DNA of 64,000 nucleotides, taken from Candidatus Dojkabacteria bacterium. GTDB taxonomy: Bacteria; Patescibacteriota; Dojkabacteria; J137. This document shows positions 1-64,000 of this stretch, one piece after another. The position numbers and the translations under genes were made by a program. The DNA is taken from assembly GCA_030950485.1 (NCBI GenBank), contig JAUZRK010000001.1:103998-167997 (forward strand). Direction: 5' to 3'. The notes under the pieces were generated by a model, which saw only the letters and a program-made list of their open reading frames with translations, had not been told where the DNA came from and did no database searches. Each line of letters starts with the position of its first letter. Positions within the stretch are counted from its first letter, which is position 1.

Positions 1-7
1 TTGATTT

Positions 8-37
8 AAAAGGAGATCGTAGTAATACGATCTCCTT
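8..37. terminator. stem-loop (11-bp perfect stem, GTAA loop) at the 3' end of recJ; T-rich on the + side
   Basis: aggagatcgta/gtaa/tacgatctcct, flanked by tttgttatt on + and tttaaa on -. Confidence 0.45.
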
Positions 38-73
38 TGTTATTAAAAATATCTTAAATTTTCAAAATATTAA

Positions 74-1798
74 TCAAGAAAATTCAGTTGCACGTACATC
101 TTTCAATATAAGATTAATCTTCCTATTCCCATTCCATTCATTTATATCTAGATAGCCAGCTAGATCGAGAGTAGAGTAGTCTTTAATTTTAAACTTTTCT
201 TTAAAATTAAAACCAATAGCTTCTATTGGTGAGGACTCTGATTTTACAATAAATTTCAAATGCGTTTTATCCCTACCTATTTCTAATTTATCAATAATCT
301 CACACCCCATAAGAGCTACTGTTGGTTTAGCGTTACCATAGCCAAAAGGTTGTAGTAAATTCAATTTTTCTATTACTCCAAAGTCAAGATTTTTCAATGC
401 TATTACCCCGTCTATGCTTAGAGTTTCTTCAATATCTCCCTGACTTATTTCTTCATCAATATATTTTTTTAGATTCGTTGAAAAAGAATTGAGAGCAGAG
501 TAATCTAAACTAAAGCCAGCTGCGCCTGCATGACCTCCATGTCTAAGTAGGTCACTATCTAGCTCTTTAAGAGTTTCAGCCAAATTAAGATACCCAGGGC
601 TTCTTGCAGAACCCTTTAATATACCTTCATCAGTATTATAAGAACAAACAAATGTAGGTTTATTGTATTTTTGTGAAAGTTTTCCAGCTATTAGACCAAT
701 TATCCCTTCAGGCCAATTTTCTCCATATACAAGAATATGCTTATCCTGTTTATCAAGTTTAGCCTCAGCTTCTTCATAAACCTCTTTTGTAATATTTTGT
801 CTCCTTATATTTAATTCATTTAATTCGCCAGCATATTGCCTAGCGTGTTCTTCAGAACTAGTAGACAATAATCTAACTCCTCCCATAGCAGTTTCTAATC
901 GTCCGGCTGCATTTAATCTTGGGCCAATAATATATCCTAAATGATATGTTGAAGCTTCTTTAATATCTGAGCCTGCAATTTCAAACAGTGCATTAATTCC
1001 TGGATTAGTACTATTTTTCATCTTATCTAATCCAAGCTTTACGATAGCTCGATTTTCATCTATTAACGGCATAACATCACAAACTGTTCCTAAAGCTGCT
1101 AGTTCAAGATAGGAATTAGCATCAAAGTTTTTATCATAAATAATCCCATCTACTGAATTATTAGTTAAATATTTGGATATAGCTTTACAAACTTTCCAAG
1201 AAACTACCGCTCCACAAACCTCCTTGAAAGGGTAATCACCTAATTTCGGATGTACAACTGCTTTAGCGTATTTAGAAATTGCATATTCGCCTTCAATAAT
1301 AACTTTATCTTGTATTTCGTCAGCAACTTCAGAAGCATTTAGCAGAGTATGGTGGTCAGTTATTAAAAAATCAATTTTTTCTTTATACTTTTCAACTAGT
1401 AATACATCTTTAACTCCGCAATCAACAGTTATTATTAGCTCCCCTCCAGCTTCGATTATATTGCCTATTGATTCATCAGATAATCCGTATCCTTCATCAA
1501 ATCTACTTGGTATGTAGGGTACAACGTCAGCTCCCAATCTTCTGTATAAAAAGTCCCACATTATGCTAGTAGCTGTTATTCCATCGGCATCAAAATCTCC
1601 ATGTATAAGGATCTTTTTCTTATCCCTAACAGCACCTAGAATAGTATCTATAGCCTTATCAATATTAAGTAATAGAGTAGGGGAGTGAATCTGATCGAGA
1701 GTGGGATTTAAAAACCCATCTATATCATTTATATTTCTCTTAGATAACAAAAAGCTAAAGAAGTTATCCGAAGATTCTTCCGGTAATATCCATTTCAT
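74..1798 (-). CDS. recJ: single-stranded-DNA-specific exonuclease RecJ (DHH/DHHA1 family)
   Basis: 574 aa; DHH motifs HGDFDADGITA and ITDHH; length and overall architecture typical of RecJ. Confidence 0.8.
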   Translation of the reverse strand: MKWILPEESSDNFFSFLLSKRNINDIDGFLNPTLDQIHSPTLLLNIDKAIDTILGAVRDKKKILIHGDFDADGITATSIMWDFLYRRLGADVVPYIPSRFDEGYGLSDESIGNIIEAGGELIITVDCGVKDVLLVEKYKEKIDFLITDHHTLLNASEVADEIQDKVIIEGEYAISKYAKAVVHPKLGDYPFKEVCGAVVSWKVCKAISKYLTNNSVDGIIYDKNFDANSYLELAALGTVCDVMPLIDENRAIVKLGLDKMKNSTNPGINALFEIAGSDIKEASTYHLGYIIGPRLNAAGRLETAMGGVRLLSTSSEEHARQYAGELNELNIRRQNITKEVYEEAEAKLDKQDKHILVYGENWPEGIIGLIAGKLSQKYNKPTFVCSYNTDEGILKGSARSPGYLNLAETLKELDSDLLRHGGHAGAAGFSLDYSALNSFSTNLKKYIDEEISQGDIEETLSIDGVIALKNLDFGVIEKLNLLQPFGYGNAKPTVALMGCEIIDKLEIGRDKTHLKFIVKSESSPIEAIGFNFKEKFKIKDYSTLDLAGYLDINEWNGNRKINLILKDVRATEFS

Positions 1799-1852
1799 TG
1801 TAATAATTTTAAAATTACTTATAACAACTCGATATTATAAGAGATTTTAAAA

Positions 1853-2548
1853 CTAACTATTTTTAACTACATTACCCCCTTCAGAAACAAATCTATCTTC
1901 TTTATTTTCTTCAAATGCTTTAACTTCGTCCCTATCATACCATTTTAAGAATTTTTTTAGTCCATAAGTTGCAAATACAGCAGCTATTATTAACGTTACT
2001 GCAACTATACCTACAGTCCTAATTAAATTAGTAGTCTTTGCAGATTTATATTCATCAGTAATTGGAAGAATTTCCCCATCAATATTTGAGGCGTAATTTT
2101 TTCTTACAGTAACTACAAATGAATTATTTAATTCAAATGATTCAATTTTACCTATTAGTTCTGTAATACCTTGCCCAGTTGGTATAATTGTAATAGGGAG
2201 AATGTATTCACCTCCATCCTCTATACTTGTTACGCTTACTGAAGATTGTGGATATTTAAAGGCGCTCTTACCATCTAAAGTCCAAGTAACCCTAACTTTA
2301 TCTGAAGTCACTCTTGATGTCAGTTTTATTCCAAATTCTATTTCCTTACTTTTAGGGTCCTGTGTTTTTTGAAAAAATTCAGCTCTTAGTCCTGGTATGT
2401 CATCAATTACCGCATCAATATTCTCTTCACGCAGTATTTCTTCTGTTGGTTGCGAGTCTACTTGTGCTAAAAGTGGGGTAGCTAAGGAAAAACTTAGTAT
2501 GAACATTAGTAGCAGTGAAGTAGAAAATTTTTGAATATTTTTCGTCAT
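1853..2548 (-). CDS. hypothetical secreted protein with N-terminal signal peptide and C-terminal TM anchor
   Basis: hydrophobic N-terminus LLLMFILSFSLATPLLA, C-terminal TM helix IVAVTLIIAAVFATYGL. Confidence 0.5.
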   Translation of the reverse strand: MTKNIQKFSTSLLLMFILSFSLATPLLAQVDSQPTEEILREENIDAVIDDIPGLRAEFFQKTQDPKSKEIEFGIKLTSRVTSDKVRVTWTLDGKSAFKYPQSSVSVTSIEDGGEYILPITIIPTGQGITELIGKIESFELNNSFVVTVRKNYASNIDGEILPITDEYKSAKTTNLIRTVGIVAVTLIIAAVFATYGLKKFLKWYDRDEVKAFEENKEDRFVSEGGNVVKNS

Positions 2549-2921
2549 AGTTCATTCTAATGCTTAATGATTCATTTTTCTACAAATTTCTTATCACGTG
2601 AAATATTCTCGAAAGAATTCCTTGAAAACTTTAGCTTGTTTAGGATATAATCAACTAACGCTTTGAAGGAGAATACGTCGCTCCGGAGCACCAGAAAGAA
2701 AAGAGATAAGCAATAAGATAAAAGATTTAAGACAAAAATGTTCTTACTTCTTAGTTCTTATACCTTATTTCTTATTAGAAATTGGCGGGTAAGCCCGAGA
2801 AAGCTGTAATTAAGTGCCCATCTAAACAAAGTTTAGGTTGGGAAAAGGGGTGGTAACACCGTGACTTCATAGGTCCCCTAAAAGTTGAATTAAGATTTAA
2901 GTAATAAGATCTAAGACTTTT

Positions 2922-3284
2922 ATGGTGGACTTTACAAAACTAAACATCTGGATTCGTGCTAAGAATTTATCCGTTGAGATATATAGACTTACAGATGATT
3001 ATCCTAAAATAGAACAATTTGGCATCTCAAATCAAATGAGGCGAGCAGCGACTTCAGTTCCAGCAAATATATCTGAAGGGTGTAGCCGGGATTCTAAAAA
3101 AGATTTTTCTTATTTTTTAAGCATAAGCATTGGTTCACTAAATGAGATCTATACTTTTCTAGAAATCTTCTCAGATCTGAAATATCTACAATTAAGCAAG
3201 AAGAATACACTTATTAAAGAAATTAATGAACTTAAAAGCATGATCTATTCTTATAAAAAAAAACTTAAGACTAAGGAGTCTTAG
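2922..3284 (+). CDS. four-helix-bundle protein (23S rRNA intervening-sequence protein family)
   Basis: 120 aa, residues typical of TIGR02436-like proteins (..GSLNEIYTFLEI..); paralog at 43322-43687. Confidence 0.6.
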   Translation: MVDFTKLNIWIRAKNLSVEIYRLTDDYPKIEQFGISNQMRRAATSVPANISEGCSRDSKKDFSYFLSISIGSLNEIYTFLEIFSDLKYLQLSKKNTLIKEINELKSMIYSYKKKLKTKES

Positions 3285-3324
3285 ATCTTATGTCTTAAAT
3301 CTTATATCTTATATCTTTAAATAA

Positions 3325-6189
3325 ATGGCATTACCAAAAGGAGCTTACAATCCAAAAGAAAATGAACAAACTATACTTGATAGGTGGTTAGAAGCTTGTG
3401 CTTACAAACCCGAATATGATCCAAAGGAGAGCAGAGTAGTTAGTTTTGAGGAAATGAAAAATGATTCAAGAGAGGCGTGGAGTTTAATCTGTCCACCTCC
3501 AAATGCTTACGGAAGACCTCATATTGGAAATATTTCTGGATATGCATATATGGACGTAATGGCGAGATTTCAGAGAATGAATGGGAAAAAAGTTTTAGTT
3601 TTGCCAGGTAAAGACCATGCTGGTCTCGAAGGAGAGGGAGTATTCGTTAGAGAAGTACTTGAAAAGCAAAAAAGAGACAAATTCGACATGAAAAGAGAAG
3701 AGTTCTATTCAGAAATGATGGATTTCTTTGAAAACAATATGGATATTGCTATGAAAGATGAGAAAGAAATTGGACTTTCTGCAGATTTTGATAGAGATAC
3801 TTTTACACTTGACCCTGATATTGTAGAGACTGTTTTAGATACATTTGTTGAAATGTATAACGCAGGAATGATTTATAAGGGGGTTAGATTAATCAACTGG
3901 GATCCAAAGGCCAGAACTGCAGTTGCAGACAATCAAATACTTTATAAGGAATCAAAGACGCCTTTCTTTTATTTTAAGTATATTTATAAAACTGGAGACG
4001 AGAAAAGGGCCATTGAGCTGAAAAATGAATTTGAAGGAAAAGAGCTTGAATGGAACTATGAAAGAAATATGACAAAAGACGGGAAAGAGGATTTAACTTT
4101 TTCATATGGTCATTTGGATAATCTTGAGATTATGGGATATGGATACAGTAACGTCCAATCAGGAGACAAAATCAGGGGTAGAGTAGTGGGCATACAAATG
4201 AGGTTGGATAGTAAATACCGATTAGTGGTTATCCATCCTGACTATTCAGGAGACATCAAAAATGATATTGCTCAAACATTTTTATTCGAAGCAAAGTACT
4301 ACGCTGGAGCACACATTCTTTTATTCGAAGAGAATTCAAATGATTCAGATTATACAAATGGATTTGTAATTGGAACAGTACGACCTGAAACTGTATTTTC
4401 AGACACGGCAATAGCTTGTGATCCAAAAGATGAAAGATACAAAGAATTTGTTGGAAAAGAGGTTGAAGTAGAGTTCTTAGGAGAGAAGAAAAAATTAAAC
4501 TTCATTGCAGATTTTGCAGTTGATAAAGATTTTGGAACAGGTTTACTTAAGGTAACTCCAGCCCATGCAAAAGAAGACTGGGAGATTGCAAGCAGACATC
4601 CTGAAGAATGTTTACCTGCTATTCAGTGTATTAATTATGATTTAACAATGAATCATATATCTGGAGAGAAATATTCTGGTAAAAAGGCAAAACTTGTTAG
4701 AACTGAAATGAGAGAGGATATGTTAAAGAAGGGAAATCTTGTTTACGTTAATGATGAATACGAGAATAAAATACAGGTTGCAGAAAGAACTGAAGCCCCA
4801 ATCGAGCCTTTATTGTCTTCTCAGTGGTATTTAAGATACGACGGTATAAAGGAAGCTACAATTTTAATGGCGTTTAATGAGCATAATGATGATACAAATT
4901 TGGAACAGAGCAGAGAAGAACTGGAAGAGATATTGGAGAAATTCAATTCCGTAGGGGCAAATAATTATTTGCCCCTACGGAACGATTTACCCTTACAGAA
5001 GAGTTTACCTGAACAGAATGAAGATATTGAAACGAGAACAGATTCAAAGGCAACGAACCCGCAACCAGAGACCCATAACTCAGTTCACATACACCCCGAA
5101 ACAATGGTTCCAAAGTTTAATCATTGGATGAATAATTTAAGGGATTGGGCAATTTCAAGAAGTTTATGGTGGGGGTATAGATTGCCGGTTTGGTATTCAG
5201 GAGAGGTTAAGGAGGTTATTGATGAGAATGGACAGGTAAAGGAGTTGATTATGCAAAATGGTACATTTGTTGAATTAGAATATGCTAATCCAGAGCATAT
5301 TAAAGTACAGAAAGAATCACCTGGAGAAAGCTGGATCCAAGACGAAAACGTACTCGACACTTGGTTTAGTTCTGGGCAATGGGTTTATGCGACATTAAGA
5401 AAACATAATTTAATGGATGAATTTTTCCCATCAGACGTTATGGTTTCAGGTTTTGACATAATGGAGAATTGGATTAGTAGGATGATGATGTTTACTTATT
5501 TTAAAGAGAAGTCTATTCCGTTTAAGGATGTATATCTAACAGGATTGGTAAAAGGTACAGATGGACAGAAAATGAGTAAGTCAAAAGGTAACTTAATAAA
5601 CATTGACGAGGTTAGAGAAAAATACGGAACTGACGCGGTTAGAATGGTTTATTATTACCAAAATACTGCTGGTGCTGATTATGCAATGACTTATGAGAAG
5701 CTTGATACATTTAAGAAGTTTGTAAATAAGATTTGGAATGCGAGTAAATTCGTAGAGATGAATGTTGATGGCTCCGAAGGCGTAGGGACAAATAATAATT
5801 TGTCCTTACAAGATTTTCAATTGCCAGAGACAAAAGCCTTATTTAATCACATTCAAGAAATTAAAGAACAGATTACAAAGAATATTGAATCATTCGAGTT
5901 AGGTCATGCAACCTACAACCTTTATCATGGGTTCTGGCATGAATTTGCAGATGTCCATATTGAGGCTGTAAAGAAATATACTTATACTCAAAGAGATAAA
6001 GAAACAGGAGAGATAATTAGTGAGCCAAAGGCTGAAGAAAAAATTGAGGTGGGTAGAGTGTTGCTGTATGCTTTAAAGAATTACCTAAAAATGCTACATC
6101 CATTTATGCCATTTGTAACTCAAAGAATTTGGGATGAGTTAGAAAAGGAAGAGGGGGAGCATGAGTTTTTGATGTATTGCAAGTGGTAA
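3325..6189 (+). CDS. valS: valyl-tRNA synthetase (class I aaRS)
   Basis: 954 aa; HIGN-type motif PHIGNISGYAYMD, KMSKS motif GQKMSKSKGN, editing-domain-sized insert; carries an in-frame palindromic insertion at 4947-4983. Confidence 0.8.
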   Translation: MALPKGAYNPKENEQTILDRWLEACAYKPEYDPKESRVVSFEEMKNDSREAWSLICPPPNAYGRPHIGNISGYAYMDVMARFQRMNGKKVLVLPGKDHAGLEGEGVFVREVLEKQKRDKFDMKREEFYSEMMDFFENNMDIAMKDEKEIGLSADFDRDTFTLDPDIVETVLDTFVEMYNAGMIYKGVRLINWDPKARTAVADNQILYKESKTPFFYFKYIYKTGDEKRAIELKNEFEGKELEWNYERNMTKDGKEDLTFSYGHLDNLEIMGYGYSNVQSGDKIRGRVVGIQMRLDSKYRLVVIHPDYSGDIKNDIAQTFLFEAKYYAGAHILLFEENSNDSDYTNGFVIGTVRPETVFSDTAIACDPKDERYKEFVGKEVEVEFLGEKKKLNFIADFAVDKDFGTGLLKVTPAHAKEDWEIASRHPEECLPAIQCINYDLTMNHISGEKYSGKKAKLVRTEMREDMLKKGNLVYVNDEYENKIQVAERTEAPIEPLLSSQWYLRYDGIKEATILMAFNEHNDDTNLEQSREELEEILEKFNSVGANNYLPLRNDLPLQKSLPEQNEDIETRTDSKATNPQPETHNSVHIHPETMVPKFNHWMNNLRDWAISRSLWWGYRLPVWYSGEVKEVIDENGQVKELIMQNGTFVELEYANPEHIKVQKESPGESWIQDENVLDTWFSSGQWVYATLRKHNLMDEFFPSDVMVSGFDIMENWISRMMMFTYFKEKSIPFKDVYLTGLVKGTDGQKMSKSKGNLINIDEVREKYGTDAVRMVYYYQNTAGADYAMTYEKLDTFKKFVNKIWNASKFVEMNVDGSEGVGTNNNLSLQDFQLPETKALFNHIQEIKEQITKNIESFELGHATYNLYHGFWHEFADVHIEAVKKYTYTQRDKETGEIISEPKAEEKIEVGRVLLYALKNYLKMLHPFMPFVTQRIWDELEKEEGEHEFLMYCKW
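4947..4983. repeat. GC-rich perfect palindrome ttccgtaggggcaaataattatttgcccctacggaa embedded in-frame in valS (encodes SVGANNYLPLRN)
   Basis: perfect inverted repeat; same element recurs in two other genes. Confidence 0.8.
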
Positions 6190-6218
6190 AGTCGAAGATT
6201 TAAGTTTTAAGATATAAG

Positions 6219-6243
6219 AAGGTGCCAAATTTCTTGGCACCTT
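6219..6243. terminator. 10-bp perfect hairpin aaggtgccaa/atttc/ttggcacctt downstream of valS
   Basis: stem-loop directly after the valS stop; weak U-tract. Confidence 0.4.
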
Positions 6244-6289
6244 AGCTAAAAGAAATGGGATTACAAAACATGAACAAAAACAACTTCTT

Positions 6290-6754
6290 TTGCGACTAAA
6301 TAAACTAGAGCCGGGATTTTTTCCATTAGATATATTTCACGAATTTTGTAGACTAACTACTACTTCAGTTATTGAGTTAGTTCCATTTTATAAAGATAAT
6401 AAAGGAGAATTATTTGTTCATCTTGTAAAAAGACAGACAACCGATCCATTTTGGCCAAATATGTGGCATAACGTTGGTTCTGTAATTAGAGCTAGTGATA
6501 ATTTCGAAAGTGTAATAAAGAGATTAATTACTGAAGAGATCGGATTAAAGCAGAGTAGTACTGTAAAACCTACTTATTATGATCACTTCATAGAAAATAG
6601 TTTAAGAGGTAATACTTCGGCATTAATCTATTACATCCTACTTAATGAGGTCCCAGTAAATGGCAAGCTTTTCAATATTGCTAAGTTACCAAATGATCTT
6701 ATTGAATACCAAAAGAGATATATATTAAGGTGTTCAGATCATATTTTTTCCTAA
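6290..6754 (+). CDS. Nudix hydrolase family protein (TTG start as given; true start uncertain)
   Basis: Nudix-box-like segment VIKRLITEEIGL; Nudix-typical N-terminal beta strands. Confidence 0.5.
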   Translation: MRLNKLEPGFFPLDIFHEFCRLTTTSVIELVPFYKDNKGELFVHLVKRQTTDPFWPNMWHNVGSVIRASDNFESVIKRLITEEIGLKQSSTVKPTYYDHFIENSLRGNTSALIYYILLNEVPVNGKLFNIAKLPNDLIEYQKRYILRCSDHIFS

Positions 6755-6896
6755 AAAAAATAATATTGATATCATCAAAAGATAAACAATAGATATTTTA
6801 CAAGTTCACCTAAAACCCCCAGCTCAGAGTATATGAAAACATTCGACTACTGATGATATATATTGGTAACATATAGTAAAAATGCTATAATAATAT

Positions 6897-7691
6897 ATGG
6901 CAGAAAATACTATTGAATTACATATAACCAACGATCCATCAATAAAGGAGAGTGAAATACTTACTGAAGAGGGCTTACTAGACTTTTGGGCTGAAGATAT
7001 AAATTTTTCTTGGGATATATTATCGGAATTCTTTGAATATATAGGTAATAACCAATTGGATCCTCTTCAAACACTTAAAGCAAATTCAAATTCGTTCTTA
7101 CCTATGGTATTAGCAATAGATCACCTACCTAAAGATACGATGTACTTTGGGATTTGGCAGAGACCTTCGAAATACCTTGGCGAGGGAGATCATGAGCTCA
7201 TACTACAGGATAGACGCGTGCTTTTTAATTCTCTTATTAAATCTCAAGCAAGAAACAGCACTCCTCATCTATCTGATGTAAATAATATAATAAATAGCCC
7301 AAACATAGGCAAAACACTAGTTGAAAAACTGTCCCAAGATGGTATCGATCTATACACTAGATACCTTAGCTTTATGTCTGATAAATATCAGGTAGCACAG
7401 CTATCAGACAATGTAATAAATAACAAATTTTTTTGTGGGGCAAATTATGCAACATTCATCTTGACACAGGGTATACATATGGTATACGTTCTACATGATG
7501 ATCCATTCTCTAGGGATAATTTTGATTCGATATCAAGTTGTGAACTACTCACTCTAATATTTATATTATTAAACGACGAATATAAGGAACTTCATCAGTA
7601 TATAAATATCACTTATGGGATTGATAAAATGGTTGTCAAAAATGAAGATGCTAACTATATCCCTACAAGACAAAGTCAACAGTCTACCTAG
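6897..7691 (+). CDS. hypothetical protein
   Basis: 264-aa ORF, no recognisable motif. Confidence 0.4.
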   Translation: MAENTIELHITNDPSIKESEILTEEGLLDFWAEDINFSWDILSEFFEYIGNNQLDPLQTLKANSNSFLPMVLAIDHLPKDTMYFGIWQRPSKYLGEGDHELILQDRRVLFNSLIKSQARNSTPHLSDVNNIINSPNIGKTLVEKLSQDGIDLYTRYLSFMSDKYQVAQLSDNVINNKFFCGANYATFILTQGIHMVYVLHDDPFSRDNFDSISSCELLTLIFILLNDEYKELHQYINITYGIDKMVVKNEDANYIPTRQSQQST

Positions 7692-7700
7692 TTAATCTTT

Positions 7701-8911
7701 CTACAGATTAACCAGTCTTATTTTCTCACTCCCATAATACTCCAAATCATACTTAGGTGTTTTATAACCAGGCAATCTCCACTCCTCCAATTTCTCTAGA
7801 TCTGCTTTACTAAGCTTAAAATTAACCGCATCAATGTTTTCTTTAAGATGAGAAATATTAGTTGATTTTACAATCGGCAATACCCCTTTATTTACTAAGT
7901 AATTGATTGCAATTTGAGTTGTCGTCATCTTGTATTTATCAGCAAGCTTATTTAGAACTTTGTCTTCTGTTCCTGCAAAGTAACCCATTCTTAATGGCCT
8001 ATATGCTATTACTAAGATATTATTTTTGTTACAAAAATCTACAACACCGCTTTCTTCTGAGGTTCTTACCACTAAATTATAATGAGTCTCATTTGCAACA
8101 ATTCCATGTTTAGTATATTTCAAAGCTTCTTTCATATGATTAACTGAGAAGTTACTTACAGTTATAGATTTGATTTTCCTGAGTCAACTAATCTATCTAA
8201 TTCTTTAAACATTTCTTCAAAACCCATTTCTTTCGCTAGAGCAGGGCTATGGATCATGAACGAATCTAAATAGTGTGTATCTAGAATTTCTAAGTATTCA
8301 TCAACTTGTCTTTCTAATTCTTTAACATCTTTAATATTTCTAGCCTTATGCATATTTGTAAATTTCCCATTTATAAATAGTGATTCTCTAGGATAGTCTT
8401 TAATAGCTTTTGCTGTAGTTTTAATTGATTCACCTTGCGAATAATCTAAACAGAAATCAATATAGTTTAATCCCTGACCAATTGAGTATCTTAAAGCGTC
8501 AATTTCCTGAAATTCGCTAGTATATTTATTTTTAAACATATATCCTCCAACGCCCCAAGTACCTATCCCCATGGCTGATATATCTTGTCCATTCAACTTC
8601 AACCTTGGAAACTTATTATTTGGACCATAGTACGTAGAGCTTCTTTCCCAAATAAAGTCGTACATACTTTTTAAAAGTTCTACAAAGAACTTATTTTTTA
8701 TTGTAATAACAGTGTAATCTCTAAATCCGTTATCTTTTGTTATTATTATTGTATTGTCAAAGATCATCAATTCTACACCAGTAAAAATATTGTGAGGTGG
8801 GACTCGCACTTCTTTAAATAAAGATTCAGAAGTATGTGCAATATCTGACGCACCATAAGGTTTAGCCATAGGAATCAATTGATGTAGGTATACCTTTTTA
8901 TCTAACCTCAT
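7701..8911 (-). pseudogene. aldo/keto reductase disrupted by a 1-nt frameshift in an A-run (ORFs 8162-8911 and 7701-8135)
   Basis: N-part has IGTWGVGG and ends VDSGKSNL*; in the -1 frame the text continues KIKSITVSNFSVNHMKEAL.. (AKR SNFS motif) into the C-part ORF; shift at ggaaaatcaaa (+ coords about 8171-8180). Confidence 0.7.
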
Positions 8912-8980
8912 CTTTAAGTATCCTTTTAAATATTTATAATGAGATTCATCATCATAAACTCTAGATTTTGTATTAATTAT

Positions 8981-9403
8981 TTACCTAACCGGTAGTTCTT
9001 TTGCAGATAGTTGAGCTTCCATAGCATTTCTTTGCGCATCAACCCCTTTCTCAACTTTCATCCATGCTAGATTCTCATTGTTTTCTACAGCAAATCCTTG
9101 AAGATCTTCAACAACCTCTGCGATATTTCTAGCTTTCATATCTGCAGCTTGCTTTTCTTTATTTGCTAAGATATTTAATACTTCAGGGTCAGTTGCTTTA
9201 TAAGTAGAACCTCTTTTCTTTGGAATCTTAACTAGTAAACCTAATTCCTCTAGTTCATCTACTGATCTATATACTGTAGATTTATCATAATTTAGTTTAC
9301 CTGCAAGTTCCGCAGGGTTTTGTTCTCCGTTCTTTAAGAAATCTTCGTAGATTTTTATTTGGTAAATTGTAAGTCCTAGACTTGCTAGAGTAGAATAGTT
9401 CAT
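8981..9403 (-). CDS. TrmB-family winged-helix transcriptional regulator
   Basis: N-terminal HTH LTIYQIKIYEDFLKNGEQNPAELAGKLNYDKSTVYRSVDELEELGLLVK typical of TrmB. Confidence 0.6.
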   Translation of the reverse strand: MNYSTLASLGLTIYQIKIYEDFLKNGEQNPAELAGKLNYDKSTVYRSVDELEELGLLVKIPKKRGSTYKATDPEVLNILANKEKQAADMKARNIAEVVEDLQGFAVENNENLAWMKVEKGVDAQRNAMEAQLSAKELPVR

Positions 9404-9543
9404 AGTTTTTATTTATTACTAGAAGCAGTATAACACCATTAGCTATGGCATAGGTAGTTGCAATACAATACTACTAATTCACCAGTCGCTTAAATTGCAA
9501 CATACCTTACAATAGTGTATAATATGCTATACATAATATACAT

Positions 9544-10344
9544 ATGAGTACTAACTTTGACAAAATTGGAATCAGTTCAGAAGAATATTCTATATATGAA
9601 CTTCTTCTCAAACAACCTACATTAAATATCTCCGAACTCGCAAGAGAGAGCGGAATAACCCGAGTAACGGTTTATTCAGTCCTAGATTCATTACAAGAAA
9701 AAAATTTAATAAAGAGAGTCGATAATAAAAAAACAAAGGTTAAGTACTTTGCACAAAGTCCTGATGTGTTAAATGATTTTATAGTTAATTTCAAAAATGA
9801 TTCAGAAAAAGAGCTTAAAGAGTTAGAGAGTAGAATAAGTACATTAAAAGCTATAGCTGGCGATACAAAAGATCTAGATAGCTCAAACTTAAATGTAATA
9901 AGAGGAGCTGATGCACTAGATATTCTTGATCAGCTAATCTTAGACTGCGGGGAAAGCCTCTGCGGTATTTCATACGATTACCATGTCGACGCATGCTTTG
10001 AGTTCGATATAGACTATAGATTAAAAGATAACAAATACTTAGAACTAGTAATGAAACTTGGAGATAAATTTGCTTTTACTGGAACGAGCGAATCAATCAA
10101 ATCTTGTCAGAAATTAGCAAAAATGAATCCATTTTTAGAAGGTAAATGGGAGCCAAGGTGGATCGATAATAAAAAATTCAAGTTCAATATAAATCTTTAT
10201 TGCTACGGGGACAATACAGCTTTTTCATTAGGATCTAAAAAGCAGAAAGATTATCTAGTTTACATAATTCAAGATAAAAATATAACAGAGTCTATGCGGA
10301 ATTTAAGCCTATATTTATGGGATACAGCTAATTCTATTAACTAA
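9544..10344 (+). CDS. TrmB-family transcriptional regulator (HTH plus C-terminal domain)
   Basis: N-terminal HTH SIYELLLKQPTLNISELARESGITRVTVYSVLDSLQEKNLIKR; divergent from 8981-9403. Confidence 0.6.
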   Translation: MSTNFDKIGISSEEYSIYELLLKQPTLNISELARESGITRVTVYSVLDSLQEKNLIKRVDNKKTKVKYFAQSPDVLNDFIVNFKNDSEKELKELESRISTLKAIAGDTKDLDSSNLNVIRGADALDILDQLILDCGESLCGISYDYHVDACFEFDIDYRLKDNKYLELVMKLGDKFAFTGTSESIKSCQKLAKMNPFLEGKWEPRWIDNKKFKFNINLYCYGDNTAFSLGSKKQKDYLVYIIQDKNITESMRNLSLYLWDTANSIN

Positions 10345-10365
10345 TAAATTTATTATTCAAACATT

Positions 10366-10758
10366 ATGAAATTAAAAAAAATTGATTCAATAGCAATTTG
10401 GTAAGAAAACTGGAGAGAGCTTGCTGATTGGTATAAAGACATTTTTAGCCTAGAAGAAAACATGACTTTAGATCTTGCTGATGATACTGGTACAAATTTA
10501 ATTATTGGATATGGGAGCGTATTATTCTGGATTGGCTATCATGACCAAATTAAAGGCAAAAGCAAAGATCCGTTAAGAGTGATGCCTCCATTTGAAATAG
10601 ATGATGTTTTTGAAACTGAGAAAGAGCTTAAAGAAAAGGGAGTTCAGATTATCGCAAATGCTCAGTTATCTCCTACTAAAGATTTCTATTATTTAACTAT
10701 TCAAGATTTAGATGATAATACTATTAACTTATATAGCTTTAACTTAAAAAATGACTAA
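10366..10758 (+). pseudogene. VOC/glyoxalase-family protein with an in-frame TAA at 10402-10404 (paralog of 56708-57109)
   Basis: ATG 10366: MKLKKIDSIAIW*ENWRELADWYKDIFSLEENMTLD.. aligns with the paralog ..ILFWSENPDELAKSYTDVLELE..; WIGYHDQIKGKSKDPLRVM vs WIGHHDSIKGVTKDPLRRM. Confidence 0.7.
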
Positions 10759-11944
10759 TAATTTAGAGTTATTAAAACTAGAAGTTAACAAACTTGATGA
10801 GCCGATTGAAAAAATCAAGAATCGAATTACAGGAGCAGATGTCTCTAGCTTGATCGAGAAAGAGTTTCTTTCCGAATACAAGCGTTTAATCAATGTAATC
10901 ATTGAGTTCGAAAAACCTACTGGAGAAAAGATAGAGAAAATTCTAAGCTTAGTCAAAAGCATTCAAAATCTTGCTAAAATTGATGTAAGTGAGTTTAAAA
11001 AAAGTGCAAAGGATATTCGAAGTTATATAACTAAAGCGCTTGATGATGTAGCAGCAGGAAACTACAGTATTTGGGCTCCGACTTATAATAAGCTTTTCTT
11101 CTATTCAGAAGTTGAGGCGTGGAAACTTGAAATCAAAACCATTAGAAAATTTGTAGAAAACAATACCGATATCAATAAGTCCTTTGAGATACTTGATGTT
11201 GGAACGGGAACTGGCTTCCCCTCTTTATTACTTTCCAGACTTTATCCAAACTCTCAGGTTAATGCTTTTGATAATTCAGATAAGATGCTTGAAATGGCTC
11301 AGGAGTTTGAAAAAGATGAAATACTTGATTCTAAAGAATTGAGTTTAACAAAGTTGATTCAAGAATATTTAGATCTTAATTACAAAGACTCTAAAAAACC
11401 AAAAAAAAAAAATTTTGTTCATTCACCAATTGTAACCTTAGATAATGAATCCGTCGACATAGGCGTCATGGCAACGGCTATACCTAGTTATACACCTTTT
11501 ACTAAACAGTTAGTTGAAAGTATTTACAGCTCACTTAAACCTGGATCGAGCGCCATGATAAATTTTTCATACATGAGCCTTCCTAGATTTATACTTCTTT
11601 GGAGAGATTATGGATTTACAAAAGCTAGAGAAGAATATAGAAAAAATGCTATTACAGATATTATTTTAGAACCGACAGAAGGAGGAAAGAGTGTTTTTAG
11701 TTTTAAAATTAGTTTTAAAAAATCAATTTGTGAAAAAATTCTTACAGAAACTGGATTTAAAATTAAAAAGAAACATTCTGTTTTTCCATTGTTATATCTA
11801 ATTCTTTCTCTTGGGAAGAAATCTATGCGACAAGATGACAAAAGAATTAGAGCGCCTTATATGTATTTTGAGTTTCCTAAAAATAGACTTCAAAAAGTAT
11901 TGTTTGGAACTTTAACTAAAATTGATTCGTTTCTGTCTAGATGA
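10751..11944 (+). CDS. class I SAM-dependent methyltransferase
   Basis: motif I ILDVGTGTGFPSLLLS. Confidence 0.6.
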   Translation: MTNNLELLKLEVNKLDEPIEKIKNRITGADVSSLIEKEFLSEYKRLINVIIEFEKPTGEKIEKILSLVKSIQNLAKIDVSEFKKSAKDIRSYITKALDDVAAGNYSIWAPTYNKLFFYSEVEAWKLEIKTIRKFVENNTDINKSFEILDVGTGTGFPSLLLSRLYPNSQVNAFDNSDKMLEMAQEFEKDEILDSKELSLTKLIQEYLDLNYKDSKKPKKKNFVHSPIVTLDNESVDIGVMATAIPSYTPFTKQLVESIYSSLKPGSSAMINFSYMSLPRFILLWRDYGFTKAREEYRKNAITDIILEPTEGGKSVFSFKISFKKSICEKILTETGFKIKKKHSVFPLLYLILSLGKKSMRQDDKRIRAPYMYFEFPKNRLQKVLFGTLTKIDSFLSR

Positions 11945-11994
11945 GCTTTATTTACTGCGTATGAGTTACATTATGAGGTAGAAAAACCTAACAT

Positions 11995-12912
11995 TTAAAT
12001 ACTCCCTGGATTCAAAATTACAAACCCAACTAAAATCACAACAATAAAAAATGATTTATGAAGCAAAGTTCCCTTATCAATCCGCTCCGAAATAAGCCTA
12101 GGAAGAAACGTAGTAAGCAAAATACCCGCAATAAACATAAACACTGGATGAGTACCGTTTATTAACCACGCGATACTTAGAGGAGCAGCTAGAGCCGCTG
12201 CGTGAAAAGTTAGCCACGCTACTAAATTTACTACTTCATTAAAAATATTTATACCGATTAGATTTCTATCTGAACTAGAAGAGAAACTAAAAACCTTTTC
12301 TCTAGTTTCTCTAGATATAAACAAAACTCCTAAAGCAAATATCAAATAGCCTATATATTCCCAAAAAGTTGTCTTCCAAAGATCTTCTTCAAGAGCAACA
12401 TATTTAAAAGCTGTTGTATGTGCAGCAGCTAAGAAAGTAGCAAAAAGCATTAGTAGCACTCCTTTAATTGGAGCCCTGAAAGATCTTTCTCTAAAATCTA
12501 TAGCAAAAGATAGAGTTCCAATAAGAATAATTATTCCACCAAAAATCTGACGCGGGCTTAAAGTCTCACCTAAGAATATATAGGCTAAGAAAAATGAATA
12601 TATTGGTAAACTTTGAGTCATTACAATAAGTATTGAAGTTTCTCCATAGCTTAAAGACTTAAAGTAAGGGATTAATTGAAAGATAGAAATCATTCCAAAC
12701 AATATCAGTAGAATTGCGTTTTTAAATTCCACATCAAATGGATCTGCAAAAAATAATAAAAAGGGTAGTCCGAGAGTTGCGGATAAACCCGAAATAACAA
12801 CCAAAGAATTTAATCCCAGTTCTTTATTAAACTTAGTTACTAAAATTTTGTCTAAGTAGGCAACTATCGTCCAGCAAAACGGTGCGAGTAGAGCGTAAAA
12901 TAACCAGGTCAT
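11995..12912 (-). CDS. EamA/DMT-superfamily membrane transporter
   Basis: about 10 predicted TM helices in a two-half duplicated arrangement. Confidence 0.5.
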   Translation of the reverse strand: MTWLFYALLAPFCWTIVAYLDKILVTKFNKELGLNSLVVISGLSATLGLPFLLFFADPFDVEFKNAILLILFGMISIFQLIPYFKSLSYGETSILIVMTQSLPIYSFFLAYIFLGETLSPRQIFGGIIILIGTLSFAIDFRERSFRAPIKGVLLMLFATFLAAAHTTAFKYVALEEDLWKTTFWEYIGYLIFALGVLFISRETREKVFSFSSSSDRNLIGINIFNEVVNLVAWLTFHAAALAAPLSIAWLINGTHPVFMFIAGILLTTFLPRLISERIDKGTLLHKSFFIVVILVGFVILNPGSI

Positions 12913-13126
12913 GTTTAATTTTTATTTTGTTGAATTATAGCGCAGGTAAGTAATATTTACTCAGTTCGATTAAGTAAAATACATACATAAAGCAATATTA
13001 ACATATGTAAAATGGTAAACTAAACTTACTATTAATCAATTTAAAATGGAAGATAAAGAAATTACAAAAAAGAAGAAATCTTGGTGGTAATTAAAATTCT
13101 GCCTACTGATAATACTATTACTTTTA

Positions 13127-13840
13127 ATGATAATTGGAGTTGGAATACTTTATATATACTTTGATAAAGATACTGTCTGCGAAGAAGTTGAGAGAGTAGA
13201 AATCCCTTTACTTTCAGAGCTTCCAAATGAAGTTAACATCAAAATTAACGAAGGAGAGTCTCTTTACTATGAAGTTGATTTAGATTCTGATAGCTCAGTA
13301 AAATATTCATTAATTATTTATTCTGATAAAGCTAGCGTACAAGATAATGTAATTTTATGGCAAAAGCCACCTACTGGAGAATACGTAATCTCTGTAGAAG
13401 CATCTACTTCTGAAGATCTGGATTTATTTAAAATTAATCTTACTGTAAAAGAGGCTAGTTCAAATAATAAAACAGAAGAAGGTATTACAGAGGAAGCTAT
13501 ACCTGGTCCCTTAGTTGATCCAGTACCAGTAAAATTACCAGAACAACAGGCAGAAGTTATTGAAGAACCAGTTGTTGTAACAGATAATTGTACTCCTGAA
13601 CTTACAAGGTCTTACTGGGAAAGCAAATATCCGGGAACTATATGGTATACAGCTAATACTTCTATTACCCCAACAATGATTAGTACTACAGGCGCAGCTG
13701 GTGGATGTCATGTAAAAATAGATACTCCAGAAGGATGTTTGTTTTCAGGTTGGAAAGTGAATAGCAATACTGTTAGCTTAGCTAATTCTACAAAAACAGC
13801 TGTTAGCTCAGCATGCCCAGGCGTTACTATAGTTGAATAG
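13127..13840 (+). CDS. hypothetical secreted protein
   Basis: N-terminal hydrophobic segment, Cys-rich C-terminus. Confidence 0.4.
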   Translation: MIIGVGILYIYFDKDTVCEEVERVEIPLLSELPNEVNIKINEGESLYYEVDLDSDSSVKYSLIIYSDKASVQDNVILWQKPPTGEYVISVEASTSEDLDLFKINLTVKEASSNNKTEEGITEEAIPGPLVDPVPVKLPEQQAEVIEEPVVVTDNCTPELTRSYWESKYPGTIWYTANTSITPTMISTTGAAGGCHVKIDTPEGCLFSGWKVNSNTVSLANSTKTAVSSACPGVTIVE

Positions 13841-13865
13841 AACTTATTAATGGGAAGTGATTAAG

Positions 13866-15593
13866 CTAGTGCTTACTCGCCTCCCACAATCTTTGATAAA
13901 CTTCATTATTCTTAATCAGCTCATCGTGATGTCCAGTACCAATAATCTCCCCTTTATCCATTACAACAATCCTATCAAAAAATGGTCCAGAGGAAATACG
14001 ATGAGTAATTGCAATCATCGCTGTGCTATGAAGTTCAGATAATGATTTGTAAATATTCTTCTCCGTAACTGTATCTAAACTTGCAGTAGCTTCATCTAAA
14101 ATTAGAATCTCCGGCTTAGTAACCAGAGCTCTAGCAATACAAATTCTTTGTGTTTCACCACCGGAGAGTTGTTTCCCTTTACTTCCTATAAGCTGATGGA
14201 TTCCGTCTTCGTACATTGAAATAAAATTCATTGCATCAGAGAGCTCCAACGCATCAACAACTTCTTTATCTGAAAGATCAATGTCACTAACTAATTGCAG
14301 ATTATCCTTAATGCTCCTACTTAATAGCTCATTTGCTTGAGGTACTACTTTTATATTCCCAAGTAATGAATCATTCTTAATATCTAATACATTTAAATCA
14401 TTTATATTTATCACTCCATCGTCTGGAAGATATAATTTCATTAAAAGCTTTGTTAGGGTAGATTTACCAGACCCAGAAGCTCCAACTATAGCGAGTTTCT
14501 CATTCTTATATATGTCTAGATTTATATTATTAAGTATTTTAGTACCTTCTAAATATGAAAAGTTAATTTTATTAAAGTTAACTTTTGTCCATTAACTGGG
14601 AAAATCTTTATCTCCTTCAGGAATCTTCCTCCCTATTTTAAAGATAGAAGATATTCTTTGTAATCCAGTTACGTTCTCTACTAAGTTTTCATAATCAGTC
14701 CAAACATTTGATGCTCTTGAGGTAATCTTTGTATAGTAAGCATATAATGTTACAGCAACATCAATATTCATATTCCCCTCAATAGCCATATATGCAACAA
14801 AAGCAAGTACTATAACTTCTGAAAGATCCAGCATTAAACTTTGAGATGCAGATGTAATTCTCTCAAACCTCCTTAATACTCTAGTACTATCAATGACTTT
14901 TTCATAAGCACTATCTAGATTTTTAAGTAACTTTGAAGTGATATTTAAAAACCTTACAGTTTTAATTTTTGAAGTAAACTCAAAAAGACTAGAATAGTTA
15001 TTTTCTTCCTCTTTTTGTAGTTCTAAATTAAGTTCTTGGTATTTTCTTGCATTTCTATTTACTGATAGAAAAAAGAAGATTAATATTATTATCGACCAAA
15101 TCCCAACTCTAACATCGAATAGCATTAATAAAATTATTGAGAAAAATAATTCTGCTACTCTTTGAAAAGTTGCAGTAAACATAATTTTCAAAATCATCCT
15201 AACTGCTTTAGATCCCAAGGATATTCTTTCTAGATAGCCTCCCTGAGCTTCATTTTCATGAAAGTCATAATCTAAAGTAAATAAATACTGTAGTGCAAGA
15301 ATTCTAGATCTATTTCTAATATATTCTGAAAGTACTTTTGTTTTATAAGCAACTATATTTCTTATTACTGTGACCAATACTAAGCTAATAGCTGTCAAAG
15401 CTATCATCTGGTAAATATTATCAAAATTCTCATTTGCAAAACTTCCAACAATCTTACCGTATAAAAAAGGTGGGATCATTGCAATTAAAGACACTACTAT
15501 AGTAACGCCAAAGTAAAACAATAATTTCCTTTTATATCCTTCTGTAAAAAAGGACATGTCTTTTAAAACATTTTTAATAGGGTAGTGCTGCAT
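13866..15593 (-). pseudogene. ABC exporter (TMD-NBD fusion, MsbA-like) interrupted by an in-frame TAA at 14592-14594
   Basis: TMD ORF (14592-15593) and NBD ORF (13866-14441) are in one frame. The 150 nt between them read WTKVNFNKINFSYLEGTKILNNINLDIYKNEKLAIVGASGSGKSTLTKLL (Walker A). LSGGETQRICIARAL signature and DEATASLD Walker B lie downstream. Confidence 0.8.
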
Positions 15594-15603
15594 TTATTTT
15601 TAA

Positions 15604-16095
15604 CTAAATATATTCATTTAAATCATTAATCTCTATACTATGTTTGATTATCTCATCTTGAAAGCTCTTATAGAAATTAAAATTCAAGCTATCATTCTCA
15701 AACTCAAGGTATTTCCCAGATTCGTCATAGTTTAACTTAAGCACAGTCTTGTTATCAATATTCCAGAAATCTATTTTTGGTAAATCTAATTGATTAAATT
15801 CGCTATCCATTATAATTTTTATATCATCTCCGTATTTCTTCGCTACTTTAAAAACTTCGATTTCAAATTTTGTATAGTCATTAATTGGGAGTGTAACTAA
15901 TCTAACTCTTTTTGTAGAAACTCCACCTTTATTCTTTGATTTTAAGAAATCGAACCATTCAGCATTATCAGTCATATCTACTTTACCAGTCTTAAGATAT
16001 TTATCTAAACTTTCTTTATCTTCAGATAAGTATTGTAAGCTCTCAAATCTAAAAAGAGATTTCTGTGAATTTTTTAAATATTCAAATAGTTCCAT
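15604..16095 (-). CDS. hypothetical protein
   Basis: 163-aa ORF, no motif. Confidence 0.4.
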   Translation of the reverse strand: MELFEYLKNSQKSLFRFESLQYLSEDKESLDKYLKTGKVDMTDNAEWFDFLKSKNKGGVSTKRVRLVTLPINDYTKFEIEVFKVAKKYGDDIKIIMDSEFNQLDLPKIDFWNIDNKTVLKLNYDESGKYLEFENDSLNFNFYKSFQDEIIKHSIEINDLNEYI

Positions 16096-16117
16096 TATCT
16101 AACTTTAATTTAATATT

Positions 16118-17194
16118 CTATAAATATTCATCCATTCCCCTTTTCTTTAACTCATCTAAGATTTTCTTAATATTTCCCACCCTATCTTTAGTTGTAACTA
16201 AAAGAGCATCTTCAGTATCAACAATAACAATATCCTTAAGCCCTAAAGTTGCAATCAACTTCTTTTTCTTTCCCTTTATGAGAACATCTTTAGAATCAAT
16301 ATTAATAATATCTCCATCTAAATAATTCCCATCATCAGCGGAAAAGAACTCAGAAATACTTCCCCAAGCTCCAATATCTTTCCATTTAAACGGAGTCAAA
16401 ATAACATAACCTTCCTTCATGGAATGACTAATAACTTCTCCTGTCATTCCTGGCTCCATTTCTGAATAAACTTTATCTGTTAACTCATCTTCATTCTCCA
16501 ATCCAAATGTAGCCTCAATCTTCATTAAATCTTCATACCAATTAGGTTTATATTTCTTATAATCATTTAATAGCAAGCTTGGATACCAGCACGTGTGGTT
16601 ACAGTGTGTAGAAACTCTATATTTTTCTACAAGTTCTTTAGTTTGCTTATAATCTCCGAGCCTATTTATAAATCTATTTACTTTAAAAACCTCAATATTA
16701 TTTTCATTCATAATCGAATCGCCGAGTTCCATATAATCACTTCCCATATCCGGATAAATCGCTTTCTGACCAGCAGTTTTAAATTTCTTATCTCTTCTTA
16801 CAAGTTTTTCTGCAAGAGCTATCATATCTAAAAATCTTTCTTCAGGTACCCTAAAATCATCAGATTGAACAAGCATAAATGGTTCGTCGTCTGTAAGATG
16901 CATCAATTTCAGAAAAGCAAAACCTTCTCCTGGACCTCTATTTTTCTGATAATCAGGTTCATAAATAATATTTTCCTTTGGGATCTCGTTAGCTTGTTCA
17001 TCAATAAAGTTTTTATATCTTTTTTTAGTTGATATAAAAATATCAGCTGGTGAATAAGCTTTAAGTAAAGTTTTAATTTGATATTGGAATAATGATTCGT
17101 TACCTATTATTTTCTAAAACTGCTTTGGAGCTGAGACTCTACTGTAAGGCCAGAGTTTGGTTCCTTGTCCTTCCGCTACTATTAATAATTTCAT
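16118..17194 (-). pseudogene. mannose-1-phosphate guanylyltransferase-like sugar nucleotidyltransferase with an in-frame TAG at 17114-17116
   Basis: Upstream of ORF 16118-16906, the same frame reads MKLLIVAEGQGTKLWPYSRVSAPKQF*KIIGNESLFQYQIKTLLKAY.. (GxGTRLWP nucleotidyl-transferase motif). The C-terminus has the ManC-like KDIGAWGS. Confidence 0.75.
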
Positions 17195-17254
17195 CTAGTA
17201 AGTGTATAAATGAATTAAGTTTTCTTATAGAATACTATAAGTACGCCATTTTAC

Positions 17255-18457
17255 ATGAAAAACAAAGAATCATTACAAAGATTAGAAATTGCCCAGCAGC
17301 AAGTGCTTTTTCGAGTACTTTATCAAATCGGATCGCTAATATTTTTTCCTTATTATTATATACGCTTATATAAAACCACTGGATCTCTTTCGATAATATT
17401 CTTAGAATCATTAGTGTTTTTTATATCACTTTGGGCAGCATTTACAATTTTCACATTTATAATTGATAAGAATGGCTACCTTAAATCGTATAGACTCTCT
17501 TTTATAATTCAAGCAATAGCATTTGGAGCAGTCTTTATATTTCTTGACCAAATTGAAGAGCTATATATTATTTTCGCCATATTAGTTGGTTTTGGAAGAG
17601 GTACATTCTGGCCAATTTATCATGGAGCTAGCCTTAAGGAATTCCAAGGAATAAGAAGAGGGAAGCTTATTGATATAAATGAATCTATAATACAAATTCT
17701 ATCTATTCTTCTTCCGATTATGGCAGGAGCTGTAATAGGTTTTAGCAATCAAGGGTTAAGAATAATTATTTTAATTTATATTTCAATAATATTGACGGCT
17801 GTTCTATATCCTTGGAAGTACAATAAAAAGCCTAGAAATAAAATTCGCTCATCTGAAATAACAGCGATATTTAAAAAGAAGCATTTTAAAAGATATTTTT
17901 GGATAATGTTCTTTGAAGCTGGAGTATCTAGGTTTATGGGATCGTTATTTTTGGTTATCCCATATATTTTAATTGGAAATGAATTCGGAGTAGGAGGATT
18001 AGCAACTTTAACAGGTATTGTTGCTGCGGTTGGTTCTTTCTCAGAAAGAAATCTAGATATAAAATATAAAACCCCAATAGCTTATTTCGTTTATATTCTC
18101 TCTGGAATAGGAACATTACTATTAGGAATAATCTGGACAGTTCCAATGCTAGCTATCAGAAGTTTAATAGTAAATTTAAGATCATCACTTGGAAGTACTC
18201 TTTATGCAGAATTGAACTACAAAGTAAAAGAAAAGCTACTTGGTGACTTTAAAGATGAATCTGCGCTCGAAATGAATTTAATTGATGAAACTATTGCAAT
18301 GCTTGGTAGAGTTTTTGCTTTAATACTCTCATATTTTTTCATAACTGAAGTTAAAGATATTGAGATCGTCTTAAAAAGTGGCTTAATAATATTTGCTTTC
18401 TACCCTCTATTATCATTCACTCTTAGCAAAAAGCTTAACGATAAATTAAAAAAGTAG
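17255..18457 (+). CDS. MFS-like multi-pass membrane transporter
   Basis: about 12 hydrophobic helices. Confidence 0.5.
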   Translation: MKNKESLQRLEIAQQQVLFRVLYQIGSLIFFPYYYIRLYKTTGSLSIIFLESLVFFISLWAAFTIFTFIIDKNGYLKSYRLSFIIQAIAFGAVFIFLDQIEELYIIFAILVGFGRGTFWPIYHGASLKEFQGIRRGKLIDINESIIQILSILLPIMAGAVIGFSNQGLRIIILIYISIILTAVLYPWKYNKKPRNKIRSSEITAIFKKKHFKRYFWIMFFEAGVSRFMGSLFLVIPYILIGNEFGVGGLATLTGIVAAVGSFSERNLDIKYKTPIAYFVYILSGIGTLLLGIIWTVPMLAIRSLIVNLRSSLGSTLYAELNYKVKEKLLGDFKDESALEMNLIDETIAMLGRVFALILSYFFITEVKDIEIVLKSGLIIFAFYPLLSFTLSKKLNDKLKK

Positions 18458-18458
18458 A

Positions 18459-18818
18459 TTAAACTCCGGCAGCGGTTTTAGCTGCATCTAATGAAATTGA
18501 AGCGCATTTTAATCTTGAAGAAGTAAGCTCTATACCTATAAGCTCTAAAAGACTGTCTAGATTAAATTTAGAAAGTTCACTAATTTTCATACCAATAATC
18601 TTTTCATAAAGTAGGGAAGCTGAACCTATACAAATAGAACAACCTTCTCCATTGAAAGAAACATCTACAATTACGTCATTTTTTATATCTAGCTGAATTG
18701 TAACTCTATCTCCACAAGATAAATTCTTAGAAGTAGCCTTGTTTGTATATTCGATTTGTTTATCGAAATTCTGGGGATTTTTATAATGATCTAGGAGTTG
18801 TTCTTGGTATTCATTCAT
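18459..18818 (-). CDS. SufU/IscU-type Fe-S cluster scaffold
   Basis: LSCGDRVTIQL and GEGCSICIGSASLL conserved Cys ligand motifs. Confidence 0.7.
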   Translation of the reverse strand: MNEYQEQLLDHYKNPQNFDKQIEYTNKATSKNLSCGDRVTIQLDIKNDVIVDVSFNGEGCSICIGSASLLYEKIIGMKISELSKFNLDSLLELIGIELTSSRLKCASISLDAAKTAAGV

Positions 18819-18913
18819 AATAAATTATACTATAAGTAATTGTGTTTATATTAGTTTATTACTAGTATTTTATTCAAAAATGTTAAATAATATATCAGAT
18901 AACTCAATCCCAA

Positions 18914-20206
18914 GTGAACGACAAAAATAATAGTGAATTAAAAGTAATAGGAATCTCTGGAACTAGAGGTAAAACTATAGTCGCCCATATACTTTATGAT
19001 CTTCTATACTCTTCTGGTATAAGAGTTTCTTTATTATCAACAAACGGGATAGTTATAAATGGAGTTAGTCAAAATGATGCAGCAAATTCTTACAATATTA
19101 ATAAGAAAACATTAAAGAACTTTTTCAGAGATTCAAATAAAGAAGAATGTCAGTATGCAATAGTTGAAATTTCTTCACAAAAAATTAAAGATGGAACATT
19201 TAATGGAGTTGAACTTTCTCATGCAATACTTACAAATATCCATGAAGATTCGCTAGAGATTCATGGAACACTAAATGAATATATCCATACAAAAATCGAA
19301 TTTGTAAAACTTATTAAAGATGGAGGTGCATTAATAGTTGACTCAAGTGATAAAAATTCAAAGAGTATAATAAGAGAAAATAAAGATAAGATTGAAAATA
19401 ATATCTATGTAATTAATGCAAATAGAAGCATCATTGCTAGAGAAGAGCACTTTATAGATGGTACAAGATTCTATATTGACGAGCTCGGAGAGGTTATTAC
19501 TAGGCTTTCTGGTGACTTTAACATCGGCAATATTATTCTTGCAGTAATGTTAGCGAGATTTTTAACAAATCCAAAAACTTTAATACCTAGTCTTAGAAAA
19601 GCAGAGCCGATTTTAGGTAGGTTACACTTGTATAGAAAAACACCAGCTAATATTTTTGTAGATTATGCAAAGAAACCTGGAACACTTAAGGCATCTCTTG
19701 AGCATCTAACCAAAGTAAAAAGTCCAAAATCACGAATAATTAGTGTGTTCGGAGCTTCAGGGGACAAAGATAAACTAGGAAGAGAATCTGGAAATGTTTT
19801 AAAAGACTTATCGGATTATGTAATATTAACCTCCCAAGATCCTAATTTTGAAGATGTGTCAAAAATAAATTCAGAAATACATACCTCTTCTGGTGATTAT
19901 GGTAGTGTCTTAATAGAGAGAATTGGATCGGAACAAGAGTACGAACTAATTAAATATGATAATTTGGCCAATAAAATTGAAAGAGTATATTTAACAGGAG
20001 ACGTTCCGTTTATTGCTTTTGACGAAAATGCATATACAAGTAGGCTAAATGCAATAGACTTAGCGTTAAAAATATCTAGACCTGGAGATATTATTTATAT
20101 AACAGGAAAAGGTCACGAAAAGTCTTCAATTTATAACAATATTGAATATGAGTGGTCTGATTATGAGGCTATTAATCTTTTATTAAGCCAATATGGATAC
20201 CAATAA
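18914..20206 (+). CDS. Mur ligase family protein (MurE/MurF-like)
   Basis: GISGTRGKT P-loop of Mur ligases; C-terminal ligase domain. Confidence 0.65.
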   Translation: MNDKNNSELKVIGISGTRGKTIVAHILYDLLYSSGIRVSLLSTNGIVINGVSQNDAANSYNINKKTLKNFFRDSNKEECQYAIVEISSQKIKDGTFNGVELSHAILTNIHEDSLEIHGTLNEYIHTKIEFVKLIKDGGALIVDSSDKNSKSIIRENKDKIENNIYVINANRSIIAREEHFIDGTRFYIDELGEVITRLSGDFNIGNIILAVMLARFLTNPKTLIPSLRKAEPILGRLHLYRKTPANIFVDYAKKPGTLKASLEHLTKVKSPKSRIISVFGASGDKDKLGRESGNVLKDLSDYVILTSQDPNFEDVSKINSEIHTSSGDYGSVLIERIGSEQEYELIKYDNLANKIERVYLTGDVPFIAFDENAYTSRLNAIDLALKISRPGDIIYITGKGHEKSSIYNNIEYEWSDYEAINLLLSQYGYQ

Positions 20207-20756
20207 AAAATTAATATTAGTAGAAAGAGTTGAAACATTCTTTATATTACAAGCAATTGTATTAGTTATAATGGCTAGTCTTTTGTTCTTAGTTATAGTT
20301 TCACCAAAACCTCTATCTGAAAAAAGTAGTTTAAATCCAAGCGTCCAAGGTATTAGTGATACTATTAGCAACTTAGAATTCAAAAATGAATACAGTTATA
20401 TAAGTCATAATACGAATGAATACAGTGAATTTGACAAAAATATTTACCATATAAACATTACTCCAAACCAATTATTACAATCTCAATATATTTCAGATCT
20501 TGTTGAAATAACTAATTTAAATACATCAGAAGCAAAGATAAATTTAAATTTAGCTATAAAAGGAAATCTGGGCTACGATTTAGACTTATTTATAATTGAT
20601 AGAGGTATTGAAAAACTTTTATTCGATTCGATTTCGGGTCCAAGAAATGTAGAATTATTACTAAAACCTTCAGAAATTCGAAATATAAAAATAAAAATAA
20701 TTTCTCATGATAAGATCAATTACCCTATTACACTAGGCTTAGAGTTTAAATACTAA
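20193..20756 (+). CDS. hypothetical membrane protein
   Basis: single TM helix near the N-terminus. Confidence 0.4.
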   Translation: MDTNKKLILVERVETFFILQAIVLVIMASLLFLVIVSPKPLSEKSSLNPSVQGISDTISNLEFKNEYSYISHNTNEYSEFDKNIYHINITPNQLLQSQYISDLVEITNLNTSEAKINLNLAIKGNLGYDLDLFIIDRGIEKLLFDSISGPRNVELLLKPSEIRNIKIKIISHDKINYPITLGLEFKY

Positions 20757-20856
20757 TTCTTTCAAAATCCTTACAGTACAATTTGTTTCATTCTTGATTT
20801 GACTATATATAAAGGGCTAATGTAATATATTATTTGTATAATTATTAACATCATTT

Positions 20857-21876
20857 ATGGCTAAAACTAAAAAAGAACCTGAAGATAAAAACGAGTCTGG
20901 TAAGCAAAAAGCAATCAACGTAGCAATCGAACAAATTACAAAACAATTTGGAGAAGGATCAATAATGACCCTTAAAGAAGGTAAGGTTAAAAAAATGGAT
21001 GTCATTCCAACAGGTGCTGTCTCTTTAGATATTGCGTTAGGAGTAGGAGGTGTACCAAGAGGAAGAATTGTAGAGATTTATGGACCTGAATCATCAGGTA
21101 AAACTACTTTAGCTCTACATATAATTGCTGAAGCACAAAAAATTGGAGGAGTATGTGCATTTATAGATGCTGAGCATGCATTTGATCCAGTATATGGAGA
21201 GGCATTAGGTATTAAAACAGAAGATCTTCTAGTTTCTCAACCAGATTATGGAGAACAAGCACTAGAAATATTAGAAACTTTAGTTAGATCTGGTGGAATT
21301 GATTTAATAGTTGTAGATTCAGTAGCAGCGCTAACACCTAAAGCTGAGATCGATGGCGAAATGGGAGATTCTCATATGGGTCTTCAAGCAAGATTAATGA
21401 GTCAGGCCTTAAGAAAAATAACTGGTATTACTGGAAAAACAAATACTACTGTAATTTTCATCAATCAGCTTAGAATGAAAATCGGTGTAATGTTTGGAAG
21501 TCCAGAAACAACAACCGGTGGAAATGCTTTAAAGTTCTATTCTTCTATTAGAATGGATGTGAGACAAAAAGAAAAAATTAAAAACGGAGATGAAATTATA
21601 GGTGCTATTACAAGAGTGAAGATTGTAAAAAACAAATTAGCTCCTCCTTTTAGAGAAGCATTTTATGAATCAAGACATGGAACAGGTATCGATAAAATCT
21701 CTAGTCTAATTGATGCTGCAGTAAAATTCGAAGTAATTGAGCAAGCGGGAGCATGGTTCAAATACAATGGAGGAAATTTAGGACAAGGTAGAGAAACAGT
21801 TAAAGAAGTTCTTAAGACAGATCAAAAACTTCTGAAAGAAGTATGGGCAGCAGTTAAAGAAAAAGTTGGTTTATAA
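20857..21876 (+). CDS. recA: recombinase RecA
   Basis: [13 protein letters not shown] Walker A and the full bacterial RecA architecture, 339 aa. Confidence 0.9.
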
Positions 21877-21890
21877 TTTAATCGAATCTA

Positions 21891-22484
21891 ATGTCTATAA
21901 ACGAAAAAACTCTAGAACAACTCTTTGTTTCAAAGGTTAGAATTAAAGCGCTTAGATACTTTATGACTAATCCTACAATATCTATTCATCTTAGAGGAGC
22001 TGTTAGGGAGTTTGATGAAGAGATTAATGCTGTAAGAAGAGAACTAATGAGATTAGAGACTGTTGGACTAATAAAAGTAGAAACTAAGGGTAATAGAAAA
22101 TATTTTAAGTTAAATATAAATCATTCTTTAGTAGATGAATTAAGTAATTTAATTCATAAAACTTTTGGTTTAGGAGGAGAGATTACATCCCAAGCAAGTA
22201 AACTTGGTGATATTAAATTTGCATTCTTAACTCCATCTTTTACAAAAGGTTTTCAGTATGGAAACCAAATTATTGACCTTGTTCTTATAGGTACAGTAAA
22301 TATGAACGATTTAAACAAAATAGTAAAAGTACAAGAAGATGCTACCGGTAAAGAAATACACTATACTGTAATTAGTAATACTGAATTTGATCTAAGAAAA
22401 AGAAGAAAAGATAACTTTTACACAGATTTAATTGAGCAAAGTCTTGTAATGTTAGTAGGAAAACAAGAAGACCTTATCTCATAA
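21891..22484 (+). CDS. hypothetical winged-helix protein downstream of recA
   Basis: N-terminal HTH-like IKALRYFMTNPTISIHLRGAVREFDEEINAVRRELMRLETVGLIK. Confidence 0.4.
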   Translation: MSINEKTLEQLFVSKVRIKALRYFMTNPTISIHLRGAVREFDEEINAVRRELMRLETVGLIKVETKGNRKYFKLNINHSLVDELSNLIHKTFGLGGEITSQASKLGDIKFAFLTPSFTKGFQYGNQIIDLVLIGTVNMNDLNKIVKVQEDATGKEIHYTVISNTEFDLRKRRKDNFYTDLIEQSLVMLVGKQEDLIS

Positions 22485-22487
22485 AAT

Positions 22488-23765
22488 ATGAATAAATTAT
22501 TAACTAAAGCTCTTATTATATTGTTAGCATTTAGCTTTCTAACTACTATCATTCCTAATTTTACGAGCATTGATAATACTATTGAAGCTGATGATACTGA
22601 TACAGCAGATTTAGAGCAAGAGTTGAGAGATATAGAAGCACAAAGAAGAGCACTTCAGTTAGAGCAAGAAGAAATTCAAAATAAGATCAACGAAAATAAT
22701 TATCTTATAGAAGGATATAACGACCAGGCGTCTTCTTTATGGGGAGAAATTCAGATTTTTCAAAAAGATATAGATATTTTAGCTTTAGAAATTAATGAAA
22801 TAGAAATTAGTATTGAAGCTTTAAATGGACAAATAGAAAAAAAACTAGCTAAAATTGAAGTTAGTGAAGGTAATATTTCAGAAATGGAAACAGAATCTGA
22901 TAAGAGAATAGTAAGTAGTTATAAAAATTTTAGAGTTTATGGACACGATTTAGGGTCTGGATCTAGCTTTCTTAATGTAGACGAGGTTAATGATTATTTT
23001 AAAGATACAAAATATAGAGATATTATCCAATCTGATGCAAATCAGATTATTAATGATTTACATGATTTAAGAGAAGAATTAAGAGTAAAAAAAGCTGATT
23101 TAGAAGAGAATTTAATTGAAGTAAAAAAAGAAAGAGAAAATATTGAATCTAGAAAATTAGATTTAGATACTAAAAAGGCAGAGATACAAGCTAAATGGAG
23201 TACTTATGAATCAGAGATAAATAATATAGCGAATAGAAATGCAGAAAACCAAAACCTACTATTTGTTATTTCACAAGAAGATATTGATTTAAATACAAGA
23301 GCTGAACGAATTAGAGAAGAGATATTTAATACTTTTACTCCACCTAGTGATGGGGAATATGTAACTGCAGGAAGACCCATAGGTACACAAGGTTGTACAG
23401 GTCTTTGTACTGGAGCTCACTTACATTTTATAGTCTGGGATTATGGTAACTATCAAGATCCTTGCGGATATCTTCCTTCTGGTAATGTCGCAGGATGTGG
23501 TTGGGGAAATAGTCTTGATTGGCCTATAGGTAGCGCTGTATTTACTAGTGGATATGGAAGCAGATGTTTTAACTGGGGAGGTCAACAATACTGTGATTGG
23601 CATAATGGTGCTGACTTTGCTGGACCTGCTGGAAGTACAATATTCTCAGCTCATGATGGATGGTTATATTATGGATGGGATCCATATGGAGCTCACTATG
23701 CAATAATTTGTCAAAATGCAGATTGTAATACTGGTATTAAAACTGGGTATTGGCATATGCAGTAG
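22488..23765 (+). CDS. EnvC-like coiled-coil protein with C-terminal M23 (LytM) metallopeptidase domain
   Basis: signal/TM N-terminus, long coiled coil, HLHF and WHNGADF M23 zinc-ligand motifs. Confidence 0.6.
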   Translation: MNKLLTKALIILLAFSFLTTIIPNFTSIDNTIEADDTDTADLEQELRDIEAQRRALQLEQEEIQNKINENNYLIEGYNDQASSLWGEIQIFQKDIDILALEINEIEISIEALNGQIEKKLAKIEVSEGNISEMETESDKRIVSSYKNFRVYGHDLGSGSSFLNVDEVNDYFKDTKYRDIIQSDANQIINDLHDLREELRVKKADLEENLIEVKKERENIESRKLDLDTKKAEIQAKWSTYESEINNIANRNAENQNLLFVISQEDIDLNTRAERIREEIFNTFTPPSDGEYVTAGRPIGTQGCTGLCTGAHLHFIVWDYGNYQDPCGYLPSGNVAGCGWGNSLDWPIGSAVFTSGYGSRCFNWGGQQYCDWHNGADFAGPAGSTIFSAHDGWLYYGWDPYGAHYAIICQNADCNTGIKTGYWHMQ

Positions 23766-23774
23766 GAACTATAT

Positions 23775-24350
23775 CTATGAAGCTTGATCCTCAGCTACCA
23801 TTTTAAAAATCACAGGTTTAAAGTCTGCTTTAATCTGGTACATTTGATTACCAAGTGCTTGTGAAATTTTATCTGAGTCTTCTGATCTCGCTTTCTCAAG
23901 CTCCCTTGCAATATCATATAAGAAATAAAGCCCAAGGAAATCTGGGATTTTCGGATCTTGCTCTAGACGTTTTCTTTCGTCTTCAATTATTTTATCTAAT
24001 TCAATATTTTCATCCCGGTTAACATTTTCTATCGCATTTGCAATTCTTTTAAAGCTATCCTGATATGCATTTATTTCATATGGGAATAATCTAGGATCTC
24101 TATTCTCTATAAATATTGAAATTCTATTAACTCGCCAATCATATCCCTGATCATGTAGATATTCTTCTCCTTCATTGTCAGATATGATGTTATTTGTACC
24201 TCTTTTAGCCTGCCTCCAGTTACTGTAAATATTTATTAATAAATTACGAAGAGGAAGTGAATTCGGATTAATAGCAGGATCCCCATCAACTCCACCAATA
24301 ATTTGAACTATACTTCTAACTGTTGTGGCTGATTTTAATTCTTTAATCAC
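23775..24350 (-). CDS. hypothetical protein (reading frame stays open upstream to about 24590 without an ATG; may be longer or disrupted)
   Basis: ORF from the track; the upstream extension translates cleanly. Confidence 0.35.
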   Translation of the reverse strand: MIKELKSATTVRSIVQIIGGVDGDPAINPNSLPLRNLLINIYSNWRQAKRGTNNIISDNEGEEYLHDQGYDWRVNRISIFIENRDPRLFPYEINAYQDSFKRIANAIENVNRDENIELDKIIEDERKRLEQDPKIPDFLGLYFLYDIARELEKARSEDSDKISQALGNQMYQIKADFKPVIFKMVAEDQAS

Positions 24351-24971
24351 ATCGCCTAGGCTCTCTATCTGTTCACTTGTAAATCCACTGTCTATAATTA
24401 CCTTTGCAATCTCAGACCACTGCTTATTTCGATTACTCCAATCTTCTCTAATAGCTATAACATAATTTCTTATAAGTACGGGGTTATGAATTAATGCGTC
24501 ATTAATCTCAGCTATTAGTCCATCAATGTCATCTTCCAGTATTTTTTTCTGTCCAGGCTCGAAATTAGATAATTTAGCTCTCTACACTTTCATTACTTTG
24601 ACAATTTTACCCACTATAGTCTCAGCCTCTGTTGGTTTTCATCATCACCAGTACCTATTCCTGCTATTAGTCCTAAGACATATGCAGGGACTTTACCTTG
24701 ACGAGATTCCTTCTCTCCAGAGCTTGGATCTCTAATGTCAATTAACCCCAACTTATAGTTTTTAACATTATCACGGAACCACTCATCATGAGCTTCGTCC
24801 TCAATTCTATTAAATAAATCCTTCTCTTGTGTTTCTATGTTAATTCCACTAACTATTGCTTCTGCTCCCATACCGAATTATAGTACTAAATCTTCATTTA
24901 TAGAAATCGTTTTCTATAGATTCAGGTTATACTCTAAGTGATAATCGGCTATAAACTTTTATAACTCATTA

Positions 24972-25677
24972 ATGGAACTACACTATATTCAAGCAGCAAT
25001 ACTTTTAGAACTAGGCCAGATAAAAGGCCTAACTTTTAGTGGATTCAAAATACCGACTGAGCTTAATATAGAAGCAGATAAATTTAACTACCATCTTAAA
25101 ACGCTAGTAAAACTAAAACTAGTAAATAAAAAAAGAAGGAGAGTACTCATTAAGTTTTGAAGGTAAGAAGATTGTAAGTAATCTAGATTTTATAAATAAA
25201 CAAAAAGAGGAAACACCTAAAATAAGTATTATGGCTAGGATATTCAGAGAGAAAAAAGGTATTAAGCAAATTTTAGTTAGCCAACGACTTAAACATCCTT
25301 ACTTAAACGCACTCGGTTTAGTTACTGGAAAAGTCAAAGTTGGAGAAAAATTTGAAGACGAGATGATTCGAGAATGTATTGAAGAAACGGGGCTTGTTCC
25401 TACTAAGTTTGAAATGGTAGGAGTAGCTAGATGGATTGATTATGATTCGAAGAAGACATTGCTACACGATGCTACTTTTATAATTTTCGATGTTTATGAA
25501 ACTGATGGAGTATTAATAGAGCAGAGTGATGAATCTAAAAATTTCTGGGTAGATTATTCAGAATTAAAAAATATGGACAATTTATTGCCTACTTTAAAAG
25601 AGATGGCTAAGGGGAAGGAGCTCCAGAGTAGAACAATGGTTTTTGAGGAAAGAGTAGCTGTTTTGGATAATTTTTAG
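24972..25677 (+). pseudogene. winged-helix + Nudix hydrolase fusion, split by a +1 frameshift in an A7 run (25128-25134)
   Basis: ORF1 ends ..LVNKKRRRVLIKF*. Dropping one A gives LVNKKEGEYSLSFEGKKIVSNLDFINKQKEETPKISIMARIF.., which joins ORF 25231-25677. Canonical Nudix box GKVKVGEKFEDEMIRECIEETGL. Confidence 0.65.
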
Positions 25678-25689
25678 GGGTTAGTTTGA

Positions 25690-25860
25690 AACGTTTCGGG
25701 ACACGGTTCAACCTTGACCCAGCCAGGGTCACAACCTAGATCATCCGCAAGTGTACATACACTGGCGCATGGTTTGCCATTTTTATGCAGGAGCATGGTT
25801 GTACCATGCTCCGATACGTTTTTATGACAAAGCTAAAAGTTCATGAGAAAGTATATTTAC
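25690..25860. ncRNA. GC-rich structured island in convergent intergenic space (candidate small RNA or 3' element)
   Basis: perfect 9-bp hairpin ggagcatgg/ttgta/ccatgctcc and hairpin ttgaccc/agcca/gggtcaa; GC content well above surroundings. Confidence 0.3.
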
Positions 25861-25869
25861 GAATCAAAT

Positions 25870-26325
25870 CTAAATCGACTCAGTCTTTACAAGCTTCATA
25901 TCATCATCAAAAGTATATTTAGCCTCATAGAAGTCTGGGGAGCTAAGAATTATTGGAGCATACACTTTATCTGCTTGAGGTAAAGCTATTTCGTCTAACT
26001 TAACGATTGATATCCATTGAAGCTTATGACCTTCTACGTCTTTTGTTGTCTCTCCTTTGAAATCCTCTATAAGGTAAATGAATAAATGCCATTGAATATC
26101 TTTTGATACTTCAGTTACTAACCCTTTTAATTTAGTATCAGCTATCTCTAGTCCCGTAGTTAAACAGTTTCTTCGTACATTTTCGAAAGTTGATTCACTA
26201 TCTTTTACTAGATCACCCAGAGGAATATAGATTTCTCCATAGTGTAAATGAGGCTTTTCAACTAATAAAATCTCATTTTTATTATTTCGAATAAATATTA
26301 CAGTTTCCGGTCTTATCTCTCTCAT
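25870..26325 (-). CDS. Nudix-fold protein with degenerate Nudix box
   Basis: VIFIRNNKNEILLVEK.. and ENVRRNCLTTGLEI resemble the Nudix fold but lack the EE pair. Confidence 0.4.
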   Translation of the reverse strand: MREIRPETVIFIRNNKNEILLVEKPHLHYGEIYIPLGDLVKDSESTFENVRRNCLTTGLEIADTKLKGLVTEVSKDIQWHLFIYLIEDFKGETTKDVEGHKLQWISIVKLDEIALPQADKVYAPIILSSPDFYEAKYTFDDDMKLVKTESI

Positions 26326-26326
26326 A

Positions 26327-27520
26327 TTATTTTTTATAGATTTTAATTGCCCCCTTTAAGCCCTCTATAAGCTTAGCAATGTCTTCCTCGTTATTATAAA
26401 CACTAATACTAGCTCTTAAACTTGCAGGAACATTTAGCACGTCTCTATGCAGGATCTGGGTACAGTGATGTCCTGCTCTTACACAAATGTTTTTCTCTCC
26501 TAAGTAAGCAGATATATCATGTGAATGAATTCCTTCAATATTAAAACTAACTACAGCTAGAGCCTCTTTACCTGTAACATTTTTAGGATGATATATTTCT
26601 ATATTCTCAATTTCATCTAATCTTTCTAGTAAATAAAGTCTAAGCCTTTCTTCACTTAGCTTTATTTCTTCAAAACCAATACTGTCAATAAATCTTACAG
26701 CTTCTGCAAGTGCTATCGCTGCTGCTATATTAGGTGTACCAGCTTCAAATTTTGTTGGACCGCTTGCGTAGGTAGAACCGTTCCGTGTTACTTCATCTAT
26801 CATTCCTCCACCTAGCTTAAATGGATTTAGTTCTTTCATAATCTCTTCTTTTATATATAGAACACCTATTCCCGTTGGGGCAAACAGTTTATGTCCCGAG
26901 AAAGTTAAGAAATCTACATCTAAATCTTTGACGTCTATTTTCATATGCGCTATTGATTGAGTCGCATCTATAATTGAGTAGGCATTTTCATTAGAAGTTA
27001 TTATCTCTTTTATCGGTATTATTGTTCCAGTAACGTTACTGGCATGAATACTTGCAAAAATGTCAGAATCTTTGAATATCTTTGTATCATTTATTAAGTA
27101 ATTATCATCTAATCCTAAATATTGAATCATTTCTGGCTGTAAGTCCTGCCATGGTAGGACGTTAGAGTGATGTTCAAGATCTGTTAATGTGATTTTTGGA
27201 GGAACATTGATAAAACCACTTGAATAAAGTGATCTAGAAACTCCGTTAATTGCCTCTGTTGCGCCAGATGTAAAGATTATTTCATTAGGTTCCGCATTTA
27301 TAAATTTAGCAATTGTCTCTCTTACTTTTTCATATTCATCTGTGGCTTTTTCAGAAAGAGGGTAGAGTCCCCTATGAACATTCGAATTATATTCCGTATA
27401 AAATTCTACTAATTTATCAATTACTACTTTTGGTTTTTGAGAAGTAGATGCACTGTCTAGATAGACAAGTCCTTTATTTTTAGAAAAAATTGGGAATTGA
27501 TTTTTTATATTATTATTCAT
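26327..27520 (-). CDS. sufS: cysteine desulfurase SufS/CsdA-type (class V aminotransferase)
   Basis: PLP-lysine motif TFSGHKLFAPTGIGVLYI; C-terminal active-site Cys region HHCTQ. Confidence 0.75.
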   Translation of the reverse strand: MNNNIKNQFPIFSKNKGLVYLDSASTSQKPKVVIDKLVEFYTEYNSNVHRGLYPLSEKATDEYEKVRETIAKFINAEPNEIIFTSGATEAINGVSRSLYSSGFINVPPKITLTDLEHHSNVLPWQDLQPEMIQYLGLDDNYLINDTKIFKDSDIFASIHASNVTGTIIPIKEIITSNENAYSIIDATQSIAHMKIDVKDLDVDFLTFSGHKLFAPTGIGVLYIKEEIMKELNPFKLGGGMIDEVTRNGSTYASGPTKFEAGTPNIAAAIALAEAVRFIDSIGFEEIKLSEERLRLYLLERLDEIENIEIYHPKNVTGKEALAVVSFNIEGIHSHDISAYLGEKNICVRAGHHCTQILHRDVLNVPASLRASISVYNNEEDIAKLIEGLKGAIKIYKK

Positions 27521-27580
27521 GTTTATATTTTACCAGACAAACAGAAGTATAGATGTTTTTAATCATACTAAAGTTACTAT

Positions 27581-29518
27581 CTATATATTGAAGTCGCCGT
27601 TTAAAACAAGCTTATAATTCTGAGGCTTATCTAAATCTAGAATAAACATACCCTTATTTCTTATTAGATAAAATAGGTAGTCTCCCTGGATAAAGAAATT
27701 AGTAATTATATCTGAAGTATTTAAACTTGTAATTTGCTCTTCACTATTTTTATCTATGTTAAACAAAAATATATTACTTCTTCCGTCCTCGTTATTTATA
27801 TATAAGAATTTATTGTTAGATCCATTTAAGAATCTATAATTATTTCCTTCATTTCTAGTAGCTAATGTTCTAAGTTCAGATGTTCTTAAATCATAGACTA
27901 CCAGCTCTACAAATCTTGTATTTTCATCTATTGCTGTTAATAAAACTCTAGTTCCATCTGGCGAGACATCTAAGATACTGATAGCTGGGTTCTCAAGTAC
28001 ATCTCTCCTATCAAGTGTCTGTATATTCATTCTAGTAAGTGTCATTTCAGAATCTTTATTTGGCCTATAAGTATAGTAAAGCCAAGTACTATCATCGCTA
28101 ATTCTTGAGTCTAAAAACTCTCCTTCACTTGCTGAAGTTATATCCTTAAATGTAGATCCGTTAAGATACTTTAAACCTAGTGTTACAAAATTTGATTTTC
28201 TATCAGGATAATAAACTGTGCTAAATAGTTCAGCCTTATAGTTCGGGATTATTCTTCCTGACAAGGAGATATCTTCTTGTAGGTACTGGAACGAATTATT
28301 ATTTAAATCTAATGCGTAGATTGGAGAAATAACTTCTTTCTTAGAATCTTCAAGTTCTTGAAATCCAGATTGAAAGTAAATTTTATCTCTTGTTTCATCT
28401 AAGTACAGATTGATAGGATTAATATTTAGAAAGCCTTTTGTAAGATTTACTAGGTTTTCTCCGTCATAGCTAGACTTATATAGTTGATGTCCTTCATCAA
28501 TCTCTCCAGCATCGTATCCAAAGTAAACAGTCCCTTCCTCTACTAGTCTAAAGTTAAATGGTTTATTTACACCTTGCTTAATGTCTAATTCATATTCCCT
28601 TTCTTCATATCCATCAGCTGATACTCTTACAAGATATTTCTTTCCTATTTCAAGATCTTCTACAACAAAAATCTCCATATCTTTGTCTATAATTACTCTT
28701 TCTTCTTGAACATTATTAATTCTTATCTTTAAGTCTTCAACAAGATCTCCTTTAACATAGCTTATTATTGATCCTTCAAGTCTTCCAGATGGCGCTAGCT
28801 CTAATGATCCAATATTATTAATTCCAGCATTTATTGTAATTGTTTTATTTATCTCGTTAAAATTTGGAGATGTAAATATTAGTGGGTATTCTCCAACTTC
28901 AATTTGTCCTAGGTTAAATGTTCCGTCAAGACTATATGTTATTTTCTTACCATTTATCATTAACTCATCTTTGTTTACGTCTAGTTGATATCCGTCTGGG
29001 GCTATTATTGTTCCTGATACATTAGCTAAGGATTCAGAGTTCAAGAGTATACTTTTCTCATTTTTATAGTTAAACAAGCTTCTCGTAACTTCTATATTTT
29101 CAGTGTAGGTAGCGTATCCATCTTTAGTTACAGTAAGAGTATAAGTTCCTAGGTCTAGATTTTCTAATTTATAAAACCCCTCTATATTTGATACATTTTG
29201 ACTGTATCCATCAATTGAAACTGTTGCTCCAGGGAGAACGTCTTGTTCTAGATCACTTACGATGTAGCCCTCTAGGGTAATGTTTGCAAGGGTTGCGTCT
29301 GTTTTTGTAAAGTATAGTCCTAGTGTTAGGGAAAATATTACAAAAGAGAGTAGTAGTACCGTTAGTAATATCTTTTTTATTGTTTTAAATCCTCCTGATA
29401 AATCGGGCAGGTAGCTTTTCATTTCTATTTTTTGCTTATATGGCTGTGCAACTGGGGTTGCTACCTGTGGATTTGTAACTTGAGTTGTAGTAATTGGTTG
29501 AGCTTGGATTTCTGCCAT
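27581..29518 (-). CDS. large membrane-anchored surface protein with Ig/carboxypeptidase-regulatory-like and TolB-like beta-propeller repeats
   Basis: N-terminal TM helix; repeated beta-rich segments. Confidence 0.45.
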   Translation of the reverse strand: MAEIQAQPITTTQVTNPQVATPVAQPYKQKIEMKSYLPDLSGGFKTIKKILLTVLLLSFVIFSLTLGLYFTKTDATLANITLEGYIVSDLEQDVLPGATVSIDGYSQNVSNIEGFYKLENLDLGTYTLTVTKDGYATYTENIEVTRSLFNYKNEKSILLNSESLANVSGTIIAPDGYQLDVNKDELMINGKKITYSLDGTFNLGQIEVGEYPLIFTSPNFNEINKTITINAGINNIGSLELAPSGRLEGSIISYVKGDLVEDLKIRINNVQEERVIIDKDMEIFVVEDLEIGKKYLVRVSADGYEEREYELDIKQGVNKPFNFRLVEEGTVYFGYDAGEIDEGHQLYKSSYDGENLVNLTKGFLNINPINLYLDETRDKIYFQSGFQELEDSKKEVISPIYALDLNNNSFQYLQEDISLSGRIIPNYKAELFSTVYYPDRKSNFVTLGLKYLNGSTFKDITSASEGEFLDSRISDDSTWLYYTYRPNKDSEMTLTRMNIQTLDRRDVLENPAISILDVSPDGTRVLLTAIDENTRFVELVVYDLRTSELRTLATRNEGNNYRFLNGSNNKFLYINNEDGRSNIFLFNIDKNSEEQITSLNTSDIITNFFIQGDYLFYLIRNKGMFILDLDKPQNYKLVLNGDFNI

Positions 29519-29665
29519 AGGTATATTGTACAGGAAATATCTTAGAGGTTAAATATTAAGCCGCTTCTTCATTATTAACCCAAAGTACGTCTAAATCCTG
29601 TATTTGATAAGACGGTTTATAAGAAAAATCTTTGAACCCTTTTAGCTGATACCTTTCACCTACTT

Positions 29666-29971
29666 CTAGAATTTTGAATTGATAGCCCTCTCAAAAAGTC
29701 CTCCTGTCCTATTAGTTCTAATGGCTCCATTTGTTGACATTGCGACTCTTTTAAAACCATTGGCTTTTGCAAAAGCTACTACCTGATCTAATGCAGCGTA
29801 AAAGAATGCTTCTTCATCTGTTGAGTAAAGAAACGTACTAGATGGATTCATTGAAATTACCAATACTCTTTCACCATCCTGTTCGTAGTGGTGCATCATA
29901 GTTAATCCTACAGATACATCAGACCCTTCAGGTACATAAATCATTTGTATAAAATTTTCTTGATCCCACAT
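29666..29971 (-). CDS. hypothetical protein, last gene of the six-gene operon (C-terminus may continue in another frame)
   Basis: the adjacent frame reads QFKILEVGERYQLKGFKDFSYKPSYQIQDLDVLWVNNEEAA* just downstream. Confidence 0.4.
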   Translation of the reverse strand: MWDQENFIQMIYVPEGSDVSVGLTMMHHYEQDGERVLVISMNPSSTFLYSTDEEAFFYAALDQVVAFAKANGFKRVAMSTNGAIRTNRTGGLFERAINSKF

Positions 29972-30021
29972 GTTTTTTCTGCTATAGATGGATTATCCCC
30001 GGAAACGCATACTCCTCCAGT

Positions 30022-30528
30022 TTACCTTGCATGTGCTGACTCCTTGGTTTTAGTTATTATTCCAAATACTCTTGTTTCTTTGCTATCACTGTTATCAACC
30101 GCTTGAAACTTGTCTATTTCAGTTTTTACTCTATGTGCCTGATCCGAGAAAATATACTGCATTTCACCTGCAATATAATACTTGAATTCGTCTGGATTAA
30201 AATTTATTTCATCTGAAACATCCAATGTAGCATTTTCTAATATTTCATCTAACTCGTCCTGCGTTACAAGCTCATTACTACTGTCAATTCCTAAGATTTC
30301 ATACAGTGCGTCACGGGCAACTACTCTATTTCTTAACTGTCCGAATACTTGTTTACTATCTTTTGAAGCTCCAGAGTCTCCAGTTTGCCTTGAAAATCTT
30401 GAAGCTTTTCTAATAAATCTAATGACAGATTCTTCACTTTTGTATCTGCCATTTGGATATCTCTTTATCAATATTCTCTTTACATTCTTTACTAAGCTAG
30501 GATCTATTCCTATTTTTGATGGGTTCAA
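30022..30528 (-). CDS. hypothetical protein (basic N-terminus, acidic C-terminus)
   Basis: ORF in operon. Confidence 0.4.
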   Translation of the reverse strand: MNPSKIGIDPSLVKNVKRILIKRYPNGRYKSEESVIRFIRKASRFSRQTGDSGASKDSKQVFGQLRNRVVARDALYEILGIDSSNELVTQDELDEILENATLDVSDEINFNPDEFKYYIAGEMQYIFSDQAHRVKTEIDKFQAVDNSDSKETRVFGIITKTKESAHAR

Positions 30529-30540
30529 TTGATTAACTCT

Positions 30541-32664
30541 TTACTCCTTCTCATTAATAAGTAACTGATCAAATACCTCTCGTAATCTTGTATTAAGAGC
30601 ACCATTATTTTCAACTCTCTCAGCTAGATCTTTAATAGCGTCTTTCATTTTACCAGCAAAAAACTCATGCATTTCTAAGAGTAGTGCATATTCTTCATTC
30701 CTAGAATTCTCTACTCTTATACCGGTTGCATTAATATATCTTTGCATATCCTCAAACTCAGTGAACTGATAAAGCATTACTATCTTACTTAGTTCATACA
30801 TTGTTATATCTTCCTCTCCATAGAGGTGCTGAATCGCAATCGCATAAATTTTCTCTTCATCAGAGGCTTCCATATCAATATCTATTTCATATTTCCGTAA
30901 TATGTTATCAACCTCAATAGTCAGAACATTCTGTCTCCCCTCCTCTTTTGGACTATAAATCGCTCTTTCCCTTACCCAAACTATGTCTTGTTGAAGCGAT
31001 TTAGTTCTTAATCTTATTTCCTCAATATCTTCACCTTCCTTCAAAACTATTTCTTTTGCTGCCCTAGAATCAATAACATATCTATCTTCAATTTTGAACC
31101 CAGCAAGGTCTTCAGATCTATCTTTAGCGGAGTCATTAGATTCATGATTAGTCCAGTTACCTACATTATTTGGATAAGTTGCTGCTAAAACCTCAGCGTA
31201 ATAGGGTAGCTCTCTCTCAGTTTGAGAAAGTTGTTCTCTTGAAACCATCTTTGATTGCACACTCTTAACAGATTCTATGAAGATTCTTCTTTCTGTTGTA
31301 GTATTTCTCCTTTTATATTCTTTTATAATTTCTGGGGTTAGTACTCTTATTTCAGTTATAAATTCTAAAACTAATCTTTTGTCTTCTATACTTTGCTCAA
31401 GTACACCTGCCTTTCTTGCATTTAGGTAACCTCCTAGTAAATTTTCTGCACTACCTCCTAAATTAATAATTCTAATAAAAAAATTAATATCATCTTTACT
31501 ACTCAAAAACTCATTCGTATTCATAATTAATATTCTGTTTAAAGCAGGATTGCTTCTTTCAAGAATCTGTAAGCCTGCAGTATGATTTACGAGAGTCATG
31601 ATGGGCTCTGGATTATCAATTAATAGCTCCATTATGTTACTGGAATGATAGAATTCCCTAAAGCTACGTATAGAATTTTCTATTGTAGATGCCAGTTTGT
31701 CTTCTGAATGTTTCCTTAAAATTTCAGCTCGTATTTCGTCTTCTCTTTCCCCCATTCTAATATGAGCAGCTATTACTCTGTCAAGCTTATCTTGCGATTT
31801 CTCTCCCTCTCTTTTAAGAAGCACTATACTAATTAATGTATCATTAGTCATATGCTTTATACCCTTCAAAGTATCTAATATTTCAGCTGCTTCATTTATT
31901 TCTATTTTTGGGTATAGCCTAGAACTAGTTCTTGTATTGACAAGACTATCAAACCATTTCGCTGCTGTGACAATATCAAGCCCCTCCAATTTTGGTAGTA
32001 TTATATCTAAATCATTCAGATTGGGTTGAAATCTTGAAGTAAAAGTAGCTACATGATAAAGCAAATTCGACACATCATCTTTATTCATGTCTTCATCTAT
32101 TCTTAAATCGGATTTCTCTATTATTCCTATTAAGAAGTCTGAACTTGTAAACAAATTTTCTAACCGTATATTATGATTAAATAGTACCCTTACAGCTTCT
32201 ATATAATGTTCGTTAGCGAATCTTTCCAAAAGAATTTCTTTTACTTGAAATACATTTTCTATAAAGTCTGAATCTTGCCCTATTAAAATTCCAATTTTCA
32301 TGGCAAGTTCCTTATCAATGCCAGGATGACTTAAGCTCTTGATCAATAGATTAGATGGTGTAATATATGCTTGAGCTCCTTCTTTTCTTTCTTGAAGTTC
32401 TACATTTAATGGAATGCAAGTGTTTAAATATACTTTAACCCCATCTAAATAATCTAGATTTAGCTCGAAACCAGTATTATTGGTTCGACCTAGGGTAAAA
32501 CTTGATATTTGATATTCTAGCTGCCATATTAACTTACGAGCTATTTCAGCACCGAGTTCATCAATTTCGCCTTCTCTCTTAATAGCTATTTCAATTAGCT
32601 GTATTATTTCATTTAGTTGATAGCCATAGGCCTGAGATGCTTCTGCTGTGTTCCCTGCCAACAT
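30541..32664 (-). CDS. hypothetical 707-aa protein, no recognisable catalytic motif
   Basis: long ORF in operon; no P-loop or nuclease motifs seen. Confidence 0.5.
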   Translation of the reverse strand: MLAGNTAEASQAYGYQLNEIIQLIEIAIKREGEIDELGAEIARKLIWQLEYQISSFTLGRTNNTGFELNLDYLDGVKVYLNTCIPLNVELQERKEGAQAYITPSNLLIKSLSHPGIDKELAMKIGILIGQDSDFIENVFQVKEILLERFANEHYIEAVRVLFNHNIRLENLFTSSDFLIGIIEKSDLRIDEDMNKDDVSNLLYHVATFTSRFQPNLNDLDIILPKLEGLDIVTAAKWFDSLVNTRTSSRLYPKIEINEAAEILDTLKGIKHMTNDTLISIVLLKREGEKSQDKLDRVIAAHIRMGEREDEIRAEILRKHSEDKLASTIENSIRSFREFYHSSNIMELLIDNPEPIMTLVNHTAGLQILERSNPALNRILIMNTNEFLSSKDDINFFIRIINLGGSAENLLGGYLNARKAGVLEQSIEDKRLVLEFITEIRVLTPEIIKEYKRRNTTTERRIFIESVKSVQSKMVSREQLSQTERELPYYAEVLAATYPNNVGNWTNHESNDSAKDRSEDLAGFKIEDRYVIDSRAAKEIVLKEGEDIEEIRLRTKSLQQDIVWVRERAIYSPKEEGRQNVLTIEVDNILRKYEIDIDMEASDEEKIYAIAIQHLYGEEDITMYELSKIVMLYQFTEFEDMQRYINATGIRVENSRNEEYALLLEMHEFFAGKMKDAIKDLAERVENNGALNTRLREVFDQLLINEKE

Positions 32665-32703
32665 ATATGTACTAAGTCGGCTTAGCTCACTTGCACCTTG
32701 TGA

Positions 32704-33231
32704 CTAATGTTTCATTAAGCCCAGAATAGTTTTATCTCCTCTTTCATAAAAACTTTTAACTGTGTCAATTTCTTCACCCTGAATAGATTCCTGTCTATAT
32801 TTATCAAAATATTCATCTTTGTTTATGACTGGAGCATCTTTTATAAACTCTAGAGCTAACAGTACTTCCGCATCTTCAATTGAACCTGAATCAAGTATTT
32901 GATTTGACCAAAACTTAGAAAACTGGCTATTAATCCTACCACTATGACTAGTAAAATCTACAAGCATGTGTGGTATAAAAGTGGCGCCATTCGTGCTACT
33001 TTCTGATAAAACAAATAAAGCTATCATACCAACAATATCTGAATCTTCTGCACCTATTGCAGCTAAAGTCATTAAAGGGTCTAACACATCGTTTCTTCTA
33101 AAATGATGCGCATCACTACCTATTGTTATTCCACGGAGACTATATTCTAATCGAGTTCGTTTAATTACAGTTATAAAATCTCTCAGAGAACCTAGATCTT
33201 CCTGTGAACCAATCTTATCCGCCTTAGACAT
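32704..33231 (-). CDS. hypothetical protein
   Basis: ORF in operon. Confidence 0.4.
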   Translation of the reverse strand: MSKADKIGSQEDLGSLRDFITVIKRTRLEYSLRGITIGSDAHHFRRNDVLDPLMTLAAIGAEDSDIVGMIALFVLSESSTNGATFIPHMLVDFTSHSGRINSQFSKFWSNQILDSGSIEDAEVLLALEFIKDAPVINKDEYFDKYRQESIQGEEIDTVKSFYERGDKTILGLMKH

Positions 33232-33849
33232 CTATAGATAGGGAAACTCGATATCCTCTATAGCCATAGCTTTATGAAAATCATTTTTAATACCATAATT
33301 CCACGATCTTGTTTCTTTAAAAACACTCCTATCCCTGTCTTTTTTACCCTCATATCTATTAGCTATACCAGACATTCGACTAGTAATATAAATTGCTAAG
33401 CTTTGCAATTCTACAAGATCCCCAGCATTTTGAGTAAGTTGAATTTGTCTATGCAGCTGGGCTTCATATCTTTGTGCGAAACCATTTATTACAGCTACTC
33501 CGCTTATAGAGTCAGGGACATCGCCATCAAATAAGTCCCTGACAAATGCCCAATTTATTTCACCGCTTAAATATGCGTCTCGTAATTGTTGCTTTTTATC
33601 TAAAGGTACGTCATTTGCTTCTACCAGAATTGCATCAATCGTACTTTCCTTTACCCATTGATTATTGTCAGAATTCTCCTTGATCGTAGTTAACTCTTTT
33701 AATTTAGTTTCTACCTGTTTTTTTAACCCACTATTATATAAACTCTCAGCTATTACACGCTCTATCTCATTTATTGTTTGGCTTGCTTCTCCCATATTGG
33801 GACTATATTTAGCACCTGAATAATTTTGAACTTTCCCAATTCTTCTCAT
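33232..33849 (-). CDS. hypothetical protein
   Basis: ORF in operon; start abuts the stop of 33853-34434. Confidence 0.4.
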   Translation of the reverse strand: MRRIGKVQNYSGAKYSPNMGEASQTINEIERVIAESLYNSGLKKQVETKLKELTTIKENSDNNQWVKESTIDAILVEANDVPLDKKQQLRDAYLSGEINWAFVRDLFDGDVPDSISGVAVINGFAQRYEAQLHRQIQLTQNAGDLVELQSLAIYITSRMSGIANRYEGKKDRDRSVFKETRSWNYGIKNDFHKAMAIEDIEFPYL

Positions 33850-33852
33850 TTC

Positions 33853-34434
33853 CTATAATTCATTATTCTTTGCCAATTGATCCTTACTGATTTCGTCTCT
33901 TCTGGTAACAAGTTCTTCTCTTTGTTGTCTTAAAGTTTTAACTGTACCCAATGGTTTCAACCATCTAGCTTCAGCTACCTTAATATCATTATCTATCTTT
34001 ATTATCTCGTCATAGAGCTTTTTATCTTCAGTGTATAGAAAAGCCGTTTCTTCCTCAAGTGTACCTGCCCTTGAATCATATAAATTTTTAATTTTGTATT
34101 CATTTGTCTTAAACTGTTTATATAGTGCAATAGCCCTTGTCACATTCCCTTGGTTACCCTCTTTAAGTGCATCTCCAATAATAACAAGCTCTGCAAGTAG
34201 TTCCGAGTTCGCTCCTTTTAAATCTTTTATAACTCTAACAACATCAATATCGCTTCCTTCTAAATTTTCAAACTCCTCATTATAATCCTCATAGTTTATT
34301 TCTATTAAGCCATCTATCTCTTCTAATGAATCTATAAGAAAGTCAAATTCTATTAGTTCTGGAGATTTTTCAGCACCTCCCTCTATATTACTAGTTAAGT
34401 CTAAATTATCTTTACTTTCATCAAAATCTGACAT
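33853..34434 (-). CDS. hypothetical acidic coiled-coil protein (first gene of the operon)
   Basis: ORF; diverges from murB with a 50-bp shared promoter region. Confidence 0.4.
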   Translation of the reverse strand: MSDFDESKDNLDLTSNIEGGAEKSPELIEFDFLIDSLEEIDGLIEINYEDYNEEFENLEGSDIDVVRVIKDLKGANSELLAELVIIGDALKEGNQGNVTRAIALYKQFKTNEYKIKNLYDSRAGTLEEETAFLYTEDKKLYDEIIKIDNDIKVAEARWLKPLGTVKTLRQQREELVTRRDEISKDQLAKNNEL

Positions 34435-34484
34435 CTTTATTCAATTATTTAATTTATTGTATAATGCTGTAAACTAATAAGAGT

Positions 34485-35570
34485 ATGACAAACCTTAAAC
34501 AAAACCTCAATCTTAAAAAATACAACTCTTACAGAGTAGAAGCTTTTGCTAAACACTTTATAGAAATAAATAACGAAAAAGACCTTGAAGAACTAAAAAA
34601 CATATCTGATTTTAAGAGCTTGAGAAAAATGGTCTTAGGTGACGGTTCTAATACTTTATTTGTAAATGATTATGATGGATTAATTATTAAAAATGATCTT
34701 AAAGGTAAAGAAATAGTTAAAGAAACAGATGAATACATATTAGTTAAAATTAATTCAGGAGAGAATTGGCATGAGTTTGTAACTTGGGCAGTAGAAAGCA
34801 ATTACGCAGGAGTTGAAAATATGGCTTTAATACCTGGAAGTATAGGAGCAGCTCCGGCTCAAAACATTGCAGCTTATGGACAGAACCAAAGTGATATTTT
34901 TGTAGAGCTGACAGCTTTCAATCTAGAAACTTTCGAATATGAAGTTTTTAATTCAGATAAATGTGATTTTAAATATAGGAGCAGTGTTTTCAAAAATGAA
35001 TTCAGAGATAAGTATTTTATTACTGACGTAACTTATAAACTTAGTAAGTACACTAAAGAATTAGAAACTAGTTACCACGAAAGAAAGCGAAGATATGGAT
35101 CACTTCAGGACGCTTTAGAAGCAGTTGGAAAAGAGCCTTTTGGGATTGATGATATTTATAATGCAGTTATTTACATGAGGAAAAGAAGATTACCTGATCC
35201 TGATAAAGTAGGAACAGTAGGTAGCTTTTTTATTAATCCTATCGTCTCTAAAGAAAAATTTGAAGAACTTTCGAAAATGGTTTCAGAACTTCAACATTAT
35301 CCTTTTGATAAACTAATGTATACAGAAAAAGAGTGGGATGTCATTAAGGATGACTATGTTAAAGTACCTGCTGCTAGATTTATTGACGAGAGAGGCTGGA
35401 AAGATAGATGGATAAATAATGTTGCAAGCTCCCCATCTCATGGGCTTTGTATAATTTCAAACTGGAGAGCTTCAGGTCAAGATATTCTAGACTATGCAAA
35501 CTTAGTTAAAAAAGATATTTTTGATACCTATGGAATTGAACTAGAGAGCGAGGTAAATATTATTCAGTAA
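34485..35570 (+). CDS. murB: UDP-N-acetylenolpyruvoylglucosamine reductase
   Basis: FAD-binding domain with VLGDGSNTLF, C-terminal MurB domain. Confidence 0.7.
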   Translation: MTNLKQNLNLKKYNSYRVEAFAKHFIEINNEKDLEELKNISDFKSLRKMVLGDGSNTLFVNDYDGLIIKNDLKGKEIVKETDEYILVKINSGENWHEFVTWAVESNYAGVENMALIPGSIGAAPAQNIAAYGQNQSDIFVELTAFNLETFEYEVFNSDKCDFKYRSSVFKNEFRDKYFITDVTYKLSKYTKELETSYHERKRRYGSLQDALEAVGKEPFGIDDIYNAVIYMRKRRLPDPDKVGTVGSFFINPIVSKEKFEELSKMVSELQHYPFDKLMYTEKEWDVIKDDYVKVPAARFIDERGWKDRWINNVASSPSHGLCIISNWRASGQDILDYANLVKKDIFDTYGIELESEVNIIQ

Positions 35571-35582
35571 AGTAGTAGTTTA

Positions 35583-35730
35583 AAAGTAAAAAGTTAGAAG
35601 TAAAAAGTATAAGACGCAGTTATTACCTTACTTACTATGCAATACTTCTTATGTCTTAAATCGTATTTCATAAATCTAGCTTCTTGCCACTTTTTTTATT
35701 TGACTTTTTACTTTTAAATTTTAACTTTTC
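35583..35730. repeat. inverted pair of AT-rich promoter-like repeats (aaagtaaaaagt.. and ttgactttttacttttaaattttaactttt) flanking an 80-bp core
   Basis: same motif family at 45352-45438, 53350-53386 and 53685-53715. Confidence 0.5.
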
Positions 35731-35810
35731 CTCTTAACTTATTTCACTAGTCACTCATCACTTATCGCATATTTCTACCTCTCATCTTAACGCTGTAGTA
35801 TAATCTAGTA

Positions 35811-36518
35811 ATGAAACTTACTATTTTAGGAACACCAATAGGAAATCTTGAAGATGTTACTATACGAGGACTAAGAACAATCTTCGAATCAAAAATAATT
35901 CTTGCTGAAGACACACGGTCGTACTCGAGACTCAAAGGGTTAATTAAACAAAGATTTCTAGAAACATTAAAAACATTAGAAATTGCATACGATACTGACC
36001 AAATGGTTACTTCTTATAGAGATCAAAACCATGATAGAGTAATAGAGCGAATACTTGATATTTTAAGATCTGGAGAAGAAGTTACTTTAGTTAGTGATGC
36101 TGGAATGCCTGGGATATCTGACCCTGGGTTTAAATTAATTAGAAGTGTAATAGAAGCTGGGTTTGAAGTTGATGTAATTCCTAGTACAACTGCAATAGCC
36201 CCTGCACTAATATTATCAGGTTTACCTACAGATAGATTTACTTTTCTAGGGTTTTTACCTAAACAGAAAGGAAAAGCTATTAAGCTTATAGAAAAAGATA
36301 TTGAAGAAAGAACGGTAGTATTTTATGAATCTCCATTTAGAATTAAAAAAGTAATTGATAATATATTTGAAAGTTACCCAGAAATAGATGTAGCATTAGT
36401 AGGAGAGATAACTAAAAAATTCCAAAGCACTTATCGAGGGAAAATCGCAGACGTAAAGGCTGCAATAAAAGATAAAAAATTCAAAGGAGAGTGGGTAATT
36501 TGTCTTAGAAAATTATAA
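35811..36518 (+). CDS. rsmI: 16S rRNA (cytidine1402-2'-O)-methyltransferase RsmI
   Basis: MKLTILGTPIGNLEDVTIRGL tetrapyrrole-methylase fold N-terminus typical of RsmI. Confidence 0.7.
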   Translation: MKLTILGTPIGNLEDVTIRGLRTIFESKIILAEDTRSYSRLKGLIKQRFLETLKTLEIAYDTDQMVTSYRDQNHDRVIERILDILRSGEEVTLVSDAGMPGISDPGFKLIRSVIEAGFEVDVIPSTTAIAPALILSGLPTDRFTFLGFLPKQKGKAIKLIEKDIEERTVVFYESPFRIKKVIDNIFESYPEIDVALVGEITKKFQSTYRGKIADVKAAIKDKKFKGEWVICLRKL

Positions 36519-36520
36519 CC

Positions 36521-37234
36521 ATGGAAATACAAAAATCAATAAATAAAGTTTTTATAGTAACAGCAGTCTATGTTGTTGGAATTTCTGTATTTTTAGCAAA
36601 TGTAACTTCTACAAAAGATAATAATAATGATTTCATTTTTGCAAATGATTCAATTTCTAAAAATAATTTAGATGGTACAAATGAAGAGATAGTCAAAGAA
36701 GAAATCGCTAACCAAGAAGATGTCATTGAAGATGTATTAACAAATGCAGTTGTAGACATAGAGTCTTTAAAGGATTCAAGTTTAAAATTAGAAAAATGCG
36801 GACTTTCATTTAGTAATATTACAAATGAACTAGATTCCAAGATACTAGTTACTCCATATAGAAATTTCTTTGGCAACAGATTAGAAGGCGCAAGAATCTT
36901 CCAAACAAAATCGGACGGAATAGAACTTCAGAGAGAGATTCTAGTTGAATGTGTAAAGACTAAAGATGATCTTGTAAGCTTTTATAAAAAAGTAATCTTA
37001 GAAATTAATAATGGTCAAAGTTATAGCTTTGAAAGCTTAAGTCCTGACACTAGATTCATTCTTACTGATCACATTGCGCTAAAATATACATTAGCTTCTA
37101 ATTCAAATACACCTGAATATTTAATAGTTTTTAAAAATAAAGCTACAGGAATAGGATATGTAATGAGAGTAATAGATAACTCTGATGATAAGAAAATTAT
37201 TGATAATATTATTTCAAGTATTGAGTTTATATAA
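36521..37234 (+). CDS. hypothetical secreted protein
   Basis: N-terminal TM/signal segment. Confidence 0.4.
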   Translation: MEIQKSINKVFIVTAVYVVGISVFLANVTSTKDNNNDFIFANDSISKNNLDGTNEEIVKEEIANQEDVIEDVLTNAVVDIESLKDSSLKLEKCGLSFSNITNELDSKILVTPYRNFFGNRLEGARIFQTKSDGIELQREILVECVKTKDDLVSFYKKVILEINNGQSYSFESLSPDTRFILTDHIALKYTLASNSNTPEYLIVFKNKATGIGYVMRVIDNSDDKKIIDNIISSIEFI

Positions 37235-38570
37235 TGAAGAAGTTTCCGAAAAACTTTCTATGGGGTTCAGCAACTGCAGCTTATCAAGTTGAGAGCAATA
37301 TAGAGAATAATTGGACCGCGTATATTCAGACAAGTGCACAACATAAAGCTAAAAATGCAAAAGAAGATCTTAAAAAACAAACTAACCTTTACGGTGAACT
37401 TAATAAAGTTACTCTAGATAGAATTGAAGATGATATTGATGATGTAGCTAATTATATTCCCAATGTATCAATTTCTCATCAAAAAAATTATAAACAAGAT
37501 ATAGCGCTAGCTAAAAGTTTAAATCATAATTCGTATCGTTTCTCACTTGAATGGGCAAAGATTGAACCTACAGAGGGGAATTACAACCAAGATGCAATAG
37601 AGCATTATCGTAATGTAATTAAAGAGCTTAGAGAAAATGATATAGAGCCTTTAGTTACTTTAGTACATTTCACTCTACCAAAATGGTTTCAAGATAAGGG
37701 AGCGTTTGAAAATAAGGATAATATAAAGTACTACTTAAAATATGTAAAAGAGTAGTTGGAGAGTATAGTGATGTTAATTATTGGATTACTATTAATGAAC
37801 CATTAATTTATACAATGGCGTCCTATCTTGCAGGGGTTTTCCCACCTAATAAATCAGTAGGTCTCTACGGCGCTTTCAAAGTCATTAAGAATCTAGCAAG
37901 AGCACATATTGAAGCTTACAAAGAAATCAAAAGTATTGATAATACAAAGAAGGTCGGAATTTCTAAAAATACAGTGTCTTCTAAAGTAGATAAGAGGTCT
38001 TTTATATTCTGGCCTCTTACTAAATTCCTAGATTATACTTTCAATACTTATTTTGTTAGTAAAACTAAAAAGCATTTAGTTTTCTTAGGTCTTAACTATT
38101 ATTATCTAGTTTACGGTAGGTTTAGTAGATTTATTAACTTAATTAAAATCTTATTCTTTGGAAGCGAGCCCGACCCATTCTCGAGCAGGCATTTAGAAGA
38201 TCCTGATATTATTGGTACTTCGGACATGGGTTGGTATTTGTATCCTAAAGGAATGTATGAAAGAGTAATGTTTTATCATAAAAAATATAAGTTACCTATT
38301 ATGATTACGGAACACGGACTCGCAGACAAGGAGGATCGAATACGATTGGAATATACTAAACAATCTCTTGAATATTTACATCAAGCTATAACTGATGGAG
38401 CTGAGGTTTTAGGATATATGCATTGGTCTTTGTTAGATAATTTTGAATGGGATAAAGGATATTGGCCTAAGTTTGGGTTAGTTGAGGTAGATATAAAAAC
38501 AGGAGAGAGAAGAGTTAGAGAGAGCGCTAAGAAAATTGGAGAAATTTATAAAAATAACTACATAGAATAG
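37234..38570 (+). pseudogene. GH1 beta-glucosidase split by a 1-nt deletion near 37749-37753
   Basis: ORF1 has YRFSLEWAKIEP and ends YYLKYVKE*. The +1 frame continues KRVVGEYSDVNYWITINEP (acid/base NEP), joining ORF 37815-38570, which has the nucleophile ITEHG. Confidence 0.7.
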
Positions 38571-38635
38571 AATTGAAATCAGTTTTATAAGCCAAGAATA
38601 AATTTTTTCTAATTTAACTTATTTATAACTCTAGT

Positions 38636-39262
38636 ATGATTGAAATTGAAAAGAGAAGTCTAATTGATAAAGTTAAATTTAACCAATTTAGATCCGAATT
38701 AAGAAAAATTTCAGACGAATCTGTTCAAAAGAGATTTACAGTAGTTTTCGTCGAAAGAGAGGATTTCGTACCTGATAAAAATGCTACTAATGATTTTAAA
38801 TTACGTACAATTAATGGTACGGGAGAGCTTGTATTAAAACAGGGGAATTGGCACAGTAGTTCTGAGAGAAAAGAATTCACAGTAAAATATGACGTCTCAA
38901 CATTTGGGGACTTATTGCATATGCTAGTTGCTCTTGGCAGAAAATACGGAGTAACTACTTACGTTAATAGATATAAATATATAATCGGAGATCTTACTAT
39001 TACTATTGATTCCTACGATTTAATGAGTGACTACTGGGTTGAGATCGAGAAAGTGGTTATGGATGGTGAAGATACTACGGCTGCTAATTCTGAAATTGAT
39101 GCGTTTATGCAAGAATATAATCTCGACTTTTTAGATTCAAAGGGAACTGTTGATTATATTACTAAAATGAATAATCAAGAAGAAAGAAGAGTTTTATTTG
39201 ATAAAGTAGATATTCAAAAATGGGTAGAGGAGAGAATTGATTATATTAATGGACTAAAATAA
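38636..39262 (+). CDS. CYTH-domain protein (triphosphate tunnel metalloenzyme / CyaB-like)
   Basis: N-terminal ExExK motif MIEIEKR. Confidence 0.55.
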   Translation: MIEIEKRSLIDKVKFNQFRSELRKISDESVQKRFTVVFVEREDFVPDKNATNDFKLRTINGTGELVLKQGNWHSSSERKEFTVKYDVSTFGDLLHMLVALGRKYGVTTYVNRYKYIIGDLTITIDSYDLMSDYWVEIEKVVMDGEDTTAANSEIDAFMQEYNLDFLDSKGTVDYITKMNNQEERRVLFDKVDIQKWVEERIDYINGLK

Positions 39263-39265
39263 GTA

Positions 39266-39886
39266 ATGAAACTAAACATTGCATTAAAAATAAATGATTC
39301 AGATATAGAAAAACTCATTTCTTTTACTGACGGTATTACAGCTAAATATAACCCTGTTTTTAAAATAAACGATACTGACAGAATCCCTCATCTTACTTTA
39401 TTTCAAGGTAACTTTAATGATTCAGAGATAGATGCTTTAAATGATTCTATAAAAAGACTTGCTAGTAATTATTCTCCGTTTAAACTTTACGGACTTCGGC
39501 TTTTAAGTGAACATTTAACTCCTACTTCTATTTGGTATCAATTTGCTAATAGAATTAAATTAATAGCCCTTCATTTTGAAACATTAAGTTTAGTAAGCGA
39601 GTTTGATATTTCTTTAGAAGATAAATTTAAAAAGGGTAGTGAGTTTTTAGATAAGCTTAATCCAATTCAGAAAGAGCAGATTGAAAGATTTAAAAATCCA
39701 TATCTTGGGTATGTTTATGATCCACATATTACTCTTTGTAGATTAGAAAATAATGAAGATGTTCAAAATATAGTAAATGAATTTACACCTGATCTTTGGG
39801 AAATTAGAATTGAGGGTATTTCTATTTTTGAGGGTGGAGAGCACGGGACTTGTAAGAATGTCATTAATGAATTTACTTTTACGTGA
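39266..39886 (+). CDS. 2H phosphoesterase (LigT/ThpR-like RNA 2',3'-cyclic phosphodiesterase)
   Basis: two H-x-T-x motifs, PHLTLF and PHITLC. Confidence 0.65.
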   Translation: MKLNIALKINDSDIEKLISFTDGITAKYNPVFKINDTDRIPHLTLFQGNFNDSEIDALNDSIKRLASNYSPFKLYGLRLLSEHLTPTSIWYQFANRIKLIALHFETLSLVSEFDISLEDKFKKGSEFLDKLNPIQKEQIERFKNPYLGYVYDPHITLCRLENNEDVQNIVNEFTPDLWEIRIEGISIFEGGEHGTCKNVINEFTFT

Positions 39887-40529
39887 TTAAATTCTGGAGT
39901 AGAGTAATAGCTGGGTTTAGGTAACAACTTTGAATTTTTGCTTTTATTATATTATCTGGTATTTCAATCAATAAATCGTCATCGCCAGCAATATCTTTCC
40001 ATTTCTTTAAATCATTCAATTCAACCCATATATATCCATCTCCCTCTGTTAAAACTGGCTGAAAACTATTTCTTACCTGAATTGAATAAAAGTGAAACTT
40101 AATATCATGTCATCCGACTTTCTTACCTAGTTTTGAATTTGCAAATTCGCCTCTTAGAATCCCCAACTCCACATTTGTTTCATCCAACCTATATATTTCT
40201 CCATTCTCTGATTTAATTTTTCTTCTTAGTGTAGTAGCTAGATTAGGTTCTGTACTTTCCATTCTTCCTCCTGGAAAAGCAAAGAAAAGTTGGCCATCAG
40301 CTCCCTTTTCTATAATCATTAATAATTTGTTACTCTCGTTAATGATCATAGCTTTAGCAGCTAACCAACAGTCTTCTATTGGATCAACAACTAGCTCTTG
40401 TTTCTTTCCACTTCGATATTCAACGATTTCAAATGTCATGCCATTTTCTATATGCATCGCTCTAATTTCTTGATTTGTTGTATACTCATGAGTACTTTCG
40501 TTATTTTCTTGTTTATCAGGTTTATCCAA
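39879..40529 (-). pseudogene. Nudix hydrolase with an in-frame TGA at 40110-40112
   Basis: ORF 40110-40529 ends ..GKKVG*. The same frame continues HDIKFHFYSIQVRNSFQPVLTEGDGYIWVELNDLKKWKDIAGDDDLLIEIPDNII.. to a TAA at 39879-39881. Nudix-box-like FPGGRMESTEPNLATTLRRKIKSENGE. Confidence 0.65.
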
Positions 40530-40647
40530 TTATTAAATTATAACTTATCTCAAAGGCTATATATGTTTTCAAAAATATATAAATATTTAGTTGCTATATT
40601 TAGGCACACTAGTACAACATATCTTGTTAATATATTAAAGTAAAGAT

Positions 40648-41004
40648 ATGAGTGATCAATATGAAGATACACAGATAATACCTCATTTAGAAGAAATTGC
40701 AGAGGCAGATCCTGAGTTAGGACTAATACTTAATGAGTTAGATGGAAAAGAGGCTAGTACTGAAGAGCGTAAAAATCTTAGTGGTATTAATACTGAGGCA
40801 AAAGTAAATCTTGCTCAATTAAGGCCAGCGAAAAGAACACGACTAGCATTAGATACAATAGATTTATTACAAACTACGGAGACTGTTTCTGGAGCTATAA
40901 AATATGTTTCCACAACACCTTATGGGGAAGTAAGCACTCCAATGAAATTAATTCAGGGTTTGAATCAGGTAAGTGGCTTACCAAGACATGATGATGAGTC
41001 ATAG
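40648..41004 (+). CDS. hypothetical acidic protein
   Basis: ORF followed by a strong terminator. Confidence 0.4.
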   Translation: MSDQYEDTQIIPHLEEIAEADPELGLILNELDGKEASTEERKNLSGINTEAKVNLAQLRPAKRTRLALDTIDLLQTTETVSGAIKYVSTTPYGEVSTPMKLIQGLNQVSGLPRHDDES

Positions 41005-41024
41005 TATAGAAAAAGAAAGCTAAT

Positions 41025-41053
41025 AAAAAAAAGCCCCTTCGGGGGCTTTTTTT
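41025..41053. terminator. bidirectional rho-independent terminator
   Basis: aaaaaaaagcccc-ttcg-ggggcttttttt between convergent genes. Confidence 0.85.
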
Positions 41054-41058
41054 ATTCA

Positions 41059-41619
41059 TTAGAATTTTAATCTCTTGGTCTTCTCTAAAGCCTCTTCAAA
41101 AGAAAGATTCAACTTATTCGCATAATAATCAGTAACTGAATGATAAACTTTATCATCCCAGTTAAAACCTAATTTTTCTGCAACAGGCTTAATACTTTCT
41201 ACACTTTCGCCTTCAATTTCAACTAAAGGCTCAACTATTGGATAAGTATCAATAACTATCTCACACCCGTCTAACTCCCAGATCTCTCTATATTTTTCTT
41301 GGACATAATCATACTTTAACCCCGCTAATTCTAAAATCTTTACTGCATCTTCAAAATTTGAAACATTAATTTCTGTTTCTTTTTGATCAGAGATTTCATC
41401 ACCTTTTCTAGCGTGAATTTTTGCAGTCATTGTAATCTTATCCCCCTCGTCTCTAACTCTAACGTAATGTACCTTCATTTCTTTATTCTCGGTATTCCCA
41501 AACATAATTATCCTCATTAATGTTTCCGCCTGAATAAGTTCAGCGTTTGACTCTTTTAATGATTTTCTAACATTATCTTTATTTATATCTAAAAATTTTA
41601 CTTCTAATTCTGTATTCAT
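41059..41619 (-). CDS. CYTH-domain protein (second copy)
   Basis: N-terminal ExExK, TELEVKF. Confidence 0.55.
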   Translation of the reverse strand: MNTELEVKFLDINKDNVRKSLKESNAELIQAETLMRIIMFGNTENKEMKVHYVRVRDEGDKITMTAKIHARKGDEISDQKETEINVSNFEDAVKILELAGLKYDYVQEKYREIWELDGCEIVIDTYPIVEPLVEIEGESVESIKPVAEKLGFNWDDKVYHSVTDYYANKLNLSFEEALEKTKRLKF

Positions 41620-42512
41620 TATTCGCCTAATTTAACTAAATTATTTAAAGTAATATATCCAGCCCATTCAATCTTTGCTGCTTCCCATTCTGAATCGTAA
41701 TCACCATACCAGCTCCAACTAGGATACCATCCGCCATCATTTTCTTGTTTTAAAACTAACCATTCTAAATTTTCTTTGTATGAATCATTTAATAATTCAT
41801 AATACTGATCATTTTCAGAATCTATAAAGTTAATAGGCATTGGAACATAATTATCCCAATTACTAGAATCTAAATCTACAGATTTTAATATCAGTTCCCC
41901 CAATTTTTTCGATAGAGATTTATCACCGCTTTCAACTAAAACTTTATTCAATCTTTTATAGCAGAGTAATTCATGGTATTCCATATCTTGTGAATTCAAT
42001 AATCTATCCTTAGCAAAGCCTAATATCCTTTCAAGATTAACCTTATCAAAGTTATTTTTATATTTTAATAAGTACCCAATTATTTCAGCACTAGGATTCC
42101 CCCAGGTCAAATCAAATCCAGTTTTATCATTCTCTAAATCAAAGTTCCACCAAGGAGCATGAGCTGATTTATTAGCCGCCAGAGTTATCGCTCTCCACAT
42201 ATTTCTTTCTTCATCAAATGTATTAATAAAATAATTTAATGAATCATTTAAAAAATCTGGAAGTTTATCTATATTTAATCTTTCAAAATATTGAAAGGCT
42301 AGAGTAGTAGCTATCGCAGAAGAATTGTTAGTTCTCATGTCTGGCTCTAGTGCGTTTCCAAACCCGAAATCAGCATTTTGATAATTCTTTAGTTCATTTA
42401 AAACTCTATCACGTGAACCTCTCTCGAATAAATACTCGTATAAAGTTTTATCTAATTCCCTTGCATTAGATTTAATGAATTCTTTAGCTTTATTTATAAC
42501 TTGTGATTTCAT
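41619..42512 (-). CDS. hypothetical protein co-transcribed with CYTH (start overlaps the downstream gene by 1 nt)
   Basis: 297-aa ORF, Trp-rich, no clear motif. Confidence 0.4.
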   Translation of the reverse strand: MKSQVINKAKEFIKSNARELDKTLYEYLFERGSRDRVLNELKNYQNADFGFGNALEPDMRTNNSSAIATTLAFQYFERLNIDKLPDFLNDSLNYFINTFDEERNMWRAITLAANKSAHAPWWNFDLENDKTGFDLTWGNPSAEIIGYLLKYKNNFDKVNLERILGFAKDRLLNSQDMEYHELLCYKRLNKVLVESGDKSLSKKLGELILKSVDLDSSNWDNYVPMPINFIDSENDQYYELLNDSYKENLEWLVLKQENDGGWYPSWSWYGDYDSEWEAAKIEWAGYITLNNLVKLGE

Positions 42513-42622
42513 ATTTTTTAGATCTGTGTAAATCTGTAAGATCTGTTAAATCAGTGTTCTATTAGATTTGTTAAAAGTGCAAGCAGTTTAGGCGGATTCC
42601 TGCAGATTAACTTTTCTTCGCT

Positions 42623-42952
42623 TTAATCAATTTCTACAGTAATTCTATATGGCCTTCCAATAGCATCTAGAACCTTAGCTAAATATTCAACTGAAATATT
42701 CTGCTGACCTCTTTCTAGCCTAGAAATTGATGCAGGCTTTGTATTAATTCTTTCAGCTACTTCTTTTTGAGTTAAACCTTCTGCGATTCTCGCTTTTTCA
42801 ACTTTCTCTGCTATGTCTAAGCCGTATTTTTTTCTAAGCTCCAACCTGGTCTCTTCTGCTTCTTTATAAAATTTTTCACGATCTTTAAGATCGGGATAGT
42901 ATTTTCTTATTAGTTGCTCATGGCTTATTAATTTTGATTCATCTATTTTCAT
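42623..42952 (-). CDS. XRE-family HTH antitoxin (HigA-like)
   Basis: HTH AEGLTQKEVAERINTKPASISRLERGQQNISVEYLAKV. Confidence 0.6.
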   Translation of the reverse strand: MKIDESKLISHEQLIRKYYPDLKDREKFYKEAEETRLELRKKYGLDIAEKVEKARIAEGLTQKEVAERINTKPASISRLERGQQNISVEYLAKVLDAIGRPYRITVEID

Positions 42953-42959
42953 AGATCTG

Positions 42960-43271
42960 TTACTTAATAAATAAATCTTTATATCTTTTTGAAGCCAAAT
43001 TTAAAACCTGCATTGGTGTTTTCTGTGACTTCTTATGAAATACAAGTAGTACATATATGTTAGGACTTACCTTTACTGTAATAGATCTATAGATATTTCT
43101 ATCAACCCTAATTCTAAATTCGTAAAATCTACTACCTTTTAATTTCTTTAGTGTCTTTATCTTTAGCTGTTCATTAGCTATGAATGAATTAAATACCGCA
43201 AAGAATTTATTCCTTACCTTAGAAGGCAGCTTTTCCAATTCTTTGTCTACTTTATAGTAATGTTTTATCAT
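42960..43271 (-). CDS. RelE/HigB-like toxin (Gp49-like, COG4679-type)
   Basis: FYEFRIRVDRNIYRSITV..IYVLLVFHKKSQKTPMQVLNLASKRYKDL; toxin-first HigBA arrangement with the downstream XRE gene. Confidence 0.55.
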   Translation of the reverse strand: MIKHYYKVDKELEKLPSKVRNKFFAVFNSFIANEQLKIKTLKKLKGSRFYEFRIRVDRNIYRSITVKVSPNIYVLLVFHKKSQKTPMQVLNLASKRYKDLFIK

Positions 43272-43321
43272 AAACTTAACATATATGTTAATACTGAAAT
43301 TGTTCTAATTAACCTAATTGT

Positions 43322-43687
43322 CTAAAGGTTCTTAGACTTAACTTTTCTGTAAATTGAGTTTAGTATTAAGTTCAATTCATTTGCTTCTTTCCATAAGACT
43401 CCTATTTCTTTTTTTATGTATGGAACAGCCGTTGCTAACATCCTGAGGTGATGCTTTGTTTCTCTAGCTTCTTTTTTACTGATACCAATTTTATTTGCAA
43501 AGTCTTTAGAACTAACAGCGTCATCAGCCTCTGCATAATTAGCGCCAACACTTGTAGATGACCTGATTAGTTGAGAGATTATAGGTTTAGAAATAATATC
43601 TACACTAATTCTCTTACACATTAAGATTACATTTTCTCCAAATTTTGCCGTTCTTTCCTCAAGGTTATACTTTTCTTTATTTTGCAT
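43322..43687 (-). CDS. four-helix-bundle protein (23S rRNA IVS family), second copy
   Basis: ISQLIRSSTSVGANYAEADDAVSSKDFANKIGISKKEARETKHHLRML typical of this family. Confidence 0.6.
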   Translation of the reverse strand: MQNKEKYNLEERTAKFGENVILMCKRISVDIISKPIISQLIRSSTSVGANYAEADDAVSSKDFANKIGISKKEARETKHHLRMLATAVPYIKKEIGVLWKEANELNLILNSIYRKVKSKNL

Positions 43688-43763
43688 TCTTTTAGAGTAA
43701 TTAGGTTAATTAGTGCAATTAGAATAATTTTTCAATTTATATTTTTTACTTTTACATTTTTAG

Positions 43764-45281
43764 TCACCCTCCAATCTCAACCCTATAACTCAACGCCTCC
43801 ATTACTTCAGTTTTAGTAATTTCTTTTGAGCCATTTAAATCAGCTATTGTTCTCAATACTTTTAAAAGTCGATAGTAAGATATAGCACTTAAGTTCATTT
43901 TATTAACTGCTAGTTTAAGAATATCTGTGGTTTCTTCATCAAGTTTTATAAATTCCTTAAGTTCTTTTCCATTTAAATCTGAATTAGAAATGATAGAGGG
44001 GTAGTTATTATATCGAGTAATTTGAAGGTTTCTAGCTTTTAGGACTCTCTCTAATTGACTCAGAAGATTCAGAAGAGCTTTGAGAAAAGAGTTTCTCATT
44101 CTCTACTTTCGGAACATTGATCAATAAATCTATTCGGTCCAGAATTGGCCCTGAGAGACGCTTTAAGTACCTAGCAGATTCCATTGGATTACAGCTACAT
44201 TCTCTAACAGGATCTCCTTTATAACCACATTTACAAGGATTCATTGCTGCTACTAATGTAAAGTTCGCAGGAAATGTTAAAGATCCAGAGGCTCTAGAAA
44301 TTGTGACAACTTTATCTTCAAGGGGCTGTCTTAGTGCTTCTAATGATTTAGAAGAAAACTCTGGGAACTCATCAAGGAAAAGTACTCCTCTGTGTGAAAG
44401 AGAGATTTCTCCTGGTTTAATTTGTCCTCCACCTCCGACTAGCGCTACTTGCGACGAAGTATGGTGGGGACTTCTAAATGGTCTGTCTTTAATAAGTGGT
44501 TCTTCTTTTGAAGTAAGGCCACATACGCTATAAATTCTTCTAATTTCTAATGATTCATTCGTGGTTAGTTCAGGAAGTATTGATCAAAAGCATTTAGAAA
44601 GCATAGTCTTTCCAGATCCAGGAACTCCCGACATTAAAACAGACCTCCTGCAGCTGCAATTTCCAAAGCTCTTCTCGCATGTTCCTGGCCTTTTACCTGG
44701 GCGAAATCATAGGCATATTCCTTAATCTTTTGCTTCATGTCTTTCTCTTTTCTTTGATAGACAGGTATTTCAGTTATTCCATCAAAATGATTCAATATTT
44801 CTTTTATAGTATTAACTCCATAAACTTTAATTCCAGAAATTAGGGAAGCTTCATCTGCATTTTCAATAGGAAGATATATCTCCTTATAGCCAAGCTTATG
44901 AATAGCATCAGCAATTGGCAGTATCCCTTTTACTGGTCTTAACCTTCCATCGAGTGCAAGCTCTCCAATAAATAGTTTATCTTTTGTATTAAAGTGAATT
45001 TGTCTTGAAGCTAGTAAGTAACCGAGGGCTAGCGGAAAATCGTAACTTGGACCAGACTTATTTAATTCTGCAGGCGCTAGATTCATAATTATTTTCATTG
45101 GAATAAACTCAGCTCCTGAGTTTATTATAGCCGACGGTATACGATCATTCGCTTCTTGAATAGATTTATCAGCAAGCCCTACAATTGAGATATGTGTATT
45201 TCCTTTCCTATAATCAACCTCAACTTCAACGATTTTACAGTCTAGACCAACAAGAGCTGCGGTATATAGTTTTGCAATCAT
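43764..45281 (-). pseudogene. comM: Mg-chelatase-like ATPase ComM/YifB with multiple frameshifts and an in-frame TGA (44584-44586)
   Basis: N-terminus MIAKLYTAALVGLDCKIVEVEVD..EIAAAGG, then the frame shifts to VLMSGVPGSGKTMLSKCF*SILPELT.. A further shift precedes NPCKCGYKGDPVRECSCNP, and another precedes the C-terminal domain ORF 43764-44099. Confidence 0.8.
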
Positions 45282-45873
45282 TCTTTATTTTAAATCGGAA
45301 AGTAATCTGTGGATTTAGAAAGTAGAGTAGAGTGAAAGAGTTTTGAAAGAATTTCAAAGTAAAAAGTACAAAGTCAAAATGTCTTATACACTGAATTTCA
45401 TGTTAGTTTTATTACTTTTGATTTTTTACTTCTTGATAGTTAATATTGTGCCATGGCGCATTTAATGATATACTTACTCTCGATACATAAGATATTACAA
45501 AATAATATGGAAATGTATTAAAAACGGTAAGGCCGCCTGATGAAGGGCCACAGAAACCTACTGAGAATATCAGTATTTTCGATAAGTTCATTAATGCTTC
45601 ACTAGATCTTCTTCAACATTACATTGACTACAAAATAAAATCAGAACTCTGGGAAATTGGGACAGAGCTAGTATCAGGATTTCTTGAAGGTGTAAACCTG
45701 ACAGATATAAATTTTGATGAGCTACTAGATGGATTTGAAGATCTGGTAAGTGGAGGACTGGAGCAGTAGTTACAGGCTATTTATTAGCTTCCTTGTGTTT
45801 TGTATACTCCTGAAAGAATTTTTATTTAGAATAATTAGTTAAATTAGAGCAATTAGCATAATTCTGTATTGAT

Positions 45874-46494
45874 CTAATAATTTAACTCCTCGAAATCAAC
45901 TAGCTCATTCGCATCATCAAATTTAAGTTTCATAGCTCCTCCCATCGGAATAAAATTTGCTTGCTTATGTAGCGAGACATTTGGATCAATTTCAATACTT
46001 CGTTTTTTCATAGAATAAATCATCATTGGGTCGCCATGAGAGCAAATTATAAATGATTCATTTTTATGCTCTTTCAATTTTGAAGAAATGAATTTATTCA
46101 TTCTTGTATAAACTGAATCTAGAGTTTCACCTCCAGCAGCTATGTGTTCTTCACTAACATACATAGTAGTACCATTATTAAGTTTATAGTACTCATCAAT
46201 TCTTAATCCTTGAAGAGGGGAGTAGGGCTCGATTAAATCAAGGCTAACATCCACTTTTTTCTCATTTCTTTCCTCATCCTCCCAAATCCCATATTGAAGA
46301 ATGTCTACAGTTTCTAAAATTCTATTAATTGGACTTGCGTAAATAGCAGAGATTTCTAGTTCTTTGTAAAAAGGACATAGTTCCTTTATCTGCTTTATTC
46401 CCTGGATAGCAAGACTAATATCTGGCATCCTTAGCGGCATTATATTTCTAGGATTTGAGTAGATCCCATGTCTTTGTAAAAAAATCGTTGTCAA
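45874..46494 (-). CDS. histidine phosphatase superfamily protein (PGM-like)
   Basis: RHG motif LQRHGIY near the N-terminus. Confidence 0.5.
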   Translation of the reverse strand: MTTIFLQRHGIYSNPRNIMPLRMPDISLAIQGIKQIKELCPFYKELEISAIYASPINRILETVDILQYGIWEDEERNEKKVDVSLDLIEPYSPLQGLRIDEYYKLNNGTTMYVSEEHIAAGGETLDSVYTRMNKFISSKLKEHKNESFIICSHGDPMMIYSMKKRSIEIDPNVSLHKQANFIPMGGAMKLKFDDANELVDFEELNY

Positions 46495-46633
46495 TTTAGT
46501 AATTATTAATTTTTAATTATTTTTGCTTATATTTCTTGGCTATTATAAGCAACACCATAAGTCATAGTAACTAAATAACTAATAAGACAAAGCTTACTCT
46601 AAGTTACCTAGTTACTATTTTTTCAATTTGATT

Positions 46634-48091
46634 TTATCTATACAGATCCTTAAAATTCTCCCAAACATTATAATATCCATATTCATTTACATAACCTTTA
46701 TCACTTACATCTAAGCTATCCCATTGATCGTCAGTCATATATTCTTTTAATACATAAAGATTATGATTAGAAGATAGATAATCAAATTGAGCGCTTAACT
46801 CATAATAAGTTCCTTCATTATACTTATAGCTATCATATCTATATGCTTCAGGTTCTGGAAATCTTTTATTTGTATTAATTTCACCATCTTTTATTAAATC
46901 AGCATCCTCTAAGAGTTCAACCAATCTATTGCTCTGGCTTCTTTCAGACACTGAGAACATATTAAAATATGGAACTAGAATAAAAAATGCCAGTAAAAGA
47001 AAGTTGAATATTGGTAAAAACTTCAAAGAAATTTTCTTATGTAGTTGTAGTTGAACAAATGCGAATATCGCTGTTACCCAAATTAATACATAGTTAAATC
47101 TAGATGCAGTTATACCAAATTCATTAATTCTAATCATTAACCCCACTATAAACATTATCAAAGGAATTATTCCAACAATACCTAAAACTCTAATTGATTT
47201 TTTAAACCACTTATTTCCTTCCTCAAACAGAAGTGGATACATTGTATATGCATAAAATAAGTACGCTCCAATAAATGCACTTGATGCTGGAGTCAAAGTA
47301 TTCTCTGGTGTTTCATCAACAATAACTCTTATAGCAAATAGTATTAATATAAAACTATAAATAGATAAAAACGGAAGTGTAATTATCTGATTTAGTTTAA
47401 TTAAGAATCTTTGTGAATGGACATCCGCGTCATGTTCTTGAAAGTTCTCAGGAATCCAATTTAAGAAGAGTGCTGTACCTGTTAGTGTTCCTAATGTTAA
47501 TAAATACATTGAAATCCTAGCTGTAAAATTACCGCTAAAATCAATACCTAATAATCCCAAAGTTAAAGCAAGCAGTAGGAACAATGCTCCTGTTGCTAGT
47601 GCTGCAAAAATATATCCTATAAAGAAGCTTCTAATTAAACTCACTACGTAATACCAATATCTACTGTCCTTTACTTTTATCATTAAGAACGGCCCAGTAA
47701 ATAAACCTACTGAAATTAGATTCGTTAATAATGAGTAGTATGAAAATCGCCTCATACTTTCAGCAGGATACTCTACCTCTCTAAAAAGCCAGAAAGTTAC
47801 TGCAGAGATGAAACCAAATGAAACAAGGTATGAAAATACAGCTAAAGCCGTATCTTTGTTTTTTCTTCTTTCCAAAGTCAAACCAATTGCTAGGAATGCT
47901 ACTGTTGAAACTGCTACAGAAGCAAATAATTTAAACATAAATGTTGCTTGATCAAGATCACCGCTTGTCTCTCCTATTAACTGTGTCTCAATTAATATAT
48001 TAAAGATTAAAGTAGCCGAGACTATTCCTATTAGTACTGCAGGAAATCTCTTAGGTAAATAGGCAATATTTTTTAATGATTCGAAATTCAT
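46634..48091 (-). CDS. polytopic membrane protein of unknown function
   Basis: more than 10 hydrophobic helices. Confidence 0.45.
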   Translation of the reverse strand: MNFESLKNIAYLPKRFPAVLIGIVSATLIFNILIETQLIGETSGDLDQATFMFKLFASVAVSTVAFLAIGLTLERRKNKDTALAVFSYLVSFGFISAVTFWLFREVEYPAESMRRFSYYSLLTNLISVGLFTGPFLMIKVKDSRYWYYVVSLIRSFFIGYIFAALATGALFLLLALTLGLLGIDFSGNFTARISMYLLTLGTLTGTALFLNWIPENFQEHDADVHSQRFLIKLNQIITLPFLSIYSFILILFAIRVIVDETPENTLTPASSAFIGAYLFYAYTMYPLLFEEGNKWFKKSIRVLGIVGIIPLIMFIVGLMIRINEFGITASRFNYVLIWVTAIFAFVQLQLHKKISLKFLPIFNFLLLAFFILVPYFNMFSVSERSQSNRLVELLEDADLIKDGEINTNKRFPEPEAYRYDSYKYNEGTYYELSAQFDYLSSNHNLYVLKEYMTDDQWDSLDVSDKGYVNEYGYYNVWENFKDLYR

Positions 48092-48233
48092 TTTTAATTT
48101 ATTAAGTGTTAGTAATAGTATAGTAGACTAATAGGGGAATATAAAGGGACTATTATTTTGCTATTATTTTAGTATGGTAATAACCACATAATTAATTGTC
48201 AACATCAGTCTGACGCGTTTCATCAAGCACTTG

Positions 48234-48797
48234 CTAGACAACTTTTACATATATTCTAAATTCATACCTAATCTCACACTCTAAAACTCTAGTTACAAAT
48301 TTCTGACTTTTCTCTATCTTCCATATTGAATCATTAATTTCGGGGAAGAAAATATCACCTTCTATTTCATGATCTAAAACAGTTAAATATAACTTATCTG
48401 CTTTATCTATAAATTCATTATAAAGACTCGCACCTCCAAAAATAAAAATCTCTTCAGAACCAGGAGAGTTGTTTGCGATTTCTAAAGCGCTTTCAATATT
48501 ATTAGCTAATTGCCCCTCACCCGTTTCTAAATCACTATTTGAGCTAAGAATTATATTTGTTCTGCCTGGTAGAGTTTTTGGTTTATCTAATTTCTTTCCA
48601 TCTGAACCCTTAAATGATTTAAAACTAGAGATGGACTCGAAGTTCTTTCGCCCCATTATTATCGGATGTCCCATTGTAAGTTTTTTGGTTCGTTGATAGT
48701 CTTCAGTTATATGCCAAGGGATTGTATTACCCTTTCCTATAACATTATTTTTAGACATTGCTGCGATTATTGAAATCATTCTTTTTATTGATACCAA
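48234..48797 (-). CDS. folA: dihydrofolate reductase
   Basis: MISIIAAMSKNNVIGKGNTIPW and GRKNFESI motifs. Confidence 0.75.
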   Translation of the reverse strand: MVSIKRMISIIAAMSKNNVIGKGNTIPWHITEDYQRTKKLTMGHPIIMGRKNFESISSFKSFKGSDGKKLDKPKTLPGRTNIILSSNSDLETGEGQLANNIESALEIANNSPGSEEIFIFGGASLYNEFIDKADKLYLTVLDHEIEGDIFFPEINDSIWKIEKSQKFVTRVLECEIRYEFRIYVKVV

Positions 48798-48849
48798 TTC
48801 TATTTTACATCATGGGAAATATTAAGGCGAGTTTATGGTGTTGGTTCGG

Positions 48850-48905
48850 GCGACGATGAAGGCGACAATCATGATTGTCGCCTTCGGATAATTGCCGCCT
48901 TCATT
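48850..48905. promoter_or_regulatory. perfect 28-bp palindrome gaaggcgacaatcatgattgtcgccttc plus two extra half-sites (ggcgacgat, aattgccgccttc) in the folA / kinase divergent region
   Basis: GC-rich dyad symmetry in an AT-rich spacer; operator-like or hairpin. Confidence 0.45.
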
Positions 48906-48930
48906 AAAAAAGGTTAATGAAATATAATCA

Positions 48931-49962
48931 TTGAAAATGACTGAAAAATTAATAAAAAAAATATTAAAAAAATATGGATATGATGTTGTAAAAATATATC
49001 CAGAGCAATCAGGGTATCGTAATAAATCTTATGCGGTTGATGTGATGCATTTGTATGATTCTGTAAGGGCAAAAAATATTTTGCCCCTACAGAGAAAACG
49101 AAATTTGATCCTTTATAAAAATGAGCAAGGAATTATTAAAAAAATACAAAACGCAAACGCAGTTTCAAATTTCCTCGCAGAACAAGGCATTCCATCAAGA
49201 AAATCTCTTGGGAAAATAATTAGGTTGCATGATGAGAAAATAGAAAGATTCGCATGTTTGTACAACTATCTTCCAGGAGAAACCATTTCATGGGAAGCTT
49301 ACAATAAAGAACATATTAAACTATTAGGGAAGGCAATGAGCGATATGCATTTTTATTTAAAGGATTATTCTAAAAAGGATAAGTTGGAAAGTATTGATGA
49401 AATCATTAAAAACCAGGCGAATAAAATGATTCAATATTTTAAAAAAGAGGGTGTTAGAAATGCGATGGTTAGGAAATTGGGATTGATATGTAATATAAAT
49501 TTTATAAACAAATTCGTAGGGGCCGAAAATCTTCGGCCCCTACAAAACATATATTCAGATCAATCTATTCCCCTCCACATGGACCTCGTCCGTAGCAACG
49601 TTCTATTTGATTTAGATAAAAATAAAGACATATTTATTTCAGGAATCATAGATTTCGAAAAAGTAGCAAAGGGAAATCGAATATTTGATATCGCGAGAAC
49701 CTTGGCGTTTCTTCTTGTAGATTGTAAATATAAAGATCCAGTTAAAATTAGGAAATACTTTTTAATAAGTGGATATAAAAAAAGAGAGCTAGAAGATTTA
49801 CCAGATTTAACTCATTTAAACTATTTAATTTACTATTTTTTAACATACGATTTTTATAAATTCTTAAGACATAATCCTTATGAATCATTAAACTCGAATG
49901 AGCATTTTATTCGTACGAAAAACTTTTTACTAAGTAAAAAAATCCTGATAAGCTGTAGTTAA
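48931..49962 (+). CDS. APH/choline-kinase-like phosphotransferase
   Basis: Brenner motif HMDLVRSNVLFD and IIDFEK; carries two in-frame palindromic insertions. Confidence 0.6.
   Translation: MKMTEKLIKKILKKYGYDVVKIYPEQSGYRNKSYAVDVMHLYDSVRAKNILPLQRKRNLILYKNEQGIIKKIQNANAVSNFLAEQGIPSRKSLGKIIRLHDEKIERFACLYNYLPGETISWEAYNKEHIKLLGKAMSDMHFYLKDYSKKDKLESIDEIIKNQANKMIQYFKKEGVRNAMVRKLGLICNINFINKFVGAENLRPLQNIYSDQSIPLHMDLVRSNVLFDLDKNKDIFISGIIDFEKVAKGNRIFDIARTLAFLLVDCKYKDPVKIRKYFLISGYKKRELEDLPDLTHLNYLIYYFLTYDFYKFLRHNPYESLNSNEHFIRTKNFLLSKKILISCS
49061..49092. repeat. palindrome gtaagggcaaaaaatattttgcccctac embedded in-frame in the kinase gene (SVRAKNILPLQR)
   Basis: family A element, one arm mismatch. Confidence 0.7.
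49515..49546. repeat. palindrome gtaggggccgaaaatcttcggcccctac embedded in-frame in the kinase gene (VGAENLRPLQN)
   Basis: family A variant, perfect 12-bp arms. Confidence 0.7.
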
Positions 49963-50010
49963 CTTAGAACAAAAAAAGACTCTCCATTTTAAATATTTAC
50001 TTCAAAAAAA

Positions 50011-50589
50011 ATGGCTGAAAAAAAGAAGAGAACTAGTTTTAACTGGCGGACCAGACTCGCGGCGCAATCAGATTTAATGGATTTAGGAGAAAGGATTAGA
50101 GCAAAGAAAAAGAAAATAGTTTTTACAGCAGGAAACTGGGATTTACTTCATGTAGGACAAACTAGATATCTTCAAAAAGCTAAGGAATTAGGAGATGTAT
50201 TAGTCGTTGGAGTAGCTAGTGATATTGCTGTTAGAGAGAAGAAGGGAAAGAACAAGCCTATTTTAGGAGAATTAATTAGAGCCGAAATGTTAGCTAATAT
50301 TCGGTGGGTAGATTTTGTTACTATCTTTCCAGAGACAAGTTGCCAGCCATCTTTAGGACTTTTAAAACCAGATGTGTTTCTAACTGTTGTAGAAGATTGG
50401 AATACAGATTTTGAAAATTCCAAGGAGTATAAAACTGTAACTAGCTATGACGGGGAAGTTGTAAAAGCCGATAGGCAATCTCCATTTCTTTCAACAACAA
50501 AAATACTAGATAGAGCAATTGGAGGAAAGCTTAGCGATATGTTTAAAGATTTTATGGACTACAGAAAGGATCCGTTAAGAGAAAAATAA
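50011..50589 (+). CDS. HxGH cytidylyltransferase-like nucleotidyltransferase (RfaE-II/TagD/CCT-like fold)
   Basis: FTAGNWDLLHVGQTRYLQKAKELGDVLVVGVASD. Confidence 0.55.
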   Translation: MAEKKKRTSFNWRTRLAAQSDLMDLGERIRAKKKKIVFTAGNWDLLHVGQTRYLQKAKELGDVLVVGVASDIAVREKKGKNKPILGELIRAEMLANIRWVDFVTIFPETSCQPSLGLLKPDVFLTVVEDWNTDFENSKEYKTVTSYDGEVVKADRQSPFLSTTKILDRAIGGKLSDMFKDFMDYRKDPLREK

Positions 50590-50592
50590 TAT

Positions 50593-51177
50593 ATGGAAAA
50601 GAAATTAAACGAAAAATTACTAGAAGCTATAGCAATTATGTCTAATGTTATGCGAGATGTAGTTTCTAAAGGCTATATTTGGGGCGGGTGTGTAGCTGAT
50701 GTATATTCAGGAGACTTTGTAAGAGAGCATGAAGATATTGAGTACTTAATTGAAGATCTTCATAAAAAATTATTGCTCATTATTAAAACATTTAACGTTT
50801 ACGGTTGGGAGATCGAAAGTTTAACTAATGGAGATCTTAAAGCTAAATCTGGAGATGTTGAAATTTTAATGAGTCATGCAGAATTTCCTGAAGGGAAGGA
50901 GTATGCGAGATGGTATTACAAGCCAGAACTTGGTTATATTGAGTTTCCATATGAATGGTTAAATCAAGAAACTATCCTGTTTAACGGTGTCCCTCTTAAT
51001 GCAGTCAGCCCTGAATTCCAATATGTATTAAGGAAAAATCCTAAGTCATTAAATCCTATTTGGAAGACTAGAGATAAAGATTCTCATGATCTAGCTAGAT
51101 TAAAAGAGATCATTATAAAAAGGGGAGTAGATTTGGAAAGTCTAGATTCAAATATAAAATTAGTAAAAATTATATAG
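50593..51177 (+). CDS. aminoglycoside-2''-adenylyltransferase-like minimal nucleotidyltransferase
   Basis: IWGGCVADVYSGDFVREHEDIEYLIED resembles the ANT(2'')/PF10706 signature. Confidence 0.45.
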   Translation: MEKKLNEKLLEAIAIMSNVMRDVVSKGYIWGGCVADVYSGDFVREHEDIEYLIEDLHKKLLLIIKTFNVYGWEIESLTNGDLKAKSGDVEILMSHAEFPEGKEYARWYYKPELGYIEFPYEWLNQETILFNGVPLNAVSPEFQYVLRKNPKSLNPIWKTRDKDSHDLARLKEIIIKRGVDLESLDSNIKLVKII

Positions 51178-52182
51178 TTGAAAGTAGATAACAAAGTAAC
51201 AGCAAAATTAAATGAACAAGAAAAACAGGAGCTCTATAAAAACGCTAGGGCTAAAGCTTGGTACGATGGGATTTGGCAAACTGTAGGAAAGTGTGTTTTC
51301 TGCGATCTTCGAGATAAATATATTATTCATGAGGAACATGGAATTGTTTTAACTGTAAATATCTACCCGTATATTGACGGTCAAATGCTAGCTGTTCCTA
51401 GAAATCATATTAAATCCCCGAAGGAATTAACTGAAAGACAATGGGAGACAATGAGAAAATTTAGCTATATTGCTAAGAAATTAATAAGAAAGACTCATGG
51501 TCATAAAGGTATGTGGAGCCTACTTAGAGAGGGCGGCATTAATGCTCAGATGAGTGTTTCTGATCATTTACATATGCAATTTATACCCTTCGATAACTCA
51601 GACCTTGCGACATGGAACTACCGTGAGTTAAAGCATACGCCGCTTGAGAATGCTGGACTTTATAAAGAGAACTTTAAGGTTATTCAAAAGAATGCTATTA
51701 AGTTCGATGAGAAATATAGCTCAGGGCAGCTATTAAATTTAATCACGGATTGTATTTTCAAAAATGAAAAAGGTGAAGCGCTTCTAATAAAAAGATGTGA
51801 AGATCATAAAATAGAAGGTTATGATTATTGCTTCCCGGGAGGTCATCTTGATCATGTAGATCAAGGAGTTTTTGGATCACTTTTCGATGAAATGAAAGAA
51901 GAGGTAAATTATTCGATAAAAGAGGAGAGTGTTAAGTTACTCGATTCGAGACTTTCTAAAATCACTTATCTAAATGATTCAAAATATTTAGGAGTCGAGA
52001 TGAAGAATTCTGAAAACGTTTTATGGAATATATACTACTACGATAAAGTAGTTAATTCATCAGAGTTTAAAGCAGGCGATGATGCCGACAGTTTGTATTG
52101 GATAAAAGAAGACGAGGTCGATAAATTCAAAGGTATATCTAAGGAGACTAAAGAAATTTTACATAAGTTTTTTTCACTATGA
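51178..52182 (+). CDS. HIT-superfamily (GalT-like HxHxQ branch) and Nudix-like fusion protein
   Basis: N-terminal CVFCD zinc knuckle and DHLHMQFIP; C-terminal FPGGHLDHVDQGVFGSLFDEMKEEVN Nudix-like box. Confidence 0.5.
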   Translation: MKVDNKVTAKLNEQEKQELYKNARAKAWYDGIWQTVGKCVFCDLRDKYIIHEEHGIVLTVNIYPYIDGQMLAVPRNHIKSPKELTERQWETMRKFSYIAKKLIRKTHGHKGMWSLLREGGINAQMSVSDHLHMQFIPFDNSDLATWNYRELKHTPLENAGLYKENFKVIQKNAIKFDEKYSSGQLLNLITDCIFKNEKGEALLIKRCEDHKIEGYDYCFPGGHLDHVDQGVFGSLFDEMKEEVNYSIKEESVKLLDSRLSKITYLNDSKYLGVEMKNSENVLWNIYYYDKVVNSSEFKAGDDADSLYWIKEDEVDKFKGISKETKEILHKFFSL

Positions 52183-53138
52183 AATTCTTCGACTGGAATG
52201 AATACGCATTTAAAAGTAAGAGTGATATCAAATCATTAAAACCATTGGTGTTTTTAGCCGCTCCGAGGAAATTAAGTGAACAATATGTAGTAAATTTATT
52301 CAAGAGTTATGCTACGAGTTCCAATGTACTTATAGGTATAGCTAAAGAGGACTTTATTAAAGGTTTTGAAGACCAAGAGCAATTTCGTACTTTGAAGCTT
52401 ACTGATATAGAAAATTTTGTCGATAAGGTTCGGAAGTCTAAGGCTAAAGATCGACTGCATTTTATTGAATACTTCCAAGATGATCTAATCCATATTTTAG
52501 AGAAGATACCTTTTAAAAAAGTACTGTTTGTTAACGGGTCATGGAGTAGAGTCTTCCATACAAGGTCTGAATTTTATACTTTGGTAAAAAATAAAATAGA
52601 TTATGAACTAGTCTCTGCGTTTAGTTCGGAAGAAGAGGCGAAAGAGTATTTTAAAAGTATAAAGTCAAAAGTACAAAAAGATACAAAGAAAATTAAAATT
52701 GGACATATATTTAAAGATGATAACGAGGCGTTTGAACTTGTAGATAACATAGCTAAATTCAGTTTTGACAATTCTTTTCAGACCGGAGCAGTCTTAACTA
52801 AGAATAAGAAGTTACTTGCTTATAGTTGGAACAGGGTCGTGCCGTATGAAACGTACGCTTTGTTAAACGGTTATCAAAGAGAAATTCATTTAAGTCCGCC
52901 TAACGATACTAATCATTACGATACTAATCACGCGGAGGTTGAAATGTTAATTAAGGCGAATAAAGAAAATATTGATTTAGCTGGAACGACTCTTTATATA
53001 AATTTATTACCTTGTCCTAGTTGCGCAAGAATGATTTGCAATACTGAAATTTCTGAGATTAAATATAAGATCGATCATAGTGAGGGTTATGCGTTTGATT
53101 TGCTCAAAAAAGCTGGGAAGGAGGTGGAGAGAGTTTAG
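52179..53138 (+). CDS. unknown N-terminal domain fused to a CMP/dCMP-type zinc-dependent cytidine deaminase domain
   Basis: HAEVEML .. PCPSCARMI (H[AC]E..PCxxC) in the C-terminal 140 aa; overlaps the upstream gene by 4 nt. Confidence 0.55.
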   Translation: MKFFDWNEYAFKSKSDIKSLKPLVFLAAPRKLSEQYVVNLFKSYATSSNVLIGIAKEDFIKGFEDQEQFRTLKLTDIENFVDKVRKSKAKDRLHFIEYFQDDLIHILEKIPFKKVLFVNGSWSRVFHTRSEFYTLVKNKIDYELVSAFSSEEEAKEYFKSIKSKVQKDTKKIKIGHIFKDDNEAFELVDNIAKFSFDNSFQTGAVLTKNKKLLAYSWNRVVPYETYALLNGYQREIHLSPPNDTNHYDTNHAEVEMLIKANKENIDLAGTTLYINLLPCPSCARMICNTEISEIKYKIDHSEGYAFDLLKKAGKEVERV

Positions 53139-53469
53139 AGTTATGGGTTTTGGGTTTATAGTGTACTAAAATTTTCGTACATTCTTTAAAAATTTAATCT
53201 GTATTATTCACCTCATAGGGGGATAGAAAACCTAAAGATCTGTATTAATCCGTTTAATCAGTTAAATCTGTGTTCTATTTTCAATGGTCAAATTGAACAC
53301 TGATAAAACTGATCAGTACTGATTCTATTACAATTTGAACAATTTACTTTTGACTTTATATTTTTAACTTTTTACTTTATTTATAGTTAAAGGGATCATT
53401 TAAATGTTTAGTTATAAGCCAACCGGCATACGGGGTTTGATATAGTAAACTAAACAATTCAGCTCTTAA

Positions 53470-53640
53470 AAAAATTAGTGCAATCCCCTCCTACGGAGGG
53501 GTACCCGACAGGGCAGGGAGGGTAGCGAGCATTTAAAAAGCTCTCGAGTCAGGATTTAACATACCCAACCCCTTCCGTATTAGCTACGCTAATCCACCTT
53601 CCCGAAGGGAAGGATTAAAACATAAATACAGAGTGAGACT
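53470..53640. ncRNA. GC-rich structured island upstream of thyA (candidate riboswitch or small RNA), flanked by AT-rich direct repeats
   Basis: hairpins cccctcc/tac/ggagggg, ccttccc/gaa/gggaagg and gtgaga/ctttttt/ctcac; long-range gggagggtagcgagc vs gctacgct..ccaccttccc complementarity. Confidence 0.3.
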
Positions 53641-53719
53641 TTTTTCTCACAACTTTTATTTTAGAATAATTAGGATAATTTGCTTTTGACTTTATACTTT
53701 TAACTTTTTACTTTGCACT

Positions 53720-54673
53720 ATGATCCATCCAGAATACGAATACCTAAAACTTTTAGCGAAGCTTTTAAAAAATGGTAAGGGAAAAAAGACTAGAGGGATA
53801 CATGGAGGGAAATCTCTTTTCGGATATCAAATGCGATTTGATTTTCGACATGGATTTCCAGTTTTAACTACGAAGAAAATGCCTTGGAAGATTATGACGA
53901 GGGAGTTACTTTGGTTCATTTCTGGTTCTTCAAATATTAGGAAGCTACAAGAAAAGGGGATTAAGTATTGGGATGATTTTGCAGATACTGAGGGAAATCT
54001 CGGTCCGGTTTATGGTGTTCAGTGGAGAAAGTGGCCTGCTTTCACGCCTTTAACTCAACCTAAACCTGACTTTTATGCGCACGAGATGAGTGAAACAGAT
54101 TCGTTTAAATCTGATTTTCCTAAGCCTAAATATTGGGTTGATGAGAATGGAGATAAACATGAGTTTGATAATAAAGTTGGTTTGTATCAGAGGACTGAAC
54201 TTGATCAGTTAAAGTGGGCAATTAGTGAGATTAAAAATAATCCCGATTCTAAGGCGATTATTGTTCAAGCTTGGAATACTGCTTACTTAGATTCGATGAG
54301 ATTACCTCCTTGTCATACTATGTTTCAATTCGATGTTACTAAGGGTAAGTTAAGATTACATCTTTATCAAAGAAGCTCTGATGTATTTCTAGGGTTACCG
54401 TTTAATATTACGCAGTACGCTCTTTTATTAGCTATGGTCGCGCACGTTACGGGCTTAGAGGCGAGAGAGTTTGTTGTTAGTATCGGTTCGGCTCTACTTT
54501 ATTATAATCATATTGAGCCTGCGAAGGAGCAGCTTAAAAGAAAACCTTATCCATTCCCAAAACTTTGGTTAAATCCGGAGGTTACGGATATTGATAATTT
54601 TAGCATTAAGGATATAAAGAGGAAGGGGTATGAGGCTCATCCAAGGATTAAGGGGGAGTTGGTAGTGTTATAA
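53720..54673 (+). CDS. thyA: thymidylate synthase ThyA
   Basis: catalytic Cys in LPPCHTMFQF; 317 aa with a typical ThyA insert. Confidence 0.8.
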   Translation: MIHPEYEYLKLLAKLLKNGKGKKTRGIHGGKSLFGYQMRFDFRHGFPVLTTKKMPWKIMTRELLWFISGSSNIRKLQEKGIKYWDDFADTEGNLGPVYGVQWRKWPAFTPLTQPKPDFYAHEMSETDSFKSDFPKPKYWVDENGDKHEFDNKVGLYQRTELDQLKWAISEIKNNPDSKAIIVQAWNTAYLDSMRLPPCHTMFQFDVTKGKLRLHLYQRSSDVFLGLPFNITQYALLLAMVAHVTGLEAREFVVSIGSALLYYNHIEPAKEQLKRKPYPFPKLWLNPEVTDIDNFSIKDIKRKGYEAHPRIKGELVVL

Positions 54674-55046
54674 ATTAAAACGATTAACAACCTAAATTTA
54701 TGAAATACCTTTTGCATCCATAAAATACTGGATTGCATAACTAAAAAGGTGCTACACTTTATATACAACTTAGCTGTTGAACGAATCAAGAGTATTCTTA
54801 CCTCTGCTCTTGTTAATTATCATTTGAATTTTGATCATGTAGTGACTCTGATACTTGATCAGTATTTAAATACTGAATTATTTTATTTATTAATATACTC
54901 TTTATGAAGTATAAAACCAAATCAGAACGAATCCAGCCCTTGGCTCAAAAGCTCTTGCTACTAGCTTATTCAGAGGTTATTCATAAAAATAAAGCTTATA
55001 CAAATACAATTATCCTGAATAAAGCACATCTTACACTCAGTACAGT

Positions 55047-55160
55047 CTCTAGAAATTTACGATTGAAGGGATGTAAAATACAAACCCGGTGCAGTCTCGA
55101 GTGATTTACGACCGAAGGGATGTAAATTGTATCGAGAGGCGGACACCCCCTCCGCTTCGC
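55047..55160. repeat. two tandem copies of a 35-bp unit containing the dyad ATTTAC-N12-GTAAAT, followed by a GC-rich hairpin
   Basis: gtctctagaaatttacgattgaagggatgtaaaat / gtctcgagtgatttacgaccgaagggatgtaaatt. Confidence 0.5.
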
Positions 55161-55175
55161 TCCAGGCACTCGACA

Positions 55176-56615
55176 CTACACTTTTATAATAAGCTTATTA
55201 TAAATATCAATATGCCCCTGGAGCATTTTTCTTAGAGTAAATTTATTCTCAAAGCTATCTCTACAAACGCTCCTATCAACTTGATTAATTTTCTCCATCA
55301 CTTCAACTAACTCATCGACAACCCTAGACTCACCATAATAGAAATCTCTCACCTTCTTCATCTTACTCTCATAATAACTCTTTCTCTTTTCCCGGTCAGA
55401 ATCATTAATAACAAAACCATTTTTCCCATTTTCTATCAGCTCTTTTGTAGCCCCATTATCTAAACCTATAACCGGAGTCCCACATGATAAGGCCTCTATA
55501 GTAACCATTCCAAACGGCTCCTTAAATATAGAAGGTACTAACAACGCCTTAGCATTCCCTAAAAATTTCTGCTTAGCTTTGTCGCCTGAAACGTATCCAA
55601 CGTATTCAACTGTATCATTTAGTTCAGGCGCAATTACAGAATTCCAATATGAATCATTCGACTCATCTGAATAATGCTTTCCTGCAATCTTTAGAGTTAC
55701 GGGTTTCGAGTTTCGGGTTGCGAGTTCCTCATTATATTTTTTTACTGCAGCTATTGCGTAGTGGACCCCTTTTGGTTCAATTATTCTCCCGAGATAAGCA
55801 AAATATTCTGTATCATTTTGGCCAGCAGGAGCAGGACTTGGCTCACCAGCTGGAGATGGGTTGTACCCTGGTCCTAAATATTTTGGCTTAAACCTTTTTT
55901 CATCAATTCCATGATAAACATTCCCAACCCAATTCGTATCATCCGGCATATCTTCTCTTTGAGATAGAGACATTGAGATAAAATTTCTATCTTTATATTT
56001 CGGTAAAATAGTTCGATATTTCGTTAGAAAAGAGTAGGGATCATGATGCGTAAATACAACTGGCTTATTACAAAGCCCGCTCATCTCAAGTGCGATCTGT
56101 TCTTCCAACATGTAAACATGAACAATATCAAACATATCATCATTAGCCATTTCGTAGGCTTTGGCTATTATTTCAGATTGAAAATGTCTAGAGAGAGTAG
56201 TGAACAGTAAGGGATGTTTTTTAAGGAGTTCTTTTAGACCGTAACCCCTAGTTTCCAGTTCTTCTTTCAGTAGGGTTTGGTCTGCGGTGATGTTTTTTAC
56301 GGTAGGGGCAAAATATCTTTTACCTTTACTCTTTTTTGTTGGATCAAAAAATCTTTTGCCCTTACTGTTATCTCGACCAACAACCCCAGGCGAAAACAAC
56401 GTAACCTCAGCTCCTGCCTCGGCAAGACCATTTGCAAGATCAATAGCAAGATCTCCCGGAGAAAATATATTATCAGACATCAATTCATCCGACATAAAAA
56501 TATGCGGACAAACGAATGCAATTCGTATTGGAAAATTAGGGGCTGTCATCTGCTCTCGTAGGGGCAAAATATTTTTTGCCCCTACGGATTCGATTACATT
56601 ATTTTTCTTCCTCAT
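55176..56615 (-). CDS. GT4-family glycosyltransferase with several in-frame repeat insertions
   Basis: EPFGMVTIEALSCGTPVIGLDNG near the C-terminus; family A palindromes at 56293-56368 and 56557-56586; family C repeat at 55694-55726. Confidence 0.6.
   Translation of the reverse strand: MRKKNNVIESVGAKNILPLREQMTAPNFPIRIAFVCPHIFMSDELMSDNIFSPGDLAIDLANGLAEAGAEVTLFSPGVVGRDNSKGKRFFDPTKKSKGKRYFAPTVKNITADQTLLKEELETRGYGLKELLKKHPLLFTTLSRHFQSEIIAKAYEMANDDMFDIVHVYMLEEQIALEMSGLCNKPVVFTHHDPYSFLTKYRTILPKYKDRNFISMSLSQREDMPDDTNWVGNVYHGIDEKRFKPKYLGPGYNPSPAGEPSPAPAGQNDTEYFAYLGRIIEPKGVHYAIAAVKKYNEELATRNSKPVTLKIAGKHYSDESNDSYWNSVIAPELNDTVEYVGYVSGDKAKQKFLGNAKALLVPSIFKEPFGMVTIEALSCGTPVIGLDNGATKELIENGKNGFVINDSDREKRKSYYESKMKKVRDFYYGESRVVDELVEVMEKINQVDRSVCRDSFENKFTLRKMLQGHIDIYNKLIIKV
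56557..56586. repeat. palindrome cgtaggggcaaaatattttttgcccctacgg in-frame in the GT4 gene (ESVGAKNILPLRE)
   Basis: family A element; degenerate copies at 56293-56330 and 56343-56368. Confidence 0.75.
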
Positions 56616-56707
56616 CTAGAAAATCTAGATCTAGTTCATCAGAAAGACCTTCTTCGTTGTAATCGTATGTATCTGTATCAGCCATATTTTTGTTTTAATA
56701 TAAAATA

Positions 56708-57109
56708 TTATAACTTACCCATAAATTGCCAGCAATTTCCTTCAGGATCTTTCCAAGCACAAACATAGACTTGGTTCTCGACAGTAGCAAATGGAGTAAG
56801 TATAGGTTCTTGAATAATTTTACATCCAGTATCTCTAACTTTCTCATACCACTTTTGAACTTCATCTGTATTTAAATTTATCATTCGTCTAAGCGGGTCT
56901 TTAGTCACGCCTTTTATAGAATCATGATGGCCTATCCAAAGAATATTCGTGTCGCTCAGTTTTAAATCATGGCCATAATCTTTTTCTAAACCATCTTTCG
57001 CTGGGATGTCAGTTTTAACTAAATATTCTAGTTCTAAAACATCAGTGTAAGATTTAGCAAGTTCGTCTGGATTCTCGCTCCAGAAAAGAATGTATTTTGA
57101 TTGAAACAT
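56708..57109 (-). CDS. VOC/glyoxalase-family protein (intact paralog of the 10366-10758 pseudogene)
   Basis: 133 aa; WIGHHDSIKGVTKDPLRRM. Confidence 0.5.
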   Translation of the reverse strand: MFQSKYILFWSENPDELAKSYTDVLELEYLVKTDIPAKDGLEKDYGHDLKLSDTNILWIGHHDSIKGVTKDPLRRMINLNTDEVQKWYEKVRDTGCKIIQEPILTPFATVENQVYVCAWKDPEGNCWQFMGKL

Positions 57110-57129
57110 AATTTATTAGCGTAATTAAT

Positions 57130-58611
57130 TTAATCTAACACAATCTCCTCATCAATCTCCGCATTAGGATCTCGATCAACTCGATCAAAGTTATTAAATA
57201 AAACTCCCAGAGACTCTGCTTTATCTTTATTCTCTCTAAGATAATCAAATAGACTTCCCATTTTATTTACCCCGTTTCCTGTTTCTCGACCCAACTCGAT
57301 ACCCGCAACCCGTAACTCACCTCCCGCTACTCCTAACTTAATATTCGCAGCTACTCCAATCATCGCAGCATTATCTCCAGTCAGCTTAGAAGAGTAGGGA
57401 TACTTTAATTTAACATCATTCTTCTTACATAAACTTCTAAATTCTGATCTTAATCTCTTACTTGCAATAACCCCTCCACCAAGCCAAAGTTCACTTGGAT
57501 TATGCTTCTTTATAGCTCTTTCTAATTTAACTTTTAATTGAGTAATTGCCGAAGCTTCAATCATTACGCATAGATCATTTATTTGATCTCCCGATAAGTT
57601 CTTAGTTTCTTTATTAAGTTGATCTTCAATAGTTATCTCATCTTTTACCAATGAATTAGTTAATTCTTTAAAAGCAGTTTTTAAACCTGAAAAACTAAAG
57701 TTAAAATCTCCAGATCTATACATAGGAATTGGAAGAGAGTAGCTAGTGCCACTTTCTTTATTAGTACCTATAACATTTGTGCTTTTATTATTCTTTTTTA
57801 TTTCAATTTTAAATTTCTTTCTTTGATCATCTGCAAACCTACTAACTGTAGGACCTGCAGGATATCCTAATCCAAGCATACGCCCAGCCTTATCGTAATA
57901 TTCTCCACATGAATCATCTAAAGTAACCCCAATTTTTTCGTAATCTCCAATCCCATTTACTTTAATCATTTCCGTATGCCCCCCAGATATAAGAAAGCCC
58001 AGTACTGCTTTTCCTTCCCTTGAGGGAAGGTCCCTGAAAGGGGGATGGGTGATTTGACCATGTTCTTTATCGTGCTTAATTTTTACCTTAGAATTTCTCT
58101 CAACAAAACCAGACAACAAATGCCCTTCCATATGATTAATAATCATCAAAGGCTTATCAAATTTTTCAGCTAAAGCAATGGCCTTTCTAACTCCAACCTC
58201 TAACGCAATAGCTAATCCAGGACCATAAGTAACAGCAACTAAATCGACTTCACTCATATACTTTCTTAAATCACTTTCTTGTGTTTCCCCCTCTCCTGGG
58301 AGAGGGCTGGGCCTGTCCGAAGCTGCTGCATCGTTGCTGGCGGAGTGAGGGATAGCTCTTTTTAAAGCTTCCACCACTACATTATCAATCCTCTCTGTAT
58401 GAGCTAACTTAGCAAGGCTTGGCACAACACCTCCATATTTTTCGTGGTATTTTTGTTGAGAAGGCATTACGCTAGATAGAACAGTAGTACCTCTAACAAT
58501 TGAACAAGATGTTTCATCACAAGATGTATCAATCGCCAAAGTTGTAATTTCGTTTATAGATTTAGAATTCATTAGGTAATTATACCAAATGAAATTAGAT
58601 CGAACCTGCAA
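57130..58611 (-). CDS. tsaD: tRNA N6-threonylcarbamoyladenosine synthase TsaD (Kae1/Gcp), extended by insertions
   Basis: LAIDTSCDETSCSIV and INHMEGHLL motifs; 493 aa vs about 340 typical; contains a family B palindrome (58287-58307) and a family C repeat (57285-57318). Confidence 0.7.
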   Translation of the reverse strand: MQVRSNFIWYNYLMNSKSINEITTLAIDTSCDETSCSIVRGTTVLSSVMPSQQKYHEKYGGVVPSLAKLAHTERIDNVVVEALKRAIPHSASNDAAASDRPSPLPGEGETQESDLRKYMSEVDLVAVTYGPGLAIALEVGVRKAIALAEKFDKPLMIINHMEGHLLSGFVERNSKVKIKHDKEHGQITHPPFRDLPSREGKAVLGFLISGGHTEMIKVNGIGDYEKIGVTLDDSCGEYYDKAGRMLGLGYPAGPTVSRFADDQRKKFKIEIKKNNKSTNVIGTNKESGTSYSLPIPMYRSGDFNFSFSGLKTAFKELTNSLVKDEITIEDQLNKETKNLSGDQINDLCVMIEASAITQLKVKLERAIKKHNPSELWLGGGVIASKRLRSEFRSLCKKNDVKLKYPYSSKLTGDNAAMIGVAANIKLGVAGGELRVAGIELGRETGNGVNKMGSLFDYLRENKDKAESLGVLFNNFDRVDRDPNAEIDEEIVLD

Positions 58612-58639
58612 CTTTTTTATACAAGTTCCAGTATTTATA

Positions 58640-58929
58640 AGCAGTGTTTTGATTTACTCTAACTATTAGTGAGTCATGTGCAATTGGCTCGAAGTCTGAC
58701 TTTTCTGGCTCACCTGTTATACCATTTACTTTTCGATATGTATCAAGTATCTCAAGAATAGAAGTTTCATTTGGCTGAATCGTTATACCTATTAAGTCTA
58801 TCTGTGAGTCCTTTCAAGCTTCTCTCAGAAGGATATTCGTGTCGACCTGAAGGCAATGCACGTGCATAATCCTCTAAACATGTAACCTCATCAATCGTAT
58901 CCTCTCTTTCAAAAATTTTTTTCAGACAT
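58640..58929 (-). pseudogene. decayed small gene (at least two frameshifts, one in an A7 run at 58916-58922)
   Basis: reading across frames gives MSEK|KIFEREDTIDEVTCLEDYARALPSGRHEYPSERSLKGLTDRLNRYNDSAK|PNETSILEILDTYRKVNGITGEPEKSDFEPIAHDSLIVRVNQNTAYKYW.. Confidence 0.4.
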
Positions 58930-59182
58930 ATTACTAATTCTTAAACGCTGAATTATAGCATCAAACTACTATCCCATTGCAAATTCAAACATTAGCGCAG
59001 TATCAAGTGCTTTTCGAGAGAAACGAGAAAAATGTATCGAGATACGGGAACAGAGTTATTCTCTATCCCTACTTCTCATTTCAAGCCTTGTCCAGCACTT
59101 GCCCCTCAACCCTAGTCTCTAGTCTCTAGTCTCTAATCACCAATATTATGATAAAATACACGATCAATATTAAAAAGATCAC

Positions 59183-59644
59183 ATGTCTAAATGCCTAGTC
59201 CTATATGGGACACTAACAATGAATACAGAAATAGTTGCGGAGAAGCTACACGAAGCTGTTGGTGAATTAGGTGTATTTGATGAATTAGAATTGATGAATA
59301 TGATTGAAATAACTGATACCTCTATTCTTGAAAGCTATGATTTTATTATAGTAGGTACTTCTACTTGGGGAGAAGGAGATTATAATCCGGATACAGATGA
59401 ATTTATTTATTTGCTTGAAGAGCAAAATCCCAATTTAGAAGGTAAGCCTTATTCAATTTTTGGACTTGGCGAAATTTCTTATGATGATTATTGCGGTGCT
59501 GCTAAAAATTTAGACAGAATGTTTTCAGATGATTTCAAAATGGTAAAAAAAGGTGAGTTATTTACTATTGATGGATATCCTGAATACGAGATATTAGAAC
59601 TGGTAAGAACCTGGATTAATACTATCTTAGAATCAAATATATAG
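59183..59644 (+). CDS. flavodoxin
   Basis: CLVLYGTLTMNTE flavodoxin signature and IIVGTSTWGEGD. Confidence 0.7.
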   Translation: MSKCLVLYGTLTMNTEIVAEKLHEAVGELGVFDELELMNMIEITDTSILESYDFIIVGTSTWGEGDYNPDTDEFIYLLEEQNPNLEGKPYSIFGLGEISYDDYCGAAKNLDRMFSDDFKMVKKGELFTIDGYPEYEILELVRTWINTILESNI

Positions 59645-59646
59645 AA

Positions 59647-59847
59647 TTATTTAGACCCAAAAATCCTAATTGCTACGTATATTCCAAAAGAAGAAAACAT
59701 TAAGAAGAATGTTGTAAGTAATGCTTTCCCTACTACGTCACCGTCAACTACTCCCCAGATTCCTAGAACTACAATAAATGCACTAATAACTAATACAGAA
59801 ATTATAGTTAAACCCAATGCTTTTCTCATTTTTTGTAATGAAGTCAT
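59647..59847 (-). CDS. small membrane protein
   Basis: 66 aa, two TM helices. Confidence 0.35.
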   Translation of the reverse strand: MTSLQKMRKALGLTIISVLVISAFIVVLGIWGVVDGDVVGKALLTTFFLMFSSFGIYVAIRIFGSK

Positions 59848-59862
59848 ATTTATATTTTTAAA

Positions 59863-60438
59863 CTATAAATTTATTATATCATTTATCAGTTCAGGATAAT
59901 CATATCCATGGTCGAAAGCTTCAGTTTCTATTAATTCAATGTTTTTAAATTCACCAAATTGCTCATTTATAAATTCAAAACTTCCTAATGGATCATTTGA
60001 ATTCTGAATGATAGTTATTTCTAATTTTGTTTTTCCAAGAACCTGCTTATATTTTTCTAACCTCTCATTTTTAGAATCTTCCTCCCAATTCTGAATCGGC
60101 AATCCCATAAAAACAACTTTATCAATCTGTTCTTCATAATCCTCAATCAGATTCAAAGAGAGTAGCGTCCCAATCGACTTAGCAACTATACTGTATTTCT
60201 CCCTCTCTTGGGAGAGGTCCGGGGTGAGGGTTTTCGGCACGATACCAAATTTATCACTCATCTCCTTCTCAATAACCCCCAACTCATAACTCCCTACCCA
60301 AGACTCATAACTCACATCATCCCATTTCCTCCATCTATGTTTAATTACATTATGTCCAGATTCCTCCAAAGCATCAGTAACTGATTTCCATTCTGCTTCG
60401 TTGTATATACCTTGTCCTGGTAGATAGAGTATGTTCAT
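59863..60438 (-). CDS. alpha/beta-hydrolase-like serine esterase with an in-frame family B palindrome insertion
   Basis: nucleophile elbow IVAKSIG; palindrome ccctctcttgggagagg (60199-60218) encodes DLSQERE. Confidence 0.45.
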   Translation of the reverse strand: MNILYLPGQGIYNEAEWKSVTDALEESGHNVIKHRWRKWDDVSYESWVGSYELGVIEKEMSDKFGIVPKTLTPDLSQEREKYSIVAKSIGTLLSLNLIEDYEEQIDKVVFMGLPIQNWEEDSKNERLEKYKQVLGKTKLEITIIQNSNDPLGSFEFINEQFGEFKNIELIETEAFDHGYDYPELINDIINL

Positions 60439-60468
60439 ATTATTTTAATTTATTCCAATATTCATTTT

Positions 60469-60966
60469 TTATATATTTCTGATCTTTGTACTTTGAATCA
60501 GAGATTTTTTTGCAATTAGCTTTGCGTCTTCTAAATACCTTTCTGTATAAACTCCTCTTATAACCGAGAGCATCATTAGCTTTTCCAAACTAATAACCAA
60601 AAAATCTTTTTCATCTAAAGCATTATCTTTTAATTCATCGTATCCAAAAAGCATAATACTATCCCAAAGTTCAAATTCATAAATTAAAATTCCATGATCT
60701 CCAAAAAGATCTGAGAATTGCGATTTTTCTTTAAAACCAGATTTATGTGGCTCTTCTAAAATATCTGCCTCATCAATCAATTTTTTAGAAAGTTCTAAAT
60801 GATCCCTTCTTATAAGAATCATGTCTATATCTTTATCCGATTCTCTAAGCTCATGATACATCATTGCAACTCCTGAAACTAAAAGTGGCTTATCCTTAAA
60901 TTTAAAATCTAATTTTGAAAGATTTATAAACTTCAGTGCTTTTTGTTTAAGATTTTTCTCATTCAT
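60469..60966 (-). CDS. minimal nucleotidyltransferase (pol-beta-like NTase fold)
   Basis: VSGVAMMYHELRESDKDIDMIL (GS..DxD). Confidence 0.45.
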   Translation of the reverse strand: MNEKNLKQKALKFINLSKLDFKFKDKPLLVSGVAMMYHELRESDKDIDMILIRRDHLELSKKLIDEADILEEPHKSGFKEKSQFSDLFGDHGILIYEFELWDSIMLFGYDELKDNALDEKDFLVISLEKLMMLSVIRGVYTERYLEDAKLIAKKSLIQSTKIRNI

Positions 60967-61804
60967 TTTGCTTCATTATACTTCTAACAGCCTTCTCTTG
61001 CATTACCGCGTGACTAGCTCCAAATATTATAAATACCTTATCGTATTCCTGAAGCTTAGCTTGTATATATTCTAAAATATACGTATCCCTGAAAGAACTC
61101 AATTTATTCCCTATCTCATTAACAATGGTCCATTTCTGTCCTCTCGGAATAGGATCTAAAATATCTCTATAATCATTTGTATCATTATAAATACCAGTTC
61201 CTAAATATTTTTTGTGTAAATCTATAAAATTTCTCAAATCATACTTAGCTCACTCATTTCCTAAACAAAATCTCTCTATAGCTGCTTCCAATCGTACTAG
61301 TCTTTCGTCAGAACTTTTATATTTCCAAGTAGGTAAATAATGAATGCAAAAAAAGAAGAATATTTCGTCATTACTAAATCCATTTTCAAATAAATACTTG
61401 ATCTCATCTTGATGATTTATATCAGCAGAGTATGTATCAGCCTTGTTCTCATTTGCTTTTATTAAACTAAATATTGGCTCGCCAAATTCTTCAATAATTG
61501 CAGAAATATTGTTTCTATTTCTATAGATTTTATTCTTTAACTCTTCAGCTAATAGCTCATTAACAAAAGTATGCCCCTCGATAAGTAAGACTTCTGGATT
61601 AAACTCTTTTATAGCACTTTCAATTATATTAAAAATTTCATCTTCAGGATCCCTTGAATGGTAAGTTCCAAAGTAATAAAGCTCTTTATTATTATTTTTA
61701 ATTTCGTAAATATATGGGGTTTTATGAGCTAGAGAAGAGTATTCTTCTGGCGTCATTAACAATTCTTTTAGTTGATTTGAAGATAACATATTAAATTCTA
61801 CCAC
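60959..61804 (-). pseudogene. TraB/GumN-family protein with an in-frame TGA at 61250-61252
   Basis: N-part ORF ends ..ERFCLGNE*. The same frame continues AKYDLRNFIDLHKKYLG.. into ORF 60959-61237, which has VFIIFGASHAV. The N-part has YYFGTYHS and LLIEGHT. Confidence 0.65.
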
Positions 61805-61812
61805 TGAACCTT

Positions 61813-62598
61813 CTACTTATCTTCTATACTAAATGGTCTGCCCCTTAAATTTATTATAGGCCGCTCCGCTTCTACATTTCTTTTAACTTTATCGGTATCT
61901 TCTAGCCATTCGTAGTCAAATACAATCTCTAGGCAGTCATTTCCACATTGGATTTGAAAGTTTGTAGTTTTATCTTTAATCTCAATTCTAGTACTAAATG
62001 ATAGAGCAGTATTTATATCGTCTATTATTCCCGGGTCCATATTATTAGAGCTTATAAAGTCAGAAATTCTGGAATCATAGTCATTAAGCTTTGGATCTCT
62101 ATTCATAAGTCTTCTGAAATTTTCTCTTATTTCCTCAAATTCAATTGTATTACCTTCCGGAAAATCAAAATTCAAAGATACTATTGAACTTCCATAAACT
62201 AAGCTATGACTAAAAGAAAGGCCACTTTCAAGTCTTACAAGAACTGAAGATTCATCCGTATCCTCCCTAAAAGCTATATATCGTATATCACTAGCTAGAT
62301 TACTAATAATCTCACTTTCTAAAGCCAGGAAAGTCATTAGGATATGGCTATCTCCTTCATAGTTAGGAATCCTACCTATATGGAACTTATCGCCATAATT
62401 AAGATTCAAATTCTGCCAAATTGATCGCTCTTTAGTATTTACCTCAAATTTTGAATATTTCTGGAAGTCATTCGAATCATTATAAACTGTTATTGTTTCA
62501 CCTAACTTATCAGCTGCAGCTTGCAAAACATATTCTCTGTAACCCTGTGGCGTTACCTCGTTGATAAATTCTTCTCCAGAAGGCAGATCACTCATCAT
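61813..62598 (-). CDS. hypothetical protein
   Basis: 261-aa ORF. Confidence 0.4.
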   Translation of the reverse strand: MMSDLPSGEEFINEVTPQGYREYVLQAAADKLGETITVYNDSNDFQKYSKFEVNTKERSIWQNLNLNYGDKFHIGRIPNYEGDSHILMTFLALESEIISNLASDIRYIAFREDTDESSVLVRLESGLSFSHSLVYGSSIVSLNFDFPEGNTIEFEEIRENFRRLMNRDPKLNDYDSRISDFISSNNMDPGIIDDINTALSFSTRIEIKDKTTNFQIQCGNDCLEIVFDYEWLEDTDKVKRNVEAERPIINLRGRPFSIEDK

Positions 62599-62684
62599 TT
62601 TTGTTTTAAGTCACGAATTTTATCATATTGTGATTTCATATATCTACAGATAGGTATTACAATGTTTAAAGATTAATTACTAAT

Positions 62685-63137
62685 ATGAACATTTTTCTAG
62701 AATATATAAAACAAAATAATATTAAATTAGAAATTCAAACATTTACTGAAACTACACATACAGCTGAAGAAGCTGCAGCTAGATTAGGTATTGAAGTAGG
62801 GCAAATTGTTAAATCCCTCTTGTTTAAAACTAATGAAACTAACACTCCAATAATGATTCTAACCTCAGGAAAAAACAGAGCAAATTTAGAGGTAATTGAG
62901 AATTTATTAAATGAAAAATTAGATAAGCCCGATGCAGATTACGTTAAAGAAGTAACTGGTTTCTCAATAGGAGCAGTAACTCCTTTCGGACATAAAACAG
63001 AATTAAAGACATTTATAGATTCAGATCTACTTACGTACGATGAAGTTTCCGCTGCAGCAGGCGATAGGTTCTCTGTGTTTATGATAGAACCTGATATACT
63101 AACAGAAATTATAAATGGTGAAGTTGTTAAATTTTAA
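62685..63137 (+). CDS. YbaK/ProX-type aminoacyl-tRNA deacylase (editing domain) protein
   Basis: SIGAVTPFG motif. Confidence 0.6.
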   Translation: MNIFLEYIKQNNIKLEIQTFTETTHTAEEAAARLGIEVGQIVKSLLFKTNETNTPIMILTSGKNRANLEVIENLLNEKLDKPDADYVKEVTGFSIGAVTPFGHKTELKTFIDSDLLTYDEVSAAAGDRFSVFMIEPDILTEIINGEVVKF

Positions 63138-63140
63138 ACT

Positions 63141-63671
63141 ATGGAAATAACAAATATTTTTATTCGATCATTTCTTCAAATCAATAATTATGAAGTTTTG
63201 GAAATGGATGAAGGAAAGAATTGGGGAGGATATTATATTCTTAGATCTGATGAAAAAAGTGATTATAAAATTCTTTGGCTTAAACCTAAACGAGTCAGAG
63301 CATTAAGGTATCATGGACTTACTGGGTCAGCTCATAAAGAAACTTGGAAAGCATTAACTGAAATCAGAGTCATATTAGGGCATACAGATTTAGCAATAAA
63401 CAAAGATCAGTTTGATGAGGAAATCTCCAATTTACAGATACTTGATGTTGACCCAAATGAAACAGTAGAAATTCCAAAAGGTTATTTACACGGATTAGTT
63501 AATCCTTTTGAAACTGATATTTATCTTTTTGAATATAGAGAATCAGATCACGTAGAAACTACTGAAGAAAGGGAGAAAAATACTAAAGTAGTTTACGATC
63601 AAACTGGAGAATTTAATGCACCAAGATGGCCTAGTGAGCTGCTGTTTAGGATTATGGAGAAAAGTGAATAA
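63141..63671 (+). CDS. hypothetical protein (possibly cupin-like)
   Basis: 176-aa ORF. Confidence 0.35.
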   Translation: MEITNIFIRSFLQINNYEVLEMDEGKNWGGYYILRSDEKSDYKILWLKPKRVRALRYHGLTGSAHKETWKALTEIRVILGHTDLAINKDQFDEEISNLQILDVDPNETVEIPKGYLHGLVNPFETDIYLFEYRESDHVETTEEREKNTKVVYDQTGEFNAPRWPSELLFRIMEKSE

Positions 63672-63760
63672 TTTGTGAACTCAGCTTTTAATGGATTATC
63701 CCCTCAATCTTACTATAAGCATCTCTGAACTCGTTTCAGAGTTAGCACCGTCTACTTTTT

Positions 63761-64000
63761 ACCTAAGAACTACTCGCTCTAACACTTAAATTTATTATCG
63801 GCCTTTCACTTTGAGCGCAAAGCATAACTCTTTCGAGATTTCTAAGAAATACCCAATCAAAAGTTACTTGAATGCTAGATTCACCATTCGAAATTAAGTA
63901 CTCTGTAATTTCGTCTACAATAACAAGGCTATGGGTTAATGATAATGCTTCTAAAACGTCATCAACAAAATCATCGCTGAGCCCGACACTATAGGCAAAT
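63761..64000 (-). CDS. partial CDS running off the window end (histidine-phosphatase / SixA-like C-terminus)
   Basis: minus-frame reads ..FAYSVGLSDDFVDDVLEALSLTHSLVIVDEITEYLISNGESSIQVTFDWVFL..SVRASSS*. Confidence 0.35.

Follow-up and report, generated by a model that had tools for sequence, protein, structure and literature searches.

Why do two genes of one Dojkabacteria genome, one for a GT4-family glycosyltransferase and the other tsaD, carry closely matching stretches of DNA within their coding sequences? In the 64-kb window, which is the whole stretch of DNA analyzed here, the plus strand reads GAGTTACGGGTTTCGAGTTTCGGGTTGCGAGTT at positions 55694–55726 (GT4) and CTCGACCCAACTCGATACCCGCAACCCGTAACTC at positions 57285–57318 (tsaD); the reverse complement of the latter is GAGTTACGGGTTGCGGGTATCGAGTTGGGTCGAG. 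As an earlier note had claimed, both stretches were found at these coordinates and shared an exact 12-mer (GAGTTACGGGTT) in inverted orientation, and ungapped extension gave matches at 23 of 29 positions. The tandem 7-nt structure proposed for both (NCGRGTT, here written GRGTTNN) was confirmed, and TRF assigned positions 55690–55726 of the GT4 stretch a period of 7 (5.3 copies) and a period of 14 (2.6 copies, 86% matches). The translations given for the two copies were also correct, namely ELATRNSKPVTLK for the GT4 stretch, whose array is antisense to the coding strand, and GELRVAGIELGRE for the tsaD stretch, whose array is on the coding strand. Both stretches are members of a small imperfect (GRGTTNN)n tandem repeat family.

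The Repeat Family in the Window

To place the two stretches, we scored pairs and patterns across the window. With composition-weighted scoring, the GT4/tsaD pair reached 38 bits and ranked 11th among any pairs in the window. Pairs of at least 38 bits were present in 0–10% of Markov-simulated 64-kb windows, so the pair by itself was only marginal. The window contained 1587 identical 12-mer pairs overall. In the window, the specific 12-mer with up to one mismatch had four matches against 0.08 expected, and GRGTTNCGRGTT had five against 0.05 expected, both patterns having been picked after the fact. The (GRGTTNN)x2.7 pattern gave 13 matches at five loci in the 64-kb window against 0.05 expected, so that the case named in the note as refuting the family, a chance similarity confined to two sites, did not apply. 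The further arrays were located at 53131–53158 and 60272–60313, each of them with 0 mismatches; a weaker array lay at 5056–5081. A lag-7 scan of the window detected seven strong arrays against 0.2 expected, and the same scan of the 64 kb found no strong arrays at lags 6 and 8–15. Genome coverage of the array census comprised the 64-kb window and about 4.5 kb of flanking contig. The arrays and the genes concerned were as follows.

55694..55728, plus strand: GT4 array, five units (GAGTTAC GGGTTTC GAGTTTC GGGTTGC GAGTTCC), antisense to the coding strand, encoding ELATRNSKPVTL
57285..57325, minus strand: tsaD array, (GGGAGGT) GAGTTAC GGGTTGC GGGTATC GAGTTGG GTCGAG, on the coding strand, encoding GGELRVAGIELGRE
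53131..53158, plus strand: dCMP-deaminase array, GAGTTTA GAGTTAT GGGTTTT GGGTTTA, 0 mismatches, also detected by the independent lag-7 scan
60272..60313, minus strand: hydrolase array, GAGTTAT GAGTCTT GGGTAGG GAGTTAT GAGTTGG GGGTTAT, on the coding strand
5056..5081, minus strand: weaker, probable array, GAGTTAT GGGTCTC TGGTTGC GGGTT, two mismatches to the 19-nt pattern
59101..59147, minus strand: possibly related intergenic array, reverse complement (GAGACTA)x3 then GGGTTGA GGG
55176..56549, minus strand: gene for the GT4-family glycosyltransferase (Pfam PF00534, E=6.5e-26)
57130..58572, minus strand: tsaD, for tRNA N6-adenosine threonylcarbamoyltransferase, 480 aa, ATG at 58572 (Pfam PF00814, E=2.6e-59)
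59863..60438, minus strand: gene for an alpha/beta-hydrolase-like protein, 191 aa
52179..53138, plus strand: gene for a dCMP/cytidine deaminase-domain protein, with its stop codon within the array

The GT4 gene likely starts at ATG 56549; a longer ORF to 56615 crosses a palindromic repeat. The family that had been proposed was real but was not limited to GT4 and tsaD, as the window held at least four and probably five arrays, hosted by GT4, tsaD, the alpha/beta-hydrolase-like ORF, a 954-aa ORF and the dCMP-deaminase stop codon. Four of the five lay within 7.1 kb (clustering P=0.02), four of the five were inside ORFs, and three were sense and two antisense to transcription. The copies had been described as in frame. 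The ORFs were indeed unbroken, but "in frame" has no fixed meaning for the arrays, which were found in either orientation and in each of the three codon phases; a 7-nt unit passes through all three frames in any case. Nor were all copies intragenic, as the dCMP-deaminase array covered the last codons and the TAG stop (53136–53138) and then ran into intergenic DNA. The six units of the hydrolase array made up 42 nt, or 14 codons, and encoded the peptide VSYESWV GSYELGV, and the array at 5056..5081 was antisense within the 954-aa ORF (3325..6189) and gave the peptide NPQPETHNS. The intergenic array that separates tsaD from the flavodoxin gene was read by TRF as a perfect (CTAGTCT)x3.4; judging by its one terminal GGGTTGA unit, it is possibly related to the GRGTT family. 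AT-rich heptad arrays were also present in the window, where they were intergenic, directly upstream of start codons and in sense orientation.

Location of the Arrays in the Encoded Proteins

The tsaD copy had been assigned to a C-terminal extension. Comparison with 25 homologues showed otherwise: the array was a lineage-specific insertion. It lay in a hypervariable loop bounded by two conserved elements, the DNAAMIGVAAN helix and the C-terminal F..IDRDP.L motif, and the AlphaFold2 (AF2) pLDDT of this loop was below 50. The hydrolase array fell within an 18-residue insertion that was missing from all six homologues, and the pLDDT was below 50 at residues 37–76. The GT4 array overlay a native inter-domain loop and strand (N..TLKIAGKHY), and its loop was just 3–4 residues longer than in most homologues. 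All three loops or insertions were of low confidence in the AF2 models. These results showed that the arrays map to lineage-specific insertions or to lengthened, low-confidence loops. In-frame insertions of GC-rich hairpins and palindromes were also present in array-bearing genes.

Periodicity at the Nucleotide Level

The codons of the GT4 and tsaD arrays were rare, placing the arrays in the bottom 0.23% and 0.67%, respectively, of same-length ORF windows, and the rare synonymous codons in the arrays included CTC, CGA, CGG, TCG, CCC and GCG. When synonymous codons were resampled, the lag-7 identity of the GT4 array had P=1.5e-4, and none of 20,000 resamples attained its 25/25 core matches. The corresponding values for lag-7 identity and core matches were P=5e-3 and 4.5e-4 for the tsaD array and P=1e-3 and 5e-5 for the hydrolase array. 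These results showed that the arrays are nucleotide-level objects and that the peptides do not account for the periodicity. An alignment of six copies revealed no similarity beyond the array edges, the flanks being unrelated. Mismatches within arrays clustered at one or two heptad positions (78% versus 62% under random placement, P<2e-4). The GT4 and tsaD arrays contained no adjacent identical units, and recent whole-unit slippage is thus not visible in them.

Arrays in Relatives and Other Genomes

An orthologue of the GT4 gene (50–54% protein identity) also had an array at this site; DHFR identity to the genome of the orthologue was 35%. The two arrays differed at 3 of 25 core and 6 of 10 spacer positions. 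Third-codon positions in the cores were identical to the orthologue at 7 of 9 sites, compared with 0.43–0.45 gene-wide, and the rare array codons were kept in both species. No tsaD was found beside the orthologue in the 13-kb locus retrieved.

The length of arrays differed between close relatives. In two Dojkabacteria tsaD genes whose products were 90% identical, one had two units (AAGAATT AAGAAT) and the other had about six AAGAATN units plus (GAAAAAA)3, amounting to 16 additional aa, in the same loop as the tsaD array of the window. A third Dojkabacteria tsaD carried (GGAAGCT)n and an inverted copy, both in frame. The preferred units in other genomes were AAGAATN, GGAAGCT and ATACCAA. In 75.6 kb of other Dojkabacteria, lag 7 gave seven arrays, and lags 5, 6, 8 and 9 gave 0, 1, 0 and 0. 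Period 7 is special in both the window genome and other Dojkabacteria, with almost no arrays of any other period. No GRGTT array was present in 508 kb of other CPR loci. Across 185,579 genomes, at least 120 (GRGTTNN)≥4 arrays were found, about a third of them in long open frames; among the matches listed, 48 of 135 GRGTT arrays in other phyla lay in long open frames.

Origin of the Arrays

On balance, the arrays probably constitute a lineage-specific (GRGTTNN)3–6 family of the LSSR/STRR class, generated by slippage or local copying and fixed in tolerant loops. Slippage or local copying is the most likely source, and the arrays are presumed to have no protein-level function. The heptad would be amplified at the DNA level, either through slipped-strand replication or through short-patch copying of an array close by. 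Within genes, the survivors would be those arrays whose net length change was a multiple of 3 nt and which lay in surface loops able to accommodate additional residues. The protein would then read through the array, giving the 7-residue periodicity of the peptide and the rare codons. The 12-nt identity of GT4 and tsaD would come from their shared unit (GAGTTAY-GRGTT), probably through local copying between neighboring arrays, and we take it to indicate no functional link between the two genes. Several points stand against this reading: the units within an array are not identical, the mismatch pattern resembles that of a conserved core between freely varying spacers more than that of uniform decay, the retention of the GT4 array in an orthologue of 50–54% identity is hard to reconcile with neutral persistence, and slippage alone leaves the preference for one unit per genome unexplained.

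A chance resemblance of two GC-rich stretches in an AT-rich genome would agree with the simulated windows and with the abundance of identical 12-mer pairs. However, arrays of the same unit occurred at three more loci, both copies were internally periodic, the orthologue had its array at the same site, and peptide-conditioned resampling gave P≤1e-3, so that chance was effectively refuted by the extra loci, the orthologue and the resampling and retains almost no probability. Rickettsia palindromic elements are 100–150-nt palindromes of conserved sequence inserted in frame at surface loops of conserved genes. The present arrays resemble them as nucleotide-level repeats placed in frame at surface loops of conserved genes, but are non-palindromic simple tandem repeats with no defined ends. 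We consider it quite improbable that a mobile or REP/RPE-like element of this kind inserted in frame here. The tsaD and hydrolase arrays do coincide with insertions relative to homologues, and the hairpin and palindrome insertions in the same genes indicate a genome that tolerates such invasions. Nevertheless, the arrays vary in length, show no self-complementarity on the G/T-rich strand and have no defined termini or shared flanks, the GT4 array overlays native sequence without a clean insertion, and in relatives the array grows in situ from a two-unit seed. Phase variation, in which slippage by one unit would switch genes off and on in the manner of neuO (AAGACTC)n and the hmw promoters, has a precedent in neuO, whose in-ORF heptad repeat is read only with a multiple of 3 units (PMC13001214), and the hydrolase unit GAGTCTT and the neuO unit are reverse complements. 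This explanation is hardly tenable for imperfect arrays of just 4–6 units, as no run able to slip is present where adjacent units are never identical (GT4 and tsaD), and tsaD is a near-universal housekeeping gene. Very little also speaks for G-quadruplex-forming repeats such as GGGAATC (Xanthomonas) or GGGGAYT (Nostoc). G-rich heptad repeats that fold in this way are documented (PMC4692102), and the tsaD array has four GGG tracts on its G-rich strand, but the GT4 and dCMP-deaminase arrays have two each, the tsaD loops would be 10, 4 and 9 nt, and GAG alternates with GGG units.

A selected cis-element is unlikely. On this reading, binding sites of a 5-nt core and a 2-nt spacer, arrayed in a 7-nt register, would be overlaid on coding sequence and maintained by selection. 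They would be read by a multimerizing nucleic-acid-binding protein, which might be a cold-shock/OB-fold protein if it binds single strands or a nucleoid protein if it binds duplex DNA. It is consistent with the conserved core and variable spacer within arrays, with the GT4 array kept in a diverged orthologue (DHFR 35%, GT4 50–54%) with differences mostly in spacers, with rare codons retained in both species and with each genome's own preferred unit. In addition, the AT-rich heptads upstream of start codons resemble the TAACTGA repeats, for which binding by S1, Csp or CsrA has been proposed (MacGregor 2015, PMC4679880), and CspB, as quoted in the same paper, binds one protein per heptamer. Against this, an RNA-level role is no simple fit for three sense and two antisense arrays, the conservation case comes from one orthologous pair with small counts (7/9 versus 0.45, P about 0.05), whole-array indels between close relatives indicate fast turnover, and no candidate binding protein has been identified. 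The fuller claim, that a selected signal has persisted at orthologous positions among deeply diverged Dojkabacteria and forces rare codons and 7-residue repeats on the proteins, is doubtful and less probable again. There is little likelihood, too, that the tsaD and GT4 arrays function as an inverted pair, either as a long-range RNA helix or as recombination repeats in DNA. Their predicted duplex is -38 kcal/mol, compared with -22 ± 4 when random windows were matched with their best partners; another Dojkabacteria tsaD has 18-nt perfectly complementary inverted heptad arrays 556 nt apart in its ORF; and close inverted pairs occurred at several loci in other phyla, among the matches listed, and were also noted in Xanthomonas (PMC4692102). 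However, the two arms are 1.6 kb apart and their shared transcript is putative, the remaining GRGTT arrays lack a partner of this kind, the GT4 orthologue keeps its array with no adjoining tsaD in the 13-kb locus, and inversion would ruin both genes.

Significance

Heptanucleotide repeats are the commonest long simple repeats of prokaryotes, and their origin and function are not established. The present arrays add a CPR (Dojkabacteria) case in which they lie in frame in conserved housekeeping genes such as tsaD, showing one way in which protein loops become longer from the DNA side. They also show cleanly that the periodicity belongs to the nucleotides and does not come from the peptides. The mismatch pattern and the one array shared with an orthologue hint at a conserved 5-nt core with drifting spacers. 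For annotation of this genome, the arrays account for several lineage-specific insertions and patches of rare codons that had looked odd, and they caution against inferring a specific GT4–tsaD relationship from the shared 12-mer. If the selected-signal reading were true, the bacterial excess of heptanucleotides would be functional rather than purely mutational, and small CPR genomes would be a tractable case.

Comparison with Known Heptanucleotide Systems

As summarized in PMC4679880 and PMC4692102, Mrazek (2007) reported that among the long SSRs of prokaryotes the heptanucleotide class is the most abundant, and polymerase slippage was proposed as its source. The STRR sequences known from heterocystous cyanobacteria (Mazel 1990; Vioque 1997) are described as cited in PMC2858038. 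In the literature searched, we found no description of heptanucleotide repeats in CPR/Dojkabacteria. The present arrays resemble the LSSR (Mrazek, Guo & Shah 2007) and STRR sequences, as these secondary accounts describe them, in the head-to-tail 7-nt unit, the many arrays of one or few units per genome, the sporadic distribution across lineages and the preference for period 7 over neighboring periods. The same accounts describe the classical repeats as mostly intergenic and sometimes long and perfect, with STRR tolerated in the RNase P RNA gene, whereas the arrays here are short (3–6 units), imperfect, mostly intragenic and in protein genes.

The TAACTGA repeats of marine Beggiatoaceae, Cyanobacteria and Bacteroidetes likewise form sets of 2–6 heptads with a genome-specific unit, their reverse complement (CAGTTAT)n is one base from the GAGTTAT unit found here, and the AT-rich heptads of the window lie just 5' of start codons as the TAACTGA sets do (PMC4679880). 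Those sets are overwhelmingly intergenic and directed at the downstream start codon, in contrast to the mostly intragenic GRGTT arrays in both orientations (PMC4679880). GGGAATC (Xanthomonas) and GGGGAYT (Nostoc) share with the present arrays a conserved core with variable positions in the heptad, occasional inverted pairs, as Rehm (2015) noted for Xanthomonas, and length variation between related genomes, which in Dojkabacteria was seen for the AAGAATN unit of the tsaD loop; they are intergenic and form G-quadruplexes, whereas most arrays here are without four G-tracts (PMC4692102). The neuO (AAGACTC)n repeat of E. coli K1 is also a heptad in a coding region, translated as a 7-residue repeat, but it has 3–53 perfect units in the 5' coding region and is phase-variable (PMC13001214), unlike the short, imperfect, internal arrays in housekeeping genes described here. 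The mainly intergenic location of STRR, TAACTGA and GGGAATC was not shared by the GRGTT arrays, and such location is a tendency rather than a strict criterion. Collectively, heptanucleotide tandem repeats have already been described in bacteria, and the GRGTT arrays belong among them, having the tandem 7-nt unit, the dispersed excess of arrays, the period-7 preference and the genome-specific unit of the LSSR/STRR class.

GRGTT arrays and their host genes

The window was scanned with a (GRGTTNN)x2.7 probe at no more than one to two mismatches. It was observed that five loci gave 13 overlapping matches, against 0.05 expected, and that two of the three newly found loci (53131-53158 and 60272-60313) matched with zero mismatches. 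With five loci matching the unit probe, the GRGTT array family is real, and the likeness between GT4 and tsaD that had been singled out in an earlier note was neither confined to those two sites nor attributable to chance. The string GAGTTAY-GRGT was found in 5/5 arrays, and four of the five were clustered inside 7.1 kb (P=0.02). The GC content was about 32%.

GRGTT arrays and genes of the region (window positions)
5056-5081: weaker array, inside a 954-aa ORF
52179..53138, + strand: dCMP-deaminase-domain gene
53131-53158: array GAGTTTA GAGTTAT GGGTTTT GGGTTTA, spanning the deaminase gene's TAG stop
53720..54673, + strand: thyA
55176..56549, - strand: GT4 glycosyltransferase gene
55694-55726: GT4 array, G-rich strand GAGTTAC GGGTTTC GAGTTTC GGGTTGC GAGTT on the + strand, antisense to the gene
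Same region as GT4 and tsaD: glyoxalase-fold gene
57130..58572, - strand: tsaD
57285-57318: tsaD array, G-rich strand GAGTTAC GGGTTGC GGGTATC GAGTTGG GTCGAG on the - strand, the coding strand
Same region as tsaD and the alpha/beta-hydrolase-like gene: flavodoxin gene
59863..60438, - strand: small alpha/beta-hydrolase-like gene
60272-60313: array GAGTTAT GAGTCTT GGGTAGG GAGTTAT GAGTTGG GGGTTAT, inside the hydrolase-like ORF

The positions and encoded peptides reported for the GT4 and tsaD arrays were reproduced exactly. The two copies shared 12 identical bases (23/29 ungapped), and the tandem 7-nt structure was recovered independently by TRF, which gave periods 7 and 14 at 55690-55726. Under composition-weighted scoring, this pair reached 38 bits and ranked 11th among all window pairs; a pair that good was present in 0-10% of Markov-simulated windows. 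Counted as any one pair in 64 kb, their likeness was no more than marginal, and our best estimate is that the identity between GT4 and tsaD carries no gene-specific meaning. A functional RNA helix between tsaD and GT4, predicted at -38 kcal/mol, is an unlikely reading. The copies had also been described as in frame. The ORFs were indeed unbroken. Arrays of either orientation and of every codon phase were seen, so "in frame" means only that the ORF stays open.

No Rfam match at the gathering threshold and no tRNA was found in the whole window, and Rfam on 53100-55200 at E<=1 returned only a match at chance level. Across 52900-60600, sites scored as sigma-70 promoters or terminators were not enriched, and none was linked to the arrays. 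Between the glyoxalase-fold gene and GT4 lay a small, strongly acidic ORF (MADTDTYDYNEEGLSDELDLDFLDEEEK, 56600-56687, - strand), which was too short for the ORF list.

Period 7 and other heptad units

Period 7 is special in the window's genome, and likewise in other loci of Dojkabacteria, a CPR/Patescibacteria lineage. In an unbiased lag scan of the window, lag 7 yielded 7 strong arrays where 0.2 were expected; lags 6 and 8-15 yielded none. In five other Dojkabacteria loci (75.6 kb), 7 arrays were found at lag 7, compared with 0, 1, 0 and 0 at lags 5, 6, 8 and 9. Heptad arrays were few in 508 kb of other CPR loci, where no GRGTT array was found. Other heptad units in the window were TCTTANN/TAAGANN, AAAGTNN/ACTTTNN and CTAGTCT; these arrays were mostly intergenic, several of them immediately upstream of start codons.

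Intergenic AT-rich heptad arrays (TCTTANN, ACTTTNN, TAAGANN)
3277-3323
53679-53719
35696-35732
6191-6222
2697-2777

Two AT-rich arrays were located in sense orientation directly upstream of the ATG at 3325 and the thyA ATG at 53720, and no Shine-Dalgarno sequence was visible at either start. Two sets of AT-rich arrays formed inverted pairs (2708-2755/3270-3317 and 35569-35608/35689-35728). A perfect (CTAGTCT)x3.4 tandem repeat occupied 59112-59135 in the intergenic DNA that separates the divergent tsaD and flavodoxin genes; as the sole perfect heptad array of the window, it is the likeliest of them to slip. Elsewhere, a CPR-like metagenome contig (Ga0334888_1007335; L177, 537-6437) carried seven (ATACCAA/ATACTAA)n arrays in 8.4 kb and represents one more genome in which a heptad unit of its own predominates.

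Nucleotide-level nature of the arrays

The arrays are nucleotide-level objects. Their codons were rare in the genome, with relative synonymous frequencies of 0.04 for CTC, 0.02 for CGG, 0.08 for CGA, 0.06 for TCG, 0.08 for CCC and 0.07 for ACC; against same-length ORF windows, the GT4 and tsaD arrays fell in the lowest 0.23% and 0.67%, respectively. When synonymous codons were resampled for the same peptides, heptad periodicity was almost never recovered (P 5e-3 to <5e-5). Likeness between copies stopped at the array borders, and mismatches clustered at one or two positions of the heptad (0.78 vs 0.62, P<2e-4).

Array-encoded loops in the host proteins

The tsaD array had been assigned to a C-terminal extension of the protein; we found it instead inside an internal variable loop. 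The segment is an insertion in a hypervariable loop between the DNAAMIGVAAN helix and the C-terminal F..IDRDP.L motif, both conserved, and AlphaFold2 gave this loop a pLDDT <50. Two further lineage-specific TsaD inserts, likewise at pLDDT <50 and formed by in-frame GC-rich hairpins, were found at 58258-58353 and 57997-58068. The hairpin CCCTCTCC-CAGG-AGAGGGGG encodes PSPLPGEGE, and the hairpin CCTTCCC-TCAA-GGGAAGG encodes LPSREGK. Related TsaD genes carried different hairpin- or repeat-derived inserts at these same loops.

In the hydrolase-like protein, the array encodes 14 residues, VSYESWV GSYELGV (42 nt, six units), inside an 18-residue insertion that is missing from all homologues and whose array region was unmodelled by AlphaFold2. 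The GT4 array covers a native loop and strand (N..TLKIAGKHY), the loop measuring 15 residues here vs 11 in most homologues.

REP-like palindrome family GTAGGGGCAAA..TTTGCCCCTAC
4951-4978
49063-49090
49516-49543
56558-56585
56302-56329 and 56338-56365: degenerate copies, in frame inside GT4

The degenerate copies encode KGKRFF..KGKRYF within an insertion missing from homologues. The likely GT4 start has one of the palindromes immediately upstream of it, so the annotated ORF is 22 codons too long.

Comparison with relatives

The nearest GT4 orthologue, P0122 (JGI Ga0163144), is 50-54% identical, and the DHFR of that organism is merely 35% identical. It carries an array at the matching site and in the matching orientation (GAGTTAA TAGTTTA GAGTTCC GAGTTCG GAGTTTA); none was found in 78 other homologous loci. 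Between the two GT4 arrays, the cores differ at 3/25 positions and the spacers at 6/10, and third-codon positions within the cores are 7/9 identical vs 0.43-0.45 gene-wide (small sample, P ~0.05). This comparison is suggestive of core conservation.

P0002, the closest TsaD homologue (56% identity), carried neither an array nor any lag-7 repeat across 16 kb. Other Dojkabacteria tsaD genes held in-frame heptad arrays built of other units. In P0044, (AAGAATG)x6.3 and (GAAAAAA)x3.7 occupied the same C-terminal loop as the window's array, and P0022, 90% identical to P0044, had two units there and was 16 residues shorter. The P0019 gene (GCA_034680565.1) contained (GGAAGCT)n and inverted (GCTTCCA)n at 6380-6404 and 6961-6985 of locus L206, with 18 nt perfectly complementary, 556 nt apart and both in frame within the ORF. 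Thus, these tsaD arrays of other units suggest that heptad arrays repeatedly lengthen loops of conserved proteins in the clade, with fast turnover and a genome-specific unit. In the tsaD genes of two 90%-identical Dojkabacteria (L205 and L207), three loop indels made up nearly all protein differences, each consisting of nucleotide repeats: a GC-rich hairpin vs a period-14 AT-rich array, a 32-aa GC-rich insert and the heptad expansion.

Intergenic regions near thyA

The 580-nt intergenic region from the dCMP-deaminase gene to thyA (53139-53719) contained several GC-rich hairpins, including CCCCTCC-TAC-GGAGGGG and CCTTCCC-GAA-GGGAAGG, as well as one terminator-like hairpin (53633-53650). Direct repeats of 57 nt, carrying TTGACT and (ACTTTNN)n heptads, flanked the region at 53322-53378 and 53658-53714. 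Fold z-scores were -3.9 (+) and -3.4 (-), and no Rfam family matched the region, which is a candidate ncRNA of no known class with its own promoter-like repeat. Between thyA and the GT4 3' end, a 43-nt intergenic direct repeat (55035-55077 and 55084-55126; 81% identity, 49 nt start-to-start) was followed by a GC-rich stretch.

Origin of the arrays

The arrays are probably DNA-level simple repeats; slippage in a 7-nt register, short-patch copying from one nearby array to another, or both would generate them. Copying of this local kind would explain why arrays cluster locally and why GT4 and tsaD carry the most similar pair. Fixation in genes would occur only where the net change preserves the frame and lands in a tolerant loop, the proteins just tolerating the arrays. 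A cis-element kept by selection and read in steps of 7 nt is an unlikely alternative, and its stronger form is slightly less likely again; in its favor are the imperfect units, the mismatches gathered on one or two heptad positions, the single dominant unit per genome and the GT4 array kept across deep divergence. Chance resemblance, an RPE-like (mobile palindromic) element, phase variation and G-quadruplex formation were all unlikely and were rejected.

Relation to known heptanucleotide repeats

The window arrays belong to a known class, heptanucleotide tandem repeats. Mrazek et al. (2007), as cited in PMC4679880 and PMC4692102, described heptanucleotide repeats as the most abundant long-SSR class and put forward polymerase slippage as their source. 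The cyanobacterial STRR family is heptanucleotide and is present even in the gene for RNase P RNA (Vioque 1997, as cited in PMC2858038); GGGAATC and GGGGAYT are further families (PMC4692102). A (GRGTTNN)x4 scan of 185,579 genomes, in which the pattern imposed the GRGTT core and which says nothing on that core being special, gave at least 120 stretches. Among the matches listed were Cyanobacteria, Bacteroidota, Planctomycetota, Verrucomicrobiota, Acidobacteriota and one Peregrinibacterium, and the source genome was absent; some listed arrays were nearly identical to those of the window (e.g., GAGTTTCGGGTTTCGAGTTTCGGGTTTCGAGTT in L115), and about a third of the arrays listed lay in long open frames. 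The window offers a clean case, from the CPR, of housekeeping genes with heptad repeats built into them. In neuO, an in-ORF (AAGACTC)n array is phase-variable and is read at unit numbers divisible by three (PMC13001214). The TAACTGA family occurs in Beggiatoaceae, Cyanobacteria and Bacteroidetes, and the AT-rich arrays of the window resemble its start-codon-proximal repeats and the heptamers preferred by CspB (PMC4679880).

Follow-up and report, generated by a model that had tools for sequence, protein, structure and literature searches.

Probable BoxC-class repeats between and within genes of a Candidatus Dojkabacteria bacterium

Introduction

Why should two unrelated genes of one bacterium, tsaD and a small hydrolase gene, both contain GC-rich palindromes that are translated in different reading frames? 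The question is raised by a 64-kb stretch of DNA from a Candidatus Dojkabacteria bacterium (hereafter, the window), for which a palindrome family lying in frame in these two genes had been predicted. BoxC, PIT, and triplex-motif repeats have been on record for about 30 years without an assigned function or spreading mechanism; they were reportedly treated in earlier work by Bergler/Bachellier in the 1990s and by Hoyne and Maher in 2000. Rickettsia palindromic elements (RPEs) are palindromes of an AT-rich reduced genome that lie in frame in conserved genes, at surface positions, and are passively translated. Such in-frame inserts in conserved Rickettsia genes are said to have been described by Ogata et al. 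in 2000. RPEs are 100 to 150 bp in length and specific to Rickettsia, and they do not possess homopurine/homopyrimidine arms with a third block. The mobile GC clusters and byp elements of yeast mitochondria are GC-rich palindromic islands in an AT-rich genome that also occur in coding sequence.

Results

Both 17-mers of the original prediction are present exactly on the plus strand, with CCCTCTCCTGGGAGAGG at 58289-58305 in tsaD and CCCTCTCTTGGGAGAGG at 60201-60217 in the hydrolase gene. Dinucleotide-preserving shuffles gave an expectation of 0.01 matches, and the observed count was reached in 0 of 100 shuffles. The two copies indeed differ in reading frame (agc cct ctc cca gga gag ggg and gac ctc tcc caa gag agg gag, respectively), so that SPLPGEG is situated in the segment ..DAAASDRPSPLPGEGETQESD.. 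of TsaD and LSQERE a few residues ahead of IVAKSIG in the hydrolase. The related intergenic hairpin that had been placed at 53481-53497 does exist, but it is located at 53485-53501.

A search for pyrimidine-first GC hairpins yielded five copies in the window (wA to wE), compared with approximately 0.07 expected (30 shuffles), and no purine-first hairpins. All five copies are clustered at 53.4 to 60.2 kb, within 7 kb of the 64-kb window, with wC and wD being located in tsaD, wE in the hydrolase gene, and wA and wB between genes. The GC islands measure 41, 54, and 82 nt. The intergenic copies wA and wB point toward each other, their hairpins being separated by 95 nt, and the 20-nt second loop of wB carries a hairpin of its own (ATTAGC-GTA-GCTAAT). 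The palindrome of wE can be paired in two alternative 6-bp registers, CCTCTC/GAGAGG or TCTCCC/GGGAGA (60198-60215). A separate palindrome family of the GTAG type is also present in the window, at 49516-49543 and 56557-56586.

Table 1 Positions of the repeat copies, their blocks, and their host genes in the window.
Feature	Position	Strand	Sequence	Remarks
wA, intergenic	53485..53522	+	hairpin CCCCTCC-TAC-GGAGGGG, 53485-53501 (= CCCCTCCTACGGAGGGG); G blocks GGGCAGGGAGGG, 53511-53522	6/7
wB, intergenic	53570..53613	-	hairpin CCTTCCCGAAGGGAAGG, 53597-53613; third block GGAAGGG, 53570-53576	7/7
tsaD (480 aa)	57130..58572	-		host of wC and wD; invariant motifs HMEGH and GDNAAM intact
wC hairpin (8 bp)	58013..58030	+	CCTTCCCT-TG-AGGGAAGG (in full, CCTTCCCTTGAGGGAAGG)	second tsaD copy, variable loop 2; encodes DLPSREGK
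wC third block	58043..58050	+	GGATGGGT	8/8 against reversed purine arm; 12-nt loop between
TsaD insertion 1 (aa 74-102)	58267..58353	-	IPHSASNDAAASDRPSPLPGEGETQESDL	occupancy of 0.02 among 67 homologs
wD hairpin (8 bp)	58289..58306	+	CCCTCTCC-TG-GGAGAGGG	inside tsaD (sense, minus); encodes SPLPGEG
wD G-rich third block	58343..58350	+	GAGTGAGG	7/8 against reversed purine arm; follows 36-nt second loop
Small alpha/beta (serine) hydrolase (191 aa)	59863..60438	-		host of wE
GC island (54 nt), hydrolase codons 64-82	60195..60248	-	FGIVPKTLTPDLSQEREKY	candidate 18-codon insertion
wE palindrome	60201..60217	+	CCCTCTCTTGGGAGAGG	inside hydrolase gene (sense, minus); encodes LSQERE
wE third block	60221..60230	+	GGGGTGAGGG	contains GGTGAG; 6/6 match

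The description of the element as a palindrome in frame in unrelated genes thus holds, but the palindrome is not the whole element: a downstream G-rich third block also belongs to it. We compared 11 copies from three Dojkabacteria genomes, comprising the five in the window, four in L120, and two in L203. On one strand, a pyrimidine arm was followed by a purine arm and then by the G-rich third block in all 11 copies. The third block matched the reversed purine arm at 6/7 to 9/9 positions, perfectly so in seven of the 11 copies, and wA to wE all follow a mirror rule in which G is placed over G and either A or T over A, none of them having more than one mismatch. Arm and third block co-vary, with a mean match of 0.955 for true pairs and 0.775 for swapped pairs, a value as high as the former being obtained in 0 of 20,000 permutations; CCTTCCCT/AGGGAAGG/GGATGGGT and CCTCTC/GAGAGG/GGTGAG provide an example. 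Tested individually against its own shuffled flank, the third-block match was significant for wC (p = 0.01) and wE (p = 0.02) but not for wA or wD (p = 0.21 and 0.23), each of which has one mismatch. The third block of wD reads CCTCACTC (..IPHS..) on the sense strand of tsaD. An antiparallel third-strand rule scored 0.955 and a parallel rule 0.899 over the 11 copies, a slight edge that resolves polarity weakly; the near mirror symmetry of the arms keeps the two rules from being told apart, and triplex geometry is thus not proven by so small a difference.

The first loop is 2 to 4 nt long in the window copies and therefore lies inside the 1- to 6-nt definition of intrastrand triplexes (ITxF). 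The second loop is outside this definition in four of the five window copies, measuring 9 nt in wA, 12 nt in wC, 20 nt in wB, and 36 nt in wD, compared with 5 nt in wE (3 nt in the E. coli register). The short-loop definition does include L120a-c and the two copies of L203, with second loops of 2 to 3 nt, and copies from L120 and L203 have TTA and CTA there, the canonical sequences of 3 nt.

None of the intragenic copies disrupts the reading frame, and they are evidently translated. The C-rich strand is open in three of three frames for wC, wD, and wE, whereas the G strand is open in one or two of three. The encoded peptides vary with frame (SPLPGEG, DLSQERE, DLPSREGK, PPLLKERA), given that a single DNA motif is being read in different frames. 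Every intragenic copy has its G-rich strand on the antisense side; this orientation bias is only suggestive of anything beyond the effect of stop codons, because stop codons on the G strand largely account for the antisense placement.

The deposited TsaD protein comprises 480 aa, starting at the ATG at 58572 and matching NCBI Q9M91_03960 at 100%; the 493 aa originally assigned to it correspond to a TTG-started open reading frame. Its excess length also shrinks when the proposed yardstick of about 340 aa is replaced by that of its Dojkabacteria relatives, which have a median of 397 aa (range, 361 to 452). TsaD nevertheless contains three lineage-specific insertions, whose positions are those of the main stretches of low confidence in an AlphaFold model that is confident elsewhere (mean pLDDT of 88, with the main dips in the 10-residue blocks 71-100, 161-190, and 421-440). 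In this model, pLDDT is low across the inserts and secondary structure is lacking there, and the peptide of the first was not conserved in homologs. This first insertion corresponds to a GC island at 58277-58358 and is approximately 54 nt longer than in P0002, the nearest relative. An element at loop 2 of TsaD was found in four Dojkabacteria lineages that are scattered over the tree, the sister of each being without it. The tsaD genes of L203 and L207 are about 90% identical, yet only one contains the element block; in this one close comparison, the alignment indicates block replacement rather than a clean insertion.

In the hydrolase, the GC island directly precedes the strand leading to the AKSIG nucleophile motif. 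The protein has 17 to 18 more amino acids than its homologs, although protein alignment leaves the assignment of this excess to the island ambiguous: with only six distant homologs available, deletion of aa 42-59 scored 85.6 bits and deletion of the island 84.7 bits. The AlphaFold model is poor over aa 37-76. The intragenic copies add sequence that is missing from homologs, at low-confidence loops of the predicted proteins.

Further copies were found not only in the window but also in three other independent Dojkabacteria assemblies and widely across bacteria. L203 contains a converging inverted pair at 15379-15467. Pyrimidine-first hairpins outnumbered purine-first hairpins by 9 to 0 over 874 kb of CPR DNA. 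The surroundings of tsaD on 80 other CPR contigs, 810 kb in total, contained no such hairpin, which rules out a CPR-wide feature and indicates that the repeat is lineage-restricted. The 17-mer matches listed from a scan of a genome collection represented diverse phyla, and 75 of 125 had GGWGWGGG or GGGWGWGG within 45 nt; no Dojkabacteria were among the matches listed, so that the scan sets no copy number for the source genome. Versions of the motif in Clostridiales and Anaerolineae are arranged in BIME-like arrays. A candidate intragenic case in an AT-rich uncultured bacterium (L099) was rejected, being a three-motif array that precedes the likely start of a pilin-like gene.

In 4415 of 5426 E. 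coli genomes, the wE region (60190-60231) matched sites that carry no annotation, most of the matches having 80 to 90% identity across about 41 to 45 nt. The one E. coli site inspected, in the rhaD-rhaA spacer, consists of CTCCCTCGCCCTTTCAGGGAGAGGGCCGGGGTGAGGGTGA and an inverted partner and is an intergenic BoxC copy; its arrangement is that of the TMECO type B/type A pair (PMC4666352). By eye, GGGAGAGGtCCGGGGTGAGGGT of wE agrees with E. coli BoxC type B, CCG loop included, at 21 of 22 positions.

Discussion

Our results suggest, with a probability of about 65%, that the window palindromes are repeats of the BoxC/PIT/triplex-motif class, present in genes only where the frame is kept and there translated passively as a disordered loop. 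The element class itself has already been described, with the BoxC/PIT/TMECO "intrastrand triplex" repeats having the three-block layout (Holder et al. 2015, PMC4666352). What is new is the presence of recognizable in-gene copies of a BoxC-type repeat in a CPR bacterium, which extends the known range.

The repeats of E. coli, other Proteobacteria, and Cyanobacteria share the 5'-to-3' block order, a class II purine motif, with the window copies. Further points of resemblance are GGGAGAGGxCCGGGGTGAGGGT with its type-B CCG loop in wE, the type-A-like loops of the L120 and L203 copies, the converging inverted pairs (wA/wB and that of L203), and a multicopy distribution that is patchy among related genomes. 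None of the window copies matches the strict TMECO consensus (CCCTCNCCC N3-6 GGGNGAGGG N3 GGGNGAGGG) with at most one mismatched triplet. By eye, wE matches it at 8/9 positions in the purine block (GGGAGAGGT), 9/9 in the third block (GGGTGAGGG), and 6/9 in the pyrimidine block, with the loop CCG, whereas the arms of the other window copies differ from the consensus. Three of the five window copies are inside genes and predicted to be translated, whereas E. coli copies are always intergenic (PMC4666352, PMC5100583). The arms are 6 to 8 nt long here and 9 nt in E. coli, the second loops are often long (9 to 36 nt) and some contain a hairpin of their own, and the host is a Patescibacteria (CPR) genome with a GC content of 32%.

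How such copies might arise and persist can be outlined as follows. Single-stranded DNA of the element could fold into the hairpin and, by analogy with the E. coli prototype, which forms a purine-motif triplex in vitro although none has been seen in vivo (PMC4666352), into a triplex. Copies appear to arise repeatedly, probably by recombination or repair on single-stranded DNA rather than by classical transposition. A copy landing in a gene would survive only if it added a multiple of three bases, contained no stop codon, and it fell in a tolerant surface loop. Because the C-rich sense strand is open in all three frames, it would then be translated passively into a disordered loop rich in Pro, Ser, Leu, Gly, and Glu. 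The insert peptide would have no role of its own, with any activity, such as replication pausing or local instability, being exerted by the DNA.

Other short palindromes invite comparison. REP/BIME sequences are likewise short GC-rich palindromes that build mosaics, but REPs are extragenic, and 5' GTAG is absent from all five window copies. The GC clusters and byp elements differ in being organellar and unrelated in sequence, and some are skipped by translational bypassing; the conserved frame of the window copies favors read-through over such bypassing.

As repeated palindromes in frame in conserved genes at structurally tolerant sites, the window elements look RPE-like, and they might be nonautonomous transposons of the MITE type, which would move by cut-or-copy transposition through a transposase acting in trans, carry terminal inverted repeats, leave target duplications, and be compatible with coding by chance. 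Terminal inverted repeats of 9 bp (CGACCTCAC...GTGAGGTCG) are present in the L119 element, several copies share the AT-rich left flank TACTG(Y)(A)TTT, and L207 tsaD carries a different GC-rich insert of 96 nt with AATAA on either side. Around wC, wD, and wE, however, no terminal repeat or convincing target-site duplication was found, and no RAYT or other transposase-like Pfam family was detected in the 10 nearby ORFs scanned. Among 2.9 million viral contigs, the 17-mer is all but missing (four matches). In length (40 to 80 nt) and three-block layout, the window elements also differ from the longer RPEs. Holder et al. did not find a link of the E. coli triplex motifs to mobile elements (PMC4666352). 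We therefore consider mobilization of this type unlikely.

The elements might instead act in RNA, as GC hairpins of the mRNA that pause ribosomes or protect the transcript, or as internal terminators or attenuators. A GC hairpin of 6 to 7 bp is predicted in the sense RNA of every intragenic copy, and the arms resemble Shine-Dalgarno and anti-Shine-Dalgarno sequences (GGAGG/CCTCC), but the folding energy is ordinary for the composition (z = -0.8 to -1.0, and z = 0 for the third tsaD insert). No Rfam family was detected in the whole window at gathering thresholds, with a permissive search of 53000-60500 returning one chance snoRNA match only. A simple hairpin would give the co-varying third block no role, and PIT elements showed neither promoter nor terminator activity in E. 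coli (PMC4666352). A general function in RNA is thus improbable, although wA and wB may be stems of a structured small RNA (folding z = -3.8).

Selection might also have acted on the proteins, with the inserts serving as Pro/Gly/Glu-rich flexible linkers that provide TsaD and the hydrolase with a new surface or interaction and with the palindromy being incidental. In-frame retention in an essential gene with its catalytic motifs preserved, and the presence of such segments in the same TsaD loop of four lineages, are consistent with this notion. It is nonetheless very improbable, given that the peptides differ according to the frame in which the one DNA motif is read, that the DNA blocks co-vary, including the block outside the palindrome, and that the motif also occurs between genes; the inserts, moreover, are unstructured and of low confidence in the model and are missing from sister lineages. 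Even slighter odds attach to a G-quadruplex/hairpin switch of the sort proposed by Kaplan et al. (2016) for the E. coli elements, the prototypes of which fold as G-quadruplexes in vitro (PMC5100583): wA has four tracts of at least three G residues (GGGGTACCCGACAGGGCAGGGAGGG), but it is the only one of the 11 Dojkabacteria copies with four G3 tracts and loops of at most 9 nt. Chance or an assembly artefact is barely credible, even though the source is a metagenome-assembled genome and a uniform base model puts the chance matches to the 17-mer in 596 Gb at the order of a hundred, since only 0.01 copies are expected in the window, an identical TsaD is present on two database contigs, analogous elements occur in the independent assemblies, and the reading frames are intact.

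If the repeats are of the BoxC class, a more far-reaching and doubtful possibility is that they represent an actively spreading, coding-compatible element of Patescibacteria with a preferred landing site, acquired separately by at least four Dojkabacteria lineages in one and the same TsaD loop, the C-rich strand being the sense strand each time. In that case, a single family spanning phyla, moved by a shared mechanism on single-stranded DNA, would underlie the near-identity to E. coli BoxC; alternatively, host or foreign DNA could have been captured during repair in DNA-scavenging episymbionts. Were such spreading to be real, BoxC-type repeats would constitute a general and overlooked source of protein loop insertions. 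On the BoxC-class reading alone, copies in the essential gene tsaD, predicted to be translated and situated in the same loop in separate lineages, would mean that these repeats can remodel proteins in the manner of RPEs, and pairs differing in presence or absence of the element, such as L203 and L207, would provide a natural experiment able to define the mechanism of insertion. The repeats would also account for some of the "oversized" proteins and unusual GC islands of AT-rich CPR genomes, and annotators should bear in mind that a Pro/Gly/Glu-rich loop such as ..SPLPGEG.. may derive from a repeat.

Results

Two GC-rich palindromes had been proposed to form a family lying in frame in unrelated genes, tsaD and a hydrolase gene. 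Both 17-mers were found exactly, at 58289-58305 and 60201-60217 (0.01 matches expected from shuffles), the peptides that they encode and their differing reading frames were as described, and the proposal was supported overall. The window (32% GC) contains 13 GC-rich hairpins, compared with 0-5 (mostly 1-4) in shuffles. Five of these form a distinct class, designated wA to wE, in which the 5' arm is all pyrimidine and the 3' arm all purine; approximately 0.07 such hairpins were expected, and no GC hairpin of the opposite, purine-first polarity was present in the window. The five are confined to 7 kb, with wA and wB being intergenic, wE being located in the hydrolase gene, and wC representing a second copy within tsaD in addition to wD. 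The genome of the window was examined over one 70.8-kb contig. About 11 of the 34 GC-rich islands of the window (≥30 nt, ≥60% GC) are concentrated at 53400-60300, a possible hotspot of small GC-rich insertion where local GC is 0.35-0.37 versus ~0.31 elsewhere.

Features of the window in the region of the repeat copies, with values for the encoded TsaD protein
Feature	Position	Strand	Pyrimidine arm / purine arm	Third block	Match	Sequence or value
dCMP deaminase, thyA	region of repeat copies	+
wA hairpin	53485-53501		CCCCTCC / GGAGGGG	GGGCAGG	6/7
wB hairpin	53597-53613	-	CCTTCCC / GGGAAGG	GGAAGGG	7/7
GT4 glycosyltransferase	55176-56615	-
Glyoxalase	region of repeat copies	-
tsaD	57130-58572	-				insert peptide stretch ..SDRPSPLPGEGETQ..
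wC hairpin	58013-58030		CCTTCCCT / AGGGAAGG	GGATGGGT	8/8	CCTTCCCTTGAGGGAAGGTCCCTGAAAGGGGGATGGGT
wD hairpin	58289-58306		CCCTCTCC / GGAGAGGG	GAGTGAGG	7/8
Flavodoxin gene	region of repeat copies	+
Small alpha/beta hydrolase gene	59863-60438	-
wE hairpin	60201-60217		CCTCTC / GAGAGG	GGTGAG within GGGGTGAGGG	6/6	TCTCCCTCTCTTGGGAGAGGTCCGGGGTGAGGG
TsaD pLDDT dip	aa 71-100					74, 57, 64 (10-residue blocks)
TsaD pLDDT dip	aa 161-190					54, 52, 71 (10-residue blocks)
TsaD pLDDT dip	aa 421-440					66, 51 (10-residue blocks)

Each hairpin is followed downstream, on one strand, by a G-rich box that corresponds to the reversed purine arm (A or T being allowed opposite A). The match of this third block was significant against shuffles of the copy's own flank for wB (p = 0.03), wC (p = 0.01), and wE (p = 0.02), and was not significant for wA and wD. 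Among 11 copies, comprising the five of the window together with four from L120 and two from L203 (other Dojkabacteria genomes), the third block tracked its own purine arm, with a mean match of 0.955 versus 0.775 for swapped blocks and with none of 20,000 permutations being as high. Several L120 and L203 copies have a compact form with a second loop (purine arm to third block) of 3 nt, such as TCCCCTCT-TC-AGAGGGGA-tta-AGGGGTGT and TCCTCTCCC-TTA-GGGAGAGGA-cta-AGGTGAGGG.

The same layout has been described as class II purine-motif intrastrand triplex motifs, formerly BoxC and PIT elements (Holder et al. 2015, PMC4666352). In E. coli the consensus, known as TMECO, is CCCTCNCCC N3-6 GGGNGAGGG N3 GGGNGAGGG; it occurs as two types with TTA or CCG as the second loop, and inverted pairs are common (PMC4666352). 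The E. coli motifs are invariably intergenic, are not linked to mobile elements, act as neither promoters nor terminators, and form a triplex in vitro that was not detected in vivo; triplex motifs are associated with local genomic variability (PMC4666352). Apparently the same elements were read as a G-quadruplex/hairpin switch, and found between genes only, by Kaplan et al. 2016 (PMC5100583). Second loops exceed the published motif definition in four of the five window copies, and the copies do not separate triplex geometry from a parallel arrangement. A BLAST search with 60190-60250 yielded matches in 4415 of 5426 complete E. coli genomes (median, 4 places per genome), mostly with 80-90% identity over ~41-45 nt and with every listed site unannotated. 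One of the matches, located in the spacer between rhaD and rhaA, has the sequence tttttCTCCCTCGCCCTTTCAGGGAGAGGGCCGGGGTGAGGGTGA and an inverted partner of the TTA type close by; from the purine arm onward it equals wE (tatttCTCCCTCTCTTGGGAGAGGTCCGGGGTGAGGGTTT), by eye, at 21 of 22 positions. The element is a member of the known BoxC/PIT repeat class; whereas the E. coli copies are always intergenic, those of Dojkabacteria occur both between and inside genes, a new phylum and a new, translated context.

Three triplex-type motifs are also arrayed upstream of a pilin-like gene in L099 (CASERN010000002.1, 5897-5998; uncultured bacterium, 32% GC), one of them with blocks exactly as in wC and a canonical TTA second loop. 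In the window, CCCTCACCC (minus strand, GGGTGAGGG) occurs singly, with no adjoining hairpin, at 48514-48522 in a DHFR gene (48234-48797, -), where it encodes ..ETGEGQ.., and may be a remnant or due to chance.

Among the genome-collection matches listed, the 17-mer was found in many phyla, including Clostridia, Anaerolineae, Bacteroidota, Melainabacteria, Verrucomicrobia, and Proteobacteria; 75 of 125 occurrences have a GGWGWGGG or GGGWGWGG box located ≤45 nt away. The purine arm is often separated from the G box by a second small hairpin, an arrangement also present in wB, L120d, and the L203 tsaD copy. Of the 19 copies of the 17-mer in other AT-rich phyla, 15 were intergenic, and the 17-mer was essentially absent from viral contigs (four matches). 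Pyrimidine-first hairpins with a stem of at least 7 were restricted in the CPR set to the genome of the window and L120, with none of this class detected in 810 kb around tsaD in 80 other CPR metagenome contigs; L203 also carries the hairpin class, and L119 has it in a degenerate palindromic form.

The window TsaD matches NCBI protein Q9M91_03960 (Candidatus Dojkabacteria, Patescibacteria/CPR MAG; contig JAUZSD010000008.1, GCA_030949735.1) with 100% identity. That it is longer than its orthologs, as the original prediction held, was confirmed with revised lengths, namely 480 aa versus a median of 397 aa in an alignment of 68 Dojkabacteria-type proteins. Residues 74-102, which hold wD, and residues 418-441 showed alignment occupancies of 0.02 and 0.03, respectively, and wC sits in a loop of variable length (loop 2) that follows HMEGH. 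All catalytic motifs of the protein are intact. In the AlphaFold model (mean pLDDT, 88), the main dips in pLDDT coincide with these three insertion sites. The lineage-specific insertion at aa 418-441 (57283-57334, GELRVAGIELGRETGNGVNKMGSL) is GC-rich with the G-rich strand as sense; it lacks the pyrimidine/purine hairpin, and its fold is not unusual (z = 0).

The G-rich third block is antisense in every intragenic copy (wC, wD, wE, L120b, L120d, and the L203 tsaD copy). In the islands of wC, wD, and wE, the C-rich strand is open in all three frames and the G strand in only one or two, which explains most of this orientation bias as well as why the element can occupy a gene whatever the frame. 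The downstream reading frame is kept by all intragenic copies, an argument for translation rather than skipping.

The element occupies the same TsaD loop in identical orientation in the window genome, L120, L203, and L119, with a similar order of parts: a TCACCC box, a small hairpin, and then the pyrimidine/purine hairpin. These four proteins are scattered in a neighbour-joining tree of the 68 proteins, where each has an element-free sister (P0002, P0015, P0093, and P0044), although a single-protein tree of this kind is weak evidence. The tsaD genes of L203 and L207 are ~90% identical at the DNA level and differ at the loop by a 123-nt block (57% GC) versus a 108-nt block (31% GC), a change that looks like block replacement rather than clean insertion with target duplication. 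The overall pattern favours recurrent gain, or recurrent loss, at a TsaD site that is tolerant or preferred.

Another repeat type is present in a different loop of the same gene in L207: a clean, in-frame, GC-rich insertion of 96 nt (32 codons; 7131-7226, tsaD of P0044) that L203 tsaD lacks. AATAA borders this insertion on each side, and within it are the hairpin CCGCAGC-AG-GCTGCGG and a GTAG. An 8-bp palindrome encodes the conserved TsaD peptide LSAFAER directly 5' of the loop-2 element in L203 (CTTTCGGC-ATTC-GCCGAAAG, about 10357-10376) and L120 (CTTTCTGC-TTTT-GCAGAAAG, about 10368-10387), but is absent from the window and L207.

Only six homologs of the hydrolase, all distant, were available, relative to which it has 17-18 extra residues between W39xD41 and IVAKSIG. 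The fit to these homologs was 85.6 bits with aa 42-59 deleted, 84.7 with the GC-island residues (about 61-80) deleted, and 71.7 with none deleted. The two deletions fit equally well, and the GC island spans precisely 54 nt (18 codons) and lies where a mediocre structural model is unstructured; the insertion is therefore likely, though not proven, to be located at the island.

Other repeats lie near the copies. GC-rich palindromes of a separate family, with a GTAG start like REP elements, are found at 49516-49543 (GTAGGGGCCGAAAATCTTCGGCCCCTAC), inside and in frame with an APH-type kinase gene (48931-49962, +), and at 56557-56586 (CGTAGGGGCAAAATATTTTTTGCCCCTACG), within codons 10-20 of the GT4 glycosyltransferase gene, with a further site at 56536-56545. 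They presumably represent the first family that the original prediction implied. A ~36-nt unit (CAGTCTC.AG..ATTTACGA..GAAGGGATGTAAA) occurs twice, 49 nt apart (55043-55078 and 55092-55127), directly 3' of a 66-aa ORF and adjoining the GC-rich stretch GAGAGGCGGACACCCCCTCCGCTTCGCTCC. In the ~570 nt of non-coding DNA that separate tsaD from the flavodoxin gene, a stretch at 59100-59139 has a C-box-like GCCCCTCAACCC followed by three tandem CTAGTCT heptamers and then CTAATCA.

Discussion

The repeat described here has three co-varying blocks and a fixed polarity, matches BoxC/PIT elements, is found at intergenic as well as intragenic sites, and gives proteins lineage-specific loops of low model confidence.

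Alternatively, wA and wB could be stems of a small RNA, given that they lie inside 276 nt whose predicted folding is unusually strong (z = -3.8), with a bidirectional terminator-like hairpin (53633-53650) near its 3' end, and that their island is framed by a direct repeat. This 57-nt repeat (53322-53378 and 53658-53714; 84% identical, promoter-like TTGACT..TACTTT) delimits a 336-bp unit upstream of thyA. Rfam gave no match for 53322-53714; the region is possibly a small RNA that lacks annotation, or else a promoter that has been duplicated. As to the route of spread, the data lean against classical transposition, as no target duplications and no nearby transposase were found and viral carriage is nearly absent.

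We infer that the element is a structured DNA repeat whose encoded peptide has no role. Frame and loop tolerance would act as a filter on intragenic copies, whose translation would be passive, and any activity would be exerted at the level of single-stranded DNA, with hairpin or triplex folding possibly giving rise to pausing or instability, as has been proposed for E. coli.
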